Of a DNA stretch of 64,000 nucleotides, positions 1-64,000 are shown one piece after another. Made by a program: the position numbers and the translations under genes. The notes under the pieces were generated by a model. That model was not told where the DNA came from and ran no database searches. It worked only from the letters and a program-made list of their open reading frames with translations. The stretch is from Bacilli bacterium (GTDB lineage Bacteria > Bacillota_I > Bacilli_A > RFN20 > CAG-826). Location of the stretch: contig JAVWAV010000002.1 in assembly GCA_036649855.1 (NCBI GenBank), positions 3,186-67,185 on the forward strand. The letters are read 5' to 3'. Position 1 is the first letter of the stretch; each line of letters opens with the position of its first letter.

Positions 1-339
1 AGCAATTTTACTTGAGGATCATATCCTTTTTTTAGCGCAATATATGGATAATGCTTGTCATCTTTTAACATTACGTTATATCTAGGATAATATTTATGTA
101 TTAAATTGAGTTCTAATACAAAGGCTTCGTTATCATTTGTTGTAACTATTGTTTCGAAATGATCGACATGGCTAACCATTGCTCCAACTTTTCCTGTGTG
201 CGGTTGCAAAAAATATTGAGAAACTCGATTCTTAAGATTTTTTGCCTTTCCAACGTAAATAACGACGTTATTTATGTCATACATTAGATAACAACCAGGA
301 TTCGTTGATAATAATAATATATTGTTTTCTATTTTTTGA
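1..339 (-). CDS. uvrC: Excinuclease ABC subunit C (UvrC), N-terminal GIY-YIG part; the gene runs off the window start
   Basis: Reverse-complement of 1..339 translates from ATG (337-339) as MNQKIENNILLLSTNPGCYLMYDINNVVIYVGKAKNLKNRVSQYF..., the canonical UvrC GIY-YIG N-terminus. It is not in the ORF track because it is truncated at the window edge. Confidence 0.75.
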
Positions 340-340
340 T

Positions 341-2659
341 TCATTTAAGATTTACCACCGTGACACCATATCCACCATCAAATTGTCCACCACTCAATGA
401 ATCTTTGACGTTTTTGTTATTTTTTAAGATTTCGCTTACTAAATTTCTTAAAGCTCCACTGCCAAATCCATGAATTATTCTAATCTGTTTTGCGTTTTGT
501 AAAATCGCTTTATCAATGTAAGTTTCAACAGCTTGACGAGCCTCTTCGATGTGAAATCCAATAATATTTAATTCATATTTTAAAGGAGTTGACATAATAA
601 ATGAGTCAACTTTATTGATTTCAGGTCTTTTTTTGCTTGTTTTTGGTCGATCAACAATTTTAAGATTAGAAGCGGAAAAAGTATAAAGTTTTCCACCATT
701 TGTTTTTACTTTGTATCCATTTTTGTTAATACTAATAATTTCGCCATTAATTCCAAATGTATCGTCTTTTACGAAATCTCCAACTTCGAAGATTTCATCT
801 TCTTGTTCTGCTTCATGCGAAGCATTTAAAATATCGCTAAGTTCTTTTTCTTTACTAATAATTTCGTGAAGTCTTGGATTATCTTTTTGTAATATTTCTC
901 TTTTTGTTTCTTCAAGAGCAACAAGTGTATCTTCGATTAATTTTTCCTTGATATTCGTTATATCCTTCTTAAAATCGTTGTTTTTCTTATCTAATTCGTT
1001 TTGAAGAGCGTTATTTTCTTTTATTTTTTTATTAAGTGAGTCTTTATATTTTTCATTTTCTTTAATAAGCTTTTCATTATAATTAATTTTATCCATTAAG
1101 ATTGATAAATATTTATTTGTTTCACTATGCTCAGAATCTGATAAATAATTTATTGCATTATTAATAACTGATTTATTCATTCCATATTTTTTAGCAATCT
1201 CAAGACCATAACTATTTCCGGGAATGCCGATATATAGCTTATATTTAGGAGTAAGACTGCCTTCATCAAAAGCCATTGATCCGCAAATAACTCCCGATGT
1301 ACATAAAGCATATTGTTTTACACCATCAAAGTGACTAGTAATAATAGATTTTACCTTTTTATCATTTAAATAAGCAGCAATAGAAACAGCTAATGCTTCA
1401 CCTTCATTTGGTGCAGTTCCTGTTCCAAGTTCGTCAATTAGCACCAAATCATTTGAACCAGCTTTGTTTAAAATATTAATAACTTTCGTAATATGACCAC
1501 TAAAAGTTGATAAATTCTCTTGAATTGATTGAATATCGCCAATATCAATGAATAAATGATCAAAAAATCCTATTTTAGATTCTTCGGCAACAGGAACCGG
1601 GATAACCATTTGATTCATCAAAACAATAATTCCAACAAGCTTTAATAAAACTGATTTGCCACCAGCGTTAGGTCCGCTTACAATTAATTGGTTAATTTCT
1701 TCTCCAATAATTACGTTGTTTGCAACCACTGTTTCTTTATCTAACAAAGGATGCTTTGCCGTAATTAATGATATTTGTCTATTATTCTCCGTGTCGACAC
1801 TGATTCCATCAATCTCTTTTGCAAATTGATATTTGGCAGATAAAACATCAAATTTACCTATTAATTCATTATTTCTAATAATTTCAGTAGCATGAGTAGA
1901 AACACTTAATGAAAGAGCCTTTACAATTTTGTATATTTCTTCTTTTTCTTCTGATTTTAATCTATGTATTTCATTTGAAATAATAAGACATGATTGTGGT
2001 TCAATAAAAGTTGTTTCTCCACTATCAGATATATCATGTAAAAGTCCATTTACACGGCCTTTAAATGATGTTTTCACTGGTAAAACAAACGCACCATCAC
2101 GAAGTGTATAAACTGAATCTGTTAATAAATCAGCATTTCTTGACATTTCTTTTTCGATAGTTGATTTCAAATTTCTTTCAAATGCTTTTAATTTACGTCT
2201 AATATCATGTAAATTTGATGAAGCATCGTCTTTAATATCAAAATTTTCATCATAAACACGTCTTATTTCAATTTCCAAATTATCCAACAAAGTAAAATCT
2301 AAAAATAAGCTATGAAAATTTTGATACTGCGAAGCGAACTTTTTGTCATATGTATGTAGCATTTTTACTGAAGAAATATCACTGAGAATAGTATCAAAAT
2401 CTTCACGATCAAGAATCCCACCTTTTGTAGCAAAAATCATCTTACTTTCAATGTTTTGAGAATGATTTAAAGAAAACTTACCGTATTTAAAACAGCAGGC
2501 TAATGCATCATTTAGTATATCTTTTTCTATTTTAAAAGATTTATAAGAATTAAAATATTCAGATTCAAATAAAATATCCTTACCTTGTTTGGTAAGTATA
2601 TACATATTTATTCTATCTAAAATGATATTAATCTGTAAATCTTCGAAATGTTTGTTCAT
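341..2659 (-). CDS. mutS2: Endonuclease MutS2 (MutS domain plus C-terminal Smr domain)
   Basis: 772 aa. Walker A GPNAGGKS, Walker B DELGTGT, C-terminal Smr motif IIHGFGSGALR. Adjacent to uvrC and rnhC as in Bacillus. Confidence 0.9.
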   Translation of the reverse strand: MNKHFEDLQINIILDRINMYILTKQGKDILFESEYFNSYKSFKIEKDILNDALACCFKYGKFSLNHSQNIESKMIFATKGGILDREDFDTILSDISSVKMLHTYDKKFASQYQNFHSLFLDFTLLDNLEIEIRRVYDENFDIKDDASSNLHDIRRKLKAFERNLKSTIEKEMSRNADLLTDSVYTLRDGAFVLPVKTSFKGRVNGLLHDISDSGETTFIEPQSCLIISNEIHRLKSEEKEEIYKIVKALSLSVSTHATEIIRNNELIGKFDVLSAKYQFAKEIDGISVDTENNRQISLITAKHPLLDKETVVANNVIIGEEINQLIVSGPNAGGKSVLLKLVGIIVLMNQMVIPVPVAEESKIGFFDHLFIDIGDIQSIQENLSTFSGHITKVINILNKAGSNDLVLIDELGTGTAPNEGEALAVSIAAYLNDKKVKSIITSHFDGVKQYALCTSGVICGSMAFDEGSLTPKYKLYIGIPGNSYGLEIAKKYGMNKSVINNAINYLSDSEHSETNKYLSILMDKINYNEKLIKENEKYKDSLNKKIKENNALQNELDKKNNDFKKDITNIKEKLIEDTLVALEETKREILQKDNPRLHEIISKEKELSDILNASHEAEQEDEIFEVGDFVKDDTFGINGEIISINKNGYKVKTNGGKLYTFSASNLKIVDRPKTSKKRPEINKVDSFIMSTPLKYELNIIGFHIEEARQAVETYIDKAILQNAKQIRIIHGFGSGALRNLVSEILKNNKNVKDSLSGGQFDGGYGVTVVNLK

Positions 2660-2708
2660 ATATGTAAATATATTAGCATAGTTGAGTAAATTATTTTATA
2701 ATTTAATT

Positions 2709-3605
2709 ATGATAACTATAAAGATAAATGATGATGTTTTTAATAAACTACATGAAAAATACAAAAATTATTCGATAGATGCCACAAGCGAGTATATGCT
2801 TTTCGTTGCAAAATATCAAAATACCATAATTACTATTTATAAAGACAAAACAAATAAGCCTTCTAAATGTACTTTTTCTGGCAATTATGAGTTTGAATTA
2901 GCTAATGAATTTTCACAATATATCATAGAAAAAAAGAAAAAAACTCCCATTGTTACATCATATTTAAATACTGATGAACAAATCGGAAGTGATGAAGTTG
3001 GTTTTGGAGATTTCTTTGGTCCAATTGTTGTTACCGCTGCATATTGTAATAAAGAAACTTTGCTTTTAATTAATCAATTAGGAATAAAAGATTCTAAAAA
3101 GATTACTGATGAACAAATTCGAATAATCGTTCCGAAGCTTAAAGACAAAGTCGTATTTTCTACTTTGGTAGTAGAAAATACGAAATTAACAGAGCTATTT
3201 ACTAAAGGATATAATTTAAATAAAATAAAAAGTATCCTTCATAACGCTGTTTTACTAAAAGTTAGAGAAAAAATTGGAAAAAACACCAATGCTTTTATTG
3301 ATCAGTTTGCTAAAGAAGAACTTTATTATTCTTATTTGCAAAATGAAAAACAAGTTTTAAAAGGTATTACTTTTGAAACGAAAGGCGAATCAAAATATCC
3401 AAGTATTGCCTTAGCAAGTTGTATTGCCCGTCATACTTTTCTTACTAGAATTGATCAATTAAATGCCAAGTATCACGTAAATATTCCACTTGGTGCCAGC
3501 ACAAAAGTTGATTTATTCGCCCAAGAATTTGTAAAAAAATATGGTTTAGATGAAATTAAAGGAATTATAAAAACTAATTTCGTTAACTATAAAAAACTTA
3601 TTTAA
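2709..3605 (+). CDS. rnhC: Ribonuclease HIII
   Basis: Catalytic motif SDEVGFGDFFGPIVV is HIII-type, and the length fits HIII with its N-terminal domain. The track start 2682 is a TTG; the ATG at 2709 (MITIKINDD) is more likely the true start. Confidence 0.8.
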   Translation: MITIKINDDVFNKLHEKYKNYSIDATSEYMLFVAKYQNTIITIYKDKTNKPSKCTFSGNYEFELANEFSQYIIEKKKKTPIVTSYLNTDEQIGSDEVGFGDFFGPIVVTAAYCNKETLLLINQLGIKDSKKITDEQIRIIVPKLKDKVVFSTLVVENTKLTELFTKGYNLNKIKSILHNAVLLKVREKIGKNTNAFIDQFAKEELYYSYLQNEKQVLKGITFETKGESKYPSIALASCIARHTFLTRIDQLNAKYHVNIPLGASTKVDLFAQEFVKKYGLDEIKGIIKTNFVNYKKLI

Positions 3606-4518
3606 GTTCGTTTAATATATCTTCAAAATATTGAGGAAGTCCAGTTTCAACTGTGACTTCTTCTTTTGTTGTAGGAGAAATAAAGTTTAATTTATAGGCA
3701 TGCAATATTTGTCCACCTAAATTTTGATTCTTTTTACCATATATTTCATCTCCTAAAACAGGATGTCCAATATAAGCCATATGTACTCTAATTTGATGAG
3801 TACGACCGGTTTCTAGCTTTAAAGAAACTAAAGTTTTGTTATTAAATCTTTGAAGAACAGTAAAATAAGTAACAGCTTCTCTTCCATCTCTTACATTCAC
3901 TGCCATTTTTTGTCTAAATTTTTTATCTCGAGCAAGAGGAGCAATTACCTTGCCACTATTTTCAAGAATAAGTCCTTCGACAATTGCGTAATATTCGCGA
4001 CTCATAGAATGATCTTTTAATTGCTCTGCCAAAAATGCATGTGCAATATCATTTTTGGCGACAAGTAGTAAACCACTTGTGTCTTTATCGATACGATGCA
4101 CGATTCCTGGACGGAATTCTCCATTTATAGTCGATAAAGACTGCGTTTTAGCGATTAAAATATTTACTAAAGTATCATCGTAATGTCCAGGAGCTGGATG
4201 AACTACTAGTCCACGTGGCTTATTAATTACAAGGACATTTTGATCTTCAAAAACTATATCAAGGCCACTATCAAGAGGTTTTAATTCAATGACTTCTTCT
4301 TCTTTTATTTCATAGTTAATAACATCGTTTTCACGAAGTCTATACGATCCATTTTTAATTATATCGTTAACAGTAATGGCACCATTTTCTATCATCTTTT
4401 CTACTTTTGAACGAGAAATATCTGGTTCAACTATTGATAGAGTCTTATCTAATCTTTCTTTGACATAAATGCTTAATTCATCATTTATTGTTATTGTTTT
4501 TTTCATTGTTGTTGTCAT
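3598..4518 (-). CDS. rluD: RluA-family 23S rRNA pseudouridine synthase (RluD-like) with N-terminal S4 domain
   Basis: Motifs HRIDKDTSGLLLVAK and GRTHQIRVH. It overlaps the 3' end of lspA (lspA-rluD operon as in Bacillus). A start at the second ATG (4506) is also possible. Confidence 0.85.
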   Translation of the reverse strand: MTTTMKKTITINDELSIYVKERLDKTLSIVEPDISRSKVEKMIENGAITVNDIIKNGSYRLRENDVINYEIKEEEVIELKPLDSGLDIVFEDQNVLVINKPRGLVVHPAPGHYDDTLVNILIAKTQSLSTINGEFRPGIVHRIDKDTSGLLLVAKNDIAHAFLAEQLKDHSMSREYYAIVEGLILENSGKVIAPLARDKKFRQKMAVNVRDGREAVTYFTVLQRFNNKTLVSLKLETGRTHQIRVHMAYIGHPVLGDEIYGKKNQNLGGQILHAYKLNFISPTTKEEVTVETGLPQYFEDILNELK

Positions 4519-5131
4519 TTCCTTTACTTTCGTCGACTTCTATAATTGTTTTTTCTTCGATATGTTCTTCATTTAATGAACTGCCATCTACAGGAGCTTT
4601 TTTCCCTTTAATTTCTTTTATTTCATCAATTATTAACATAATCATCATCATAATAACACCAATTACAAGTGCAGCATCAGCGATGTTAAATATAGGAAAT
4701 GAAGTATATGAACCAAGATCTACATCAATAAAGTCTATTACTCTACCATTTGGATAAAAAGCTCTGTCTATTAAATTTCCAAAAGCTCCACCTAAAAGTA
4801 ACATTAAATTAACCTTATATGCAGCGTTGAGCTTTTTATATTTCCAAATGTAAATGCCTAGAAATGCACCAGACATGATTATTGATATTCCAATAAGCAA
4901 GGTTCTTCTTAATGCGTCGTTATCGAGGTTTCCAAATATTCCAAAACCTGCTCCGGTATTATAAAGTAAGGTAAGATGCAGAAAACCAGGTATTAAAGTC
5001 ACGCTTGTGCCTGGAGTTTGAAGCATATGTTGAAAGCCTAACTTTGTTCCAAGATCAACAATAAATACAATGAAAAACACCCATATCATCGAACTAAAGC
5101 CTAACTTCAAATAATTAATTATTTTTTTCAT
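4481..5131 (-). CDS. lspA: Lipoprotein signal peptidase II, with an Asn/Lys-rich low-complexity C-terminal tail
   Basis: Four TM segments and the FNIADAALVIG motif. A 4-nt overlap with ileS gives the conserved ileS-lspA arrangement. Confidence 0.85.
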   Translation of the reverse strand: MKKIINYLKLGFSSMIWVFFIVFIVDLGTKLGFQHMLQTPGTSVTLIPGFLHLTLLYNTGAGFGIFGNLDNDALRRTLLIGISIIMSGAFLGIYIWKYKKLNAAYKVNLMLLLGGAFGNLIDRAFYPNGRVIDFIDVDLGSYTSFPIFNIADAALVIGVIMMMIMLIIDEIKEIKGKKAPVDGSSLNEEHIEEKTIIEVDESKGNDNNNEKNNNNK

Positions 5132-7869
5132 TTAATTGCCTCTTTACATCTTTCACATAATTCTGTTCCATCAACATTATACGTTTCATCAACATAGTTC
5201 CAACATCTTTCACACTTATGAGTTGAAGCTTTAGTCACTAAAACTTGAGATAATTCTCCAGTATATGCATCATTATTATCTAATTTAGTTACAATAGTTG
5301 CTTTAGAAACGATAAATAATCTATTAAGTTCAATTTGTGAGAATTTTTCAATTGGATTATTTGATTTTAAAAGGATAAATACAAAAGCTTCTTGTGCACT
5401 TCCGATTATACCTGCTCTACGTTGTAATTCGATAGCTTTTAATACATCAGTTCTTAAAGTAATTACTTGTTGATATTCATTTAATAATTCACTTGCATAA
5501 TTATGTGTTTCTTTTGGAAAGGACAATAATTGAACATTTTCTTCTCCAGATAATCCGAATGAAGCGTTAACTTCATCCATTGTAAATGGAATAATTGGAT
5601 TAAGAAGTCTCATCAAATCATCAATTATATAGTAAATTACAGTTTGAACTTGTAAACGTCTTAAAGATTTTGCATTTTCGCAATATAATATATCTTTTGT
5701 AACGTCTAAATAAAAACTAGATAAATCATTTGTCATGAAATTAAGAATTTCTTGAGTTGCTAATTGGAAATTATAATTTTCTAAATAAGAAATAACTTTA
5801 TTTTTAACTTGTTCTAATTTTGCAAGAATATACAAATCGACATTTTCAAATGTCGATTGAATATCTTCTTTTACAAAAGATTTTCCGTCGCCATTGCTCA
5901 AATTTCCGAGTAAAAATTTAAAGGTATTTCTAATTTTTCTATAACCTTCTGTACATTGTTTAATAATGTCTTCAGAAATTCTAACATCTTGTTGATAATC
6001 AACGTTAGCTGCCCAAAAACGTAATATATCAGCTCCATATACATTGGTAATTTTAATTGGATCAATTCCGTTTCCGGCTGATTTCGACATTTTTTCCCAC
6101 TTTTCATCCATTATAAAGCCGTGTGACACGACGTTTTTATAAGGAGCACATCCAAAGACAGCTTGTGAAATAATTAAGGATGAATTAAACCAACCTCTAT
6201 ATTGATCGCTTCCTTCAAGATATAAATCTGCAGGATAATTAATTCCGCGTTCTTTTAATACACCATTAAACGAGCTTCCACTATCAAACCAAACGTCCAT
6301 AATATCTTTTTCTTTTTTAAATATTCCATTTGGACTATGGCTATTTTTGTATCCTTCAGGTAACAATTCTTTTTCATCAAGTTCGTACCAAATAGAACTT
6401 CCATGTTCACCAACTAATTGTGCAATGTGATCAAATACTTCTTTTTCCATAATTGGTGTGCCATCTTCAGCATAAATTATTGGAATTGGTACTCCCCAAA
6501 CTCTTTGACGCGAAATGCACCAATCTCCTCTATCTTTAATCATATTATGAATTCTAATTTCACCCCATGAAGGAGTCCATTTTACTTCTTTAATTGATTT
6601 TAATAAATCTTCTCTAATTGGTTCAATTGAACAGAACCATTGTGGAGTAGCTCTAAAAATAACAGGTTTTCCTGTTCTCCAATCATGTGGATAAGAGTGA
6701 ACTATTTTTTCTAAATTAAGTAATTTACCACTTTCTTTAAGCATGGAAATAATTTTTTCATTAGCTGCCTCATAAAACATACCGGCAACTTCTTCTCCTG
6801 CTTCTTCGGTCATGACGCCTTTATAGTCAACAGGGCATAATGGAACTAATCCATATTTTTTGCCTACAATATAGTCATCTTCACCATGTCCTGGAGCAGT
6901 GTGTACACATCCTGTACCAGCTTCATCAGTTACGTGATCACCGCAAATAATTAAAGATTCTTTATCAAGAAATGGATGTTTGCAAGTTGCAAATTCAAGT
7001 TCTTTGCCTTTAAATGTTTTTATTAACTCGCATTTTTCAAGTTTAAAAACATCGAAAAGTTTATCTTTAAACTTTTCGAGGAACACAAGTTTTCCAATAT
7101 TTGTATCAAATAGACCATATTCATATGTTTCGTTTAAACAAATAGCTAAATTAGCAGGTAAAGTCCATGGTGTAGTTGTCCAAATAACGACTTTTGCATC
7201 GTTTGGAATCACGTTTTTTCCATCAAGTACATCAAATGCGACATAAATTGTTGAAGATTCAACGTCTTTATACTCAATTTCCGCTTCTGCAAGAGCAGAT
7301 TCACTACTATATGACCAGTAAACAGGTTTTAATCCTTTAAAAATTAAACCTTTTAATGCCATTGTTGCAAATACTTCGATCTCTGATTTTTCAAAATCTT
7401 TGTTCAAGGTTAAATATGGATTACCAAAATCTCCTAAAACACCTAAACGAATAATTTGTTGTTTTTGGTTAGCAACTTGCTTTAATGCATATTCTTCACA
7501 TTTTTTCCTAAATTCAACAATTGGAGTAGTTTTTCTATTAACTCCACTTTTTGTGACGTTGTTTTCAATTGGCAAACCATGTGTATCCCATCCAAAAATA
7601 AATGGTGTATAAAATCCTTGCATGTTTTTATATCTTAAAATAAAATCTTTTAATATTCTATTTAGCATATGTCCACAATGAATATTTCCATTCGCATATG
7701 GAGGACCATCGTGAAGGACGTAGCTTTTATTTCCTTTATGACGTTCATTCATTTCGTTATATATATCTTGTTTTTGCCATTTTTCCAAAACATTTGGTTC
7801 TTTTTGAGCTAAATTGCCTCTCATTTCAAATGTTGTTTTTGGCATTAATAATGTTTGTTTGACTTCCAT
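5128..7869 (-). CDS. ileS: Isoleucyl-tRNA synthetase
   Basis: 913 aa. HIGH motif (PYANGNIHCGH), KMSKS, and a C-terminal Zn-binding CERCWNY...CERC. Confidence 0.95.
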   Translation of the reverse strand: MEVKQTLLMPKTTFEMRGNLAQKEPNVLEKWQKQDIYNEMNERHKGNKSYVLHDGPPYANGNIHCGHMLNRILKDFILRYKNMQGFYTPFIFGWDTHGLPIENNVTKSGVNRKTTPIVEFRKKCEEYALKQVANQKQQIIRLGVLGDFGNPYLTLNKDFEKSEIEVFATMALKGLIFKGLKPVYWSYSSESALAEAEIEYKDVESSTIYVAFDVLDGKNVIPNDAKVVIWTTTPWTLPANLAICLNETYEYGLFDTNIGKLVFLEKFKDKLFDVFKLEKCELIKTFKGKELEFATCKHPFLDKESLIICGDHVTDEAGTGCVHTAPGHGEDDYIVGKKYGLVPLCPVDYKGVMTEEAGEEVAGMFYEAANEKIISMLKESGKLLNLEKIVHSYPHDWRTGKPVIFRATPQWFCSIEPIREDLLKSIKEVKWTPSWGEIRIHNMIKDRGDWCISRQRVWGVPIPIIYAEDGTPIMEKEVFDHIAQLVGEHGSSIWYELDEKELLPEGYKNSHSPNGIFKKEKDIMDVWFDSGSSFNGVLKERGINYPADLYLEGSDQYRGWFNSSLIISQAVFGCAPYKNVVSHGFIMDEKWEKMSKSAGNGIDPIKITNVYGADILRFWAANVDYQQDVRISEDIIKQCTEGYRKIRNTFKFLLGNLSNGDGKSFVKEDIQSTFENVDLYILAKLEQVKNKVISYLENYNFQLATQEILNFMTNDLSSFYLDVTKDILYCENAKSLRRLQVQTVIYYIIDDLMRLLNPIIPFTMDEVNASFGLSGEENVQLLSFPKETHNYASELLNEYQQVITLRTDVLKAIELQRRAGIIGSAQEAFVFILLKSNNPIEKFSQIELNRLFIVSKATIVTKLDNNDAYTGELSQVLVTKASTHKCERCWNYVDETYNVDGTELCERCKEAIK

Positions 7870-7879
7870 AGTTTGTGTT

Positions 7880-8120
7880 CTCCTTTTTTTAAAAAATAAA
7901 AAACGCCCAGAAAGGACGTTTTAACGCGGTACCACCTTAATTCTAGATTTCTCTAGCACTTTAATTCTTAACGGGAATTAACGAATATTTTTACTATTAA
8001 TTCAAAATATCTTCTAAGAAGTGATATGAAGTATTTTTTTATAAACGATTTTCACCAAACATCGTCTCTCTGATATAAATAAATATTTCACCTGTCTTCT
8101 ATAATAGAATTTATATAATT
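7880..8120 (-). promoter_or_regulatory. T-box riboswitch leader of ileS (Ile, specifier AUC), with terminator/antiterminator
   Basis: On the minus strand, AATTAAGGTGGTACCGCG (plus 7925-7942) is followed by the hairpin AACGTCC..GGGCGTT plus a U-tract. AG-box AGAGAGA and GGTGAAAA lie upstream. The candidate specifier is AUC-A (plus 8023-8025). Boundaries are approximate. Confidence 0.7.
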
Positions 8121-8148
8121 ATTTTACATTATTATTAAATATTTACAA
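8121..8148 (-). promoter_or_regulatory. Putative sigma-A promoter for the ileS leader: TTGTAA -16- TAAAAT
   Basis: -35 at 8143-8148 and -10 at 8121-8126 (minus strand), 2 nt after the ftsZ stop. Confidence 0.45.
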
Positions 8149-8149
8149 G

Positions 8150-9268
8150 TTAATAAGGTTTGTTTTCATCTTCATCATCTTCTAAGAAATTGGGTAAAAT
8201 GTCTTCAGTGCTAACTTCATTGCTTTCTTCTTCTTCTACAGAAGAATTATCTTCAGATTTGTTCTCTTTTATTGAAGAAAAATCAAATGATTTTGAATTT
8301 TGATTTAATATTTCGTGAGCATTTTCATAATCACTTGCGATGATACTTACAATAATATCATCACCTAAAGCTGGATTTTTGCTTAAAGCAAATTTCATAT
8401 TCAACTCTTGATCTGAGTATTTTTTTAATAAATTTATTACTTCGTTTATTTCATTCATTATAATTTGCGGGCCAAACGTAATTGCGCAAATTGCTCTTCT
8501 AGCTCCATTTATTCCAGTTTCTAATAATGGTGAATTAATTGCATTTTCTACAGCTTCTTTGCATTTTCCTTCGCCACTACCTGTTCCATATCCAATTAAT
8601 GCGATTCCTGATTCTTTTAAAACATTTTTTACATCAGCAAAATCGATATTCATTAAAAATGGGGTTAAAATCATATCAGTAACAGTTTTAACACATCTTG
8701 CAAGAACGGCATCGCTTTCTTCAAATGCCTTAGAAACTGTCATATTTCCACCAATTAATAGCAATTTATCATTAGATTCTATAATAATTGAATCAACAAC
8801 TTTTGAAAGTTCATTTATTCCAAATATAGAATACTCAATCTTAGTATTTCCTTCAAAAGAGAAAGGTCTAGTTACAACTGCAACAGTTAAAAGTCCTAGT
8901 TCTTTTGCAATTTGTGCAATAACAGGAGCAGCTCCTGTTCCCGTACCGCCACCCATTCCGGCGGCAATAAACAACATATCTTTTCCTTCGAGTATTTTTT
9001 TAATTTCTTCTTTTGATTCATTTGCAGCTTTTTTTCCAATTTCTGGAAGACCACCTGCTCCTAACCCACCAGTTAAATTTTCACCTAAAATAATTTTATT
9101 AGGTGCTTTTGAAAGAGCTAATGTTTGCTTATCTGTGTTTGCAACATAAAATTCAACAGAATTAATGTTGTCTTCAATCATTCTATTAACAGCATTGTTG
9201 CCAGCTCCGCCAACTCCAATAACAACTATTTTTGCTACTGGTTCAAATTTATCTAAATCATCGTACAT
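8150..9268 (-). CDS. ftsZ: Cell division GTPase FtsZ
   Basis: Tubulin signature GGGTGTGAAP, N-terminal GVGGAGNNAVNRM, acidic C-terminal tail. Confidence 0.95.
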   Translation of the reverse strand: MYDDLDKFEPVAKIVVIGVGGAGNNAVNRMIEDNINSVEFYVANTDKQTLALSKAPNKIILGENLTGGLGAGGLPEIGKKAANESKEEIKKILEGKDMLFIAAGMGGGTGTGAAPVIAQIAKELGLLTVAVVTRPFSFEGNTKIEYSIFGINELSKVVDSIIIESNDKLLLIGGNMTVSKAFEESDAVLARCVKTVTDMILTPFLMNIDFADVKNVLKESGIALIGYGTGSGEGKCKEAVENAINSPLLETGINGARRAICAITFGPQIIMNEINEVINLLKKYSDQELNMKFALSKNPALGDDIIVSIIASDYENAHEILNQNSKSFDFSSIKENKSEDNSSVEEEESNEVSTEDILPNFLEDDEDENKPY

Positions 9269-9269
9269 A

Positions 9270-10475
9270 TTATTCTCCTCTATTTAATAAAAAACGTGGC
9301 TCAGTTATATTATTTTTCTTCTCTAAATTCAAATATTCAGCATACATTGATTGCATATCTATTACACAAAGCGGACCTATTTGAGCATTGTTTTTAAAGG
9401 CAACATTTATATTTTTATAAAATATCATAATATTACTCATATCTTTTTCCTTTATAAACTTTTCAACTCCAGGAACATGGCTTATTACTCCTACAAAAAT
9501 ATAACTAACATTTTCGGATGTAACAGATGTTTTAATTTCTAATAATTTTGCTGTAAACGTTTTAATAAAATTTATAATTGAATTATTAACATCAGATTGA
9601 TAAATTTTGCAGACTTTGCCTTCTTTATTTGTATATTCACCAACATAAACTTTAAAATTATAATTACGTGGATCGTAACCGTATGTAAATAATATATTTT
9701 TAGCAATATCTTCAGAAATGTCGAATTTTAATGAAAATTCATTTATTAAATTCGATAATCCGAAATTCATTATTTTGTGATCATAAACAGTATTTTGATT
9801 GCAAAAAGAAATATTTGTCGTGGTTTTAAATGTATCTACTAATATGTATTTTTTTGGAAAATTCGAATCTGCCTTTATACGTTCAAAAATCGCAACATTT
9901 TTAAGTGTAATTTTCCTGATTTTTATATCAAGCGACTTAAACAATTCATTAATTGCATTAAATGTAACTTCTGGGATGCAGTAATATGAATAAACCATTT
10001 CTGCAGTTTTAGAAACTTCGTTTAAGGGAAGTCTGTAAAATACATGCGATTTATCATCTCTATACAAAGTACGAACAACTTCTACAATTTTATAATTTGG
10101 TTCGCTGACTTTTTGGTTATATGCCATATTGAACAAATTTAATATATCAGAATTCGTAATTTTTGCGGTTTGATCATCAGTTCCTGATGAAGAGGCAGTA
10201 ATTGAAGAAGTTTCTTTTCCGATCATTTTTGTTGGAACTAGCGAGAAAAAAACTAATTGTTTATTGATGATAATGCCCTTTTTAGCAGCATTATCAATAA
10301 TATCTTTAATTTCTGAAAGAATATTTTCTGGATTCAAAAAAATATCATTTTTAAAAAGCTTCTCATAATAACGCTTTTCATCATAAATAATTGCGGATTT
10401 TTCAGCATCCACATTATATCCAACAACCATAGAGATTGATTCATTCGAAATTTCAAAAACTGTTATTGCATTCAT
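9270..10475 (-). CDS. ftsA: Cell division protein FtsA (divergent actin-like ATPase)
   Basis: 401 aa ORF immediately upstream of ftsZ with a 1-nt gap, in the dcw-cluster position. Identity rests on synteny and size; the sequence is divergent. Confidence 0.65.
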   Translation of the reverse strand: MNAITVFEISNESISMVVGYNVDAEKSAIIYDEKRYYEKLFKNDIFLNPENILSEIKDIIDNAAKKGIIINKQLVFFSLVPTKMIGKETSSITASSSGTDDQTAKITNSDILNLFNMAYNQKVSEPNYKIVEVVRTLYRDDKSHVFYRLPLNEVSKTAEMVYSYYCIPEVTFNAINELFKSLDIKIRKITLKNVAIFERIKADSNFPKKYILVDTFKTTTNISFCNQNTVYDHKIMNFGLSNLINEFSLKFDISEDIAKNILFTYGYDPRNYNFKVYVGEYTNKEGKVCKIYQSDVNNSIINFIKTFTAKLLEIKTSVTSENVSYIFVGVISHVPGVEKFIKEKDMSNIMIFYKNINVAFKNNAQIGPLCVIDMQSMYAEYLNLEKKNNITEPRFLLNRGE

Positions 10476-10562
10476 AGTTTAATTATAATATTTTAACTAG
10501 CAATAATAAAGTAGTAAATGAAATATTTATTAGTATATTATTAGTCGTTTTTTAGTTGTTTT

Positions 10563-10787
10563 TTAGTAATAAAATGATTTTTGAGTAAATACATGCATTT
10601 GTGATGCGACATCAATATTGACTTTTTTCTCAATTACTTTTGCTTCTTCTTTTATTGCTAAATTTTCAATCCCAAAAGGAATAATAAATAGACTTGCTGC
10701 AGAACCAAAAATACAAATTGCAATTAATCTGTTTGTTAGTCTAAAAAGAAGTGTTTTTTTACCATTTCTATTAAGTTTATCTTTCAT
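10563..10787 (-). CDS. Small bitopic membrane protein, possibly FtsL/DivIC-like
   Basis: 74 aa with one TM segment (IAICIFGSAASLFIIPF) followed by a charged helical region. It sits between rsmH and ftsA, where ftsL sits in dcw clusters. Confidence 0.35.
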   Translation of the reverse strand: MKDKLNRNGKKTLLFRLTNRLIAICIFGSAASLFIIPFGIENLAIKEEAKVIEKKVNIDVASQMHVFTQKSFYY

Positions 10788-10804
10788 ATTTTTCCTCCAT
10801 GTTT

Positions 10805-11734
10805 TTATATTTTTTCTATAATTCTAAGTTTTGCTGTTCTCGATCTATTATTTGTTGCAATTTCTTCTTCGTTTGGCGTAATTGGTTTTTTCGATACTTG
10901 TTTAAATGTAGCAACTTTATCATTTATATTGAAATTCATTCTGTCGCCTTCAACCACACAAAGCTCTTTAAATTTTTCTTTAACAATTTTATCTTCCAAT
11001 GGTTGAAATGTTATTACGCATATTCTTCCTGCTTTTTTGATTAGCTTTGATAGTTTATTTAGAACAATGCTTAATACATTTAGTTCATTATTAACTTCTA
11101 TTCTTAAAGCTTGGAATGTTTGTTTAGCTGGATGTCCTTTTTTTCTTAGTTCTTTGTCTGGTTTTGATTCTTTAATAATTTCAACTAGTTCTCCTGTTGT
11201 TTTTATAGGTGCAACGTCTCTATGTTTAATTATATTTTTAGTAATTTGATATGCGAACTTGTCTTCGCCATAATCACGTATTACTCGAGTTAAATCACTA
11301 ATTGAATAAGTATTTACAATTTCTTCGGCAGTTAATGCAGAAGATTTATCCATTCTCATATCTAATGGAGCATCAGCTTTATAAGAAAATCCTCTTTCAC
11401 CTTCGTCAAATTGAGGAGAACTAACTCCCAAATCTAGCATTACTCCGTCAACATCAAGAATGTTTAGATTTTTAAGTACGTTATCTACATCTTTAAAGTT
11501 TGACTTTACTATTGTTAAGTTAGGATATTCTAAACCTAATGTATTTTTTACATAGTCGATTGCTTCTTGGTCTTGATCTAAAGAGATTAATTGGCCTTTA
11601 TCTCCTAAATTTTCTAAAATCTTTCTTGAATGACCACCTCTACCAAGAGTTAAATCTAAGTACGTTCCATTCTTTTTAATATTGAGTCCATTAATAACTT
11701 CGTTTAATAGAACCGGGATATGTAATTCTGCCAT
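10805..11734 (-). CDS. rsmH: 16S rRNA (cytosine1402-N4)-methyltransferase RsmH (MraW)
   Basis: MAELHIPVLLNEV... with SAM motif DLTLGRGGHS. It follows mraZ. Confidence 0.9.
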   Translation of the reverse strand: MAELHIPVLLNEVINGLNIKKNGTYLDLTLGRGGHSRKILENLGDKGQLISLDQDQEAIDYVKNTLGLEYPNLTIVKSNFKDVDNVLKNLNILDVDGVMLDLGVSSPQFDEGERGFSYKADAPLDMRMDKSSALTAEEIVNTYSISDLTRVIRDYGEDKFAYQITKNIIKHRDVAPIKTTGELVEIIKESKPDKELRKKGHPAKQTFQALRIEVNNELNVLSIVLNKLSKLIKKAGRICVITFQPLEDKIVKEKFKELCVVEGDRMNFNINDKVATFKQVSKKPITPNEEEIATNNRSRTAKLRIIEKI

Positions 11735-11736
11735 AT

Positions 11737-12153
11737 TTATATTTCCTCAGCTTCTACGTCGAAGTTTTCATCATTATTTTTAGAGTATTCAATCCATTTA
11801 TTTCTATTCCAGATTTCTATATGATCTCCGGCACCAATTATTGTTAATTCTTTTGATATCTCATATTTATTTACGATATATGTTGGTAATGTTATTCTTC
11901 CTAAATTGTCTATTTCTATTTCAACGGTGGAAGATAAAATAGTTCTTACATATGCTCTTGATTTTGATTTATTAAATGATAATTCTTCAAGTTTGGTAAC
12001 CATTTTTTCATACGATGCAGAATCAAAAACACTCACACATCCGTCAAACCCTTTCATTAGGTATATTTTATCACCTAATAATAAACGAAGTTTGACTGGC
12101 ATCATGAGACGGTTCTTATTGTCTAGCACATGCTCGTATGTTCCATAAAACAT
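11737..12153 (-). CDS. mraZ: Transcriptional regulator MraZ
   Basis: MFYGTYEHVLDNKNRLMMPVKLR... with tandem MraZ half-domains. The track start 12162 is a GTG. The ATG at 12153 is preceded by AAGGAG at 8-nt spacing. Confidence 0.85.
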   Translation of the reverse strand: MFYGTYEHVLDNKNRLMMPVKLRLLLGDKIYLMKGFDGCVSVFDSASYEKMVTKLEELSFNKSKSRAYVRTILSSTVEIEIDNLGRITLPTYIVNKYEISKELTIIGAGDHIEIWNRNKWIEYSKNNDENFDVEAEEI

Positions 12154-12156
12154 AAT

Positions 12157-12196
12157 TACCACTCCTTACCACTTTCTACCACTTATCTATATTATA
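12157..12196 (-). promoter_or_regulatory. mraZ promoter -10 (TATAAT) plus three direct GTGGTA repeats at 10-bp phasing (putative MraZ operator)
   Basis: Minus strand reads TTTATAATatagataaGTGGTAgaaaGTGGTAaggaGTGGTAattATG. The repeats are at plus 12157-62, 12167-72 and 12177-82; the -10 is at 12191-12196. Confidence 0.5.
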
Positions 12197-12261
12197 AACT
12201 ATAAAAATTAAAATAAAAGACTATTTAAATAAATATTCTTAAAATTTTATTCAAAATAAAA

Positions 12262-12296
12262 ATGCTCCATTAGAATATCGTTCTAATGGAGCATTT
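12262..12296 (-). terminator. Intrinsic terminator after the pheST-DUF177 operon
   Basis: Stem GCTCCATTAGAA / TTCTAATGGAGC, followed on the minus strand by TTTTATTTT. Confidence 0.55.
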
Positions 12297-12312
12297 ATCA
12301 AAATTTCTTTTA

Positions 12313-12741
12313 TTATTCTTCTTTTCTAATTGTGTAATCTTTACCATTTTTTGGCAATTTTTCGCCTTTTTTAACAGGTGCCACAGGTAATGAACAATAA
12401 ACTAACGAATAAATTATTTCATCAATATTGATAACTGATTTATTACTATAAAAAATAACGTCATTTTCTTTGTCTTTATCATCTGTTATATATACTTCTT
12501 CACTACAACTTAAATCATAATCAAATGGTTTAAGTGTATAACAAGAAATTAACGAAACAAGACCTTTTACATTAAGCTGCATAATTAAAATATCATCAGT
12601 TTCTTTGCACTTTGCAACAACTTCTAATGCGTTAATATCAGCAATAAGCGTACTATCTTTATAGAAATCTGGATTTAAATGAACAGTTTCTTTAAATTCT
12701 ATACATTTATTATCTCTTAATTGCGAACGATTTATATTCAT
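12313..12741 (-). CDS. DUF177 (YceD/YlbN-like) protein
   Basis: 142 aa. The SCYTLKPF motif resembles the YlbN PCSRTLKPV motif, and C-terminal Cys-containing motifs are present. Its start overlaps the pheT stop (ATGA). Confidence 0.55.
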   Translation of the reverse strand: MNINRSQLRDNKCIEFKETVHLNPDFYKDSTLIADINALEVVAKCKETDDILIMQLNVKGLVSLISCYTLKPFDYDLSCSEEVYITDDKDKENDVIFYSNKSVINIDEIIYSLVYCSLPVAPVKKGEKLPKNGKDYTIRKEE

Positions 12742-15140
12742 GATCTTTGCTCGATATTAAATTTTTGTTTTAAATCTTCAATGACTTTTGAAACAGTAAG
12801 AACAATTTCTTCCTCTTTAAGCGTTCTTTCTTGAGAGTTGAAAATTAATGAAATAGCAACTGATTTAGTCTTATCATCGGTATTTGCACTTTCGTAAATA
12901 TCAAATATATCAACTGATTGAACTAATGGACTACCAGCCTTTTTAACTTCTTTAATTAATTCTCCAGCAGTAATATCTTTAGAAATAAAGAAAGCTAAAT
13001 CTCTTTGCACAGAAGGGTATTTTGACCATTCTTTTGCTTTAATCTCACTTGTTTTCATTTCATAAAATGGATCTAACACCATTTCTAAAACAATAGTTGC
13101 AGATTTTCCTAAATCATATTCTTTATAAATATTTGGATGCAAATCGCCAATTACGCCAACGATCTTATTGCCAATTTTGATAACGGCAGATTTACCTGGA
13201 TGGAAATATGAATTTAAACAATCACATTTTTCAAGTTTATATCTTGATTGTTCGATTCCAAACATATGAATTATTGATTCAAAAACACCTTTTAACGTAA
13301 AGAAACTAAACGACTCTTTATGAAGCTGTCCTTGTAATAATTCATTTCCAGAAACACAAACACATAAATGCGAACTTGCGGTGTTTTCAGTATAAATATT
13401 TGAAATTTCAAAGAATTTTAAATCTTTATTTTTTCTTTTAATATTATACGAAATTGCTGTTAACATCGATGGAATAAGGCTCGTTCTTAAATATTTGTGG
13501 TCATCAGTTAGCGGATTTAATAGTGCTATAACTGGTAATTTTTCAAACAAATTAATTTCATTTGTTTGTTTTTCATTAACTAATGAATAAGTTAATATTT
13601 GATAATATCCATTATTAACTAAATAATCAGAAATTAATTCGTTTTTAATATATTTGTCATCTTTAATTCCAACCGACATATTTGTTTCTGGAAGAACTGA
13701 TTTAATCTTATCAAATCCTTGTAATCTTATTATTTCTTCAGATAAATCAGCTTTATCAGTAATATCGATTCGATAATCAGGAATAATAGCGAGATAATTT
13801 GTATTATCAAGTTTTGAAACTGAAATATTCAGTCTTTCAAAAGTTTCATTAATAGTTTCAAAACTAAAATTCGTTCCTAGTCTTTTATTTATATATTCAT
13901 ATGTAAATGGTATTTCTAAATTTCTAAATTTAATTTCATCATATGAATATATAACAGAAGCACTTTCAGCTTCTGCGAGTCTTTTAAGTAATGAAATAGC
14001 TAAAGATAACGCGAATTCTTGTCCATTTTTATTAATTCCTTTTGTAAATAAGGCGCTGGAATCAGATGATAAACCAAGTCTATTTGAAGTGACTCTCACG
14101 CTTTTTTGTTCAAAAACAGCTGCTTCAATGACAATACGTTTGGTTTCCGATGTTGTTTCACTATGAAGTGAACCCATCACGCCACCAAGACATTCAATAT
14201 TTTTTCCTGAATTAATCGTGATATCACCTACTATTACACTGTATTTATTTTCGTCTAATGCAACAAATTCTTGTGTTATATCATCTTTCACAATTAATTC
14301 TTTAACTTCTAATTTGTCATAATCATACATATGAAGTGGTTGAGCAGTTAACAACATAACGTAATTTCCGATATCAACAATATTATTAATACTTCTTATA
14401 CCAGATGAAGTTAATATATTTTTAAGCCACATTGGTGATTCATGAACATCGATTCCGTCAATTACTACAGCTTCAAATTTTTTACAAGCAGGGGTAAAAG
14501 ATTGAACTTGCAATGGTAAAATGTTCTTTTTTAGTTCAGAATCGTAATAAATATTAGTAAATTGTCTTTGAAATAAAGCAGCGACTTCTTTAGCAATACA
14601 TAAAATTGAGTTTGCATCAGGACGATTTGCTAATGGTTTTAAATCTAAAATAGTATCGTCTAATCCTAATAATTCAAAAACATCTTCATCTCCAACTTGA
14701 GCATTAACATCACATTCATGAATGCCATCTATCTCGGATTTATCAAGGAATTTCTTATCAACACCTAGTTCTAATAAAGAACAGCACATTCCATTAGAAT
14801 CTGCTCCTCTAATATTTCCGGCTTTAATTTCTAAAGAAGGAAGTTGTGCACCAACGCGTGCAACAATGACCTTAAGATCTTTACGAGCATTTGGTGCACC
14901 GCAAACTATTTGAACTATTCCATATTTTGATCCTAAATCAACTTTCAAAACGTGAAGATGATCACTATCTGGATGTTTTTCACATTCTAAAATTTGACCA
15001 ATCACTAAATTTGTTCCTGAAGCGATTTTATCAACGCTTTCAACCTCAATTCCAGCAAATGTTAACTTGTTAGCAATATCAACTGGTGAAATATTGTCGA
15101 TTTTAACGTATTTTGACAATTCTTTAATACTAATTTTCAT
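12738..15140 (-). CDS. pheT: Phenylalanyl-tRNA synthetase beta subunit
   Basis: 800 aa with N-terminal tRNA-binding domain (HPDSDHLHVLKVDLG), B3/4 and B5 regions. Confidence 0.95.
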   Translation of the reverse strand: MKISIKELSKYVKIDNISPVDIANKLTFAGIEVESVDKIASGTNLVIGQILECEKHPDSDHLHVLKVDLGSKYGIVQIVCGAPNARKDLKVIVARVGAQLPSLEIKAGNIRGADSNGMCCSLLELGVDKKFLDKSEIDGIHECDVNAQVGDEDVFELLGLDDTILDLKPLANRPDANSILCIAKEVAALFQRQFTNIYYDSELKKNILPLQVQSFTPACKKFEAVVIDGIDVHESPMWLKNILTSSGIRSINNIVDIGNYVMLLTAQPLHMYDYDKLEVKELIVKDDITQEFVALDENKYSVIVGDITINSGKNIECLGGVMGSLHSETTSETKRIVIEAAVFEQKSVRVTSNRLGLSSDSSALFTKGINKNGQEFALSLAISLLKRLAEAESASVIYSYDEIKFRNLEIPFTYEYINKRLGTNFSFETINETFERLNISVSKLDNTNYLAIIPDYRIDITDKADLSEEIIRLQGFDKIKSVLPETNMSVGIKDDKYIKNELISDYLVNNGYYQILTYSLVNEKQTNEINLFEKLPVIALLNPLTDDHKYLRTSLIPSMLTAISYNIKRKNKDLKFFEISNIYTENTASSHLCVCVSGNELLQGQLHKESFSFFTLKGVFESIIHMFGIEQSRYKLEKCDCLNSYFHPGKSAVIKIGNKIVGVIGDLHPNIYKEYDLGKSATIVLEMVLDPFYEMKTSEIKAKEWSKYPSVQRDLAFFISKDITAGELIKEVKKAGSPLVQSVDIFDIYESANTDDKTKSVAISLIFNSQERTLKEEEIVLTVSKVIEDLKQKFNIEQRS

Positions 15141-15148
15141 ATTGTTAC

Positions 15149-16186
15149 CTACTTTCTTTTATCAAATTGATTTAAAAATTTAATATCATTTTGATAAAAT
15201 TTGCGTATATCATCAATGCCATATCTTAGCATTGCAACACGTTCTATTCCGATTCCAAAGGCAAATCCACTAAAAATTTCAGGATCATATCCGTTCATTT
15301 TTAAAACATTTGGATGAACCATTCCAGCTCCTAAAATTTCAATATATCCGGTTCCTTTGCAAACTGAACATCCTTTTCCTCCGCATTCTGAGCAAGAAAT
15401 ATCAATTTCTACTGATGGTTCAGTAAATGGGAAAAAACTTGAACGTAATCTAATGGTTCTTTTTTCGCCATACATTTTTTTAATGAATAATTCTAATGTA
15501 GCCTTTAAATTAGCTAAATTTATATTTTTTCCAACAACCAACCCTTCAACTTGAGCAAATTGATGTGAATGTGTAGCATCATCATCATCTCTTCTATATG
15601 TTTTTCCTGGGCAAATTATCTTTAAAGGTTCATTAGGATTCTTCTCTAAAGTATGAGCTTGAACAGGAGAAGTATGTGTCCTTAATAACGTGTTAGGATT
15701 AATATAAAAAGTGTCCTGCATATCACGTGCTGGATGATCTTTTGGTAAATTAAGCAATTCAAAATTATAATGATCACTTTCAACCTCGTTTCCTTCAGCA
15801 ACAGAAAATCCCATAGATACGAATATATCAACTATTTCATCAATAATTTTATAGAATGGATTCTTGCCGCCAACATTAAGCATTGCTCCTGGAAGAGTAA
15901 TATCAATCGACTCATTTTGAAGTTTTAAATTGATTTCATTCATCTCAATATCTTTTTGCTTAATGGCAAAAAATTCAGCAATCGAATTTTTTGCGGCGTT
16001 TATTGCTTGTCCAGCCTTACTTCTTTCTTCACCAGTCAAATCTTTAAGAGAAACAAGTAAATCACTAATTTTTGATTTTTTTGATAAGTAAATGCCTTTT
16101 ATTTCATTTAGTTCATCCTTGTTGTTGACTGATTCAATTGCTTTTTTTGCTTCTTCGATTAACTCATTAATTGTAGTTAAATCCAT
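15149..16186 (-). CDS. pheS: Phenylalanyl-tRNA synthetase alpha subunit
   Basis: 345 aa with class II motifs (FRxE-like FFPFTEPS, GAGMVHPNVL). Confidence 0.95.
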   Translation of the reverse strand: MDLTTINELIEEAKKAIESVNNKDELNEIKGIYLSKKSKISDLLVSLKDLTGEERSKAGQAINAAKNSIAEFFAIKQKDIEMNEINLKLQNESIDITLPGAMLNVGGKNPFYKIIDEIVDIFVSMGFSVAEGNEVESDHYNFELLNLPKDHPARDMQDTFYINPNTLLRTHTSPVQAHTLEKNPNEPLKIICPGKTYRRDDDDATHSHQFAQVEGLVVGKNINLANLKATLELFIKKMYGEKRTIRLRSSFFPFTEPSVEIDISCSECGGKGCSVCKGTGYIEILGAGMVHPNVLKMNGYDPEIFSGFAFGIGIERVAMLRYGIDDIRKFYQNDIKFLNQFDKRK

Positions 16187-16189
16187 ATT

Positions 16190-16430
16190 TTCTCCTTTAA
16201 ATTAAAAAACTCCTCAAACTAAGGAGCGACAAAGTCGTGTTACCATCCAAATTCATGTTTAAACATGCACTTAATTAATTTTAACGCAAATATACGCTAG
16301 CATTACACTAGATGCTAAAAGATGAATTCATCGTAATACGCTGTGGATTTCGCACTATCATCCGCTCACTGTAAGTATACTTTGTCGATTACTTTTTCTT
16401 TATAACAGCAATATTATTTTAACATAACAA
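16190..16430 (-). promoter_or_regulatory. pheS promoter plus T-box leader (Phe, specifier UUC)
   Basis: Minus-strand promoter TTGTTA(16425-30) -17- TGtTATAAA(16399-16407). The T-box-like core GGATGGTAACACGAC (plus 16234-16248) is followed by the hairpin CTCCTT...AGGAG and a U6 tract. Candidate specifier is UUC-A (plus 16324-26). Confidence 0.65.
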
Positions 16431-16497
16431 TTTTATTTAAACAATCAAACAAATAACAAATTAGTTTAGTAATTTATTAGTAGTTTATTAGTGGTTT

Positions 16498-17235
16498 TTA
16501 TTTGTTATTTAGTAATTGATAAATAAAAATACCAGTTGCAATAGCGACATTTAATGACTCAATAGCTTGAATGTCGATTTTAACTAAATGATCAGAAATA
16601 TCGATAATTTTGTCTGATATTCCATTTGCTTCATTGCCCATAATTAAGACAAATTTATCTCCATCGAGTTTAAATTTGTTTAATGATATACTTTTTTCTA
16701 AAAGCGTAGTTGCGATAAGAGGATAGCCGTTATTTTTTAAATTTTTTAACGTATTTATATCACCAATTGAGTAGTTAATATTAAATATTGAACCTTGAGA
16801 AGCACTAATAACTTTAGAATTAAATATCGAAGCGCAATTTGATGAAAAAATAATATCAGTAAGGCCAAAGGCAACGCAAGTTCTAATAATAGTTCCGACA
16901 TTTCCAGGATCACTTACGCCATCTAGATAAATTATTTTTTTATGAGATGTTTCTTTTTCCTTTATTAAGTGACAATATGTAATGATTCCTTGAGAATTTT
17001 TATTTTCACTTAATTTTTCAATAATAAATGGTGGAACAATGTATTGATCGACATCATCTATTTCTTCTTCTTTTGTGGAAATAATATAAGCAATATCTCC
17101 ATACATTTTTGCCATTTCAAAACCATGATATCCTTCGATATAAAATAGATCATTTTCTTTTTTGTTTTTTGCTTGTTTGAGTTTCAAACTATCCTTAATA
17201 ATAGGATTGGTTGCAGAAGTTATCTTGGTAATCAT
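16498..17235 (-). CDS. SpoU/TrmH-family RNA 2'-O-methyltransferase
   Basis: 245 aa. SPOUT motifs: GNVGTIIRT, LIMGNEANG, LNVAIATGI. Confidence 0.75.
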   Translation of the reverse strand: MITKITSATNPIIKDSLKLKQAKNKKENDLFYIEGYHGFEMAKMYGDIAYIISTKEEEIDDVDQYIVPPFIIEKLSENKNSQGIITYCHLIKEKETSHKKIIYLDGVSDPGNVGTIIRTCVAFGLTDIIFSSNCASIFNSKVISASQGSIFNINYSIGDINTLKNLKNNGYPLIATTLLEKSISLNKFKLDGDKFVLIMGNEANGISDKIIDISDHLVKIDIQAIESLNVAIATGIFIYQLLNNK

Positions 17236-17861
17236 TTAAATTCTCCTTTTTTCATCTTTTTACGATAAAAATCATAGTCGTGACAATAATTATTTACTAC
17301 AGCATAGAAATCTTTTGAATGATTATGAACGAAGTAATGGCTCAATTCATGAACGATTACTGAATCAATTATAGGATAACTATAATGAATCAAAGTTGTT
17401 GATAAATGTATTTTGTTTTTAACAAAATTATTAGATCCATAAATGCTTTTTAGCTTGCTAACAGAAACACTGTGTTTTATTGGAATTCCCATTATTCCTT
17501 CATAATAAGCGATTTTATTAGTTACATATTGGAGAAAAAATGGTTTAACTTTTTCATAAAATTGTTCTTCTGAATATGCTGCAAATGTTATATTTTCAAT
17601 TGTTATAACAGGTAAGATTTGTTCTTCTCCAAGAATAAACACGCTATTATCATTAAAGTATTTTTTCCTATTAGATTTTTTTATTAATCTTGGTCCTGAA
17701 GAAATTACGCAGTCCTTAATATATGTCTTTGTTGTAAAGCGCGACGTATGAACAAAAAATTCGTTATTAACAAATCTAATTGATAAATTTTTCATACGTT
17801 TTATTTCTACGTGAACAACATATGTATTTTCTTGTATTTTAACACTTAAATCGTATTTCAT
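17232..17861 (-). CDS. YgjP-like (DUF45, M48-like) metal-dependent hydrolase
   Basis: 209 aa, C-terminal HELSHYFVHNHSKDFY (HExxH...NH) motif. Confidence 0.6.
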   Translation of the reverse strand: MKYDLSVKIQENTYVVHVEIKRMKNLSIRFVNNEFFVHTSRFTTKTYIKDCVISSGPRLIKKSNRKKYFNDNSVFILGEEQILPVITIENITFAAYSEEQFYEKVKPFFLQYVTNKIAYYEGIMGIPIKHSVSVSKLKSIYGSNNFVKNKIHLSTTLIHYSYPIIDSVIVHELSHYFVHNHSKDFYAVVNNYCHDYDFYRKKMKKGEFK

Positions 17862-17911
17862 TTATTTATTATACCTTGAAAAACCTATAATTTATAGTAT
17901 AATAAACAGGC

Positions 17912-18343
17912 ATGGAAAAAATATTAGTTAGTGCTTGCTTAGCAGGCGAAAAAACACGTTATGATGGAAAAAGTTCTTATACTCCACTTTTTAAAGAACT
18001 CCAAAAAAAATACGATATTATTTTAGTTTGCCCCGAAGTTTTTGGTGGTTTACCAACACCTCGTCCACGCAGTGAAATAAAAAATGGCAAAGTTATCAAT
18101 GAAAAAGGCTTTGACGTCACAAAAAAATTTGAATCAGGTGTTGATAAAGCAATTACCGCTGTAAAATATTTTAATATCACAAAAGCATTACTTAAGGATG
18201 GCTCTCCAAGTTGTGGAAGCTCTAAAATACATGATGGCAGTTTTACTTCCGCAATGGTTTCAGGACAAGGTCTACTTGCAGAACGTTTAACAAAAATTGG
18301 TGTTGAAATATATACCGAAGATCAAATAGAAAGTTTACTCTAA
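17912..18343 (+). CDS. DUF523-family protein (YbbK-like)
   Basis: 143 aa with N-terminal SACLAGEKTRYDG...CPE and C-terminal DGSPSCGS Cys motifs typical of DUF523. Confidence 0.5.
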   Translation: MEKILVSACLAGEKTRYDGKSSYTPLFKELQKKYDIILVCPEVFGGLPTPRPRSEIKNGKVINEKGFDVTKKFESGVDKAITAVKYFNITKALLKDGSPSCGSSKIHDGSFTSAMVSGQGLLAERLTKIGVEIYTEDQIESLL

Positions 18344-18350
18344 AAAAATA

Positions 18351-18387
18351 AATGGCTTTGAGGTTTTGCCCCAAAGCCATTTTTTTA
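18351..18387. terminator. Bidirectional intrinsic terminator between the DUF523 gene and the M42 peptidase gene
   Basis: AATGGCTTTG (18351-60) pairs with CAAAGCCATT (18372-81). It is flanked by an A-run upstream and T7 downstream. Confidence 0.6.
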
Positions 18388-19467
18388 TTCAAATTTTGAT
18401 GCTTTTAATTTTTCTAACGTTTCTTTATTAATTGCTTTAGAAATTTCTACTACAAGTTTAACAGCTTCAAGATAATCATTATAATTAATTAATGAGGCAT
18501 GAGAATGGAAATAACGGCAAGGAATTGAAAGAGTCATATTAATAACTCCATCAAATTGTTTGTGCATTTCTCCGCTATCTGTTCCACCAGCGGATAACAT
18601 ATCATAAGTATATTTAATGTTATGTTTTTTTGCTATTTCTTCGACAAAATCGAACAACCCACGATGTGCAATAACACTTCCATCTTTTAAAGAAAGAGCA
18701 ATACCAGCACCTAATTTAGTAGGAAGAGAAGGTGAACCTGGTAAATCATATGACATTGTAACGTCAAGTGCAATTGCGATATCTGGTTTTACAAAATATG
18801 AACAAGTTTTTGCACCTCTGCATCCAACTTCTTCTTGAACACTTCCTGCAAATACAATATTTGCATCATGATCAATATTTTGTAATTGTTTTAAAGCTTC
18901 AATACCAACAGCAACACAAATTCTGTCATCCCAAGCTTTGCCAAGTAAAGTGACTCCATCATTGAGAACTCTAAATTCTTGATAAGGAGTAACAGTATCT
19001 CCAATTTGAATTCCTAATTCTTCAATCATTTTTTTGTCAGTTACACCCATATCAAGATATAAAGCACTTGTTTCTAAGACTTTATTTCTCATTTCAGCAC
19101 TCATTCCGTGTGGAGGTTGAGCACCAATTACTCCAAAATATTTCTTTCCTAATCTGGTTTTTACAATCATTTGTTGAGCAAGAACGACATGATTCCACCA
19201 TCCGCCAATAGGCGTAATGCGAAGCATTCCGCATTCTAAAATTTCACTAATCATCCATCCAATTTCATCCATATGTGCAGTAAATAAAACAGTTGGTTGA
19301 TCAGCTTGTCCATTTTGATAAACAATGGTTGAACCTAAATTATCATGCTTAATAATTGTTTTTTCACTTTTTAATTCGCGAGCAATAAGTTGAGATACTT
19401 CTTTTTCATCACCTGAAATTCCTTGAATTTCAGAAATTTCTTTTAATAATTGATATTCTTTTTTCAT
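18385..19467 (-). CDS. M42-family aminopeptidase (FrvX/PepA-like)
   Basis: 360 aa with metal-ligand motifs (HMDEIGW, DDR, EEVG). Confidence 0.8.
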   Translation of the reverse strand: MKKEYQLLKEISEIQGISGDEKEVSQLIARELKSEKTIIKHDNLGSTIVYQNGQADQPTVLFTAHMDEIGWMISEILECGMLRITPIGGWWNHVVLAQQMIVKTRLGKKYFGVIGAQPPHGMSAEMRNKVLETSALYLDMGVTDKKMIEELGIQIGDTVTPYQEFRVLNDGVTLLGKAWDDRICVAVGIEALKQLQNIDHDANIVFAGSVQEEVGCRGAKTCSYFVKPDIAIALDVTMSYDLPGSPSLPTKLGAGIALSLKDGSVIAHRGLFDFVEEIAKKHNIKYTYDMLSAGGTDSGEMHKQFDGVINMTLSIPCRYFHSHASLINYNDYLEAVKLVVEISKAINKETLEKLKASKFE

Positions 19468-19484
19468 TTTTAAATTTTACCTTT

Positions 19485-19973
19485 CTAATATTTATTATTT
19501 TGACGTTCGTAATTTACATTTAGTTTAGAAATATATCCATTCATTACATCTTCTTTTGTTAAATTAAGTAAAGTAGATAAACCAAGGAATTCTTTAAAAA
19601 GAGAAATATAATCCTCGTAATCTTCGCTAATTCTAAATGAATCAAGTAATGAATAAACATACAAAAATTGTTCATTAATATTACTACAAGTATTAATTTC
19701 TTCAATTTCGTTAAATCTATAATTAAATGATAATCCTAATGATAAAATAAAATGTAATCCATCAGCAAATTCATCAACAATTCGACATTTTTCTTCAGCT
19801 GGTTTAAGAGACCGAAATTTAAATGAACGGGTTGCATTTGCCAACTCACCTAATTCAACAAGAAAAGCCAAAAATCTTCTGCCTTTCGTTGTTTCGTATG
19901 TAACATTGTGTAATTTTAAGATTTCTTTATCGAGCTTTTCTTGTTCAATAAATAGCTTCTCAAGATTAAACAT
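19485..19973 (-). CDS. Dimeric dUTPase-like protein (all-alpha NTP-pyrophosphatase, YncF-like)
   Basis: 162 aa with the pattern ...RFLAFLVELGELAN.... It overlaps the glgP stop by 8 nt. Confidence 0.45.
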   Translation of the reverse strand: MFNLEKLFIEQEKLDKEILKLHNVTYETTKGRRFLAFLVELGELANATRSFKFRSLKPAEEKCRIVDEFADGLHFILSLGLSFNYRFNEIEEINTCSNINEQFLYVYSLLDSFRISEDYEDYISLFKEFLGLSTLLNLTKEDVMNGYISKLNVNYERQNNKY

Positions 19974-22392
19974 CTTTAGCCTCTAATTTTTCAAGATGCC
20001 AAATATCCTTGACATATTGTTCGATAGTACGATCACTTGAGAAATATCCACTATTAGCAATATTATGAATACATGCTTTTGCCCATGCTGATTTATTAGC
20101 ATAAAGAGCTTGAACTTTTTCATGTGCTTCAACGTAACCATGGAAATCTTTAAGTAAGAAGAATTGATCATTTCTAGACATTAATTCATCGAAAATAATC
20201 TTAAATCTTTCTTGATTATCTTGTGCCCATGGTCCATTAAATAAACTATTAACAACTTTATTGATAACTGGATCGGTATTATATAAATCCCATGGATTAT
20301 ATGTTCCTGTATTTTCATATGTTTCTACTTCTTTTGCAGTTAAACCAAAGATAATAGCATTTTCTTTTCCAGCTTTTTCAACAATTTCAATATTTGCGCC
20401 GTCCATTGTTCCAAGAGTAATTGCACCATTCATCATAAACTTCATATTAGAAGTTCCTGAAGCTTCATAACCTGCAGTTGAAATTTGTTCACTAACATCA
20501 GCTGCTGGAATTATTTTTTCAGCAAGACTTACACCATAGTTTTCAACAAATACAATCTTAATAAATTTTGAAACTTCTGGATCATTATTAACATAAGAAG
20601 CAACTGAATTAATAAGTTCGATTACTTTTTTAGCGAATAAGTAGGATGGAGCGGCTTTGGCTCCAAAAATAAATGTTGTAGGAATCATTTCAAAATTAGG
20701 ATTTTCTTTAATCTTGTTATATAAATACATAATGTGCAAAATATTCATTAATTGACGTTTATATGCATGTAGTCTTTTTACTTGAACATCGAATATTGAT
20801 GATGGATCAATTTCAATTCCGTACGTATTTTTAACAAATTCGGCAAAATTTCTTTTGTTTTCATGTTTAATTCTTAAAACACGATTTTGTACAACAGCAT
20901 TATCAGCAAATTTATCAAAATCTACTAATTTTTCACTATTTAAAATCCATTCATCTCCAATTTTATCGGTTACAAAGCTTGATAATTTTGGATTAGAGTA
21001 TAAGAACCATCTACGATGGGTGATTCCATTAGTCTTATTGTTAAATTTACGTGGAAATATTTTATAGAAAGATGAAAATGTTGTTGTCTCTAAAATTCTA
21101 GTATGAATTGCAGCAACTCCATTTATCGAAAAACCGGCATAAATTGCCATATTTGCCATATAAACTTGGCCATCTTTAATAATTGCCATATCACGTTTTG
21201 AATTATCATCTACTTTTTTCTCAGATAAGAAAATGTTAAATCTTCTATTAATTTCTTCAATAATCATATAAATTCTTGGTAATAAACGTTGTAATTGGAA
21301 AGTTGGCCATTTTTCAAGAGCTTCAGCTAAAATAGTGTGATTTGTATAGGCAATAGATTTTGTCACTTGTTCCCATGCAAAGTCCCATCCACATCCATAA
21401 CCATCCATCATAATTCTCATCATTTCAGGAATTGCTAAAATTGGATGAGTGTCATTTAATTGGAAAACATATTTTTCAGCAAATCCTTCAAGATTACCAT
21501 GAACGCCATAATAGCTTCTAATTGCACTTTGAAGTCCTGAACTAACGAGGAAATATTCTTGTTTTAAACGTAATAATTTTCCTGCTTCATTTGAATCATC
21601 TGGATATAAACTATGACAAATCATTTTTATTTCGCTTAAATAGTCTTCAAATGACATATTTGTTGGTAAATTGTTGCTACTTGGTTCACTTGACCAAAGT
21701 CTTAAAGTATTGGCTAATTTATTATGATATCCAACAACTGAAATATCATATGGCATAGCTTGAACAGATAAAGAATCAACTAGACGTACAGCAAAAGAAC
21801 CATCTGGTCTAATATATGTTTCAGGTCTACCATAAAATTGAACTTCAACAGCGTGTTTTGGTTTTCTTACTTCCCAAACATTTCCATTAGTTAACCATTG
21901 ATCTGGCAATTCGGTTTGTTTTCCATCAACAAATTTTTGACGGAAAAAACCATATTCATATCTTAAACAGTTACCGTGTCCTGGATAGCCAAGTGAAGCA
22001 ATAGAATCAAGAAAACAAGCAGCTAAACGACCTAATCCGCCATTTCCTAATCCTTCATCGCTTTCTTCATCCTCTAATTCATTTATATCAATATCAAGAT
22101 CAGCAAGACCGTTTTTACATACCTCGTAAATTCCAAGGTTTTGCATATTGTTTACAAGCAATCTTCCCATTAAGAATTCCATTGAAAAATAAATCAATTG
22201 CTTTTTTTCACTTTGAACGATTGAACTTCTAGTGTGTCTCCAGTTAATACCAGCATAATCACGGACTAATTCGCCCAATACATCATATCTTTCACTAATG
22301 TGGGATTCTTTTACAGTTAGGCCATATTTTTCAATAAGTCTATTTTTAAAAGCTTCTTCAAATTTTTCCTTTGTTTTGAATGTGTCGAACAT
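19966..22392 (-). CDS. glgP: Alpha-glucan (glycogen/maltodextrin) phosphorylase, GT35
   Basis: 808 aa with pyridoxal-phosphate signature EASGTSNMKFMMNGA. Confidence 0.9.
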   Translation of the reverse strand: MFDTFKTKEKFEEAFKNRLIEKYGLTVKESHISERYDVLGELVRDYAGINWRHTRSSIVQSEKKQLIYFSMEFLMGRLLVNNMQNLGIYEVCKNGLADLDIDINELEDEESDEGLGNGGLGRLAACFLDSIASLGYPGHGNCLRYEYGFFRQKFVDGKQTELPDQWLTNGNVWEVRKPKHAVEVQFYGRPETYIRPDGSFAVRLVDSLSVQAMPYDISVVGYHNKLANTLRLWSSEPSSNNLPTNMSFEDYLSEIKMICHSLYPDDSNEAGKLLRLKQEYFLVSSGLQSAIRSYYGVHGNLEGFAEKYVFQLNDTHPILAIPEMMRIMMDGYGCGWDFAWEQVTKSIAYTNHTILAEALEKWPTFQLQRLLPRIYMIIEEINRRFNIFLSEKKVDDNSKRDMAIIKDGQVYMANMAIYAGFSINGVAAIHTRILETTTFSSFYKIFPRKFNNKTNGITHRRWFLYSNPKLSSFVTDKIGDEWILNSEKLVDFDKFADNAVVQNRVLRIKHENKRNFAEFVKNTYGIEIDPSSIFDVQVKRLHAYKRQLMNILHIMYLYNKIKENPNFEMIPTTFIFGAKAAPSYLFAKKVIELINSVASYVNNDPEVSKFIKIVFVENYGVSLAEKIIPAADVSEQISTAGYEASGTSNMKFMMNGAITLGTMDGANIEIVEKAGKENAIIFGLTAKEVETYENTGTYNPWDLYNTDPVINKVVNSLFNGPWAQDNQERFKIIFDELMSRNDQFFLLKDFHGYVEAHEKVQALYANKSAWAKACIHNIANSGYFSSDRTIEQYVKDIWHLEKLEAKDV

Positions 22393-22394
22393 AT

Positions 22395-24254
22395 TTAATT
22401 CTCCTTTTTAAATTTAAAAATCATAGCAGCATATGCGCTAATTTTAATTGTAATATGAAATGGTTTATCTTCAGGCCCACCCTGTCCTGTGTGAATTTCT
22501 TCACCGTTATATTGGTTGTTTCCACCATAAACATTTTTATCAGAATTTAATAATTCAACATAAGTTCCTTGACGATTAATGCCAATATCAAAGTACTCGT
22601 AAAAATTTGGAGTCATGTTAAAAACAAATACTAAATGACTATCGCCATATCTTCTTTCAAAGGCAAAAATTGATTGATCGGCATTGTTTGCCATTAACCA
22701 ATTGAAATGCACTGAATTATATTCTTCTTTATTCATAGCATCTTCTGAACGATAAATAAGATTTAAATCACGTAATAAGCGCGAAACAGAATCATGTTTT
22801 GGAAATTGTTTAAGATTCCATGGCAACGATTTTTTCTCATCCCATTCATCCCATGAACCAAGTTCGTTGCCCATAAAATTGAGCTTCTTTCCAGGATGGG
22901 CAAACATATAAGTATATAAATTTCTCAATAAAGCAAATTTAGTATCGTAATTTCCCCACATTTTATTAAGAATGGTTCCTTTACCGTGAACTACTTCATC
23001 ATGTGATAAAGGTAATAAAAAGTTCTCACTGTAAAAATATGCCATTGAGAAAGTCAATTTATAGTGATCATATTTTTTATAAATAGGATCTAATTGATAA
23101 TATTTAAGCGTGTCATTCATCCGTCCTAAATCCCATTTATAGTCAAAATCTAATCCATTTGCCCATAAAGGATGGGTTGTTCCTAAATAATCGGTGCTAT
23201 CTTCAGCAATCATCATAACGGTTGGATGTTCACTGTGTATTTTTCCATTAAGTCTTTTTACAAACTCAACGCCACCATCCCGCGTTCCTCTTGCTTTATT
23301 TCCATCATAGAAAATAATATTACTAACAGCATCAACTCTTATTCCGTCAAAATGGAAATATGAGAGAAAATAATTCATAGAACTCATTAAAAATGAACGA
23401 ACAGGATCTTTGCCTAAATCAAATAAGCAACTACCCCATTGTGAATAAGCTCGGTCGCCATCGCCTTCGTACATATGTGAACCATTAAAATCGATTAAAC
23501 CATATGGATCAATTGCAAAATGAACAGGAGCAAAATCAATAATAACTCCAATTCCTGCTTGATGTAAACGATCAACAAATGACATTAATTGCATTGGATT
23601 GCCATATCTTGAATCTATACTAAAAAATCCAGTTGCTTGATAACCCCATGATCCATCAAATGGATATTGACAAACTGGCATCAATTCAACGTGAGTAAAA
23701 CCATTTTCCTTTATATATGGAATTAACTTTTCAGCAACTTCTTCATATGATAAAAATCTTCCATCATTTTGACCAAACCATGAGCCAACATGCATTTCAT
23801 AAATTGACATTGCAGAATCAAATTCTCTTGTACGTTGCTCTAAAAATGGTTTATCATGCCAAATAAATCCATCAATATCAAATAATCTACTGCTAGAATT
23901 AGGTCTAATCTCTGAGAAAAAAGCAAAAGGATCTGCTTTATCAACGTATTGACCACGCATATTTTTAAAATGAAATTTATATGCTTGATAATTGCTAAGA
24001 TTAGGAATAAATAATTCAAATATTCCTGCTTCATCAATACAATTCATCTTGTGGACACCAGGATCCCAAGAGTTAAATTCTCCAATAACAGAGACGTCCG
24101 AAACTAATGGAGCATACAAACGAAAAATTACACCTTTCGTTGCAACTAATTTGCGACCAACTTTAGTTTTTATTTCGCAAAAATGAGCTCCAAAATAAGA
24201 GAAAGCATCGATTGATTGTCCATTTAAGTAATCATAAACAAGTCCATATGCCAT
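22395..24254 (-). CDS. glgB: 1,4-alpha-glucan branching enzyme (GH13)
   Basis: Catalytic region DGIRVDAVS ... MMIAEDST ... PLSHDEVVHGKG. The track start 24293 is a TTG. The ATG at 24254 (MAYGLVYDY) is preceded by AAGAGG at 8 nt. Confidence 0.85.
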   Translation of the reverse strand: MAYGLVYDYLNGQSIDAFSYFGAHFCEIKTKVGRKLVATKGVIFRLYAPLVSDVSVIGEFNSWDPGVHKMNCIDEAGIFELFIPNLSNYQAYKFHFKNMRGQYVDKADPFAFFSEIRPNSSSRLFDIDGFIWHDKPFLEQRTREFDSAMSIYEMHVGSWFGQNDGRFLSYEEVAEKLIPYIKENGFTHVELMPVCQYPFDGSWGYQATGFFSIDSRYGNPMQLMSFVDRLHQAGIGVIIDFAPVHFAIDPYGLIDFNGSHMYEGDGDRAYSQWGSCLFDLGKDPVRSFLMSSMNYFLSYFHFDGIRVDAVSNIIFYDGNKARGTRDGGVEFVKRLNGKIHSEHPTVMMIAEDSTDYLGTTHPLWANGLDFDYKWDLGRMNDTLKYYQLDPIYKKYDHYKLTFSMAYFYSENFLLPLSHDEVVHGKGTILNKMWGNYDTKFALLRNLYTYMFAHPGKKLNFMGNELGSWDEWDEKKSLPWNLKQFPKHDSVSRLLRDLNLIYRSEDAMNKEEYNSVHFNWLMANNADQSIFAFERRYGDSHLVFVFNMTPNFYEYFDIGINRQGTYVELLNSDKNVYGGNNQYNGEEIHTGQGGPEDKPFHITIKISAYAAMIFKFKKEN

Positions 24255-24497
24255 AATTAATACCTCTTGTTCTTTATAAATTATTATAACCAAATTTTAT
24301 CCAATTAACCATACTAAATAATATATTTTCATCATTTTTTTCTAAGATTCAACTTTTATTATAATATTAAACAAATATGGATAAAATTTGGCGCTTTTAA
24401 GACATATAAAAAATAAATCTCATTTATATTGCGTACTTGTCTTTAATTATTATGTTAAAAAATGTATAATTAAAGAGCAATTTTAAGGAGAAAAATT

Positions 24498-25706
24498 ATG
24501 TACAAAATAATGGCTGTAAACGCTGGAAGTTCTAGTTTAAAATTTAAGCTCTATAATATGCCTGAAGAAGAAACTTTATGTTCAGGAATTTTTGAAAGAA
24601 TAGGGCATGATGATGGTATTTTTACAATTAAATATAATGGGACAAAAGATTCTAAAATTTTACCATTATTAGATCATGCAATATGTGTTGAATTACTTAT
24701 AAAAGCTTTATTAGAAAAGAAAATTATTTCGTCTTTAGATGAAATTAAAGCCACAGGACATCGTATTGTTCAAGGCGGTAAATATTTTGATAAATCTGCT
24801 AAATTTGATAACTATAGTGAAAATTTAATTGAAGCATTAATTCCACTTGCTCCACTTCACAATTCTGCTCACCTTGTTGGACTTAGAGCATTTAGAACAA
24901 AAATGCCTTCAACTCTTGAAACAGTAACATTTGATACTGCTTTCCATCAAACAATGGATGCTCAAGATTATACCTTTGCTATTCCTTATAAATTAGCCGA
25001 AAAATACGATATAAGACGCTATGGCGCTCATGGTACATCCCATAGATACGTCTCTGAAGTTGTAATTAAAGAATATTTAAATAATAAAAAAGACTCAAAA
25101 ATTATTTCTTGTCACTTAGGAAGCGGTTCTTCAATTACAGCTATTAAAAATGGTAAATGCGTTGCTACTTCAATGGGACTTACTCCCCTTGGCGGCGTCG
25201 TAATGGGAACAAGATGCGGCGATATTGATCCATCTGTTTTCAATTTTCTTGTCGCTAAAACTGGTAAATCAGCTGAAGAAATCTACCAAATTCTTAATAA
25301 AGAATCTGGTTTATTAGGAGTTTCTGGCTTATCAAACGATGCCCGTGATATTGAAGAAGGCGTTGAAAAAGGTAATCCAAGAGCAATTCTTGCTCAACAA
25401 CTTTTCGTTAGAAGAGTTGCTGATTATATTGGACAATACTTCGTTCGTTTAGGTGGTTGTGATGCTATTATATTTACAGCTGGCATCGGCGAAAATTCTG
25501 CAATCTTAAGAAAAGAAATCTTAGATGATATCTCTTCTTCACTAAAGATTAAATATGACGTCGAATTAAATGCTAAAACACGTGGATCAAAAACACTTCT
25601 TTCGCTTGATGATAGTGCTATCAAAGTTGTTGTTATTCCAACTGATGAAGAAGTCATCATTGCCCGTGATGCTTATACTATTTTAATGAATAAAAAACTA
25701 GATTGA
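24498..25706 (+). CDS. ackA: Acetate kinase
   Basis: 402 aa with N-terminal VNAGSSSLKF motif. AAGGAG lies 7 nt upstream. The gene ends with TGA, so TGA is a stop in this genome. Confidence 0.9.
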   Translation: MYKIMAVNAGSSSLKFKLYNMPEEETLCSGIFERIGHDDGIFTIKYNGTKDSKILPLLDHAICVELLIKALLEKKIISSLDEIKATGHRIVQGGKYFDKSAKFDNYSENLIEALIPLAPLHNSAHLVGLRAFRTKMPSTLETVTFDTAFHQTMDAQDYTFAIPYKLAEKYDIRRYGAHGTSHRYVSEVVIKEYLNNKKDSKIISCHLGSGSSITAIKNGKCVATSMGLTPLGGVVMGTRCGDIDPSVFNFLVAKTGKSAEEIYQILNKESGLLGVSGLSNDARDIEEGVEKGNPRAILAQQLFVRRVADYIGQYFVRLGGCDAIIFTAGIGENSAILRKEILDDISSSLKIKYDVELNAKTRGSKTLLSLDDSAIKVVVIPTDEEVIIARDAYTILMNKKLD

Positions 25707-25721
25707 TATTATTTTGTTTAA

Positions 25722-25751
25722 TCACAAAACTTTTCTAAAAAAGTTTTGTGA
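25722..25751 (+). other. 12-bp stem-loop after ackA / in the nrnA 5' UTR, without a U-tract
   Basis: CACAAAACTTTT ctaa AAAAGTTTTGTG. Confidence 0.4.
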
Positions 25752-25812
25752 CCGAAAACAAAGTTATTATATACAAACGCACTTAAAGTGCAAGAAAGGT
25801 AAAAAAGACAAG

Positions 25813-26802
25813 ATGGAAAAGAATTTAATCGTCGAACAAACAAAATTGTACAAAACAAAGTACAAACAAATCGTAAAGTTAATTGACAAATACGAAAAGA
25901 TCGCTATTTTTAGACACAAAATCCCTGATTTTGATGCTTTAGGCAGCCAATTAGGATTGATGGAGTTTTTAAAAGAAAAGTTTCCAACAAAGGATATCAA
26001 GGTATTAGGAGAAAATCATCTTAATTTTACTCCAAAATTATACCGCGAAATGGATGTTGTAGATGATTCTTGGTTTGAAACACCATTTTTAGCAATCGTT
26101 GTTGATTGCGGAAACAAAGCAAGAATCTCTGATCAAAGATTTTTAAAAGCATCAGCTCTTATAAAATTTGATCACCATCCAGATGTTGAAAAATTTGGAG
26201 ATGTTTCAATCGTTGATGAAGGACTTGCTGCTGCAAGTGAATTACTCACAAATTTTATTCACTATATTAATAAAGGAAATGTTGTTAATCTTAAATCAGC
26301 ATTCTACTTCTACTCAGGAATCGTTGGAGATTCTGGAAGATTCTTATATTCTTCTACTACTCCGCACACTTTTGCCTGCGCACAATATCTTATTGCTTCA
26401 GGATTAGATACCTCGAATTTATATTTAACAATGTATGAAAAAGATATTAAATCACTTGAAATAACAAAATATATTTTAAATCACTATAAACTTTCAAAAA
26501 ATGGTGTTGCTTATTATATTTTAGGTAAAGAAGCTTTAGAAGAACTTCAATTAGATCAAATTAGTGGAAAAGATTTTGTTAATACTTTTTCAAACTTTAA
26601 AGAAATTCAAATCTGGTGTTCTATTGCTGAAGATACTATCGATAATTGTTGGAGAGTTTCAATTAGAAGTAAAAAAGCCCCAATTAACGAAGTTGCAGCA
26701 AAATGGGAAGGTGGAGGTCACGCTCAAGCTTCCGGATGTAAGATTGCTACACTTGATTTAGTTCCAGACTTTATAAAGGATTTAGACAATTTACTTAAAT
26801 AA
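25813..26802 (+). CDS. nrnA: DHH/DHHA1 phosphoesterase (NrnA-like oligoribonuclease/pAp phosphatase)
   Basis: DHH motif (KFDHHPD) and C-terminal GGGH (DHHA1). The track start 25714 is a TTG; the ATG at 25813 (MEKNLIVEQ) is more plausible. Confidence 0.7.
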   Translation: MEKNLIVEQTKLYKTKYKQIVKLIDKYEKIAIFRHKIPDFDALGSQLGLMEFLKEKFPTKDIKVLGENHLNFTPKLYREMDVVDDSWFETPFLAIVVDCGNKARISDQRFLKASALIKFDHHPDVEKFGDVSIVDEGLAAASELLTNFIHYINKGNVVNLKSAFYFYSGIVGDSGRFLYSSTTPHTFACAQYLIASGLDTSNLYLTMYEKDIKSLEITKYILNHYKLSKNGVAYYILGKEALEELQLDQISGKDFVNTFSNFKEIQIWCSIAEDTIDNCWRVSIRSKKAPINEVAAKWEGGGHAQASGCKIATLDLVPDFIKDLDNLLK

Positions 26803-26808
26803 AAAACA

Positions 26809-29800
26809 ATGAATTATGTACCACTACACATCAATACCGCATACTCATTTTTATCAAGTTCTGTATTAATTGACAAATTGATTTTAAAACTGAAAAAAAT
26901 AAGTATCGATAAATGCGGTATTGCTGATAATGGCACATTGTTTTCATGGCCATCTTTTGATGAAAAATGCCATGAAAACAAAATTAGTCCGCTCTTTGCA
27001 CTTGATGTAAATATTGAAGGAAATTTATTCACGATTTACGCTTCAAATGAAGATGATTATAAACAAATAATTAAAATATCTGAAATAACTGCTAATAGAG
27101 CAGATTTTTCAATAACTTATGATGAAATAAAACATCTTTCTTCTTCTTTGGTTGCCATTATTTCAACCGAATCTGGAAATATATTTTTTAATACTTCTAT
27201 TGATGAAATTAATGAAAATCTAAAAAAATATATTAGATTATTTTCAACTCTTTACGTTGGAATTGAATCTTACTCATTTAATAAGGATAGAGTTAAAATA
27301 ATCAGAGAATTTTTAACTAAATATCCACATGATTTTTTAGCATTTCCACATGTAAAATATCTCAAACCAGAAGATGCTATTTCGCTTAAAATTCTTGATT
27401 GTATCAAAAAAATTGAACATCTCGATTTTGATGCTGAAATTGAAGAATCAGGTGAATATTATTTAAAAGATGAAACAGAAATTAATAAAGATTATTTAGA
27501 AAACGAATTATTAAATACTATTATTTTCTCTAATAAATTTGATTTTAAAATTAATATAAAACGTGGCGAACTTTTAAAATTTAACAACGAAGTTTCGAAA
27601 ACTAGTCTTGCTAGTTTAGTAAACCAGGGGCTTATTGAACTAAAATTAGAGAATAAAAAAGAATACACTTCACGTCTTGATTATGAACTAAATATTATCG
27701 ATAAAATGGGCTATAATGACTACTTTTTAATTGTCCAAGATTATGTGAATTTTGCAAGAAAAAATGGAATTTTAGTTGGTCCTGGAAGAGGCAGTGCTGC
27801 TGGGTCTCTTGTTTCGTATTTATTAAATATTACAAAAGTAGATCCACTTAAATATGATCTGTTATTTGAAAGATTTTTAAATACTGAACGTATTTCTATG
27901 CCTGATATTGATATTGACTTTGAAGACTCAAGACGCGAAGAAATTGTTACCTATCTTAAAGAAAAATATGGTTATGATCGTGTTGCAAACATCGTCACTA
28001 TTCAAACAATTCAAGCAAAACAATCATTGCGTGATTTAGCAAGAGTTTATAGCTTAAATTCTCGTGATATAGACGATCTTTGCAAACTTTTAACGAATAA
28101 TAAATTTTCGCTTATGCAATCATATAAAAATATTGAAGTTTTTAGAAATAAAATAAATGCCGATGAATATTATCAAAAAATCTTCAAACTTGCTCTTAAA
28201 ATAGAAAATTGTCCACGTCAACACGGACTTCACGCAGCAGGAATTATTTTAAACAACAAAGAATTAGAAACATCTCTTCCTATATTTTATGATGAAAATA
28301 TTAAATCAAATATTACACAATATGAAATGGGATTTTTAGAAAAACAAGGTTTTCTAAAAATGGATTTATTGGGATTAACAAATCTTTCTACGATTCAATT
28401 TATTTTGCAACTTATTAAGCGCAATCGCAATATTGATTTAGCGTTTGATGATATACCAATTGATGATCCTATTATATTTGATGGACTAATAAATAAACTG
28501 ATGACAAATGGAATATTTCAACTCGAATCTGCAGGCATGAATAACGCAATTGCTCAAGTTAAACCAACATGTTTTAACGATATCACTGCAATTCTCGCAT
28601 TATTTAGACCAGGACCAATGGCAAACATTCCTATTTATGCTGAAAGAAAAAATAAACATACAAAGATTTCTTATATTGTTCCTGAATTAGAACCTATCTT
28701 AAAACCAACTTATGGCATCATTATTTATCAAGAACAAATAATGCAAATTGCTCAAAAGATTGCTGGTTTTTCACTTTCAGAAGCAGATATATTACGTAAA
28801 GCAATTTCAAAGAAAAATGCTTCACAAATGGAATCTCTTAAAGCTAAATTTATCAAAGGCGCTATCGCAAACAATTACACTAACGAAAAAGCTAAAGAGT
28901 TATATTTGCTCATTGAAAAATTTGCACTTTACGGCTTTAATAAATCACACTCTGTTGCTTATGCAATGGTTTCAACAAAGATGGCATATTTAAAAGCTAA
29001 ATATCCAGAAGAATTTTATATTGCTATATTAAGCAGTGTAGTTGGTACAAATGATGCAAAATTCAAAAATTACTTAACAGAAATGAGTAAGAGAAACATT
29101 AATATTTCTACTCCTTCTATCAATAAATCACAAAAAATATTTTCTATTAATAATGGAAAGCTTATTATGCCATTAAGCACAATTAAAGGCTTAATGTCTA
29201 CAACTACAGATGCAATTCTTTATGAAAGAACTCAAAACGGTGAATTTAAAGACTTTTATGGTTTTGTTTATCGTATGTTTGATTATACTTTAACAGAACC
29301 AACACTTGAAAAACTTATAAAATCAGGTTGTTTTGATGAGTTTACAACAAATAGAGCAGCATTACTTGCCGCTATAAAAGATATATTACGCGCTGTCTCA
29401 TTGGAAAAGAAAACTAAGGGTCAATGTTCGATTTTTGGAGATAATTTTACGTATAATTTAGATCTTGTCGAAGATATAATGCAAAGAAGCAAAGACGAAA
29501 ATGATTTATTAGGAATAATGGTTACTAATAATCCACTTGCAACCATTAAAGCTGAAAATAAAAATATAATATCAACGCCTATCAGTGAATTCGTTGACTC
29601 AATGAACGTTACTTTATTTGCATTTATTGAATCAAAAAAAATAATCACTACAAAATCGACAAATAAACAAATGGCTTTTTTAACGGTATTTGATGAATTT
29701 AATACTAAAATTGATGTAACTATATTTCCTAATCTATATACAACTAGTGCAGAAATTATTTCTAAAAATAATATAGTTTTAATTAAAGGACATACTGAAG

Positions 29801-29886
29801 TCGGTAATCGTGGAATTCAATTAATCGCAGATGAGATTAAACTTATTAAAGAGGATAAAAATGATGAAAAAAATTATAATAATTGA
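26809..29886 (+). CDS. dnaE: DNA polymerase III alpha subunit, DnaE-type
   Basis: 1025 aa with N-terminal PHP domain and polymerase core (GIIIYQEQIMQIA, LYGFNKSHSVAYA). Confidence 0.9.
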   Translation: MNYVPLHINTAYSFLSSSVLIDKLILKLKKISIDKCGIADNGTLFSWPSFDEKCHENKISPLFALDVNIEGNLFTIYASNEDDYKQIIKISEITANRADFSITYDEIKHLSSSLVAIISTESGNIFFNTSIDEINENLKKYIRLFSTLYVGIESYSFNKDRVKIIREFLTKYPHDFLAFPHVKYLKPEDAISLKILDCIKKIEHLDFDAEIEESGEYYLKDETEINKDYLENELLNTIIFSNKFDFKINIKRGELLKFNNEVSKTSLASLVNQGLIELKLENKKEYTSRLDYELNIIDKMGYNDYFLIVQDYVNFARKNGILVGPGRGSAAGSLVSYLLNITKVDPLKYDLLFERFLNTERISMPDIDIDFEDSRREEIVTYLKEKYGYDRVANIVTIQTIQAKQSLRDLARVYSLNSRDIDDLCKLLTNNKFSLMQSYKNIEVFRNKINADEYYQKIFKLALKIENCPRQHGLHAAGIILNNKELETSLPIFYDENIKSNITQYEMGFLEKQGFLKMDLLGLTNLSTIQFILQLIKRNRNIDLAFDDIPIDDPIIFDGLINKLMTNGIFQLESAGMNNAIAQVKPTCFNDITAILALFRPGPMANIPIYAERKNKHTKISYIVPELEPILKPTYGIIIYQEQIMQIAQKIAGFSLSEADILRKAISKKNASQMESLKAKFIKGAIANNYTNEKAKELYLLIEKFALYGFNKSHSVAYAMVSTKMAYLKAKYPEEFYIAILSSVVGTNDAKFKNYLTEMSKRNINISTPSINKSQKIFSINNGKLIMPLSTIKGLMSTTTDAILYERTQNGEFKDFYGFVYRMFDYTLTEPTLEKLIKSGCFDEFTTNRAALLAAIKDILRAVSLEKKTKGQCSIFGDNFTYNLDLVEDIMQRSKDENDLLGIMVTNNPLATIKAENKNIISTPISEFVDSMNVTLFAFIESKKIITTKSTNKQMAFLTVFDEFNTKIDVTIFPNLYTTSAEIISKNNIVLIKGHTEVGNRGIQLIADEIKLIKEDKNDEKNYNN

Positions 29887-32434
29887 TGGATATAGTTTGT
29901 TCTTTAGAGCCTATTATGCAACTGCATATCGTGGTGAAGATACAATTCTTAAAACATCAAACAATACACCAATTAATGCTATATTTACATTTGGAAAAAT
30001 GGTTTTACCATTAATAAAATCCCTTAATGAAAATGACTCAATTTGTGTTGCTCTTGATACTGGCGGAAAAACTTTTAGACACGATATTATGCCAGAATAT
30101 AAAGGCCAACGAAATGAAACTCCAGAATCTCTTATCGTTCAAATGCCGATATTACGTGAATTTTTAGATGCATTAAACATACCTCACGTTGAAATGATTG
30201 GATATGAAGCCGATGATGTGGCAGGAAGTGTCGCTTATTTTGCTAAAAAAGAGGGATATAGTGTCGAACTTTACACTTCAGATAAAGACTATTTACAATT
30301 AGTTGATACCAATGTTAACGTTTGTCTAATAAAAAAAGGCATGAGTGATATTCAAAAGATTACTACTGATAATTTTTATGAAACATTCAACTTTTATCCA
30401 AATCAATTAATTGATTATAAAGGTTTAAGAGGAGATTCTTCTGATAATCTTAAAGGAATCCCAGGTATCGGAGAAAAAACTGCAATTGATTTATTAAACA
30501 AATATAAATCAATTGAAGATATTTATGAACATATCGATGAATTAAAAGGCAAAATGAAAGATAATTTACTTGAATACAAAACTACCGGTCTTTTATGCAA
30601 AGAAATGGCAACAATTGTTCAAGATTTAAAATTGCCTCGTAACACCGAAGGCTTTTTATACGAAGGATATAACGTTCAAGACGCCATTTCTTTTATAAAT
30701 AAATATGAATTAAAATCGCTTGGAAACGATCTTACTAAAATCAAAAGTGTCAAACAAGAATATGATGCTGATAATGAAATTCGTTACGAAATTGTTGAAC
30801 ATATTCCTCAATATAAATCAAATTGTTTTGGTATCGCTATTGATTACGTTGGCATTAATTATCACCTTTCAACAATTAACGGTTTTGCCATATATTTAGA
30901 TAAAAAAAGTATATATATTAAAGCAGAAGATGCTTTAAAAGACGAAAATTTTATTTCTTTATTAAGTTCTTCATCTTCTTCTATTTGTTGCTATGACTAT
31001 AAAGAAATAAAATATCAATTAAATAAACTTAATGTCGAAATTGCAAGTCCTGTAATTGATTTATCAATAGCAAGATATTTATTAAATTCTAATATAATAG
31101 CTGATACGCAATCGACATTTATGTTTTTTAAAAAACAAATTGATACTGAAAAAGATACAATCTATACAGCACTTCAAATTGCAAAATATTCATATACATT
31201 AAAAAACGATGTCTTAGAGCAATTAAAAGCTATAGATGCTTTAGAATTATATACAAAAATGGAACTTCCATTAGCTAGTGTATTAAGTGATATTGAATTA
31301 GAAGGTTTTCCGCTTCATAAGGAAGAATTGGAAGAATTACGTATTATAATTGAAGAAAAAAAAGACAAATTAGAACAAGAAATTTATAAAAGAATTGGCT
31401 ATGAATTCAATATTTCTTCTCCTACCCAAGTTGGAAAAGTTCTATTCGATGATTTGCAATTAAATGATACAAAAAAACCAACTACTTCTGTTGAATATTT
31501 AAAGCACATAAGTTATAAAGATCCAGTAATTCAACTTATTTTAGACTATAGGAAATATGCAAAAATTATATCAACTTATATCAATGGATTAGAAAATCAA
31601 ATTTATGAAGACGATAAAATACATTGTATTTATAATCAAACATTAACCACTACTGGTAGATTGAGTTCATCTGAACCTAATATGCAAAATATTTCAATTC
31701 GTGATGACGAGGCAAAAATGGTAAGAAAAGCATTTTATTACAAAAATAATGATTATGTTATTTTATCATATGACTATTCACAAATAGAATTACGTTTATT
31801 AGCACATATGTCTAAATGTAAAAAATTACTTGAAGCATTTAATAATAATGAAGATATTCACACATCGACTGCTAAAAATATTTTTAAAGATGTTGAAATA
31901 ACTCCTAATTTAAGAAGAAAAGCAAAAGCTGTCAATTTTGGAATCATCTATGGTATTTCAGATTATGGTTTAAAAGAACAAATTGATTGTACAATGGGTG
32001 AAGCTAAAGAAATTATTAAAAAGTTTTATGAGGTATACCCAGAAATCCATCAATATTCAAATAAATTAGTTAAGGATTTAGAAGAAAATTTATATGTTTC
32101 AACTCTTTTTAATCGTCGCAGATATATTGAAGAAATCAATGATTCAAATTTTAACAAGAGAGAATTTGCTAAAAGAGCTGCAATGAACGCACCAATTCAA
32201 GGTTCTGCAGCTGATCTTATTAAAATGGCAATGATTAAAATACACGATTTATTAAAATCATATGATTCAAAAATAATATGTCAAATCCACGATGAATTGA
32301 TTTTTAAAATAAATATTAAAGAAATTGATATATTATCTACTAAAATAAGTGATATTATGGAAAATGTTATTTCATTAGACGTTAAATTAAAAGTTGATGG
32401 AGGATATGCCACTAGTTGGTATGATATTAAATAA
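29861..32434 (+). CDS. polA: DNA polymerase I
   Basis: 5'-3' exonuclease N-terminus (IIIDGYSLFFRAYYA) and Pol A motifs (DYSQIELRLLAH, motif C QIHDELIF). The track start 29831 lies inside the dnaE 3' end; the ATG at 29861 has AAGAGG at 6 nt. Confidence 0.9.
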   Translation: MMKKIIIIDGYSLFFRAYYATAYRGEDTILKTSNNTPINAIFTFGKMVLPLIKSLNENDSICVALDTGGKTFRHDIMPEYKGQRNETPESLIVQMPILREFLDALNIPHVEMIGYEADDVAGSVAYFAKKEGYSVELYTSDKDYLQLVDTNVNVCLIKKGMSDIQKITTDNFYETFNFYPNQLIDYKGLRGDSSDNLKGIPGIGEKTAIDLLNKYKSIEDIYEHIDELKGKMKDNLLEYKTTGLLCKEMATIVQDLKLPRNTEGFLYEGYNVQDAISFINKYELKSLGNDLTKIKSVKQEYDADNEIRYEIVEHIPQYKSNCFGIAIDYVGINYHLSTINGFAIYLDKKSIYIKAEDALKDENFISLLSSSSSSICCYDYKEIKYQLNKLNVEIASPVIDLSIARYLLNSNIIADTQSTFMFFKKQIDTEKDTIYTALQIAKYSYTLKNDVLEQLKAIDALELYTKMELPLASVLSDIELEGFPLHKEELEELRIIIEEKKDKLEQEIYKRIGYEFNISSPTQVGKVLFDDLQLNDTKKPTTSVEYLKHISYKDPVIQLILDYRKYAKIISTYINGLENQIYEDDKIHCIYNQTLTTTGRLSSSEPNMQNISIRDDEAKMVRKAFYYKNNDYVILSYDYSQIELRLLAHMSKCKKLLEAFNNNEDIHTSTAKNIFKDVEITPNLRRKAKAVNFGIIYGISDYGLKEQIDCTMGEAKEIIKKFYEVYPEIHQYSNKLVKDLEENLYVSTLFNRRRYIEEINDSNFNKREFAKRAAMNAPIQGSAADLIKMAMIKIHDLLKSYDSKIICQIHDELIFKINIKEIDILSTKISDIMENVISLDVKLKVDGGYATSWYDIK

Positions 32435-32436
32435 AT

Positions 32437-33828
32437 ATGCCAGAATTACCTGAAGTTGAAACAGTTGTAGGCATTCTAAAACCTTTACTTATAAATAAGA
32501 AAATAATTAATGTTAAAATCTTCTATGAAAGAATGATTTTATCTGATTTAAACGACTTTAAAACAAAACTTAAAAACCAAACATTTTTAAATATCACTCG
32601 CAAAGGAAAGTTTATAATTTTTCATCTTAGCAATAATTTGGTACTAATTTCTCACCTTCGTATGGAAGGAAAATATGCAATTAAGAGAATTAATGAAAGT
32701 AATCCACTTCATACACATATCGAACTAACACTTGATAATGATGAAAAACTGCTATATTACGATACAAGAAAATTTGGAATTATGAAATTAACAACTGAGG
32801 AAGAATATCTTATAACAAAACCAATTTCTGAATTGGGAATCGAACCAATGGATGTTAATGAAATCAATATTTTGCAAATTTATAAAAAACTAAATTGTAA
32901 AAAACCAATTAAAGAACTTCTTCTAGACCAATCGATTATGTGTGGAATTGGCAATATTTATGCTGATGAAATTTGCTATGCCACTCATCTTAATCCTTTC
33001 ACTCTTGGAAACACATTATCCAGATTAAAATATGACGAAATAATTAAACAAGCATCATCTATTCTTAAACAAGCAATCAAAAATGGCGGCTCAACAATAA
33101 AATCTTATCATCCTTCAGAAGGAGTTGATGGACGTTTTCAAACTTTGTTACACGCTTATGGAAAAGCTGGAACACCGTGTCCAATTTGTGGAACAATTTT
33201 CCATAAAACTACATTAGGTGGACGTGGAACTACATTTTGTCCAAATTGTCAAAAAGATCAATCATTATGTAAAGCCATTGCAATAACAGGACCGATTGGA
33301 TCTGGCAAATCACTTGCTTTAAGTGCTTTTAAAGAACATGGTTATGAAATCTTGGATTGTGATCAGATTGTTAGAGAAATATATAAAGATCCAGAGTGTA
33401 TTAAAAAAGTAGTTAAAATATTAGGTTCTAACATTCTAGAAGATGAAAAATTAAATACTAAAAAAATGCGTTCATTAATTGAACAAAATGAAATCTTACA
33501 ACAAAAATTAGAGCTCTATGTTTTTCCTCTTGTGGAACAAGTCCTTATTAATAAAATAAAAAACAACGATAAAATCGTTGTTGAGATTCAATTTTTGGCT
33601 AAATCACATCTAAATTACTTATTTAAGCATGTTATTTTATTAGAAGCAAAAAATGAAAAATTACTAGAACATATCCTTCCAAGAAACTATAAAAATCCTC
33701 AGGCTGCAATTGATTTGTATTTCAAAAACAATACAATTAATAGTTGTGAAAGCGATATAATAATTCAAAATAATGGTACAAAAGAAGAATTTTTAGAAAA
33801 AATAAATAGTGTTATTAATAAATTTTAA
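32437..33828 (+). CDS. Fusion ORF: formamidopyrimidine-DNA glycosylase (Fpg/MutM, about aa 1-272) joined in frame to dephospho-CoA kinase (CoaE, about aa 278-463)
   Basis: N-terminus PELPEVETV, an H2TH region and zinc finger CPICG...CPNCQ. This is followed directly by AIAITGPIGSGKS (CoaE P-loop) and a CoaE-like C-terminus, with no stop codon or start codon between them. Confidence 0.75.
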   Translation: MPELPEVETVVGILKPLLINKKIINVKIFYERMILSDLNDFKTKLKNQTFLNITRKGKFIIFHLSNNLVLISHLRMEGKYAIKRINESNPLHTHIELTLDNDEKLLYYDTRKFGIMKLTTEEEYLITKPISELGIEPMDVNEINILQIYKKLNCKKPIKELLLDQSIMCGIGNIYADEICYATHLNPFTLGNTLSRLKYDEIIKQASSILKQAIKNGGSTIKSYHPSEGVDGRFQTLLHAYGKAGTPCPICGTIFHKTTLGGRGTTFCPNCQKDQSLCKAIAITGPIGSGKSLALSAFKEHGYEILDCDQIVREIYKDPECIKKVVKILGSNILEDEKLNTKKMRSLIEQNEILQQKLELYVFPLVEQVLINKIKNNDKIVVEIQFLAKSHLNYLFKHVILLEAKNEKLLEHILPRNYKNPQAAIDLYFKNNTINSCESDIIIQNNGTKEEFLEKINSVINKF

Positions 33829-34726
33829 TGTTGCTGCTTATATTATAAAAAGAGTAGTTATTTGCAAATAATGACTTTATTTGTTGAGCTCTAACTCCAC
33901 TTGCAGAAGATTTTGTGACCATTAATTTAACAAAATTATCTAATGAAATTTCGCTTATCACAATTGTCATTTTATGAGTTCTAATTCTCTCATTTATTAA
34001 TGGAAAAAGAATATTGTCACGTATAAAATCGGAAAAGTAACATGAAGAAATTTTGTTTAAAACAAGAACATCGACATTTATGTATTTATTAAAGAGTTCA
34101 TTAAATTTATTTTTATTTGAAAAAATAAGATCATTTAATTCGGAGATTCTTAAGAATGCATCTAAATAAATGCCGGTAAGATTATATTTTAAAATATATG
34201 ATTTAAAGAAAACAGAAGTAATAAAAGTTCCGCCTTGATGAGATGGTGCTTCAATAAAATAAAAATCATCACCACTATTTTTGACAATTTTATTGGTTAA
34301 AGCTAAAACTAATGGATTTCTAACTGAGTTAACATCTATGTCAGTCCATGATTTTTCGTTATAGGAAGGATCGTAATCTGCTGATATAATTAGAGAATTT
34401 TCTTTTTCTTTAAATGCGTATAAATCGCAATATTCATACACAAAATCTAGAACGCCATTATTAGAAATAGGTATTCTTTTAAAGAATTTATTACCCAAAC
34501 TACAGTGTCCAATGCCTTTGCAATTCTTGCATATTTTAGACTCATCATAATAATCTTGGATTTTAATAATGTTATTTTTAATATCAATATCTGTTAAACC
34601 AAATTTTAGTAATTTTTCAAAAAAGTCACGATCTGCAGTGATTTCAGCATATATTTTTTCTTTTTGGAGTTCTAAATCTATTTTATAATTAGATTCTGGC
34701 ATCTTAATTTTTACAATATCACTCAT
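33815..34726 (-). CDS. DnaI-like helicase-loader homolog with a degenerate AAA+ ATPase
   Basis: 303 aa. Its start overlaps the stop of the upstream 422-aa ORF (ATGA coupling), as in Firmicute dnaB-dnaI. N-terminal Cys/His cluster CKNCKGIGHC. The Walker A position reads APSHQGGT (no Lys) and the Walker B position reads VLVLNKIS (no Asp-Asp). Confidence 0.45.
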   Translation of the reverse strand: MSDIVKIKMPESNYKIDLELQKEKIYAEITADRDFFEKLLKFGLTDIDIKNNIIKIQDYYDESKICKNCKGIGHCSLGNKFFKRIPISNNGVLDFVYEYCDLYAFKEKENSLIISADYDPSYNEKSWTDIDVNSVRNPLVLALTNKIVKNSGDDFYFIEAPSHQGGTFITSVFFKSYILKYNLTGIYLDAFLRISELNDLIFSNKNKFNELFNKYINVDVLVLNKISSCYFSDFIRDNILFPLINERIRTHKMTIVISEISLDNFVKLMVTKSSASGVRAQQIKSLFANNYSFYNISSNIKIY

Positions 34727-35991
34727 TTAGTAGCTTCCTCCATCATCTTTTTGAGATCTTCATTACTAATTACTTTCTCATCAGGTTGTTGAGAAACATT
34801 TTCTTTTTCGTTTGCATTAATATCTGGTTTTTGTTTTTCTTCAGTTTTAGGTGTTTGTTTATTATTTTTCTGTAAAAACATAACTGTATCCATTGCAGTT
34901 AAAAAACCATTTCTAGCAATTGATGCTCCAATCTTTTCACATAAATTTTTGTTTAATATATTATCATTATTACTTAATACATAGTCTACGAGTGCATTAA
35001 TCGGACCATTTGCCAGTCCTAAATTATTAGTAAGAGTATAAATAACATTCATATCGCTTCGAACAGGAGAAATATTATTTTGTTTTAATTTAAGATATTG
35101 ATAAGGAGTTGAATTTTCCATGAGTTTTATTTTTTGCGCAACTCTAGAGTTAGAAGAAATGCGTTTTTGATCTGGTTTTGCAGTCATTCTTTTGCCAATC
35201 ATTCCAAAGGCTTGAGCATCAAAACAATTTTTTGCAAGCAATGATAAATCAATTTTAAAGCCAACAGCATTAACGTTATTAAATGATTTAATGACGAATT
35301 TAGCCATCATTTCTTCGTTATAACCATATAAATTTCCTAAAGCTGATACTTGTTTCATTTCATCAACAGAAATTTCGGTTTTATTAATCATTCCAAGTTC
35401 CATTAATTTCTTAAAGAACATTTCCTCATCAAAAATATATTTTATTTGTCCGCTTTTCTTTTCTAAAATTAGATCATTTTTTTCATCAAATTCAATGTTC
35501 ACGGAGTCAAAATCAAGAGAAAATGCATCTTGAAAACTAGATGAAATGTTTTGATAATTTGTTAAATCTATATTTTTTAAATATCTTCTTTTAATTAATT
35601 GATATTTCTTTTCTCCGACATAACTGCAATACAGTCTTTTTAGTACTTCATCATTAAAAAATTCACGTGGAGAACATGGCGGAAATAATAAGATTTTGAA
35701 TTTTAACGTTAAACCAGTATTTACCACCCATGTCTGCATAAGTCCCAATGCTTCTAACGGCTTTTTAAATTCATTAAAGGTAGATCTTGCAACATTAATT
35801 GTTTCAAAAATTTCAATAAATTTAATACTTTCTCCGCTTCTAGTCATTGCTAATGATCTAAGCAAATAATAAAGAGTTGATGATTGAACACCCACTAGTG
35901 GCAAATATAAATCATTAAATATTGTTAAATCAAAATCTGAAATATTTGATTTGGCATATATTTCAAAAGTACAGCTTGCTGTTAATTCCAT
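34723..35991 (-). CDS. Putative DnaB/DnaD-family replication initiation / membrane attachment protein
   Basis: 422 aa ORF translationally coupled to the dnaI-like gene. The assignment rests on operon position and size only. Confidence 0.35.
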   Translation of the reverse strand: MELTASCTFEIYAKSNISDFDLTIFNDLYLPLVGVQSSTLYYLLRSLAMTRSGESIKFIEIFETINVARSTFNEFKKPLEALGLMQTWVVNTGLTLKFKILLFPPCSPREFFNDEVLKRLYCSYVGEKKYQLIKRRYLKNIDLTNYQNISSSFQDAFSLDFDSVNIEFDEKNDLILEKKSGQIKYIFDEEMFFKKLMELGMINKTEISVDEMKQVSALGNLYGYNEEMMAKFVIKSFNNVNAVGFKIDLSLLAKNCFDAQAFGMIGKRMTAKPDQKRISSNSRVAQKIKLMENSTPYQYLKLKQNNISPVRSDMNVIYTLTNNLGLANGPINALVDYVLSNNDNILNKNLCEKIGASIARNGFLTAMDTVMFLQKNNKQTPKTEEKQKPDINANEKENVSQQPDEKVISNEDLKKMMEEATK

Positions 35992-36202
35992 ATAAATAAT
36001 ATAACATATACACTAAAATTTGTCTTATGTATTTAATAGAATTTTACTTTAAATTTTAAAATTATCTATTTTTGAATATTTTGTTTAAGCGTTAAAAATT
36101 AATCCTATAAAATAGGCTGGTTTTTCTCTTAATTTTTCAAATTTATAAATACTTTTATTTGATTAAATGCTAAGATAGTAGTGTATAAAATGGAGGAGAT
36201 TT

Positions 36203-37162
36203 ATGAGTATTAAAATTGGTATCTTAACATCTGGTGGCGATTCCCCAGGAATGAATGCAGCAATTAGAGCTGTTACTTACGCTGCAATTAATAAAGGCTT
36301 CGAAGTATTTGCAATTTTTGATGGTTATAAAGGCCTTTTAGATAAAAATATTAAACAATTAAATAAGGAATTCGTTGATGAAATATCATCACGTGGTGGC
36401 ACAATAATTAGAACAGCACGTTTACCTGAATTTAAAAACCTTGAAGTTAGACAACAAGCAGCTTTAAATTTAAAAGAATTTGGTATTAACGCCCTTGTAG
36501 TAATTGGTGGAGACGGCTCATATCGAGGAGCACTAGGATTAAGTGATTTAGGAATTTGCTGTGTAGCAATTCCTGGAACAATTGATAACGATATCGCCTC
36601 AAGCGATTTCACAATTGGATTTGATACTTCTTTAAATACAATTGTGAACGCGATTGATCAAATAAAAGATACAGGCAGATCTCACTCAAGATGTATGGTA
36701 GTTGAAGTAATGGGAAATGAATGCGACGATCTCTCGATCTATTCTTCTATTGCTGAAGGCGCCGATGTCTTAGTTTCACGAAATCATATGCTGTCTTCTT
36801 CTGAAGTTTGCAAAATTTTGAAATCAAAAAAAGAAAATGGTCAAAATTTTGCACTCGTTATAGTCTCTGAAAAACTAATTGATGTAAATGCTTTAGTTGC
36901 TGATATTTCAAAGAATACTGGCTGGGACACACGCTTAACAGTTCTTGGTCACATTCAAAGAGGTGGAACTCCAACCGCAATGGAAAGAGTAAATGCTACA
37001 AGAATGGGCTATTACGCAGTTAACTTAATAAGTGATGGAATTACAGGTGTTTGTGTCGGATTAAAAGATAACAAAATTATACATCGTAATATTACCGAAG
37101 CTCTTACCTTTAAAAATGAATCTTCTACAGAATTATTAGATATTGTCGATCATATTAATTAA
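36203..37162 (+). CDS. pfkA: ATP-dependent 6-phosphofructokinase
   Basis: GILTSGGDSPGMNAAIRAV, GGDGS and MGR motifs. GGAGGA ribosome-binding site. Confidence 0.9.
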   Translation: MSIKIGILTSGGDSPGMNAAIRAVTYAAINKGFEVFAIFDGYKGLLDKNIKQLNKEFVDEISSRGGTIIRTARLPEFKNLEVRQQAALNLKEFGINALVVIGGDGSYRGALGLSDLGICCVAIPGTIDNDIASSDFTIGFDTSLNTIVNAIDQIKDTGRSHSRCMVVEVMGNECDDLSIYSSIAEGADVLVSRNHMLSSSEVCKILKSKKENGQNFALVIVSEKLIDVNALVADISKNTGWDTRLTVLGHIQRGGTPTAMERVNATRMGYYAVNLISDGITGVCVGLKDNKIIHRNITEALTFKNESSTELLDIVDHIN

Positions 37163-37178
37163 TAAGGATGGTAAAAAT

Positions 37179-38633
37179 ATGTTCAATACAACAAAAAATA
37201 CTAAAATTGTATGTACGATTGGCCCAGCTAGCGACAACTACGAAACTTTAACAAAATTAGTACACGCTGGCATGGCTTGCATGAGAATTAATTTCTCACA
37301 CGGTTCCTATGATGAACATGCTAGAAAAATAGCCTTGCTTCATCGCGTTGAAGCAGATGAAAAAGTATGTATTCCAATAATACTTGACACCAAAGGCCCT
37401 GAAATTAGAACTCATTGTTTCTCAAACGGTTCTGCAACAATTCTTGATAAATCAATTATTAGAGTTGCTATGAAAGAAGTTTTAGGCACTGCAGAAAAAT
37501 TTAGTGTAACATTTGATATGTTATATGATGATTTAAAAGTTGGAGATTATATTAAACTTGATGATGGAAAACTTTCTTTAATTGTTAAAGAAAAAGATGA
37601 CAAAAATAAAGAATTAATTTGTGAAGCTCAAAATACCCACACTATTAAAGATAGACGTGGTGTTAATATTCCAGGTGTTCACTTATCAATGCCATTTATT
37701 TCAGAAAAAGATCGTAACGATTTAATCTTCGGCTGCGAGCAAGATGTTGACTTTATTGCTGCTTCTTTTATTAGAAGTCCTGAAGATGTTCTTGAAATTA
37801 GAAAAATATTAACTGATAATGGCCATCCAAATATTAAAATTATCTCAAAAATCGAAAATCAAGAATCTTTAAAAGTAATTGACGAAATCATTAATGTTTC
37901 TGATGCAATCATGGTTGCACGTGGAGATTTAGGAGTTGAAATTCCTGCTGAAGATGTTCCAATAGTTCAACGTACACTTATTAAAAAATGTCGTGATGCT
38001 GGTAAACCAGTCATAACTGCCACTCAAATGTTAGATTCCATGGTTTCAAATCCAAATCCAACTAGAGCAGAAGTAAGTGATGTAGCAACAGCCGTAAATG
38101 AATCTTCTGACTGTGTTATGCTGAGCGGAGAAACTGCCAGTGGATTATATCCAGTTGAAGCAGTTCAAATGCAAGCAAAAATCGCAGCCAAAATGGAAAA
38201 ATATCTCGATTATGAAAAATTAGCACAAGAAGCCTACGAAACATCATTAAAGAATAACAATGATGCTATTGCAAATTCAATCGCTAATACTGCTCTTCTT
38301 ATCGGTGCAAAATTAATTGTTTGTTTTACAGAAACTGGAAATACCGCTATGAGAATTTCAAAAGCAAGACCATGCTGTCCAATTGTTACAATTACAAAAT
38401 CTAAAAAAACAGCAAATCTTTGTGGTTTATATTGGGGTGTTTACGCTACTTATATTCGTTCACCACAAATGCCAAACTTTATTGAAGAAATGGAAGTTCT
38501 TGCCGTTCTTAAATCATTAGATTATAAGATACCTGCTGGATCTCCTGTGATTGTTGCAGGTGGAACACCAACCGGTAGTGGCAACACAAACTTTATGAGA
38601 ATTGTCTACGCACCAACATTAAAAGACATTTAA
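37179..38633 (+). CDS. pyk: Pyruvate kinase
   Basis: TKIVCTIGPAS and MVARGDLGVEIP motifs. The track start 37143 is a TTG inside pfkA. The ATG at 37179 follows AAGGATGG, giving the pfkA-pyk operon. Confidence 0.9.
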   Translation: MFNTTKNTKIVCTIGPASDNYETLTKLVHAGMACMRINFSHGSYDEHARKIALLHRVEADEKVCIPIILDTKGPEIRTHCFSNGSATILDKSIIRVAMKEVLGTAEKFSVTFDMLYDDLKVGDYIKLDDGKLSLIVKEKDDKNKELICEAQNTHTIKDRRGVNIPGVHLSMPFISEKDRNDLIFGCEQDVDFIAASFIRSPEDVLEIRKILTDNGHPNIKIISKIENQESLKVIDEIINVSDAIMVARGDLGVEIPAEDVPIVQRTLIKKCRDAGKPVITATQMLDSMVSNPNPTRAEVSDVATAVNESSDCVMLSGETASGLYPVEAVQMQAKIAAKMEKYLDYEKLAQEAYETSLKNNNDAIANSIANTALLIGAKLIVCFTETGNTAMRISKARPCCPIVTITKSKKTANLCGLYWGVYATYIRSPQMPNFIEEMEVLAVLKSLDYKIPAGSPVIVAGGTPTGSGNTNFMRIVYAPTLKDI

Positions 38634-38654
38634 TAATATAACAACGCTTTTTTG

Positions 38655-38682
38655 TTGTAATGAATAATTAATATACTATAAT
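38655..38682 (+). promoter_or_regulatory. Putative sigma-A promoter for thrS: TTGTAA -16- TATAAT
   Basis: -35 at 38655-38660, -10 at 38677-38682. Confidence 0.5.
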
Positions 38683-38689
38683 AATATTG

Positions 38690-38902
38690 CGAAGATAAAG
38701 ACACGTCTATTAAGTGAAATTTATAGAGAAGGAACGGTTGGTGAAAGTTCTTAATGAATCTTATTAGAAACTACTTTGGAGCATTTCTACAAAACTAGAA
38801 CGTTTGCAGCGTTAATGCATAATTAAGTGTCAGCTATATTGCTGAAATTAAGGTGGTAACACGGTAATGCGCCCTTATGTTTTTTAAACATAAGGGTTTT
38901 TT
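38690..38902 (+). promoter_or_regulatory. T-box riboswitch leader of thrS (Thr, specifier ACU)
   Basis: AG-box and GGTGAAAG, candidate specifier ACU-A (38770-72), T-box core AATTAAGGTGGTAACACGG (38846-64). Terminator CCCTTATG...CATAAGGG plus T6 (38872-38902). Confidence 0.7.
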
Positions 38903-38926
38903 AATAAAATCAAAAAGGAGAAAATT

Positions 38927-40843
38927 ATGGAAATCAAAGTAAAAGGTAAAAAATACGCATTTAACGAACAAATAAATGGATTCGTTTTAGCAAAAACTAT
39001 CGATGCAGCTCTTGCAAAAGAAGCAATCGGTTTTAAAATTAAAGACAAAATCTACGATATGGGAGAAGCTATTTTAAAAGATTGTGAAGTTGAATTCATT
39101 ATTCCTACTTCAAAAGAAGCTTTTTCTATTTTAAACCATTCAACTTCACACCTCATGGCTGAAGCTATAATGAGTTTATTTCCTTATGCAAAACTTGGAT
39201 TTGGTCCATCTATTGAAGAAGGATATTATTACGACGTCGACTTCGGAGATTACAAACTTAAAGAAGAAGATTTAGCAAAAATTGAAAAGGAAATGATAAA
39301 ATTCTCCAAAAACGGTGAAAAATTTATTAGAAAAATCGTTTCTAAACAAGAAGCCCTTGAAATTTTTGCCGCAGATCCATACAAAATTGAACTAATTAAT
39401 GGACTTGATGAAAATGAACCAATTTCAACTTATACACAAGGTAATTTTGTTGATCTTTGCTTTGGAACTCACGTTCCTTCTACCTCTTATATTAAACATT
39501 TTAAATTATTAAATTTAGCTGGTGCTTATTGGAGAGGTGATGTCAAAAATAAACAATTAACAAGAATTTATGGCGTTTCTTTCTTCTCGCTTGAAGACTT
39601 AGAAAATCACCTTAAAATGCTTGAAGAAAGAAAATTAAGAGATCACAAAAAACTCGGAAAAGAATTAGGATTATTTATGCTTAGTGATTATGGTCCTGGT
39701 TTTCCATTCTTTTTACCAAATGGAATGATTCTTAAAAATGAATTAACTTCTTGGTGGACGAAATATCATATCGCACATGATTATATGGTTATTCAAACTC
39801 CAATTATGCTTAGTAAAGAATTATGGATTACTTCTGGACACTGGAGTCATTATAAAGAAAATATGTATACTTCTAAGGTTGATAAAAAAGAATTTGCTAT
39901 CAAACCAATGAATTGTCCAGGTAGCATTCTTGTTTATAAAAATGATTTACATTCTTATAAAGATTTACCATTACGTTATGCTGAATTAGGTTTTGTTCAT
40001 AGAAATGAAGCATCTGGTGCATTAAATGGTTTATTTAGAGTAAGAGCATTTACTCAAGATGATGCTCATACTTTCATTAGAAAAGATCAATTAGTTTCAG
40101 AAATTAGACATTTAATTAAATTATATGATGATATTTATTCTACATTTGGTCTTAATTACCATATTGAATTATCTACGAGACCTGAAAATAGTATTGGTGA
40201 TATCGAGGTTTGGAATGAATCTGAAAGAATTTTAAAAGAGGCTTGTAAAAAGTCTAAACATGATTTTATTATTAATCCTGGAGATGGAGCATTCTATGGT
40301 CCAAAACTCGACTTTAAGTTAAAAGATTCGATGAACAGAATTTGGCAATGTGGAACAATTCAACTTGATATGAATTTACCAGTTAGATTCGATTTATCTT
40401 ATATCGATGAAAATGGCCAAAAAGTTCGTCCAATCATGATTCATAGAGCAGTTCTTGGATCAGTTGAAAGATTTATTGGTATTATTACCGAACATTTTGG
40501 CGGAGCCTTCCCAACCTGGTTAGCTCCTGTTCAAATTTCAGTCTTACCAGTTAACAACCAATATCATTTAGATTATGCAAAAAAACTTGTTAAAGATTTA
40601 AATAAACATGGATTTAGAGTAAAGCTTGATGAAGCTAATGAAAAACTAGGATTTAGACTTAGAAATAGTCAAATAAATAAGATTCCTTACACCATTGTTG
40701 TTGGTGATAAAGAAAAAGATGAAAATCTCGTGACTTATCGATTATTAGGGACAACTGAGCAATTAACCATCAGTAAATCCGACTTTATTAAGCTAATTTC
40801 AAAAGATATTAAGAATCAAACTCTACCTTGGAATAGAAAATAA
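38927..40843 (+). CDS. thrS: Threonyl-tRNA synthetase
   Basis: 638 aa with TGS/editing N-terminus and class II core (HRAVLGSVERFIGIITEH). Confidence 0.95.
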   Translation: MEIKVKGKKYAFNEQINGFVLAKTIDAALAKEAIGFKIKDKIYDMGEAILKDCEVEFIIPTSKEAFSILNHSTSHLMAEAIMSLFPYAKLGFGPSIEEGYYYDVDFGDYKLKEEDLAKIEKEMIKFSKNGEKFIRKIVSKQEALEIFAADPYKIELINGLDENEPISTYTQGNFVDLCFGTHVPSTSYIKHFKLLNLAGAYWRGDVKNKQLTRIYGVSFFSLEDLENHLKMLEERKLRDHKKLGKELGLFMLSDYGPGFPFFLPNGMILKNELTSWWTKYHIAHDYMVIQTPIMLSKELWITSGHWSHYKENMYTSKVDKKEFAIKPMNCPGSILVYKNDLHSYKDLPLRYAELGFVHRNEASGALNGLFRVRAFTQDDAHTFIRKDQLVSEIRHLIKLYDDIYSTFGLNYHIELSTRPENSIGDIEVWNESERILKEACKKSKHDFIINPGDGAFYGPKLDFKLKDSMNRIWQCGTIQLDMNLPVRFDLSYIDENGQKVRPIMIHRAVLGSVERFIGIITEHFGGAFPTWLAPVQISVLPVNNQYHLDYAKKLVKDLNKHGFRVKLDEANEKLGFRLRNSQINKIPYTIVVGDKEKDENLVTYRLLGTTEQLTISKSDFIKLISKDIKNQTLPWNRK

Positions 40844-40861
40844 TATTTTATAAACTTTATC

Positions 40862-40889
40862 TTGCATTTAATCGGTAGCAATGTATAAT
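40862..40889 (+). promoter_or_regulatory. Sigma-A promoter of the infC-rpmI-rplT operon: TTGCAT -16- TATAAT
   Basis: -35 at 40862-67, -10 at 40884-89. Confidence 0.5.
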
Positions 40890-40998
40890 TATTAATGTAA
40901 TTGAATACGTAGAAAGTTTAGGCGCTCGCTTAACACCAGATTAATTTAGCATTAATTGGTTAGATAAACTACAAAGAAATGTAAAAAAATCTTTAAAT

Positions 40999-41030
40999 GA
41001 GCGCGTTATCTAACGTGCTCATTTTATTTT
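40999..41030 (+). terminator. Leader attenuator hairpin upstream of infC (candidate L20-responsive transcription attenuator)
   Basis: GAGCGCG (40999-41005), loop TTATCTAA, CGTGCTC (41014-20; one G-U pair), then ATTTTATTTT. Upstream GGCGCTCGC (40921-29) could form an alternative pairing with the left arm. Confidence 0.45.
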
Positions 41031-41045
41031 ACTCAGGAGGTATAT

Positions 41046-41603
41046 ATTATAGGTAATTATCAATTTGGTCCAAAAGATAGGCCAAACAAAAATGGCGATG
41101 ATCTTGTTAATGAATCAATTAGATTTCCACAAGTTTTAGTCATCGGACCAGATGGTCAGCAACTCGGTGTCATGGGTAGAAAGGCAGCTATTGAAAAAGC
41201 ATATGAATTCGATTTAGATCTTCTATGCGTTGCTCCAACTGCAACTCCACCAGTCTGCAAAATTGTAGACTATGGTAAATTTCACTTCCAAGCACAAAAG
41301 AAAGCAAAAGAAGCTAAAAAGAACCAAAAAATTGTCGAACTTAAAGAAATTCAACTTACTCCACAAATTGGAGAAAACGATTTACAAACAAAAGTTAAAA
41401 AAGGTAAGGAAATCCTTACTGATGGAAACAAAATTAAAGTCGGAGTTAGATTTAGAGGCAGACAATTAGCTCACAAAGAAGTTGGCGAAGAAGTTATCAA
41501 AAAATTTATATCTGAAGTATCTGAATTGGGTGCGGTTGAAAAAGAACCAATCCTTGATGGAAAATGGATTACAGCAGTTATAGGCCCAAAAATCAAAAAA
41601 TAG
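41046..41603 (+). CDS. infC: Translation initiation factor IF-3, likely with a non-AUG (ATT) start
   Basis: The reading frame is open upstream of the track start 41172 and encodes the IF-3 N-domain (...DLVNESIRFPQVLVIGPDGQQLGVMGRK). AGGAGG at 41035-40 is followed by ATT at 41046 and ATA at 41049. infC classically uses AUU. Confidence 0.8.
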   Translation: MIGNYQFGPKDRPNKNGDDLVNESIRFPQVLVIGPDGQQLGVMGRKAAIEKAYEFDLDLLCVAPTATPPVCKIVDYGKFHFQAQKKAKEAKKNQKIVELKEIQLTPQIGENDLQTKVKKGKEILTDGNKIKVGVRFRGRQLAHKEVGEEVIKKFISEVSELGAVEKEPILDGKWITAVIGPKIKK

Positions 41604-41615
41604 GAGGAAGATTTT

Positions 41616-41810
41616 ATGCCAAAGATGAAAAGCAAAAGAGCTCTCATGAAGAGAATTAAAGTTACAGGAAGCGGTAAGCTTAAGAGATCACATACCTCAA
41701 GAAGACACTTAGCTCCATTTAAAACACACAAACAAAAAAGACAATTAAGAAAAGCAACAATGATTCACATTTCAGACTTTAAGAGAATTAAGACGCTTAT
41801 TACAAAATAG
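41616..41810 (+). CDS. rpmI: 50S ribosomal protein L35
   Basis: MPKMKSKRALMKRIKVTGSGKLKR, with AGGAGG ribosome-binding site. Confidence 0.9.
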   Translation: MPKMKSKRALMKRIKVTGSGKLKRSHTSRRHLAPFKTHKQKRQLRKATMIHISDFKRIKTLITK

Positions 41811-41823
41811 GAGGAAGTAAGTA

Positions 41824-42183
41824 ATGGCAAGAGTAAAAAATAGCGTAGCTACAAGATTAAGACGTAAAAAAATTGTTAAGGCTGCTTCTGGATATTTTGG
41901 AAGTAAACATAGAATTTTTAAAACAGCTAAGGAACAAGTTCTACGTTCACGTAGATATTCCTACATCAATAGAAAAGATTTAAAATCAGATTATCGTAAA
42001 CTTTGGATTAGAAGAATCAATGCTGCATGCAGAATGAATGATATCTCCTACTCAGTGTTTATGCATGGTTTAAAACTTGCAAATATTGAAGTTAACAGAA
42101 AAATGTTAAGCGAACTCGCAATCAATGATGAAAAAAGTTTTCAAGATTTAGTTGCGGTCTCAAAAAAAGCATTAAGCAAATAA
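41824..42183 (+). CDS. rplT: 50S ribosomal protein L20
   Basis: [17 protein letters not shown]..., with AGGAGG ribosome-binding site. Confidence 0.9.
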
Positions 42184-42193
42184 CAAAAAATAA

Positions 42194-42230
42194 AACTCGT
42201 TGTAGAAATACTACAACGAGTTTTTTTATA
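42194..42230. terminator. Bidirectional intrinsic terminator between rplT and thiI
   Basis: CTCGTTGTAG aaatact CTACAACGAG, with T-runs on both sides. Confidence 0.8.
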
Positions 42231-43401
42231 CACTAAATTCTTCTTCTTTTATAACAATTGTCCTAATATTTTCAAGAGCTTCACTTACAAGTAGAGCATA
42301 ATCAACTTTGGCTTCATATTCTTCTACTTTTAAAATATTTGGTGATGTTTTTGGATTTTTTGGTTTGAAGATTGTGCAGCAGTCTTCAAAATGTCGAATA
42401 GAAATATTAAATGTTCCAATTTTTTCAGCAATTGATATAATTTCTAGTTTATCAAAAATAGCAAGAGGTCTAATGACTGGAAGTCTACATTGATCATCAA
42501 TTACTTTGATTGAATTTAAGGTTTGTGATGCTACTTGTCCAATAGATTCTCCATTGCAAACTGCAAGAAGTTTATGATAAGAGGCATATATCGATGCTAT
42601 CTTATACATTTGTCTTCTCATAATGGTAATAGCGTATGATTCATCGCTATTTTTATATATTTCTTCCTGAATTTTTGTAAATGGAACAATATGTAATTTT
42701 ATTGATGCTTGATATTTGTTTAATATCTTTAAAATATCAGTTAATTTATCGATAACACCATCCTGTGTATATGGAGGAGATGCGAAATGAATAAATTCTA
42801 ATGAAATTCCTCTTTTCATTAATAAATAAGCAGCAACTGGTGAATCAATTCCACCACTAAGCATCATTAATGCTTTTCCTGCAACGCCTAATGGATAACC
42901 ACCAGCTCCTAAAAATGTATCAAAGAAAACAAATACGCCATCTTGCCTGACTTCGATATTTAATTTGATATCAGGATTGTGCACATCTACCTTTAAATTT
43001 TCATTTTTTAAGATAGAAGTTGCAACTGCTCTAATAATTTCTTCACTTCTATGTGGATATGATTTATCACTTCTTTTGCAAACTATTTTAAAAGTTTTCC
43101 CAGACTTAATTTTGACAAATTCACTGCAGAACTCAACTATATCATTAAGTTCTTGAGGAATTTTATATACAATTGAGAAACTATGAATGCCAGAAATATC
43201 TTTTAAAATATCACAAACATTATCAAAATTTTCATCAGTTAAGTTGCTGATATAAATATGATCGTGTCTAACAATATATTCCAAATTGTACTCTTTTAAA
43301 GAATGTTTAATATTTCTTGCTAAAATAGCAATGAAGTCTTTTTTATTTTTGCCTTTTGTTGATAGTTCACCAAATCTTATCATTATAAATTTTTCATTCA
43401 T
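42226..43401 (-). CDS. thiI: tRNA 4-thiouridine synthase ThiI (THUMP plus PP-loop)
   Basis: RFGELSTKG (THUMP) and SGGIDSPVA PP-loop. The track start 43413 is a GTG. The ATG at 43401 overlaps the upstream stop (ATGA). Confidence 0.85.
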   Translation of the reverse strand: MNEKFIMIRFGELSTKGKNKKDFIAILARNIKHSLKEYNLEYIVRHDHIYISNLTDENFDNVCDILKDISGIHSFSIVYKIPQELNDIVEFCSEFVKIKSGKTFKIVCKRSDKSYPHRSEEIIRAVATSILKNENLKVDVHNPDIKLNIEVRQDGVFVFFDTFLGAGGYPLGVAGKALMMLSGGIDSPVAAYLLMKRGISLEFIHFASPPYTQDGVIDKLTDILKILNKYQASIKLHIVPFTKIQEEIYKNSDESYAITIMRRQMYKIASIYASYHKLLAVCNGESIGQVASQTLNSIKVIDDQCRLPVIRPLAIFDKLEIISIAEKIGTFNISIRHFEDCCTIFKPKNPKTSPNILKVEEYEAKVDYALLVSEALENIRTIVIKEEEFSV

Positions 43402-44537
43402 TTTGTTTCCCACAATCCTTTCTTGACGATATCATCAAGTTCTTTAATAAACGTATCAATCTCTTCTTTTGTATTAGAACTTGAGAATGAAATTCTTATT
43501 GCGTTCGCAGCTCTGTTCTTATCATCAAATAAATTATATATTACATAAGACGGTTCTTCACCTTTCGAACTGCAAGCAGAAATTGAAGAAACGTATATTT
43601 CTTTATTCGACAATCCTTCAAGCACAACGCTTGCTTTAACTCCATTTAACAAAGAAAAATTAAGTATATATGGAGAATAATTTTCTTTAAAAGAATTTAT
43701 AAGAATATAAGGAAGTGAATTAAGCTTGTTAATAGCGTATTTATATAAATCTTCTACTATTTTATAATCATCCATCCATCTTTTTTCGTTGATTTCAATT
43801 GCTTTAAAAAAAGATGCAATCAATGGAATATCAACAGTTGATGAACGAATACCATACTCTTGCCCACCACCTAATATCTGTGGTTGTAATTGTATTTTTT
43901 CGTCATAAATTAAAGCAGCAATAGATTTTAACCCATGAATTTTATGTGAGGAAATCGTAAACATATCCGGAATTGAACATAGTGAGAGATTTGTTTTATA
44001 CAAAGTTTGGGCAAAATCACTATGAAAAATAATACGTTTTCCGATAAGACTTTTTTTAACTTCTTCAATATTTAAAATATTACCAGTTTCATTATTTACA
44101 GCCATAATCGAACAAAAGATCGTATTTTTATCGATTAAGCTATTTAATTCTTCTATTGAAATTTGATGGTTTTTATTTATGTGCAAATATCTAACTTCAA
44201 AACCATTGGATTCGAGATACTTAAAAGTATTTAAAACTGATTTGTGCTCAATATTAGTTGTGATGACATTGTATCCTTTGTTTGCTTTTGATAATAGATA
44301 TCCAAAAATAGCAAGATTATTAGCTTCAGTGGCGCTAGAAGTAAAAATTATTTTTTTGTTTTTAATCTTAAAAATTTCCAATATTTTGCTTTTGATTTTT
44401 TCTTCTAACACAGCATTATTTTTACCAGTTTTGTATATTGTTGAAGGGTTAAAAAAATTATTTTTCCCATATTTAATATATGTTTCTAGAACTTCATCAA
44501 AAGGAAATGTGGTTGATGCATTATCTAAATATATCAT
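43398..44537 (-). CDS. Class V cysteine desulfurase (NifZ/IscS-like), ThiI partner
   Basis: 379 aa with PLP-lysine region SSHKIHG. The gene order desulfurase-thiI is as in Bacillus nifZ-thiI. Confidence 0.8.
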   Translation of the reverse strand: MIYLDNASTTFPFDEVLETYIKYGKNNFFNPSTIYKTGKNNAVLEEKIKSKILEIFKIKNKKIIFTSSATEANNLAIFGYLLSKANKGYNVITTNIEHKSVLNTFKYLESNGFEVRYLHINKNHQISIEELNSLIDKNTIFCSIMAVNNETGNILNIEEVKKSLIGKRIIFHSDFAQTLYKTNLSLCSIPDMFTISSHKIHGLKSIAALIYDEKIQLQPQILGGGQEYGIRSSTVDIPLIASFFKAIEINEKRWMDDYKIVEDLYKYAINKLNSLPYILINSFKENYSPYILNFSLLNGVKASVVLEGLSNKEIYVSSISACSSKGEEPSYVIYNLFDDKNRAANAIRISFSSSNTKEEIDTFIKELDDIVKKGLWETK

Positions 44538-46294
44538 ACAGTTTCAGGAGTTTCGCTTTCAATTCCACTATGTTTGTCAACTAAACTTAAAAGAATTTTA
44601 TATGCTTCATCATAGTTTGCAGCTAAATATAAGGTTTCTGCACGTATAACTTCTTCATCAATTGATTTAATTCCATCTCTTATTTTATTAGATGATTTAA
44701 ATAGCGAATTGCATTTATCTATGAGATCTGCAGTGTCTTTCACCGTTCTTGTAGTTAAATCATACTTATTATTGAATTCCAAAACCATCTTATCAATAGC
44801 AATGACATCAATTGGTTTTGTTTTTAAACTAACATAAATAGAGTTAAGAAGTTCAAATGAACGAGCAAAATAACTAGTCATTTTTTCTTTATCAGAATCA
44901 GCAAATTTCATTGAATTAAAGAGAACTTCATTTTTCTTAAGATCTTGAAAACTTGCAAAAACCAACTTATAAGCATTGAGACAATCGGATTTTAAAGTTA
45001 AAGCATATGAATTAAAAGAATCAATCATATTGTTAAGAGTGCAAGTTTCAGCTTCAAGTTCATTTAATTTTTCAAGTATTTGGGAAAACGGTTGTTTGTT
45101 TGCACAATGAATTGATGATTCGACTTTTCTTTTTGCTAAAGCAAGCTTATCAGCTTCAGTATTTAGGTCGATATCATAATTTTTGTGTCGTCCATCAAGG
45201 ACATAATTATTTCGAATGGTTGGAATGTCATTATATAGTTTAACTAATGTATCTTCAATATTATGAGCTTTTTTATAGACACCGGAAAATCTTTTTTCAA
45301 ACTCTTCTTTGGCATTAAATTCGTTGTTTATTTTATTTTCAATCTCAACAAAACATGTACGCAAATATTCAATATCTTTTTTGGCTTGTTCAGTTTTTAA
45401 AAGTCGAACTTCATTTCTAATTTCTTCAATTTTGATTTTATAATTTTCAAATAAATCTTTTGTACAAATATGAAATAAAGGAATATCTTGTCCTTCATAA
45501 GACTCATATTTTAAAATAAGAGATGATAATTTTTCTGGTAATTCACTTTCGGCTGCAATAGCTAATTGTGGTAATTTATCAATAACATCATTAATTAAAT
45601 CTATTACTTCATCGATTGGAGCGATTATTTCTCTTGCTTCGTCATATCTTGCACTATCAATAAAAGCTTCGAATTGGTTAAATTTCTTATCAATTTTATT
45701 AAATAATTTATCAAAAGTGGGAATAGCAATTTGAAAATCATTGTTTTTTTGATAATATTTTTTTCTAACTTGGATCATATGATCTTTAATTTGAAGAGCT
45801 TTTGTTCTGCATTCTTCTTCTGGTTTTATAATTTTCATTAATGAGTCATTCAAATCATTAATAAGAGCAATATATTCAGATAAGTTTGCCACAACTTTTT
45901 GATACTCAATTTTAAAATTCTTTTTCTTTTTATTAGTTAAAAAATCATTTAGATCATAAATAACATCTTCAATCTCTTTATCTTTTTTATCAGAAATATC
46001 TCTATATCTTTTAAGAAATTGACTGTGATATGAAGAATAAAGTAGATTTGAATGCGAAATAATTTCTAATCTTGATATTATTTGCAAGCATTGAGCATTT
46101 AATAAGGCATGGTAATATTGATATTTTCTTTCAACTTCTTTAATTAATCTTTTTTTCTTATTAGGTCTATAAAAAAAGATGTAAAATAAAACCGATAAAC
46201 ATGTAATAGCTACTACGCCACAAACAATACATGTAACAATAACGGGAACATTTACTTGTGTTTCTAACAATCTAATCATATAAAATATTTTCAT
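44534..46294 (-). CDS. ezrA: Septation ring formation regulator EzrA-like
   Basis: 586 aa, N-terminal TM segment then an extensive coiled coil. Position upstream of nifZ-thiI is as in Bacillus. Confidence 0.6.
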   Translation of the reverse strand: MKIFYMIRLLETQVNVPVIVTCIVCGVVAITCLSVLFYIFFYRPNKKKRLIKEVERKYQYYHALLNAQCLQIISRLEIISHSNLLYSSYHSQFLKRYRDISDKKDKEIEDVIYDLNDFLTNKKKKNFKIEYQKVVANLSEYIALINDLNDSLMKIIKPEEECRTKALQIKDHMIQVRKKYYQKNNDFQIAIPTFDKLFNKIDKKFNQFEAFIDSARYDEAREIIAPIDEVIDLINDVIDKLPQLAIAAESELPEKLSSLILKYESYEGQDIPLFHICTKDLFENYKIKIEEIRNEVRLLKTEQAKKDIEYLRTCFVEIENKINNEFNAKEEFEKRFSGVYKKAHNIEDTLVKLYNDIPTIRNNYVLDGRHKNYDIDLNTEADKLALAKRKVESSIHCANKQPFSQILEKLNELEAETCTLNNMIDSFNSYALTLKSDCLNAYKLVFASFQDLKKNEVLFNSMKFADSDKEKMTSYFARSFELLNSIYVSLKTKPIDVIAIDKMVLEFNNKYDLTTRTVKDTADLIDKCNSLFKSSNKIRDGIKSIDEEVIRAETLYLAANYDEAYKILLSLVDKHSGIESETPETV

Positions 46295-46347
46295 ATTATT
46301 ATTATATTATAAATAACATCATTATGCATAAAAATCTTATATTATTT

Positions 46348-46377
46348 CTTGTAATAGCCTAACTTTAATATGTATAA
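46348..46377 (+). promoter_or_regulatory. Putative rpsD promoter: TTGTAA -18- TATAAT (with TG immediately upstream of the -10)
   Basis: -35 at 46348-53, -10 at 46372-77. It leaves a leader of about 150 nt (possible S4 autoregulatory leader). Confidence 0.45.
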
Positions 46378-46538
46378 TATATAGGCATGTAAAAGCATGT
46401 GAATATATATCCGTCCGACGATTTATCTAGAAGTAAGTATCTTATAGCTTAATAAGGGAAAACAGTTATAAATCACCCGGGATGTAGAATTCACACCTAT
46501 GCTTTATTTGACATGTCAATAAAGGAAGGAAATATAAT

Positions 46539-47144
46539 ATGAGAGACACAGGATCTACTTGGAAAAAGTCACGTCGTTTAGGTTTATCAATCAGTGAAAC
46601 TGGTAAAGAACTTAAGAAACGTACTTATGGCCCAGGACAACATGGTAATGCACGTAAAAAGAAAACATCTGAATACGGAAGACAATTACTTGAGAAGCAA
46701 AAGCTTCGCACACTTTATGGAGTTAATGAAAGACAATTCAGAAGATTGTTCCACATTGCTCTTAAATCAGAAGATGTTACAGGTTTAGCATTCTTCAGAA
46801 TTCTTGAATCAAGACTTGATAACATGGCATACCGTTTAGGTTTTGCTTCAACAAGACAAGGTGCAAGACAATTAGTTAACCACGGACACATTACTGTTAA
46901 TGGCAAAAAAGTTGATATCCCATCATACCTTTGTTCAGTAAACGATGTAATCGCAGTTAAAGAATCTTCAAGAGATATGAAAGTAATTAAAGCATCCCTT
47001 GAATCATTACCATTAGTTGTTGCTTACGTTGAAGTTGATAAAGAAAAAATGGTCGGAAAATTTGTTAGAATGCCAGAAAGAAATGAACTTTGCGGCGATA
47101 TCGATGATGCATCCATTATCGAATTCTACAATAGATTACTGTAA
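46539..47144 (+). CDS. rpsD: 30S ribosomal protein S4
   Basis: 201 aa with a C-terminal S4 RNA-binding domain. Confidence 0.9.
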   Translation: MRDTGSTWKKSRRLGLSISETGKELKKRTYGPGQHGNARKKKTSEYGRQLLEKQKLRTLYGVNERQFRRLFHIALKSEDVTGLAFFRILESRLDNMAYRLGFASTRQGARQLVNHGHITVNGKKVDIPSYLCSVNDVIAVKESSRDMKVIKASLESLPLVVAYVEVDKEKMVGKFVRMPERNELCGDIDDASIIEFYNRLL

Positions 47145-47170
47145 TCTATTCATTACTTCACCTATAAAAT

Positions 47171-47206
47171 TAGACTCAATAATTCATATTATTGAGTCTT
47201 TTATTT
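47171..47206 (+). terminator. Intrinsic terminator of rpsD
   Basis: AGACTCAATAA ttcata TTATTGAGTCT plus TTTATTTT. Confidence 0.7.
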
Positions 47207-47210
47207 TGCC

Positions 47211-47245
47211 CAAAATAAAACCCAATTAGTTGTTTACTAATTGGG
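47211..47245 (-). terminator. Intrinsic terminator of tyrS (convergent with the rpsD terminator)
   Basis: ACCCAATTAG ttgttta CTAATTGGGT, followed on the minus strand by TTTATTTT. Confidence 0.65.
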
Positions 47246-47263
47246 TCGCTTCATTTCCCTATT

Positions 47264-48517
47264 TTATATAATTTCTAATAAATAATAATTCTTTTTGCCT
47301 TTTTTAAGAACAATATATTTCTCAAATAATGCTGACTTTGTTGTTAAAAATTCTTCAGTATTAGTATTTTTTTCTCCGTTAAGTGCGATGGATGAAGTAT
47401 TAATTAATTCACGGGATTCGCGTTTTGACTTAGCTACTCCAATTGATATTAATGCATCTTCAAGTTTTGTATTTTTTGCAACACTATAAGTTGAGTTTGC
47501 AAATAATTCAGTAATTTGTTTTTCACTTAATTCATCGAATTTATTAGTGAAGAATACTTCTGACATTTGAACAGCTTCAAGAGCTTTTGCTTCGCCATGA
47601 ACAATACGTACTATTTCAAATGCTAATTTCTTTTGAGCGATACGTGCTCCTAAATTTGCTAAGTGTTCTTTTTCAATTTCGTAAATCTCAGGAAGTGGTA
47701 AAAGTGTAAATACTTTTAAATAATGAACTGCATCTTCATCGTTTGAATTAATAAAGAATTGATACAACTTATATGGTGAAGTTAAGTTTTCATTTAAGAA
47801 TAATGCGCCATCTTCCGATTTTCCAAATTTTTTACCATCACTTCTAGTGATAAGTTTTAAGGTCATTACTCCTACTTTTTCTTCAGATCCTTTAACTTTT
47901 CTAATTAATTCAAGTCCTGCAGTAAGATTGCCCCATTGATCACTGCCGCCAATTTGTACATTACACCCCATTGTGTCGTGTAGATGCAAAAAGTCAATTG
48001 ATTGAAGAATCATATAAGAAAATTCAGCATAGGAAATGCCTGCATCAAGTCGTGAGGCGACAATATCTTTTGAAAGCATATAGTTAATATTAAAATATTT
48101 TCCAAAATCTCTAAGATAATCTAAAATATGAATATCTTTAAGCCAATCATAGTTATTAATCAAAATACCTTTGTTTGGATCGCTTAAATCAATAAATTTA
48201 GATAATTGATTTTTAATATTTTCTGTATTAGATCTTAAAGTAGATTCATCTTGAAGATTTCTTTCTTTTGATTTTCCACTTGGATCACCAATCATGCCAG
48301 TAGCACCACCGGCAAGAGCGATAACTTTGTGTCCATATTGTTGAAATCTCATTAATGTCATAATCATGATAAAGTTTCCAATATGCATTGAAGCTGCAGA
48401 TGGATCAAATCCACAATATACAGTTTGTTTTGTTTCAAATAGTTCTCTTAATTCTTTTTCATTTGAAAAGTCTTTAATTAGACCTCTTTCGTTTAATTCA
48501 TCAATAATATTTTTCAT
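47264..48517 (-). CDS. tyrS: Tyrosyl-tRNA synthetase
   Basis: 417 aa with HIGN (HIGH-class) and KFGKS (KMSKS) motifs and a C-terminal S4 domain. Confidence 0.95.
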   Translation of the reverse strand: MKNIIDELNERGLIKDFSNEKELRELFETKQTVYCGFDPSAASMHIGNFIMIMTLMRFQQYGHKVIALAGGATGMIGDPSGKSKERNLQDESTLRSNTENIKNQLSKFIDLSDPNKGILINNYDWLKDIHILDYLRDFGKYFNINYMLSKDIVASRLDAGISYAEFSYMILQSIDFLHLHDTMGCNVQIGGSDQWGNLTAGLELIRKVKGSEEKVGVMTLKLITRSDGKKFGKSEDGALFLNENLTSPYKLYQFFINSNDEDAVHYLKVFTLLPLPEIYEIEKEHLANLGARIAQKKLAFEIVRIVHGEAKALEAVQMSEVFFTNKFDELSEKQITELFANSTYSVAKNTKLEDALISIGVAKSKRESRELINTSSIALNGEKNTNTEEFLTTKSALFEKYIVLKKGKKNYYLLEII

Positions 48518-48524
48518 TTTTCTT

Positions 48525-48759
48525 CTCCTTAAAATAAAAAAAGTACCTCTATAAAGGACGCTTTATGCGTGGTACCACCTTTTTTTCTAGTATAAATACT
48601 AGCTCATTAAGTTTTAACGCAACCAACGTTTAATTTCTTAAAATGCTCCTAAGATGTATTTCTTGATTTAGCTTTTCACCAACCAGCTTTTCTCTATTCA
48701 TCAATACTTCTTCTTAATCTCAGCACAATTATCTTATCATTTAAAAATAAGATATTCAA
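48525..48759 (-). promoter_or_regulatory. tyrS promoter plus T-box leader (Tyr, specifier UAC)
   Basis: Promoter TTGAAT(48754-59) -17- TGaTAAGAT(48731-36). AG-box/GGTGAAAAG, specifier UAC-A (plus 48667-69), T-box core AAAGGTGGTACCACGC (plus 48567-82), then terminator plus U-tract. Confidence 0.7.
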
Positions 48760-48796
48760 CAACGATATAAATAAAATATAACATATTTAAAAAACA

Positions 48797-49810
48797 TTAA
48801 AGCGAATTTACTGTTGTGTCTTGTTTTATAAATTCTGGAATAAATACCATTACTTTATTTGATAATTTACCTTCAAATAAGGAAACTAGCATTGTAACTG
48901 CACATTTACCAACTTCGGAGAAGTTGATAAATAAAGTTGAAATATTAGGTCGAATAATATGGCTATATTTTGTTCCAACAAGTGAAATAACTTCAACATC
49001 TTCAGGAATTCTTAACCCACTATCAAGAGCAGCGTTAATTATTGAAGCGGAAATTGAATCACGATAAGCAATAAAATAACCAGTTTTATGAGTCGTAAAA
49101 TATGTTTTAAATTCTTCATAAGTATGAATATAGGAATCATCGCAATTAACAACATCGTATTCTTTAAGTAAAGCTTGATGCGTTTCTATAAATGTTCTTT
49201 CAACTCTATTAACAAGACGACCACCATTTAATATATGAACAAATGTCATCTTTTTGCCATTCTTTTCAGCGTTTTCTTTAATAATTTGTTCAAGAACTTC
49301 TTGATGATTAAACACCACGCATCCAACTTGATCTCCCGTTACTTTATGGTTAATAACAATAACAGGAACACTATAATCATTTATACTTCTAATATCTTCG
49401 CTTGATAATTCATCATCAAATACAATTGCTCCGTCAACATGTGCTTTAATAACTTCTTCAATAACATCTCTTGCATCGCTATTTGAATGCGATGTAAAAA
49501 ATAACATAACATTATATCCATGTTGTCTTGCTACGAGTTGAATACCATTTATAAAATTAGAAATATAAACATAGTTTGCACTTGGAACAACAACAGCAAT
49601 TGTTGTAGATTTCGAAGTAGCAAGACCCTGAGCAAGCCCACTTGGTTTATATCCTAAACGTTTAATTACGGCTTGGACTTTATCTTTTGTAACTTTTGAA
49701 ACAGAAGCAGAACCATTCATAACACGAGAAACAGTTGCTAAAGAAACGCCGCTTAATCTTGCGACTTCATAAATAGTAACACGATCTTTTTTTCCACTAT
49801 CTTGGTTCAT
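48797..49810 (-). CDS. LacI-family transcriptional regulator (CcpA-like by position next to tyrS)
   Basis: N-terminal HTH VTIYEVARLSGVSLATVSRVMNG plus a periplasmic-binding-like sugar domain. The ATG at 49810 has AAGAGGA upstream; the track start 49834 is less supported. Confidence 0.75.
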   Translation of the reverse strand: MNQDSGKKDRVTIYEVARLSGVSLATVSRVMNGSASVSKVTKDKVQAVIKRLGYKPSGLAQGLATSKSTTIAVVVPSANYVYISNFINGIQLVARQHGYNVMLFFTSHSNSDARDVIEEVIKAHVDGAIVFDDELSSEDIRSINDYSVPVIVINHKVTGDQVGCVVFNHQEVLEQIIKENAEKNGKKMTFVHILNGGRLVNRVERTFIETHQALLKEYDVVNCDDSYIHTYEEFKTYFTTHKTGYFIAYRDSISASIINAALDSGLRIPEDVEVISLVGTKYSHIIRPNISTLFINFSEVGKCAVTMLVSLFEGKLSNKVMVFIPEFIKQDTTVNSL

Positions 49811-49848
49811 TTTCTTTCCTCTTATAAGTATCATACCATAATAAAAAA

Positions 49849-49877
49849 ATTATGAAAATATTTTCATAATTTTTTTA
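49849..49877. terminator. Perfect 22-bp AT-rich palindrome flanked by A7/T7 (bidirectional terminator or operator)
   Basis: ATTATGAAAATATTTTCATAAT (49849-49870), with AAAAAAA before and TTTTTTT after. Confidence 0.45.
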
Positions 49878-49895
49878 TTATCTGCGATTTTTACA

Positions 49896-50498
49896 TCATT
49901 TTTGGAAGAAATCAGCTCCAATTTGGTAAGTATCATCAAGTAAAAGAAGCCCTCTTTTATCTTGTTCTTTTGTTAAGTTAAGTTCACGTTCTGAGCAACA
50001 CATTCCGTTTGATGTTATTCCTAGTAATTTTCCAGGTTTAATTTCTGTTCCATCAAACATAACAGTTCCACTTGTAGCTACTACCACAACTGCCCCATTA
50101 GAAACGTTACTAGCGCCACAAACTATATCAAGTACTTCATTGCCAACATCTACTTTTAAGACGTGTAGATGGTCGCTTTCTTCATGAGTTTCGCAACTTA
50201 TTATCTTTCCTATTTTAAATCCGCTTTCTTCTTTATAAGCTAATGGTTCTAATTTATTTTGAACTAAAACTGAATTTATGACATCGATAAATTGATTAGC
50301 AGGAAGTGGAATTAGTCCATCAGCATGTATTTTAACAGTTGAAGAAATATTAAATATATTAATTCCAATTAAGCGATCGTCTTTATAAATTCTAACAATA
50401 TTGTTATCAGCTTCTTTTCTATTTGGAATGCTTTCGTTTTCAAAACTAATTAATAAAACATCTCCAATTACGTTTTTGTTGTAAAATAAGGAATACAT
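49896..50498 (-). CDS. tRNA-binding (EMAP/CsaA/YtpR-like) domain protein
   Basis: 200 aa. The C-terminal half carries HEESDHLHVLKVDVG, which is paralogous to the pheT N-terminal tRNA-binding domain in this window. Confidence 0.6.
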   Translation of the reverse strand: MYSLFYNKNVIGDVLLISFENESIPNRKEADNNIVRIYKDDRLIGINIFNISSTVKIHADGLIPLPANQFIDVINSVLVQNKLEPLAYKEESGFKIGKIISCETHEESDHLHVLKVDVGNEVLDIVCGASNVSNGAVVVVATSGTVMFDGTEIKPGKLLGITSNGMCCSERELNLTKEQDKRGLLLLDDTYQIGADFFQK

Positions 50499-51572
50499 TT
50501 ATTTTTCTCCTTTTAAATCTACTAATTTACTACTAGTTAAGTACTTTAACATGTATTTTAAGCTCTTTTTTGCATCAAGATAATCACTTTGGGCCATAAT
50601 TGTTGATTGTGTGTGAATTGCTCTTGCACAGATACAATGATTTAATGTTGGAATTCCATCAAGATTTTTATGAATTACTCCGGCATCTGTTCCACCCATT
50701 GTGGTAAAAAATTGATATTTAGCTTTAGATTTTTTTGCGCATTCTATTTGAAAATCAATTAAAGATTTAAATGAAATCATTGCACGATCCACTACTCTAA
50801 TTAATAAACCTTTGCCAATCTCGCCATTACCAGCATTAGCATATTTTAAATCAGAAGAACAATCTAAAACAATTGCTAAATCAGGTGCTATTAAATAAGA
50901 AGCAGTTTGAGCTCCTCTTAATCCAACTTCTTCTTGAACACTGCCACCCATATATAAATCATAATCTAATTCTATATCTTTTAATTCGTACAATAATTCA
51001 ATAATTAAACAAATTCCATATCTATCATCAATTGCTTTACCAATTAATTTATCATTAGTTGTCTCAATAGTTGGTGAATCGAAACAAATCATATCACCTA
51101 GTTTAATGCCAGCTTCTTCAACTTCTTCTTTTGAATTAAAACCAAAATCAAAACAAATATTATTAATGTTTAAATCGTCAAATCCTTTTCTTTTCGAAGA
51201 TAAAGGCAAAACCGCACCAACATATCTAGTATCATTTCTTGTTGTTAAAACAACACGATTACAAATCATTACATTTGGATCTACTCCGCCAATAACAACT
51301 CCATATATTAATCCATTATTTTCAACAATATTTACCATAAAACCAACTTCATCCATATGAGCAACAACCATTACTTTTTTAGCATTAGGATTTTTGCTCT
51401 TTTTAAAAGCAAAAATCGAACCTAAATTATCAGTAACTCTTGTATAATTTAGCTCTTTAATAACAGCATTCAACTCTCTTGCAATTACATTTTCCTTGCC
51501 ACTAATTGCGTTTAGTTGAGTGAATTTTTGAAATAATTTTATTTGTTTAGCATTTAATTTATTTTGTTCCAT
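50499..51572 (-). CDS. M42-family peptidase (second paralog, YtoP-like)
   Basis: 357 aa with HMDEVGF, DDR, EEVG metal-ligand motifs. Confidence 0.75.
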   Translation of the reverse strand: MEQNKLNAKQIKLFQKFTQLNAISGKENVIARELNAVIKELNYTRVTDNLGSIFAFKKSKNPNAKKVMVVAHMDEVGFMVNIVENNGLIYGVVIGGVDPNVMICNRVVLTTRNDTRYVGAVLPLSSKRKGFDDLNINNICFDFGFNSKEEVEEAGIKLGDMICFDSPTIETTNDKLIGKAIDDRYGICLIIELLYELKDIELDYDLYMGGSVQEEVGLRGAQTASYLIAPDLAIVLDCSSDLKYANAGNGEIGKGLLIRVVDRAMISFKSLIDFQIECAKKSKAKYQFFTTMGGTDAGVIHKNLDGIPTLNHCICARAIHTQSTIMAQSDYLDAKKSLKYMLKYLTSSKLVDLKGEK

Positions 51573-52203
51573 TATATTTTGCCTTCAATCTTTTAATTTT
51601 TACGCCTTGAGAAATAAAATTCAATTGATAGTCTGTAAAAGCATCAAATGAATCGTTTCCTTTATAATCATCTTCGCAATCACTGATTAACCAATCATTA
51701 TTTATAAGCTCTTCTTTACTAAATGCAAATAAATCATCATTATCTGTTTTAAAAATAAGTTGTGCATCATCTTTTAATATATTTTTGTAAACATCTAAAA
51801 AAAGTTTAGAAGTTAATCTTCTTTTGGTATGACGAAGTTTTGGCCATGGATCTGGATGATTTAGAAAAATACCACAAATAGAACTTTTTTTAATGAGTGG
51901 AAAAATGTCAAAAACATCACTTGATATAATAAACACGTTTGTTAATTTCGAATTAAAAACTTTTTTAGCAAATATTCCTGCTATTGTTTGACATTTTTCA
52001 ATGCATAAAAAATTATATTGAGGAAATTTTTCGGCCAAGGAAATCATAAAAGATCCTTTTCCAGGTCCAATTTCAAGATATAGGTTGTCTAATAGCAGAA
52101 AGTTTTTCAATTTTTCAGATGTTGAAATATAGTCTTCATCAATAATTATATCTTGATGAGCATCAATAAAAGGCTTTACCCATGTTTTAAAATGTGTTCT
52201 CAT
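51559..52203 (-). CDS. trmB: tRNA (guanine46-N7)-methyltransferase
   Basis: 214 aa with HPDPWPKLRHTKRRL signature and SAM motif EIGPGKG. Confidence 0.8.
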   Translation of the reverse strand: MRTHFKTWVKPFIDAHQDIIIDEDYISTSEKLKNFLLLDNLYLEIGPGKGSFMISLAEKFPQYNFLCIEKCQTIAGIFAKKVFNSKLTNVFIISSDVFDIFPLIKKSSICGIFLNHPDPWPKLRHTKRRLTSKLFLDVYKNILKDDAQLIFKTDNDDLFAFSKEELINNDWLISDCEDDYKGNDSFDAFTDYQLNFISQGVKIKRLKAKYNGTK

Positions 52204-53552
52204 CTTTTCATTTTGCCTAAATCATAAATTCCACGAGCGTAAATATACATAGATTTATAAAAATCTTCTAAATTTATTTTTTCATCAACGTCGTGAATAT
52301 TATCTACTCTGCCTGGAAATGCTGAACCAAAAGCTAAAATATTCTTAGCTTCTTTTGCATATGTTCCTCCACCAATTGTTTTAATAGGATTTTTATAATC
52401 TCCAGTTTCTTCTTGATAGGCTTTAAATAGAGTTTGGACCATAATATCATCTGGTTCAAAATATAAAACTTTCGAAATATCACCAACAAAAATTGGTAAT
52501 GGTGATTTTTGTTGAATCTTTTCTATGACATTTTTAGCATTCACAGTTTCTGGAAATCTAAAATTTATAATCATTTCTAAAATCTTTCCATTGTAATTAA
52601 TTATTCCAGCGTTATATGTTGTTTCGCCTAAATTTTTAGATGAATAAAATTCATTTAAAAATTTACCATCTCCGTCTAAATATTGATTTGCTAAAAGAGT
52701 TAGAACATCGTTTTTATAGAAATCACCTAAACAACTTAATGCAATAAGACCGGCATTAATTCCGTTTTGTGGTAATGAACCATGAGCAGCTTTGCCAATA
52801 AAGGAAATAACATTATCTTTAACTTCAAATTTTACTTTCTTTTCATTAAGATAAGCAACAAAATCTTCAGTATTTCTAACTACAACATCAGCACGTGGAA
52901 TAACAATATTTGGAGCATCTCCTGCTTTAATACTAATAATTTCAGTTCCAAGATCGATTTTTCCTCTAAGAGTGTAATTTGTAATTCCTTTTTCACCATA
53001 TATTAATGGAAAATCTCCATCAGGAGTAAATCCACAATCAACATGTGATTTTTTAGCAACATTAAAATAGTATTCTAAACAAGATGAACCTCTTTCTTCA
53101 TCTCCCCCTGCTACAATACGTACTTTATAATCATCAATTAATCCGTTTTGATATAATGCAATTACAGCAAAAAATGAAGCTATTAATGGTCCTTTATCAT
53201 CTGACGTTCCACGACCAAATATTTTTCCATCAGCAGAAGTAGCGCTAAATGGTGGGAATCTCCAAACACCACTAACAGGTACAACGTCTAAATGACCAAA
53301 GATGCCTACTTCTTGTCCACTATTACCAAACATAATTTCAATTGCTCTTCCACCAACAATATTTGCCTTTAATCCATACTTACTAGCAATATTTTTCATA
53401 AAAGTAAGAGCGGTATTAACGCCAATTCCATAAGGCATTTCAGCAGAAGACGTATGTTCATCGTAAACACTATTTATTTTCACTAAATCACACATTGTTT
53501 CCAGTGCTTCCTTTTCATAAGGTTTAACTAATTTTTTAAAATCGATATCCAT
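52200..53552 (-). CDS. pepV: M20-family dipeptidase (PepV-like)
   Basis: 450 aa with GHLDVVP, RGTSDDKG, GGDEE motifs. Confidence 0.7.
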   Translation of the reverse strand: MDIDFKKLVKPYEKEALETMCDLVKINSVYDEHTSSAEMPYGIGVNTALTFMKNIASKYGLKANIVGGRAIEIMFGNSGQEVGIFGHLDVVPVSGVWRFPPFSATSADGKIFGRGTSDDKGPLIASFFAVIALYQNGLIDDYKVRIVAGGDEERGSSCLEYYFNVAKKSHVDCGFTPDGDFPLIYGEKGITNYTLRGKIDLGTEIISIKAGDAPNIVIPRADVVVRNTEDFVAYLNEKKVKFEVKDNVISFIGKAAHGSLPQNGINAGLIALSCLGDFYKNDVLTLLANQYLDGDGKFLNEFYSSKNLGETTYNAGIINYNGKILEMIINFRFPETVNAKNVIEKIQQKSPLPIFVGDISKVLYFEPDDIMVQTLFKAYQEETGDYKNPIKTIGGGTYAKEAKNILAFGSAFPGRVDNIHDVDEKINLEDFYKSMYIYARGIYDLGKMKR

Positions 53553-53623
53553 AACATTCTCCTTTTTCGTTAAAAATCTTTAATAATAAGAAAAAAATAT
53601 TTTCTTATATAATAATATAGCAG

Positions 53624-55771
53624 TTATTTTTCAACTTGTTTAATAGAAAGACCAATTTTTTTCTTTTCAACATCTACTGAAATAACTTTTACTTTAACAA
53701 CATCGTTAATTTGAAGCACTTCATTAGGATGTCTAATAAATTTATTAGTAATTTGGCTGATATGAACAAGTCCATCTTGATGGACGTTAATATCGACAAA
53801 TGCGCCAAAATCCGTAATATTATGAACAACTCCTGTTAATATCATACCAACTTTAAGACTTTTAATATCTTTTGCTTCACTACTAAGTTCAACCACTTCT
53901 GCTTCATCTCTAATATCGTGGCCTGGTTTAATAAGTTCACGTAAAATATCATCAATTGTTTCAGTATATTCTTTAAGATTTTTCTTAAAAAAATCAGAAT
54001 CATATAAATTAGCAATCTTATCTTGATTTTCTTTTACTAATATATCGCTTGGTTTCATACCAATTAGCTCTAAAATACTTTCGGCTAATTTATATGATTC
54101 CGGATGAACTCCGGTATTATCAAATGGATTTTTACTTTCAGGAATGCGAAGAAATCCTGCACATAATTGAAAGGCTTTTGGTCCAAGTTTAGGAACTTTA
54201 GTTAATTCACTTCTTGATTTAAAAGTAACATGTTCAACTCGATAATCAATAATGTTATTAGCAAGAGTTTCACTAATTCCTGATATATATTTAAGAATTT
54301 CTTTTGAAGCATTATTAATATTTACTCCAACATTGTTAACACAAACTCCAATTACTTCTTTTAAGGCAAAATCTAGTTTTCCTTGGTTCATATCATGTTG
54401 ATATTGACCGACTCCAATAGCTTTTGGATCAATTTTAACTAATTCACTGAGTGGATCTTGTAAACGGCGAGCAAGTGAAATTGCACTACGCTTTTCGACC
54501 GTTAAATCAGGATATTCTTTTTGTGCTAATTCACTTGCGCTATAAACGGAAGCTCCTGATTCATTAACCATCGAAATCTTAACATTAAGTTTATAATCCT
54601 TAATCATTTTAGACAAAACTTCTTCAGATTCACGTGATGCAGTTCCGTTTCCAAGGGCAATATAGGAAACATTATATTTAATAATAGCTTCTGCTACTTT
54701 TGCTATACCTAATTCTATTTGATTTTCACTAGCAGAAGTAACATAAACTACATCGACCATTTTCATATCACCATGTTCATTAACAACACATATTTTACAT
54801 CCAGTTCTAAATCCTGGATCAAATCCTAATACAACTTTATTTCTTAATGGTGGATATAAAAGTAATTGTTTTAAATTTTGTTCAAAAACAATAATAGAAG
54901 CATCTTCTGCTCTTGTAAATAAATCACTTCTTATTTCAGTTTCAACTGAAGGTAAAATTAAACGTTTTAATGAATCTGCGATTACTTCTTCAATAATTGC
55001 AGTATAAACATCGTTTTTAACGATGTTTATTTCAATAAAACGGGCAATTGTATCAATATCATATTCAAGTTTTACCTTTAAACATTTTAATGCTTCACCA
55101 CGTGATAATGCTAAAATTCTAAAGTTTGGAATTCTAGAAATTGGTTCGCGATACTCCTTATAATTTGCAAAAGTATCTTTTTCATCCTTGATTAATTCTG
55201 TTGAAGATATATTTCCAGTTCTTAAAATTAAACCTTTAATGTATCGTCTATATTCAGGATCATCCGAAATCATTTCAGCAATGATATCTTTTGCTCCGGA
55301 TAAGGCGTCTTTAGCGGTTAAAACCTTCTTTTCTTCATTAATAAAAGTAGAAACATATTCATCAAAATTTTCGACAACTTCCCCATTAAATATTACTAAT
55401 GCCAAAGGTTTTAACCCTTTTTCAATAGCAATACTAGCACGAGTTTTTTTCTTTGGCTTAAATGGACGATAGATATCTTCTAATTCAGTAAGTTTTCTAG
55501 CTTCTTCTATTTCTGCTTTTAAGGCATCAGTTAAAACACCTTGTTCTTCAAGAGACTTTAAAATAGTATTTGCACGGTCGTTAACACTACGATAATAATT
55601 GAGTTTTTTCTCAAGTTCACGTAAATCATCATCGGTTAAAGAACCTGTAACTTCTTTACGATAACGTGCAATAAATGGAACTGTATCTCCATTATCAAGT
55701 AAGGTTACAGCGGCTATAATCTTTTTTTCTTCAAGATTTAGTTCTTCACTAATAATTTTATTAATATTCAT
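53624..55771 (-). CDS. tex: Transcription accessory protein Tex
   Basis: 715 aa with HhH/YqgF region, N-terminal FIARYRKEVTG and a C-terminal S1 domain. Confidence 0.9.
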   Translation of the reverse strand: MNINKIISEELNLEEKKIIAAVTLLDNGDTVPFIARYRKEVTGSLTDDDLRELEKKLNYYRSVNDRANTILKSLEEQGVLTDALKAEIEEARKLTELEDIYRPFKPKKKTRASIAIEKGLKPLALVIFNGEVVENFDEYVSTFINEEKKVLTAKDALSGAKDIIAEMISDDPEYRRYIKGLILRTGNISSTELIKDEKDTFANYKEYREPISRIPNFRILALSRGEALKCLKVKLEYDIDTIARFIEINIVKNDVYTAIIEEVIADSLKRLILPSVETEIRSDLFTRAEDASIIVFEQNLKQLLLYPPLRNKVVLGFDPGFRTGCKICVVNEHGDMKMVDVVYVTSASENQIELGIAKVAEAIIKYNVSYIALGNGTASRESEEVLSKMIKDYKLNVKISMVNESGASVYSASELAQKEYPDLTVEKRSAISLARRLQDPLSELVKIDPKAIGVGQYQHDMNQGKLDFALKEVIGVCVNNVGVNINNASKEILKYISGISETLANNIIDYRVEHVTFKSRSELTKVPKLGPKAFQLCAGFLRIPESKNPFDNTGVHPESYKLAESILELIGMKPSDILVKENQDKIANLYDSDFFKKNLKEYTETIDDILRELIKPGHDIRDEAEVVELSSEAKDIKSLKVGMILTGVVHNITDFGAFVDINVHQDGLVHISQITNKFIRHPNEVLQINDVVKVKVISVDVEKKKIGLSIKQVEK

Positions 55772-55773
55772 AG

Positions 55774-58176
55774 TTATTTAATAACAATGTTAACTATTTT
55801 ATTTGGAACATAAATAAATTTAACTAATGTTTTTCCTTCAATTTGTTTTTGTATATTTTCAAGTGATAAAGCTTTGGCTTTTACCGATTCTAGAGCTTCA
55901 TCAACATCAACTTCAATTGTTCCTCTTAATTTTCCTAAAACTTGGACTCCAATTGTCAGTTTTGATAAAACAGTTTTAGTTTCATCAAATTTAGGCCAAG
56001 GAGCATAAGTTATTAAATCTTTATGGCCCAAAATAGACCAAATTTCTTCACCAATAAATGGACAAATACATGAGAACATATTAACGAATTGTTCCATATA
56101 AGGGCGATATAATGATTGAGCTTTATAAACTTCGTTAATAAATATCATCATTTGGGAAATTGCAGTATTAAATTGTAAGGTTTCAAAATCTTCCGTTATT
56201 TTTTTAACACTAGTATTAAAGATAAAGTCCAAACTTCCATCGTTTGTATTGCTAAATTTACTGGTATAAATATCTTCCGTAAATAACTTATAAACTCTTG
56301 TAATAAATTTATTTGCACCTTCAAGTCCATCATTACTCCATGGTAAAGCAGCTTCAAGTGGTCCCATAAACATTTCGTATAAACGTAATGTATCCGCACC
56401 ATATTCTTTAACAATTAAATCAGGATTAATAACATTTCCTCTTGATTTTGACATTTTTTCACCATTTTCACCCAAAATCATCCCTTGATGAAAGAGCTTT
56501 TTAAAAGGTTCAGAAGTACTAACTGCTCCAATATCATATAAAAATTTATGCCAAAATCTTGCATATAATAAATGTAAAACAGCGTGTTCAGCTCCACCAA
56601 TATATAAATCAACTGGTAACCAATGATCTAGTAATTTTTTATCTCCAATTGCATTATCATTAGTTGGATCAATATATCTTATATAATACCAACATGATCC
56701 TGCCCATTGTGGCATGGTGTTTGTTTCACGAACACCAACTTCTCCATCCATTTTAACGTTAAGCCAGTCTTCTCCAGCATTAACTAATGGTGATTCTCCT
56801 GTTCCACTAGGTTTATATTCATCTAGTTCAGGTAAAATTAATGGTAATGATTTAAGTGGAAGCGGTTTTATTTCTCCGTTAGCAAATAAAACCGCTGGAA
56901 TTGGTTCGCCCCAATATCTTTGACGTGAAAATAACCAGTCTCTTAGTTTAAAGTTGACTTTTTCTTTTCCTTTGCCACTTGAAATTAATTGAGCAAGAAT
57001 AACTTTTTTTGCCTCTTCAATATTCATGCCGTTTGCAATATCACTATTAATATGTGGAGCATCTTTTTCCATTGCTTCACTGCTAACATCACCTTCAAGA
57101 ACTTGAATAATTGGCAAAGAATACTTTTTGGCAAAAGCATAATCTCTACTGTCATGTGCTGGAACGGCCATAACAGCGCCACTTCCATAACTTGCAAGAA
57201 CATAATCACCAATATAAATAGGAATAATTTTTCCATTAATTGGATTAATAGCATAAGCTCCGGTAAATACACCAGTTTTATCTTTATTAAGTTCTGTACG
57301 ATCTAAATCATTTTTTCTTGCTGAAATATTTATATACTCTTCAACATCTTTTATATGTTCTTGAGTTGTTATTTTTTTAACTAATTCATGTTCTGGAGCA
57401 AGCACAACATAGGTAGCACCATACAACGTATCAACGCGAGTAGTAAAAACATCAAAACTAAATTTTGTGTCTTTTATTTCAAATGTAACTTCAGCTCCAA
57501 TTGATTTTCCAATCCAATTCTTTTGCATTTCTATTGTTGAAGTTGGCCAATCAAGTCCATCAAGTCCATCTAATAATTTATCAGCGTAAGATGTAATTCT
57601 TAAAACCCATTGTCTCATTTGTTTTCTAACAACTGGGAAACCACCTCTTTCAGATTTGCCATCAATTACTTCTTCATTTGCTAATACGGTGCCCAACTCA
57701 GGACAAAAATTAACTGGTTTATTATCAACATATGCTAAATTTTTCTTATATAATTCCGTAAAAATCCATTGTGTCCACTTATAATATTTTGGATCCGTGG
57801 TAGATATTTCTCTATCCCAATCGTATGAAAACCCTAAGTCTTTAATTTGACGTCTAAAGTTTTCAATATTTTTCTTCGTAAATAATTCTGGATGTTCATT
57901 CATTTTAATTGCATATTGTTCAGCAGGTAATCCAAATGCATCCCAACCGATTGGATGGAGAACATTAAAACCTTGCATTCTTTTCATTCTTGCAACAATA
58001 TCTGTAGCAGTATATCCTTCTGGATGCCCAACATGTAGTCCTTGAGCTGATGGATATGGAAACATGTCTAGCACGTAATATTTAGGTTTTGAAAAATCAT
58101 ATACATTACAAGCATATGGCTTTTTTTCCTCATAAATTTCTTTCCATTTGTTTTCGATTTCAATGTGATTATACAT
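55774..58176 (-). CDS. leuS: Leucyl-tRNA synthetase
   Basis: 800 aa with HVGHPEGY (HIGH) and KMSKS motifs. Confidence 0.95.
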
Positions 58177-58184
58177 ATTATTTC

Positions 58185-58420
58185 TCCTTTAAAATAAAAA
58201 AACGCCTACTATAAGGACGTTCTTAACGCGGTACCACCTTATTTTATTTACTATTGTAAATACTCTTAATAAGCTTATTAACGCTAAGCACGGTTAAGCA
58301 TTGAACTGAGATTTAAATATCAATGTTTGTTTTCATCACCCACAAACTTTCTATTTTTTATTAATATTTAATTATTGTTCCTAACGTTATTATTATAGTA
58401 ATAAATTACCTTATTTTCAA
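58185..58420 (-). promoter_or_regulatory. leuS promoter plus T-box leader (Leu, specifier CUC)
   Basis: Promoter TTGAAA(58415-20) -17- TATAAT(58392-97) on the minus strand. AG-box/GGTGATGAAAAC, specifier CUC-A (plus 58308-10), T-box core AAGGTGGTACCGCG (plus 58227-42), then terminator plus U7. Confidence 0.7.
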
Positions 58421-58478
58421 CAAAAAGGGTGCATTAATCAAAATTACTTAGTTGTTCTTCCTTTCTTTACTTTAAAAA

Positions 58479-58508
58479 GAAAACTACTAATTCAAATTAG
58501 TAGTTTTC
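58479..58508 (-). terminator. Intrinsic terminator after the SMC-like operon (13-bp perfect stem)
   Basis: GAAAACTACTAAT tcaa ATTAGTAGTTTTC, followed on the minus strand by TTTTTAAAG. Confidence 0.6.
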
Positions 58509-58519
58509 TAGTAGTTATT

Positions 58520-61500
58520 TTAGTTTTCTTTAGCGTAAAGTCTGATTGAAGAGGATGATTTGCCATGAAGAACAACCAGTGTTTCATCAACAGATTCACT
58601 AATATCTCCAATTTTTTCACTTGGAGCACTAATAATTGCTTGCAGTCCAAACTTACGTAAAAGTTTTATCGATTCTTTAATACGATTACGGTCCATTTTA
58701 CTAAATGCTTCATCAAAAACAATAAGGCGTATTGTATTTCCTAATTCGCTATTATCATTAACGTGATAAAGTTGAGCAAATGATGCAAGAACAGCAATAT
58801 AGAAAGGTGTTTGTGTTTCTCCACCTGACTTCTTTTTAATCATTTTGCTTAAACGTTGACTGACGCCTTCTTTATTAGTAACTAGTAAATCAAAATCTAA
58901 ATAAGTACGATAATCTGTAAATATATCAATGTTTGCTAAAGCATCATTTGATTGTTTGCCATCATTTACAATGATTGATTTAAATAAATCAGCCATAACA
59001 TCGCTATATTTATTAATGAATTCATCTTGTTTTTCCGTTGTTTGGAGTAACAAGTCATCTTTAAACATATCATAATATCTTCTATAAGTTGGATTTGGTT
59101 TAATAGTAAATTTATAGGTATCATTTCCAAATGTTGAATTAGCTAATGCCATATTTAAGTCAGAAATTTGATCTTCAACATTTTCAATTTGATTTCTTAA
59201 TTTAGAAATAAATTCATTTTTAAATTGTTCTGTTGCTTTATTGTAAGAATCACGTATTTTCTCACGATATAAAGGTAATTTTACATCTCTAATATCTACT
59301 AATTCATTATCAAAATCATCATTATTTTCACTTTCGATATTATATGATAAATGATATTCATCAGTATAAGATTTACGTAATTTGCGAACTTGACCTAATA
59401 TATTACTCGAAATATATTGAATACGTCCAATCGTAATTGAATATTCTTTGTGAATTTCAAGTAAACTCTTGCTTTCAAGTTCAAGACGGAATTTTGGCAA
59501 GCCAAATTCCGAAACAAATTTACCATCGTAATTTGTTTGAAGCGACTTTTCTTTTTCAGAAAGTGTAACGCTTTCGTTTTTGATTTTTTCTTCAGTAAGA
59601 TTTTTGATCGATTCAATAATCGAACCTTTTTCAATACGAAGATTATTTGTTTCTTTATCAATATCAGTTAAATCTTCTTCAACTGAAGTAATACGTTTAT
59701 CAAGCGAATCGATTTGTAAGGTATCATGTTTTGATAGTTCTTCTTCAACGTATTTTAAAGAATCTTTTAATCCTTTTAATTCAAGTATTTTAGTAGCTGA
59801 AGTAATTATTGCATTTATTTCATTAGTATTAATTATTTCAAGTTGATTAGCAGAATTAATTACTTTATATAAATCTTTAAAAGTAGATATTGACATAATA
59901 TTTGTAGCAATTTCATCTTTCTTTTGCGAAATTTGTTCATTACTAATTTTACGACCAATATATGAGGTTGCATATTGTTGTGGTCTAATCGTAGAAAGAG
60001 CAAAATTTCTATAAATATCACAACTTGCAGTAATTCCATTTCCAGATTCTCTTGCTTCGTGAATATTTTCGCATTTAATTAATCTACCAAGTAAGAAATT
60101 AGCATAAGCACGTGCTCCTGAATGATCCGTAATTATTTCTTCTGCTAAACTATATTCTTGAAAACCAAAACGTTTTTCAATAATCTTTTCTTGATCCACT
60201 AAAGAAATACCATAGTAACGATATTTATATAATAAGTTTTTTAAAATCTTATAAGCTTCTTCATAATATTTTGGTTCAACAAAAAGGTTGAATTTTTGAT
60301 TAAATAAGAAACCTTCAATAGCGTTTGACCATTTTTTATCGTTAATATCAATTAAATCGGCAAAAAATTCAACTGAAATTTCTCTTCCAAATTGACTTTT
60401 TAATTGAGAACAAAGTTCGTTCTTAATTGAAGTTAACGAGGAATCATAAGATTTAATTCCTTTTCCAAGTGAATCTAAATCTACTTTTAAATGTGAAGTA
60501 GTAATTTCAAGATCACGAATGGTTCGAGCAAATGAGACAGAAAGAGCAGATATTTCACTTTTAAAAGTAGAAAGTGCTTCTCTCCAACCGGTTAATATTT
60601 CAGAGTTAATTGTTCTTAACCCGCCTTTAGTGGTTTCTAAAAGTTCCATGGATTTTGATCTAACTGCTTCAATTTGTGTTTGAAGTTCAACTATTTCACG
60701 GACCTTCTCGCCTGGAAGTAAATCTTTATTTACACTTTCAAAAGATCTTGAAAGTGACGTTGCAGCTGAAATATAAAGATTAGCATAATTCTCAATTGAA
60801 GAAATTGTATCTTTTTCAATGCTTGTGAGGTCAGAAATTTTTTCATGTAATTCATCTTTTTCTTCGTAAAGCTGATTAGTTAGTCGATATGTATCACTAT
60901 TTGCTTTATCGTTAATTAATTGAATTTTTTTGTTATTTAAACGTATTTTATTAAATTCGGCTTCGTTTAATTCAACATCAATTTCACTCAACCTTTTCTT
61001 AAATTGCTCAAGTTGTGAATAATATGAAGATAAACGATCAACAGAGATTTGATGATTAACTTTTTCAATAACATAAGAACAAAGCTTTATATCTTTAGTA
61101 GAATCTAAATATTTTTGATATAGATTTTGAATTTCTTCTAAACGTACTATTCTTTCTCCCATCAAAGTAGCTTCATGTTCAAGTTGTTGATATTGAGCAA
61201 TATTTTCTTGCATTGCACCAATTTCAATATTCATTTGAGGATCACAAACATATTCAGTAATAAAAGTTGTGATATCAGTAATTGGAGTAAACGAAGTGGC
61301 TTTTTTAAGCAAAGAAAAATACTTATCTTTTAAGTTTCCACATTTTCTTTTTAATAAATCTTGAAATTGTTTGTTACTATCGGTAAATTTATATTTTTCT
61401 TTATAATTAGTTTGAAAAAACACTGATAAATCTTTAAAGGACATTGGTATATTATTTGTAATAAATTCATTCTCAGGAATTTTATCTTCTAATAAAAAGA

Positions 61501-61879
61501 AACGGTGTTCTTCATGTCCATCTTCAAATGAATCAAAAACACATCCAAGCGTAAATGAATCATCAGCAATATCGTCATAAAATTCAAGAGCAATATAACT
61601 TGTAAATCTACCATCTCTTAAATATTTAAATCCACCATCTTCGGTATCACCTAATTCACCTCTAAGATAACCTTTAAGAGTTCTATTAGATTTATCCATT
61701 GCAGCTTTATTAAAATATCTTCCACTAGTATCACCTAGTAAAACAACTTGCAAAGCGTCAATTAATGTCGATTTTCCTGAAGCATTGACACCAGTTAAAA
61801 AGACAATAGGTTTCATGTCAATTGTTTCATTCCAGAAATAATGCCAATTAATAACTTTTATTTTAGCTAATGTTTTCAT
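58520..61879 (-). CDS. SMC/MukB-family ATPase, JetC/MksB-like (third gene of the operon)
   Basis: 1119 aa. N-terminal Walker A FLTGVNASGKSTLIDAL, about 800 aa largely coiled coil, C-terminal signature KSGGETQTP, Walker B LIVFDEAFSKMD, then D-loop. Confidence 0.75.
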   Translation of the reverse strand: MKTLAKIKVINWHYFWNETIDMKPIVFLTGVNASGKSTLIDALQVVLLGDTSGRYFNKAAMDKSNRTLKGYLRGELGDTEDGGFKYLRDGRFTSYIALEFYDDIADDSFTLGCVFDSFEDGHEEHRFFLLEDKIPENEFITNNIPMSFKDLSVFFQTNYKEKYKFTDSNKQFQDLLKRKCGNLKDKYFSLLKKATSFTPITDITTFITEYVCDPQMNIEIGAMQENIAQYQQLEHEATLMGERIVRLEEIQNLYQKYLDSTKDIKLCSYVIEKVNHQISVDRLSSYYSQLEQFKKRLSEIDVELNEAEFNKIRLNNKKIQLINDKANSDTYRLTNQLYEEKDELHEKISDLTSIEKDTISSIENYANLYISAATSLSRSFESVNKDLLPGEKVREIVELQTQIEAVRSKSMELLETTKGGLRTINSEILTGWREALSTFKSEISALSVSFARTIRDLEITTSHLKVDLDSLGKGIKSYDSSLTSIKNELCSQLKSQFGREISVEFFADLIDINDKKWSNAIEGFLFNQKFNLFVEPKYYEEAYKILKNLLYKYRYYGISLVDQEKIIEKRFGFQEYSLAEEIITDHSGARAYANFLLGRLIKCENIHEARESGNGITASCDIYRNFALSTIRPQQYATSYIGRKISNEQISQKKDEIATNIMSISTFKDLYKVINSANQLEIINTNEINAIITSATKILELKGLKDSLKYVEEELSKHDTLQIDSLDKRITSVEEDLTDIDKETNNLRIEKGSIIESIKNLTEEKIKNESVTLSEKEKSLQTNYDGKFVSEFGLPKFRLELESKSLLEIHKEYSITIGRIQYISSNILGQVRKLRKSYTDEYHLSYNIESENNDDFDNELVDIRDVKLPLYREKIRDSYNKATEQFKNEFISKLRNQIENVEDQISDLNMALANSTFGNDTYKFTIKPNPTYRRYYDMFKDDLLLQTTEKQDEFINKYSDVMADLFKSIIVNDGKQSNDALANIDIFTDYRTYLDFDLLVTNKEGVSQRLSKMIKKKSGGETQTPFYIAVLASFAQLYHVNDNSELGNTIRLIVFDEAFSKMDRNRIKESIKLLRKFGLQAIISAPSEKIGDISESVDETLVVLHGKSSSSIRLYAKEN

Positions 61880-62530
61880 TTAAAAATCTCCTTCTATTTG
61901 GTTGAGATTAATATTTTTAGATTCTTCATTAATTTTATCAATTGTATCGCTCATTGCTTGAATTTTAGTGCTATCAATTGCGTAAACAATTGATGGCAAA
62001 ATGTAAAATGTTACATTTCCTTCGTCATAAGTTCCGCTAACTTTCGTAATAATATTGTGATTTGCTAAAAATCTTAAAGATTTGCCAACTAAACGACCAG
62101 TAATTTTCTTGTTTGGAAACGAAACTGAAAAATCTATCATCGATTTAATAAGCATTGGAGTGCTTAAATAAACTCCTTGAGAGTTTGAACTAGAGTCAGA
62201 TTTTTCATTTTCGTAAATAAGACGTAAAACATAAAGAATAAGAGATGTTTCACGATCAATTTTAATTCTGTTGTCGCTATCTTTATTAAATAAAGTAATA
62301 ACACCAAGTAAAGAATCTTTTTCAATTGAATATCCCATATAACTCAAATATTCATCCGCAACATCAAAATGTCTATCGAGAAATCTGTAGTAAGAATTAA
62401 TTTTAATAATCTTTTCTTTGCTATCAAAGATGTCACGAACCACAAAACTATGTGATAAAAGGTGATTAATTGATAATGCAAAATCAGATTTATCGCTACT
62501 ATTTAGTGCTAGATAATTTTCATCAAACAT
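61880..62530 (-). CDS. JetB/MksE-like (MukE-class) small subunit candidate
   Basis: 216 aa ORF lying between the kleisin-sized ORF and the SMC-like ATPase. The assignment is by operon position and size; no diagnostic motif could be verified by eye. Confidence 0.4.
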   Translation of the reverse strand: MFDENYLALNSSDKSDFALSINHLLSHSFVVRDIFDSKEKIIKINSYYRFLDRHFDVADEYLSYMGYSIEKDSLLGVITLFNKDSDNRIKIDRETSLILYVLRLIYENEKSDSSSNSQGVYLSTPMLIKSMIDFSVSFPNKKITGRLVGKSLRFLANHNIITKVSGTYDEGNVTFYILPSIVYAIDSTKIQAMSDTIDKINEESKNINLNQIEGDF

Positions 62531-62532
62531 AA

Positions 62533-63963
62533 CTATGCTCCTTTCCTTTTAAATATTAACTTCGGTAATATATATCCATCATTTTTAACTTTTTCTTTGC
62601 TATCGTAATTTACTATATAAAAGCAATTAGGATCATCTTTTTTAATAGTAGCTAATATAAGAAGAATAAACGCTTCATAAGTTGGCAATGGTATTTCTTC
62701 AATAAAAATCTCGTCTTCATTTCCAAATACATTTTGCATAAACTCATATATTCGATCATCAGTATATAATCCGCTTAATTGAGAAAGAAAATTCTCAATC
62801 ATAATATCTCCAGCAAAATTAGGATCTACTATTGATAACGGCATTTGATCACCAATGTATTTACGTAATATTGGTAACGATACTGATTCAGAATTAATAA
62901 ATCCATTCTCATAAATAGAAATACTATCTTGCATTGATGATAAAATGCTTCTTAAATTTCTCGTATTATGAGCATTTTTTGCAATCGAAGACAAAATATT
63001 TTCTAAATTGCCCTTAACTGATTTATCAGTATTATTTAAATAAAGAATTTTATTTGCGCTTGATTTTGTATAGTCACGATGGCGATGATCGATATCATCA
63101 ATCATCCCGTTTAAAGTGTCAAAAGTATCGCAAATAAAATTCACTTTTTCAATAATGGTTTTTTCTACATCTTTTGGGTTAATATCACCAGAAGAAAAAA
63201 CCAATCCTTGTTTAATAAGTAAATTCTTTTTTTCGCTATCTTTTATCCAACTGTTTAAAATATTTATGATTGGGCGACGAAATCTTGTAACACTATCGAA
63301 CGTCTTTATTGGATGATAAAGACGATCACTAACTAGTTCTTTATAATTATCAAAATAGGAATGAAGTATTTCATTTGAAGTAAATATCTTATTTAATCTA
63401 TTTTGATAAATTCTAATTGAGTGAGAAAGAGTTATTAAATCAACACGTAATTTTTTCGTATTTTCGTATGCTCTACATAAAACAGCATACATAAATTCAT
63501 CTTTTGATGTATCTTCTAATAATAATTCGCTATAAGTGCTATGAACTAAAGAGGAATATTCTTCATTAGATTCATTTGTTATATCAAACAACGTTTTAAT
63601 CATTCTAATTGAGTAGGTTGGTAAAACAATATATTCATCAAAAGTTTCAGGATTAAGTTCTAGTTCTAACCATCCAGTTTCTTCAAGATGTTTAACAATA
63701 AAAGAAGCTTTTGATGCAACACTAAAAGAAGTAAACTCACTATCGCTGTCTTCTTCGTCTTCAAGACTGAATAATTCAATTTCGTGAATACCCTTTTCTT
63801 TAAGAAAACGAACAAACTCATCTCTTTTAACATTTAAATCGTTATCATTGATCAATGTATATAAAAGAATTAAGCAGCCTGCATATATGTTTTTATTCTT
63901 TCCATTTAATATAGAGAAAAATTTTTCCGGTAGTATTTCAAATAAATTCATTCTTGTTTCCAA
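62533..63963 (-). CDS. JetA/MksF-like (kleisin-class) subunit candidate; first gene of the operon
   Basis: 476 aa ORF immediately upstream of the 216-aa ORF, abutting it. Size and order match JetA/MksF. The operon's upstream region is cut by the window end. Confidence 0.4.
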   Translation of the reverse strand: METRMNLFEILPEKFFSILNGKNKNIYAGCLILLYTLINDNDLNVKRDEFVRFLKEKGIHEIELFSLEDEEDSDSEFTSFSVASKASFIVKHLEETGWLELELNPETFDEYIVLPTYSIRMIKTLFDITNESNEEYSSLVHSTYSELLLEDTSKDEFMYAVLCRAYENTKKLRVDLITLSHSIRIYQNRLNKIFTSNEILHSYFDNYKELVSDRLYHPIKTFDSVTRFRRPIINILNSWIKDSEKKNLLIKQGLVFSSGDINPKDVEKTIIEKVNFICDTFDTLNGMIDDIDHRHRDYTKSSANKILYLNNTDKSVKGNLENILSSIAKNAHNTRNLRSILSSMQDSISIYENGFINSESVSLPILRKYIGDQMPLSIVDPNFAGDIMIENFLSQLSGLYTDDRIYEFMQNVFGNEDEIFIEEIPLPTYEAFILLILATIKKDDPNCFYIVNYDSKEKVKNDGYILPKLIFKRKGA

Positions 63964-64000
63964 TATTAAAATTATAACAAATAACTAAACTTATTCATAT

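Follow-up and report, generated by a model that had tools for sequence, protein, structure and literature searches.

A lineage-wide jetABC operon without jetD in small-genome gut Bacilli looks like a defence motor turned housekeeping DNA-organising machine

The minus strand of the window, the whole 64-kb stretch of DNA that was analysed, carries three open reading frames (ORFs) at 62533-63963, 61880-62530 and 58520-61879, with products of 476, 216 and 1119 aa. From the sizes and order of these ORFs the initial annotation had proposed a JetA(MksF)-JetB(MksE)-JetC(MksB) operon, and both the ORFs and the HMM matches agree with this reading: the three proteins have full-length matches to the type I JetA, JetB and JetC models. 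The genes jetA and jetB lie 2 nt apart, and jetC follows jetB without a gap. On identical contigs, gene callers place the start codon of jetA at the ATG at 63951 (472 aa), while the ORF list reaches to a TTG at 63963 (476 aa). The features of the locus are as follows.

63973..63981, minus strand: candidate extended -10 element TGTTATAAT for jetA, a consensus match only, read from the sequence
62533..63951, minus strand: jetA, MukF-like kleisin, 472 aa (Pfam PF18982 JetA and PADLOC JetA1)
61880..62530, minus strand: jetB, MukE-like KITE subunit, 216 aa (Pfam DUF4194 and PADLOC JetB1)
58520..61879, minus strand: jetC, MukB-like SMC ATPase, 1119 aa (PADLOC JetC1, Pfam AAA_29 and SbcC_Walker_B)
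58474..58509, minus strand: intrinsic terminator after jetC (14-bp stem, 4-nt loop, U run)
58210..58393, minus strand: leuS T-box leader (Rfam RF00230), the downstream boundary, outside the jet system

JetA matches Pfam PF18982 (DUF5716) over model positions 2-434 of 434 (E = 5e-85) and PADLOC JetA1 with E = 3e-119; JetB matches DUF4194 (E = 7e-13) and JetB1 (E = 2e-59); and JetC matches JetC1 (PDLC00519) over residues 1-1118 (E = 0, 1104 bits). The SMC-type P-loop, SGGE signature and DE Walker B that had been read in the 1119-aa product are present as described, with a Walker A motif GVNASGKST at residues 30-38, the signature SGGE at 1018-1021 and a Walker B motif FDEAF at 1055-1059. The significant PDB sequence matches of JetC are the JetC chains of 8dk1, 8as8, 8dk2 and 9qxt, and a search with the JetC family profile adds a MukB head fragment as one weak match (3euj, E = 7.5e-5). 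JetA and JetB found no PDB match by sequence and profile searches, and their link to MukF and to JetB/MukE comes by fold comparison only. For this we used AlphaFold2 models built on alignments made from database homologues. The JetA model (pLDDT 74.5) has MukF chains as its best PDB folds (9gm7_C/D, 7nz2 and 3euh; best E = 6e-5), and the JetB model (pLDDT 82.6) has the JetB chains 8dk1_F/E and 8as8_C, followed by MukE (best E = 5e-6). Taken together, the three genes make up a complete JetA-JetB-JetC set of the type I Wadjet family.

The candidate -10 box precedes the jetA ATG by about 20 nt. At the other end of the operon, the initial annotation had placed a terminator and then the leuS T-box leader after the SMC gene, and we found both: the hairpin with its U run folds as RNA with a dG of -15.7 kcal/mol (z = -4.35; 0 of 200 shuffles fold as well), and the T-box matches the full RF00230 model (E = 1.5e-14, 67.4 bits). 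This score of 67 bits is below the Rfam gathering score of 93, so the leader is missed at the default threshold. A promoter-like TTGAAA-17-TATAAT precedes the T-box. Upstream of jetA, contigs of the same organism carry a gene for a 148-aa membrane protein with only a weak DUF6560 match, then rpmB and an rpe-rsgA-prkC-prpC-rlmN block. No mobile-element or defence genes stand beside jetABC in the flanks examined.

No gene for the Toprim nuclease JetD (DUF3322/DUF2220) follows jetC, as had been noted from the ORFs; an unfiltered JetD HMM search finds none in the 64-kb window, nor is there one in 74 kb of this organism's genome, which includes 10 kb upstream. The suggestion that the fourth gene might lie upstream, beyond position 64000, does not hold, because that region is occupied by the 148-aa membrane protein, rpmB and the rpe-to-rlmN block. 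Across 78 species-representative loci, tblastn and the unfiltered JetD HMM likewise find no jetD within 10 kb of jetABC. The same search does recover JetD from the two nearest outgroups, the Clostridia loci L089 and L090, in which JetD1 lies directly after jetC (E = 1e-125 and 1e-134, respectively). JetC of these outgroups is 40-41% identical to that of the window, and for each of JetA, JetB and JetC the best PADLOC sub-model is shared between the window protein and the outgroups. In the Wadjet systems described in the literature consulted and in the outgroup systems retrieved here, the operon ends with jetD. We found no replacement effector beside jetC in the relatives, where the genes kept downstream are glgC, glgD and glgA, then leuS. 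Occasional extra genes downstream of jetC in relatives encode DUF3137 and YhhN membrane proteins.

Of 154 relatives detected, 80 were retrieved, and what follows on conservation refers to these. In the 78 related species, probably of the order RFN20 and family CAG-826, jetA, jetB and jetC are all intact, with JetC 48-96% identical, and the relatives share the gene order rpmB / jetABC / [glgC-glgD-glgA] / leuS. The link between jetABC and glgCDA persists even in relatives with a different upstream flank. JetC ORFs are full length in all relatives unless a contig end cuts them, and Walker A, signature and Walker B are intact in all 79 JetC sequences (79/79). The state described here is lineage-wide, syntenic and vertically inherited, and not the peculiarity of one genome.

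Among 43 species, the distances between Jet proteins correlate with those between LeuS proteins (r = 0.85 for JetA, 0.71 for JetB and 0.83 for JetC; Mantel p = 0.001), and jetABC is therefore inherited vertically. In nine species pairs, dN/dS is 0.02-0.16 for jetA, jetB and jetC and 0.04-0.16 for leuS, so the operon is under strong purifying selection at a level like that of leuS. Defence genes are typically accessory and patchily distributed; here, synteny extends over 78 species and the proteins co-diverge with LeuS. The operon is not a remnant, and it is not a mobile defence island either. A plasmid collection yielded only distant JetC homologues, at most 29% identical.

Two elements that would contact JetD are still conserved. 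JetC F954 aligns, with moderate posterior probability, to F919 of E. coli JetC, which inserts into JetD in the solved Wadjet complex; of 79 sequences, 75 have F at this site and 4 have Y. The N-terminal helix of JetB, which is predicted to bind JetD, is highly conserved as M1-F2-x-E4-x-F/Y6-x-K8-L9, and both F954 and this motif are more conserved than the protein average. Because outgroup JetC has the same phenylalanine, the conservation of F954 may be simply structural. Conservation of JetD contacts is odd for a nuclease-less locus and is what one would expect with a docking partner still present.

How does this operon compare with known systems? Type I Wadjet JetABCD, equivalent to MksBEFG and EptABCD, is represented by the systems of E. 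coli GF4-3 (8as8), P. aeruginosa PA14 (8dk1-3) and C. glutamicum (MksBEFG). The operon described here has the same core subunits, gene order and sizes, its JetA and JetB folds are as expected, and it shares its PADLOC type I sub-models with the JetD-containing Clostridia Wadjets. It differs in the absence of jetD from the operon and from the 10 kb around it, in the window organism and 78 further species, and in being inherited vertically at a housekeeping locus rather than patchily. Sequence divergence from the solved Wadjet complexes is high, JetA and JetB being without a PDB sequence match.

The MksBEF systems without MksG (P. aeruginosa MksBEF, mycobacterial MksB) are nuclease-free, three-gene, Muk-like sets of kleisin, KITE and SMC subunits. 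In the operon described here the same three subunits are encoded together, the MksG/JetD partner is absent at the locus in 78 species, and JetD-contact residues are still conserved. The operon would represent a separate loss in a Firmicutes type I subfamily. Whereas MksBEF is described in the literature as scattered, likely via horizontal transfer, jetABC here is fixed and co-diverges with its host across a lineage of reduced genomes. MukBEF of the gamma-proteobacteria has the same architecture, with MukF as the best folds for JetA and MukE among the best for JetB, but the likeness is at fold level only: there is no sequence membership, MukB_N scoring 22 bits against a cutoff of 23 and MukE and MukF giving no Pfam matches. 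Smc-ScpAB is likewise a KITE-based, presumably loop-extruding SMC complex, but family-level similarity is lacking (SMC_N 16 bits against a cutoff of 40, no SMC hinge match) and the partners here are JetA and JetB.

Of the three options that the initial annotation had offered, an MksBEF-type condensin is the best supported. We consider it probable, with moderate confidence, that this Wadjet-derived, jetD-less JetABC is now a nuclease-free, MksBEF-like motor acting on the chromosome of small-genome gut Bacilli; it looks like a defence motor turned housekeeping DNA-organising machine. The JetD Toprim nuclease would have been lost at or before the origin of this group, most likely the order RFN20, and from then on jetABC would have descended vertically, a core operon in a constant place among housekeeping genes. 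From homology to the solved JetABC and MukBEF complexes, JetC is expected to dimerise via its hinge, and JetA to bridge the JetC heads, pair two motors and carry JetB dimers. The intact JetC heads would bind and hydrolyse ATP and in this way drive DNA loading and loop extrusion, as in the solved complexes; without JetD there would be no cleavage step, leaving a nuclease-free DNA-folding motor. Most likely it serves to organise and segregate the chromosome, like the MksBEF of Pseudomonas aeruginosa, which has no JetD. We infer loop extrusion and this chromosomal role as the most likely activity, the latter because jetABC evolves like a core gene.

According to a proposal made in reviews of the field, MukBEF and MksBEF arose from Wadjet-like defence complexes through loss of the nuclease. 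This proposal rests on few examples, and the jetABC lineage would offer a natural case in which intermediate steps are visible: the nearest relatives keep jetD, and the genome-reduced gut Bacilli, predicted to be largely wall-less, keep jetABC only. With one locus and selection of leuS strength, it would be a defined system in which to ask what changes when a plasmid-cutting SMC motor turns to housekeeping. A practical caution follows for genome annotation: jetABC matches in such genomes should not be scored as "Wadjet defence".

Several other readings have to be weighed against a chromosomal motor. That the 1119-aa protein belongs to another family of SMC-like ATPases (RecN, SbcC/Rad50 or canonical SMC) and stands beside unrelated small ORFs is next to inconceivable. 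Its Pfam domains SbcC_Walker_B and AAA_29 are common to SbcC/Rad50-like proteins, but the full-length JetC1 match reaches 1104 bits while SMC_N and MukB_N stay below their cutoffs, and these domain scores put the three alternative families out. The PDB sequence matches are JetC chains, bar the one weak MukB head fragment, both HMM and fold identify the partners as JetA and JetB, and no SbcD/Mre11 gene is a neighbour. A decaying Wadjet remnant, which the initial annotation had also entertained, would account for the missing jetD, but it is highly improbable given intact genes in 78 species, full-length JetC ORFs, ATPase motifs kept in 79 of 79 sequences and dN/dS equal to that of leuS.

Two further readings keep the complex in defence. 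JetABC might be a still plasmid-cleaving Wadjet whose JetD, or another nuclease, is encoded elsewhere and docks on the JetC larynx and the JetB N-terminal helix. Retention of F954 and the JetB motif at above-average conservation would suit such docking, but we regard it as quite unlikely: jetD is missing from within 10 kb in 78 species and from 74 kb of the window organism, it is the last operon gene in described or retrieved systems, and the phenylalanine at F954 also occurs in the outgroups and aligns only moderately to E. coli. Somewhat less unlikely, if still doubtful, is defence without cutting, in which JetABC would load on small circular DNA and compact, silence or mis-segregate it, as Smc5/6 does extrachromosomal viral DNA. 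Restriction by Smc5/6 without a nuclease is described in a review (PMC10586767). The ancestry of JetABC in a plasmid-sensing family, with JetD-containing Wadjets as its closest relatives, speaks for this reading, and intact motifs under strong selection fit any active role. Defence genes typically turn over quickly, however, and order-wide vertical inheritance, a housekeeping location and leuS-like dN/dS would be unusual for them; moreover, no mobile-element or defence genes flank jetABC.

The preferred reading of JetABC as a chromosomal motor raises the question of whether it acts beside Smc-ScpAB or in its place. That it replaced Smc-ScpAB as the only condensin of this lineage is a tentative idea, which we hold possible though distinctly less than probable. 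A motif and large-ORF search for smc, scpA, scpB, rnc and ftsY found none in the window, the 10-kb extensions and all 91 fetched loci, and we found no smc, scpA or scpB calls for RFN20 in the literature or its supplements. A precedent is MukBEF, a Muk-type complex that serves as a housekeeping condensin in place of Smc-ScpAB (PMC10586767). If these genomes are without smc-scpAB, the case would be a second condensin replacement event; it would be independent of and of the same kind as that of MukBEF, and would have taken place in Firmicutes, near a defence-system ancestor. The organisms of this lineage are uncultured, with a genome of about 1 Mb, and a second condensin in a genome of this size would be puzzling if smc-scpAB were also present. 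In B. subtilis, the rpmB-adjacent position presumably holds a block that runs via plsX and rnc to smc-ftsY. The place of jetABC directly beside rpmB is a positional hint that would fit replacement of Smc-ScpAB.

The initial annotation described three abutting ORFs with the sizes and order of JetA, JetB and JetC, followed by a terminator and a leuS T-box leader, and the ORFs, a hairpin fold and an Rfam T-box match bear out this description:

62533-63963, minus strand: jetA ORF, 476 aa if started at TTG as in the ORF list
63951, minus strand: ATG start giving a 472-aa JetA, the gene-caller choice on identical public contigs
61880-62530, minus strand: jetB ORF, 216 aa
58520-61879, minus strand: jetC ORF, 1119 aa
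58210-58393, minus strand: leuS T-box leader (E = 1.5e-14, full model, 67 bits)

Two nucleotides separate jetA from jetB, and there is no gap between jetB and jetC. About 20 nt 5' of the jetA ATG at 63951, a candidate extended -10 box, TGTTATAAT, can be read from the sequence. jetC is followed by a hairpin of 14 bp and a run of U residues (dG -15.7 kcal/mol, z = -4.35), then by a promoter-like site and the T-box leader, whose 67 bits lie below the Rfam gathering score of 93, so that a default scan reports none.

Profile searches placed the trio in the proposed families. The 472-aa protein is JetA by Pfam (PF18982, E = 5e-85, full length), the 216-aa protein is DUF4194 (E = 7e-13), and PADLOC models matched all three (JetA1, 3e-119; JetB1, 2e-59; JetC1, 0, with 1104 bits over residues 1-1118). 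The P-loop, signature and Walker B motifs noted earlier in the 1119-aa product are all present (GVNASGKST, residues 30-38; SGGE, 1018-1021; FDEAF, 1055-1059). Membership of JetC among canonical SMC or MukB proteins is excluded by scores below cutoff (SMC_N, 16 bits versus 40; MukB_N, 22 versus 23). Its significant PDB sequence matches are solved JetC chains, and its family profile additionally found one weak match, to the MukB head fragment 3euj (E = 7.5e-5). No PDB entry was matched by JetA or JetB in sequence or profile searches, reflecting their high divergence. The AlphaFold2 model of JetB (pLDDT 82.6) has its best fold match in JetB of P. aeruginosa and E. coli, with MukE next, and that of JetA (pLDDT 74.5) in MukF. 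Some homologues are already listed at NCBI as "Wadjet anti-phage system protein JetA family protein."

A jetD gene upstream, beyond position 64000, had been one suggestion. Exact-protein look-up of JetC retrieved same-organism contigs (NCBI MAGs labeled "Bacilli bacterium," up to 252 kb), and no jetD lies upstream of jetA on them; instead, that side is occupied by a divergently transcribed putative 148-aa membrane protein, rpmB and an rpe-rsgA-prkC-prpC-rlmN block, which refutes the suggestion.

L001 (same-organism locus) 7380-7826, just past window position 64000, minus strand: 148-aa protein, two-helix membrane look by eye, weak DUF6560 match (E = 1e-4)

This protein, transcribed divergently from jetA, is recognizable in many relatives. 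An unfiltered JetD HMM search of the 64-kb window and all fetched loci gave no match outside two outgroup loci, and no JetD match fell within 10 kb of jetABC in any of 78 related loci. Because an operon-encoded JetD, one defining feature of Wadjet, is absent from the window locus, it should not be classed as a Wadjet defense system.

These relatives come from a scan with one genome per species, in which 154 loci encode relatives; the best 80 of the 154 were retrieved and examined. JetC homologues both near and far (71%, 60% and 55% identical) share the same genomic context. In 78 of the 80 loci, JetC is 48-96% identical to the window protein, and the records of these 78 carry labels such as Bacilli, Mollicutes or Tenericutes bacteria, Candidatus Onthovivens, "Coprobacillus sp. 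CAG:826" and Candidatus Alectryobacillus, a genus described as order RFN20, family CAG-826 (PMC8035907); from record names and two papers, we tentatively placed the relatives in RFN20. Every sufficiently long retrieved locus has jetA, jetB and jetC, all of normal length. The remaining two of the best 80 belong to a Clostridium sp. and to Caldicoprobacter oshimai, with JetC at 40-41% identity. Both encode a canonical JetD1 directly 3' of jetC (E = 1e-125 and 1e-134), and for JetA, JetB and JetC they hit the very PADLOC sub-models that the window proteins hit. On the most parsimonious account, an ancestor of this Bacilli lineage lost jetD from a type I JetABCD operon.

Gene order among the relatives is rpmB, jetABC, glgC-glgD-glgA, leuS, and the jetABC-glgCDA linkage is kept even in loci with a rearranged upstream flank. 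In the window species and the relatives nearest to it, loss of glgCDA places leuS directly after jetABC; despite this loss at the jet site, glgB and glgP are retained (window 19966-24293). In most of the relatives' loci L012-L088, glgC-glgD-glgA follows jetC, and since the jetC-to-glgC gap is just 11-30 nt in some (L084, 12806-12817; L036, 13375-13405), these genes may share a transcript with jetABC. In L014 (13421-14335), L050 (13430-14347) and L061 (13397-14254), an additional membrane protein of about 300 aa separates jetC from glgC; that of L014, the one scanned against Pfam, is DUF3137. A YhhN-family protein stands ahead of leuS in some relatives.

Across 43 species, pairwise protein distances of JetA, JetB and JetC correlate with those of LeuS (r = 0.85, 0.71 and 0.83; Mantel p = 0.001). 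The jet genes each have a dN/dS of 0.02-0.16 over nine species pairs, indistinguishable from leuS (0.04-0.16), and the JetC Walker A, signature and Walker B motifs are intact in 79 of 79 sequences. jetABC evolves as core genes. The idea of a decaying remnant is contradicted by leuS-like dN/dS, intact motifs and normal ORF lengths. Instead of the patchy accessory distribution typical of defense genes, we found synteny and co-divergence with LeuS; together with dN/dS and the motifs, these contradict a mobile defense island.

Judging from the solved JetABC and MukBEF homologues, JetC would dimerize via its hinge; JetA would close the ring at the JetC heads and pair two motors, JetB dimers would sit on JetA, and the JetC ATPase would presumably power loop extrusion. 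A complete Wadjet that stalls on a small circle recruits a JetD dimer, which cuts the DNA (10.1101/2023.11.03.565488); with no JetD, the motor cannot cut. Since P. aeruginosa MksBEF offers a published precedent for a nuclease-free role, we favor a condensin-like, chromosomal role for jetABC as the probable reading, and consider nuclease-free anti-plasmid action by JetABC unlikely and a nuclease provided in trans less likely still.

Residue F919 of E. coli JetC inserts into a JetD pocket, and an N-terminal helix of JetB is a predicted JetD-binding element. The aligned JetC residue 954 (window about 59018-59020; alignment confidence here is moderate) is F in 75 and Y in 4 of 79 sequences. The JetB N terminus (residues 1-9, window 62504-62530) is nearly invariant, M1-F2-x-E4-x-F/Y6-x-K8-L9, the sole shift being from W2 in the outgroups to F2 lineage-wide. 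Either these elements have a JetD-independent role or some partner still docks there.

Like MksBEF, the window operon encodes a Muk-like SMC complex with no nuclease at the locus, and it is a new MksBEF-type case of independent origin inside a Firmicutes type I subfamily. Whereas MksBEF is described in the literature as scattered through horizontal transfer, jetABC is fixed in a genome-reduced lineage and inherited vertically there. In B. subtilis, rpmB is followed by yloU-yloV...plsX...rnc-smc-ftsY; going by that order, jetABC lies on the flank of rpmB that would be expected to hold smc, which is suggestive only.

Elsewhere in the window, the division cluster is reduced, with no mur, pbp or ftsW genes in the window or L091 copy.

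8150-12162 (507-4510 in the fetched locus L091), minus strand: division/cell-wall cluster of mraZ, rsmH, a 74-aa ORF, ftsA and ftsZ

Such a cluster fits a peptidoglycan-deficient organism, and family CAG-826 is predicted to be without peptidoglycan (PMC10868615). The dnaE and polA ORFs as listed (26809-29886 and 29831-32434, plus strand) share 56 nt, and polA probably starts from an ATG further on. Fpg/MutM and CoaE, separate genes in most bacteria, are fused here in a single ORF.

32437-33828, plus strand: 463-aa Fpg/MutM-CoaE fusion (PF01149, H2TH and zinc finger plus dephospho-CoA kinase PF01121)
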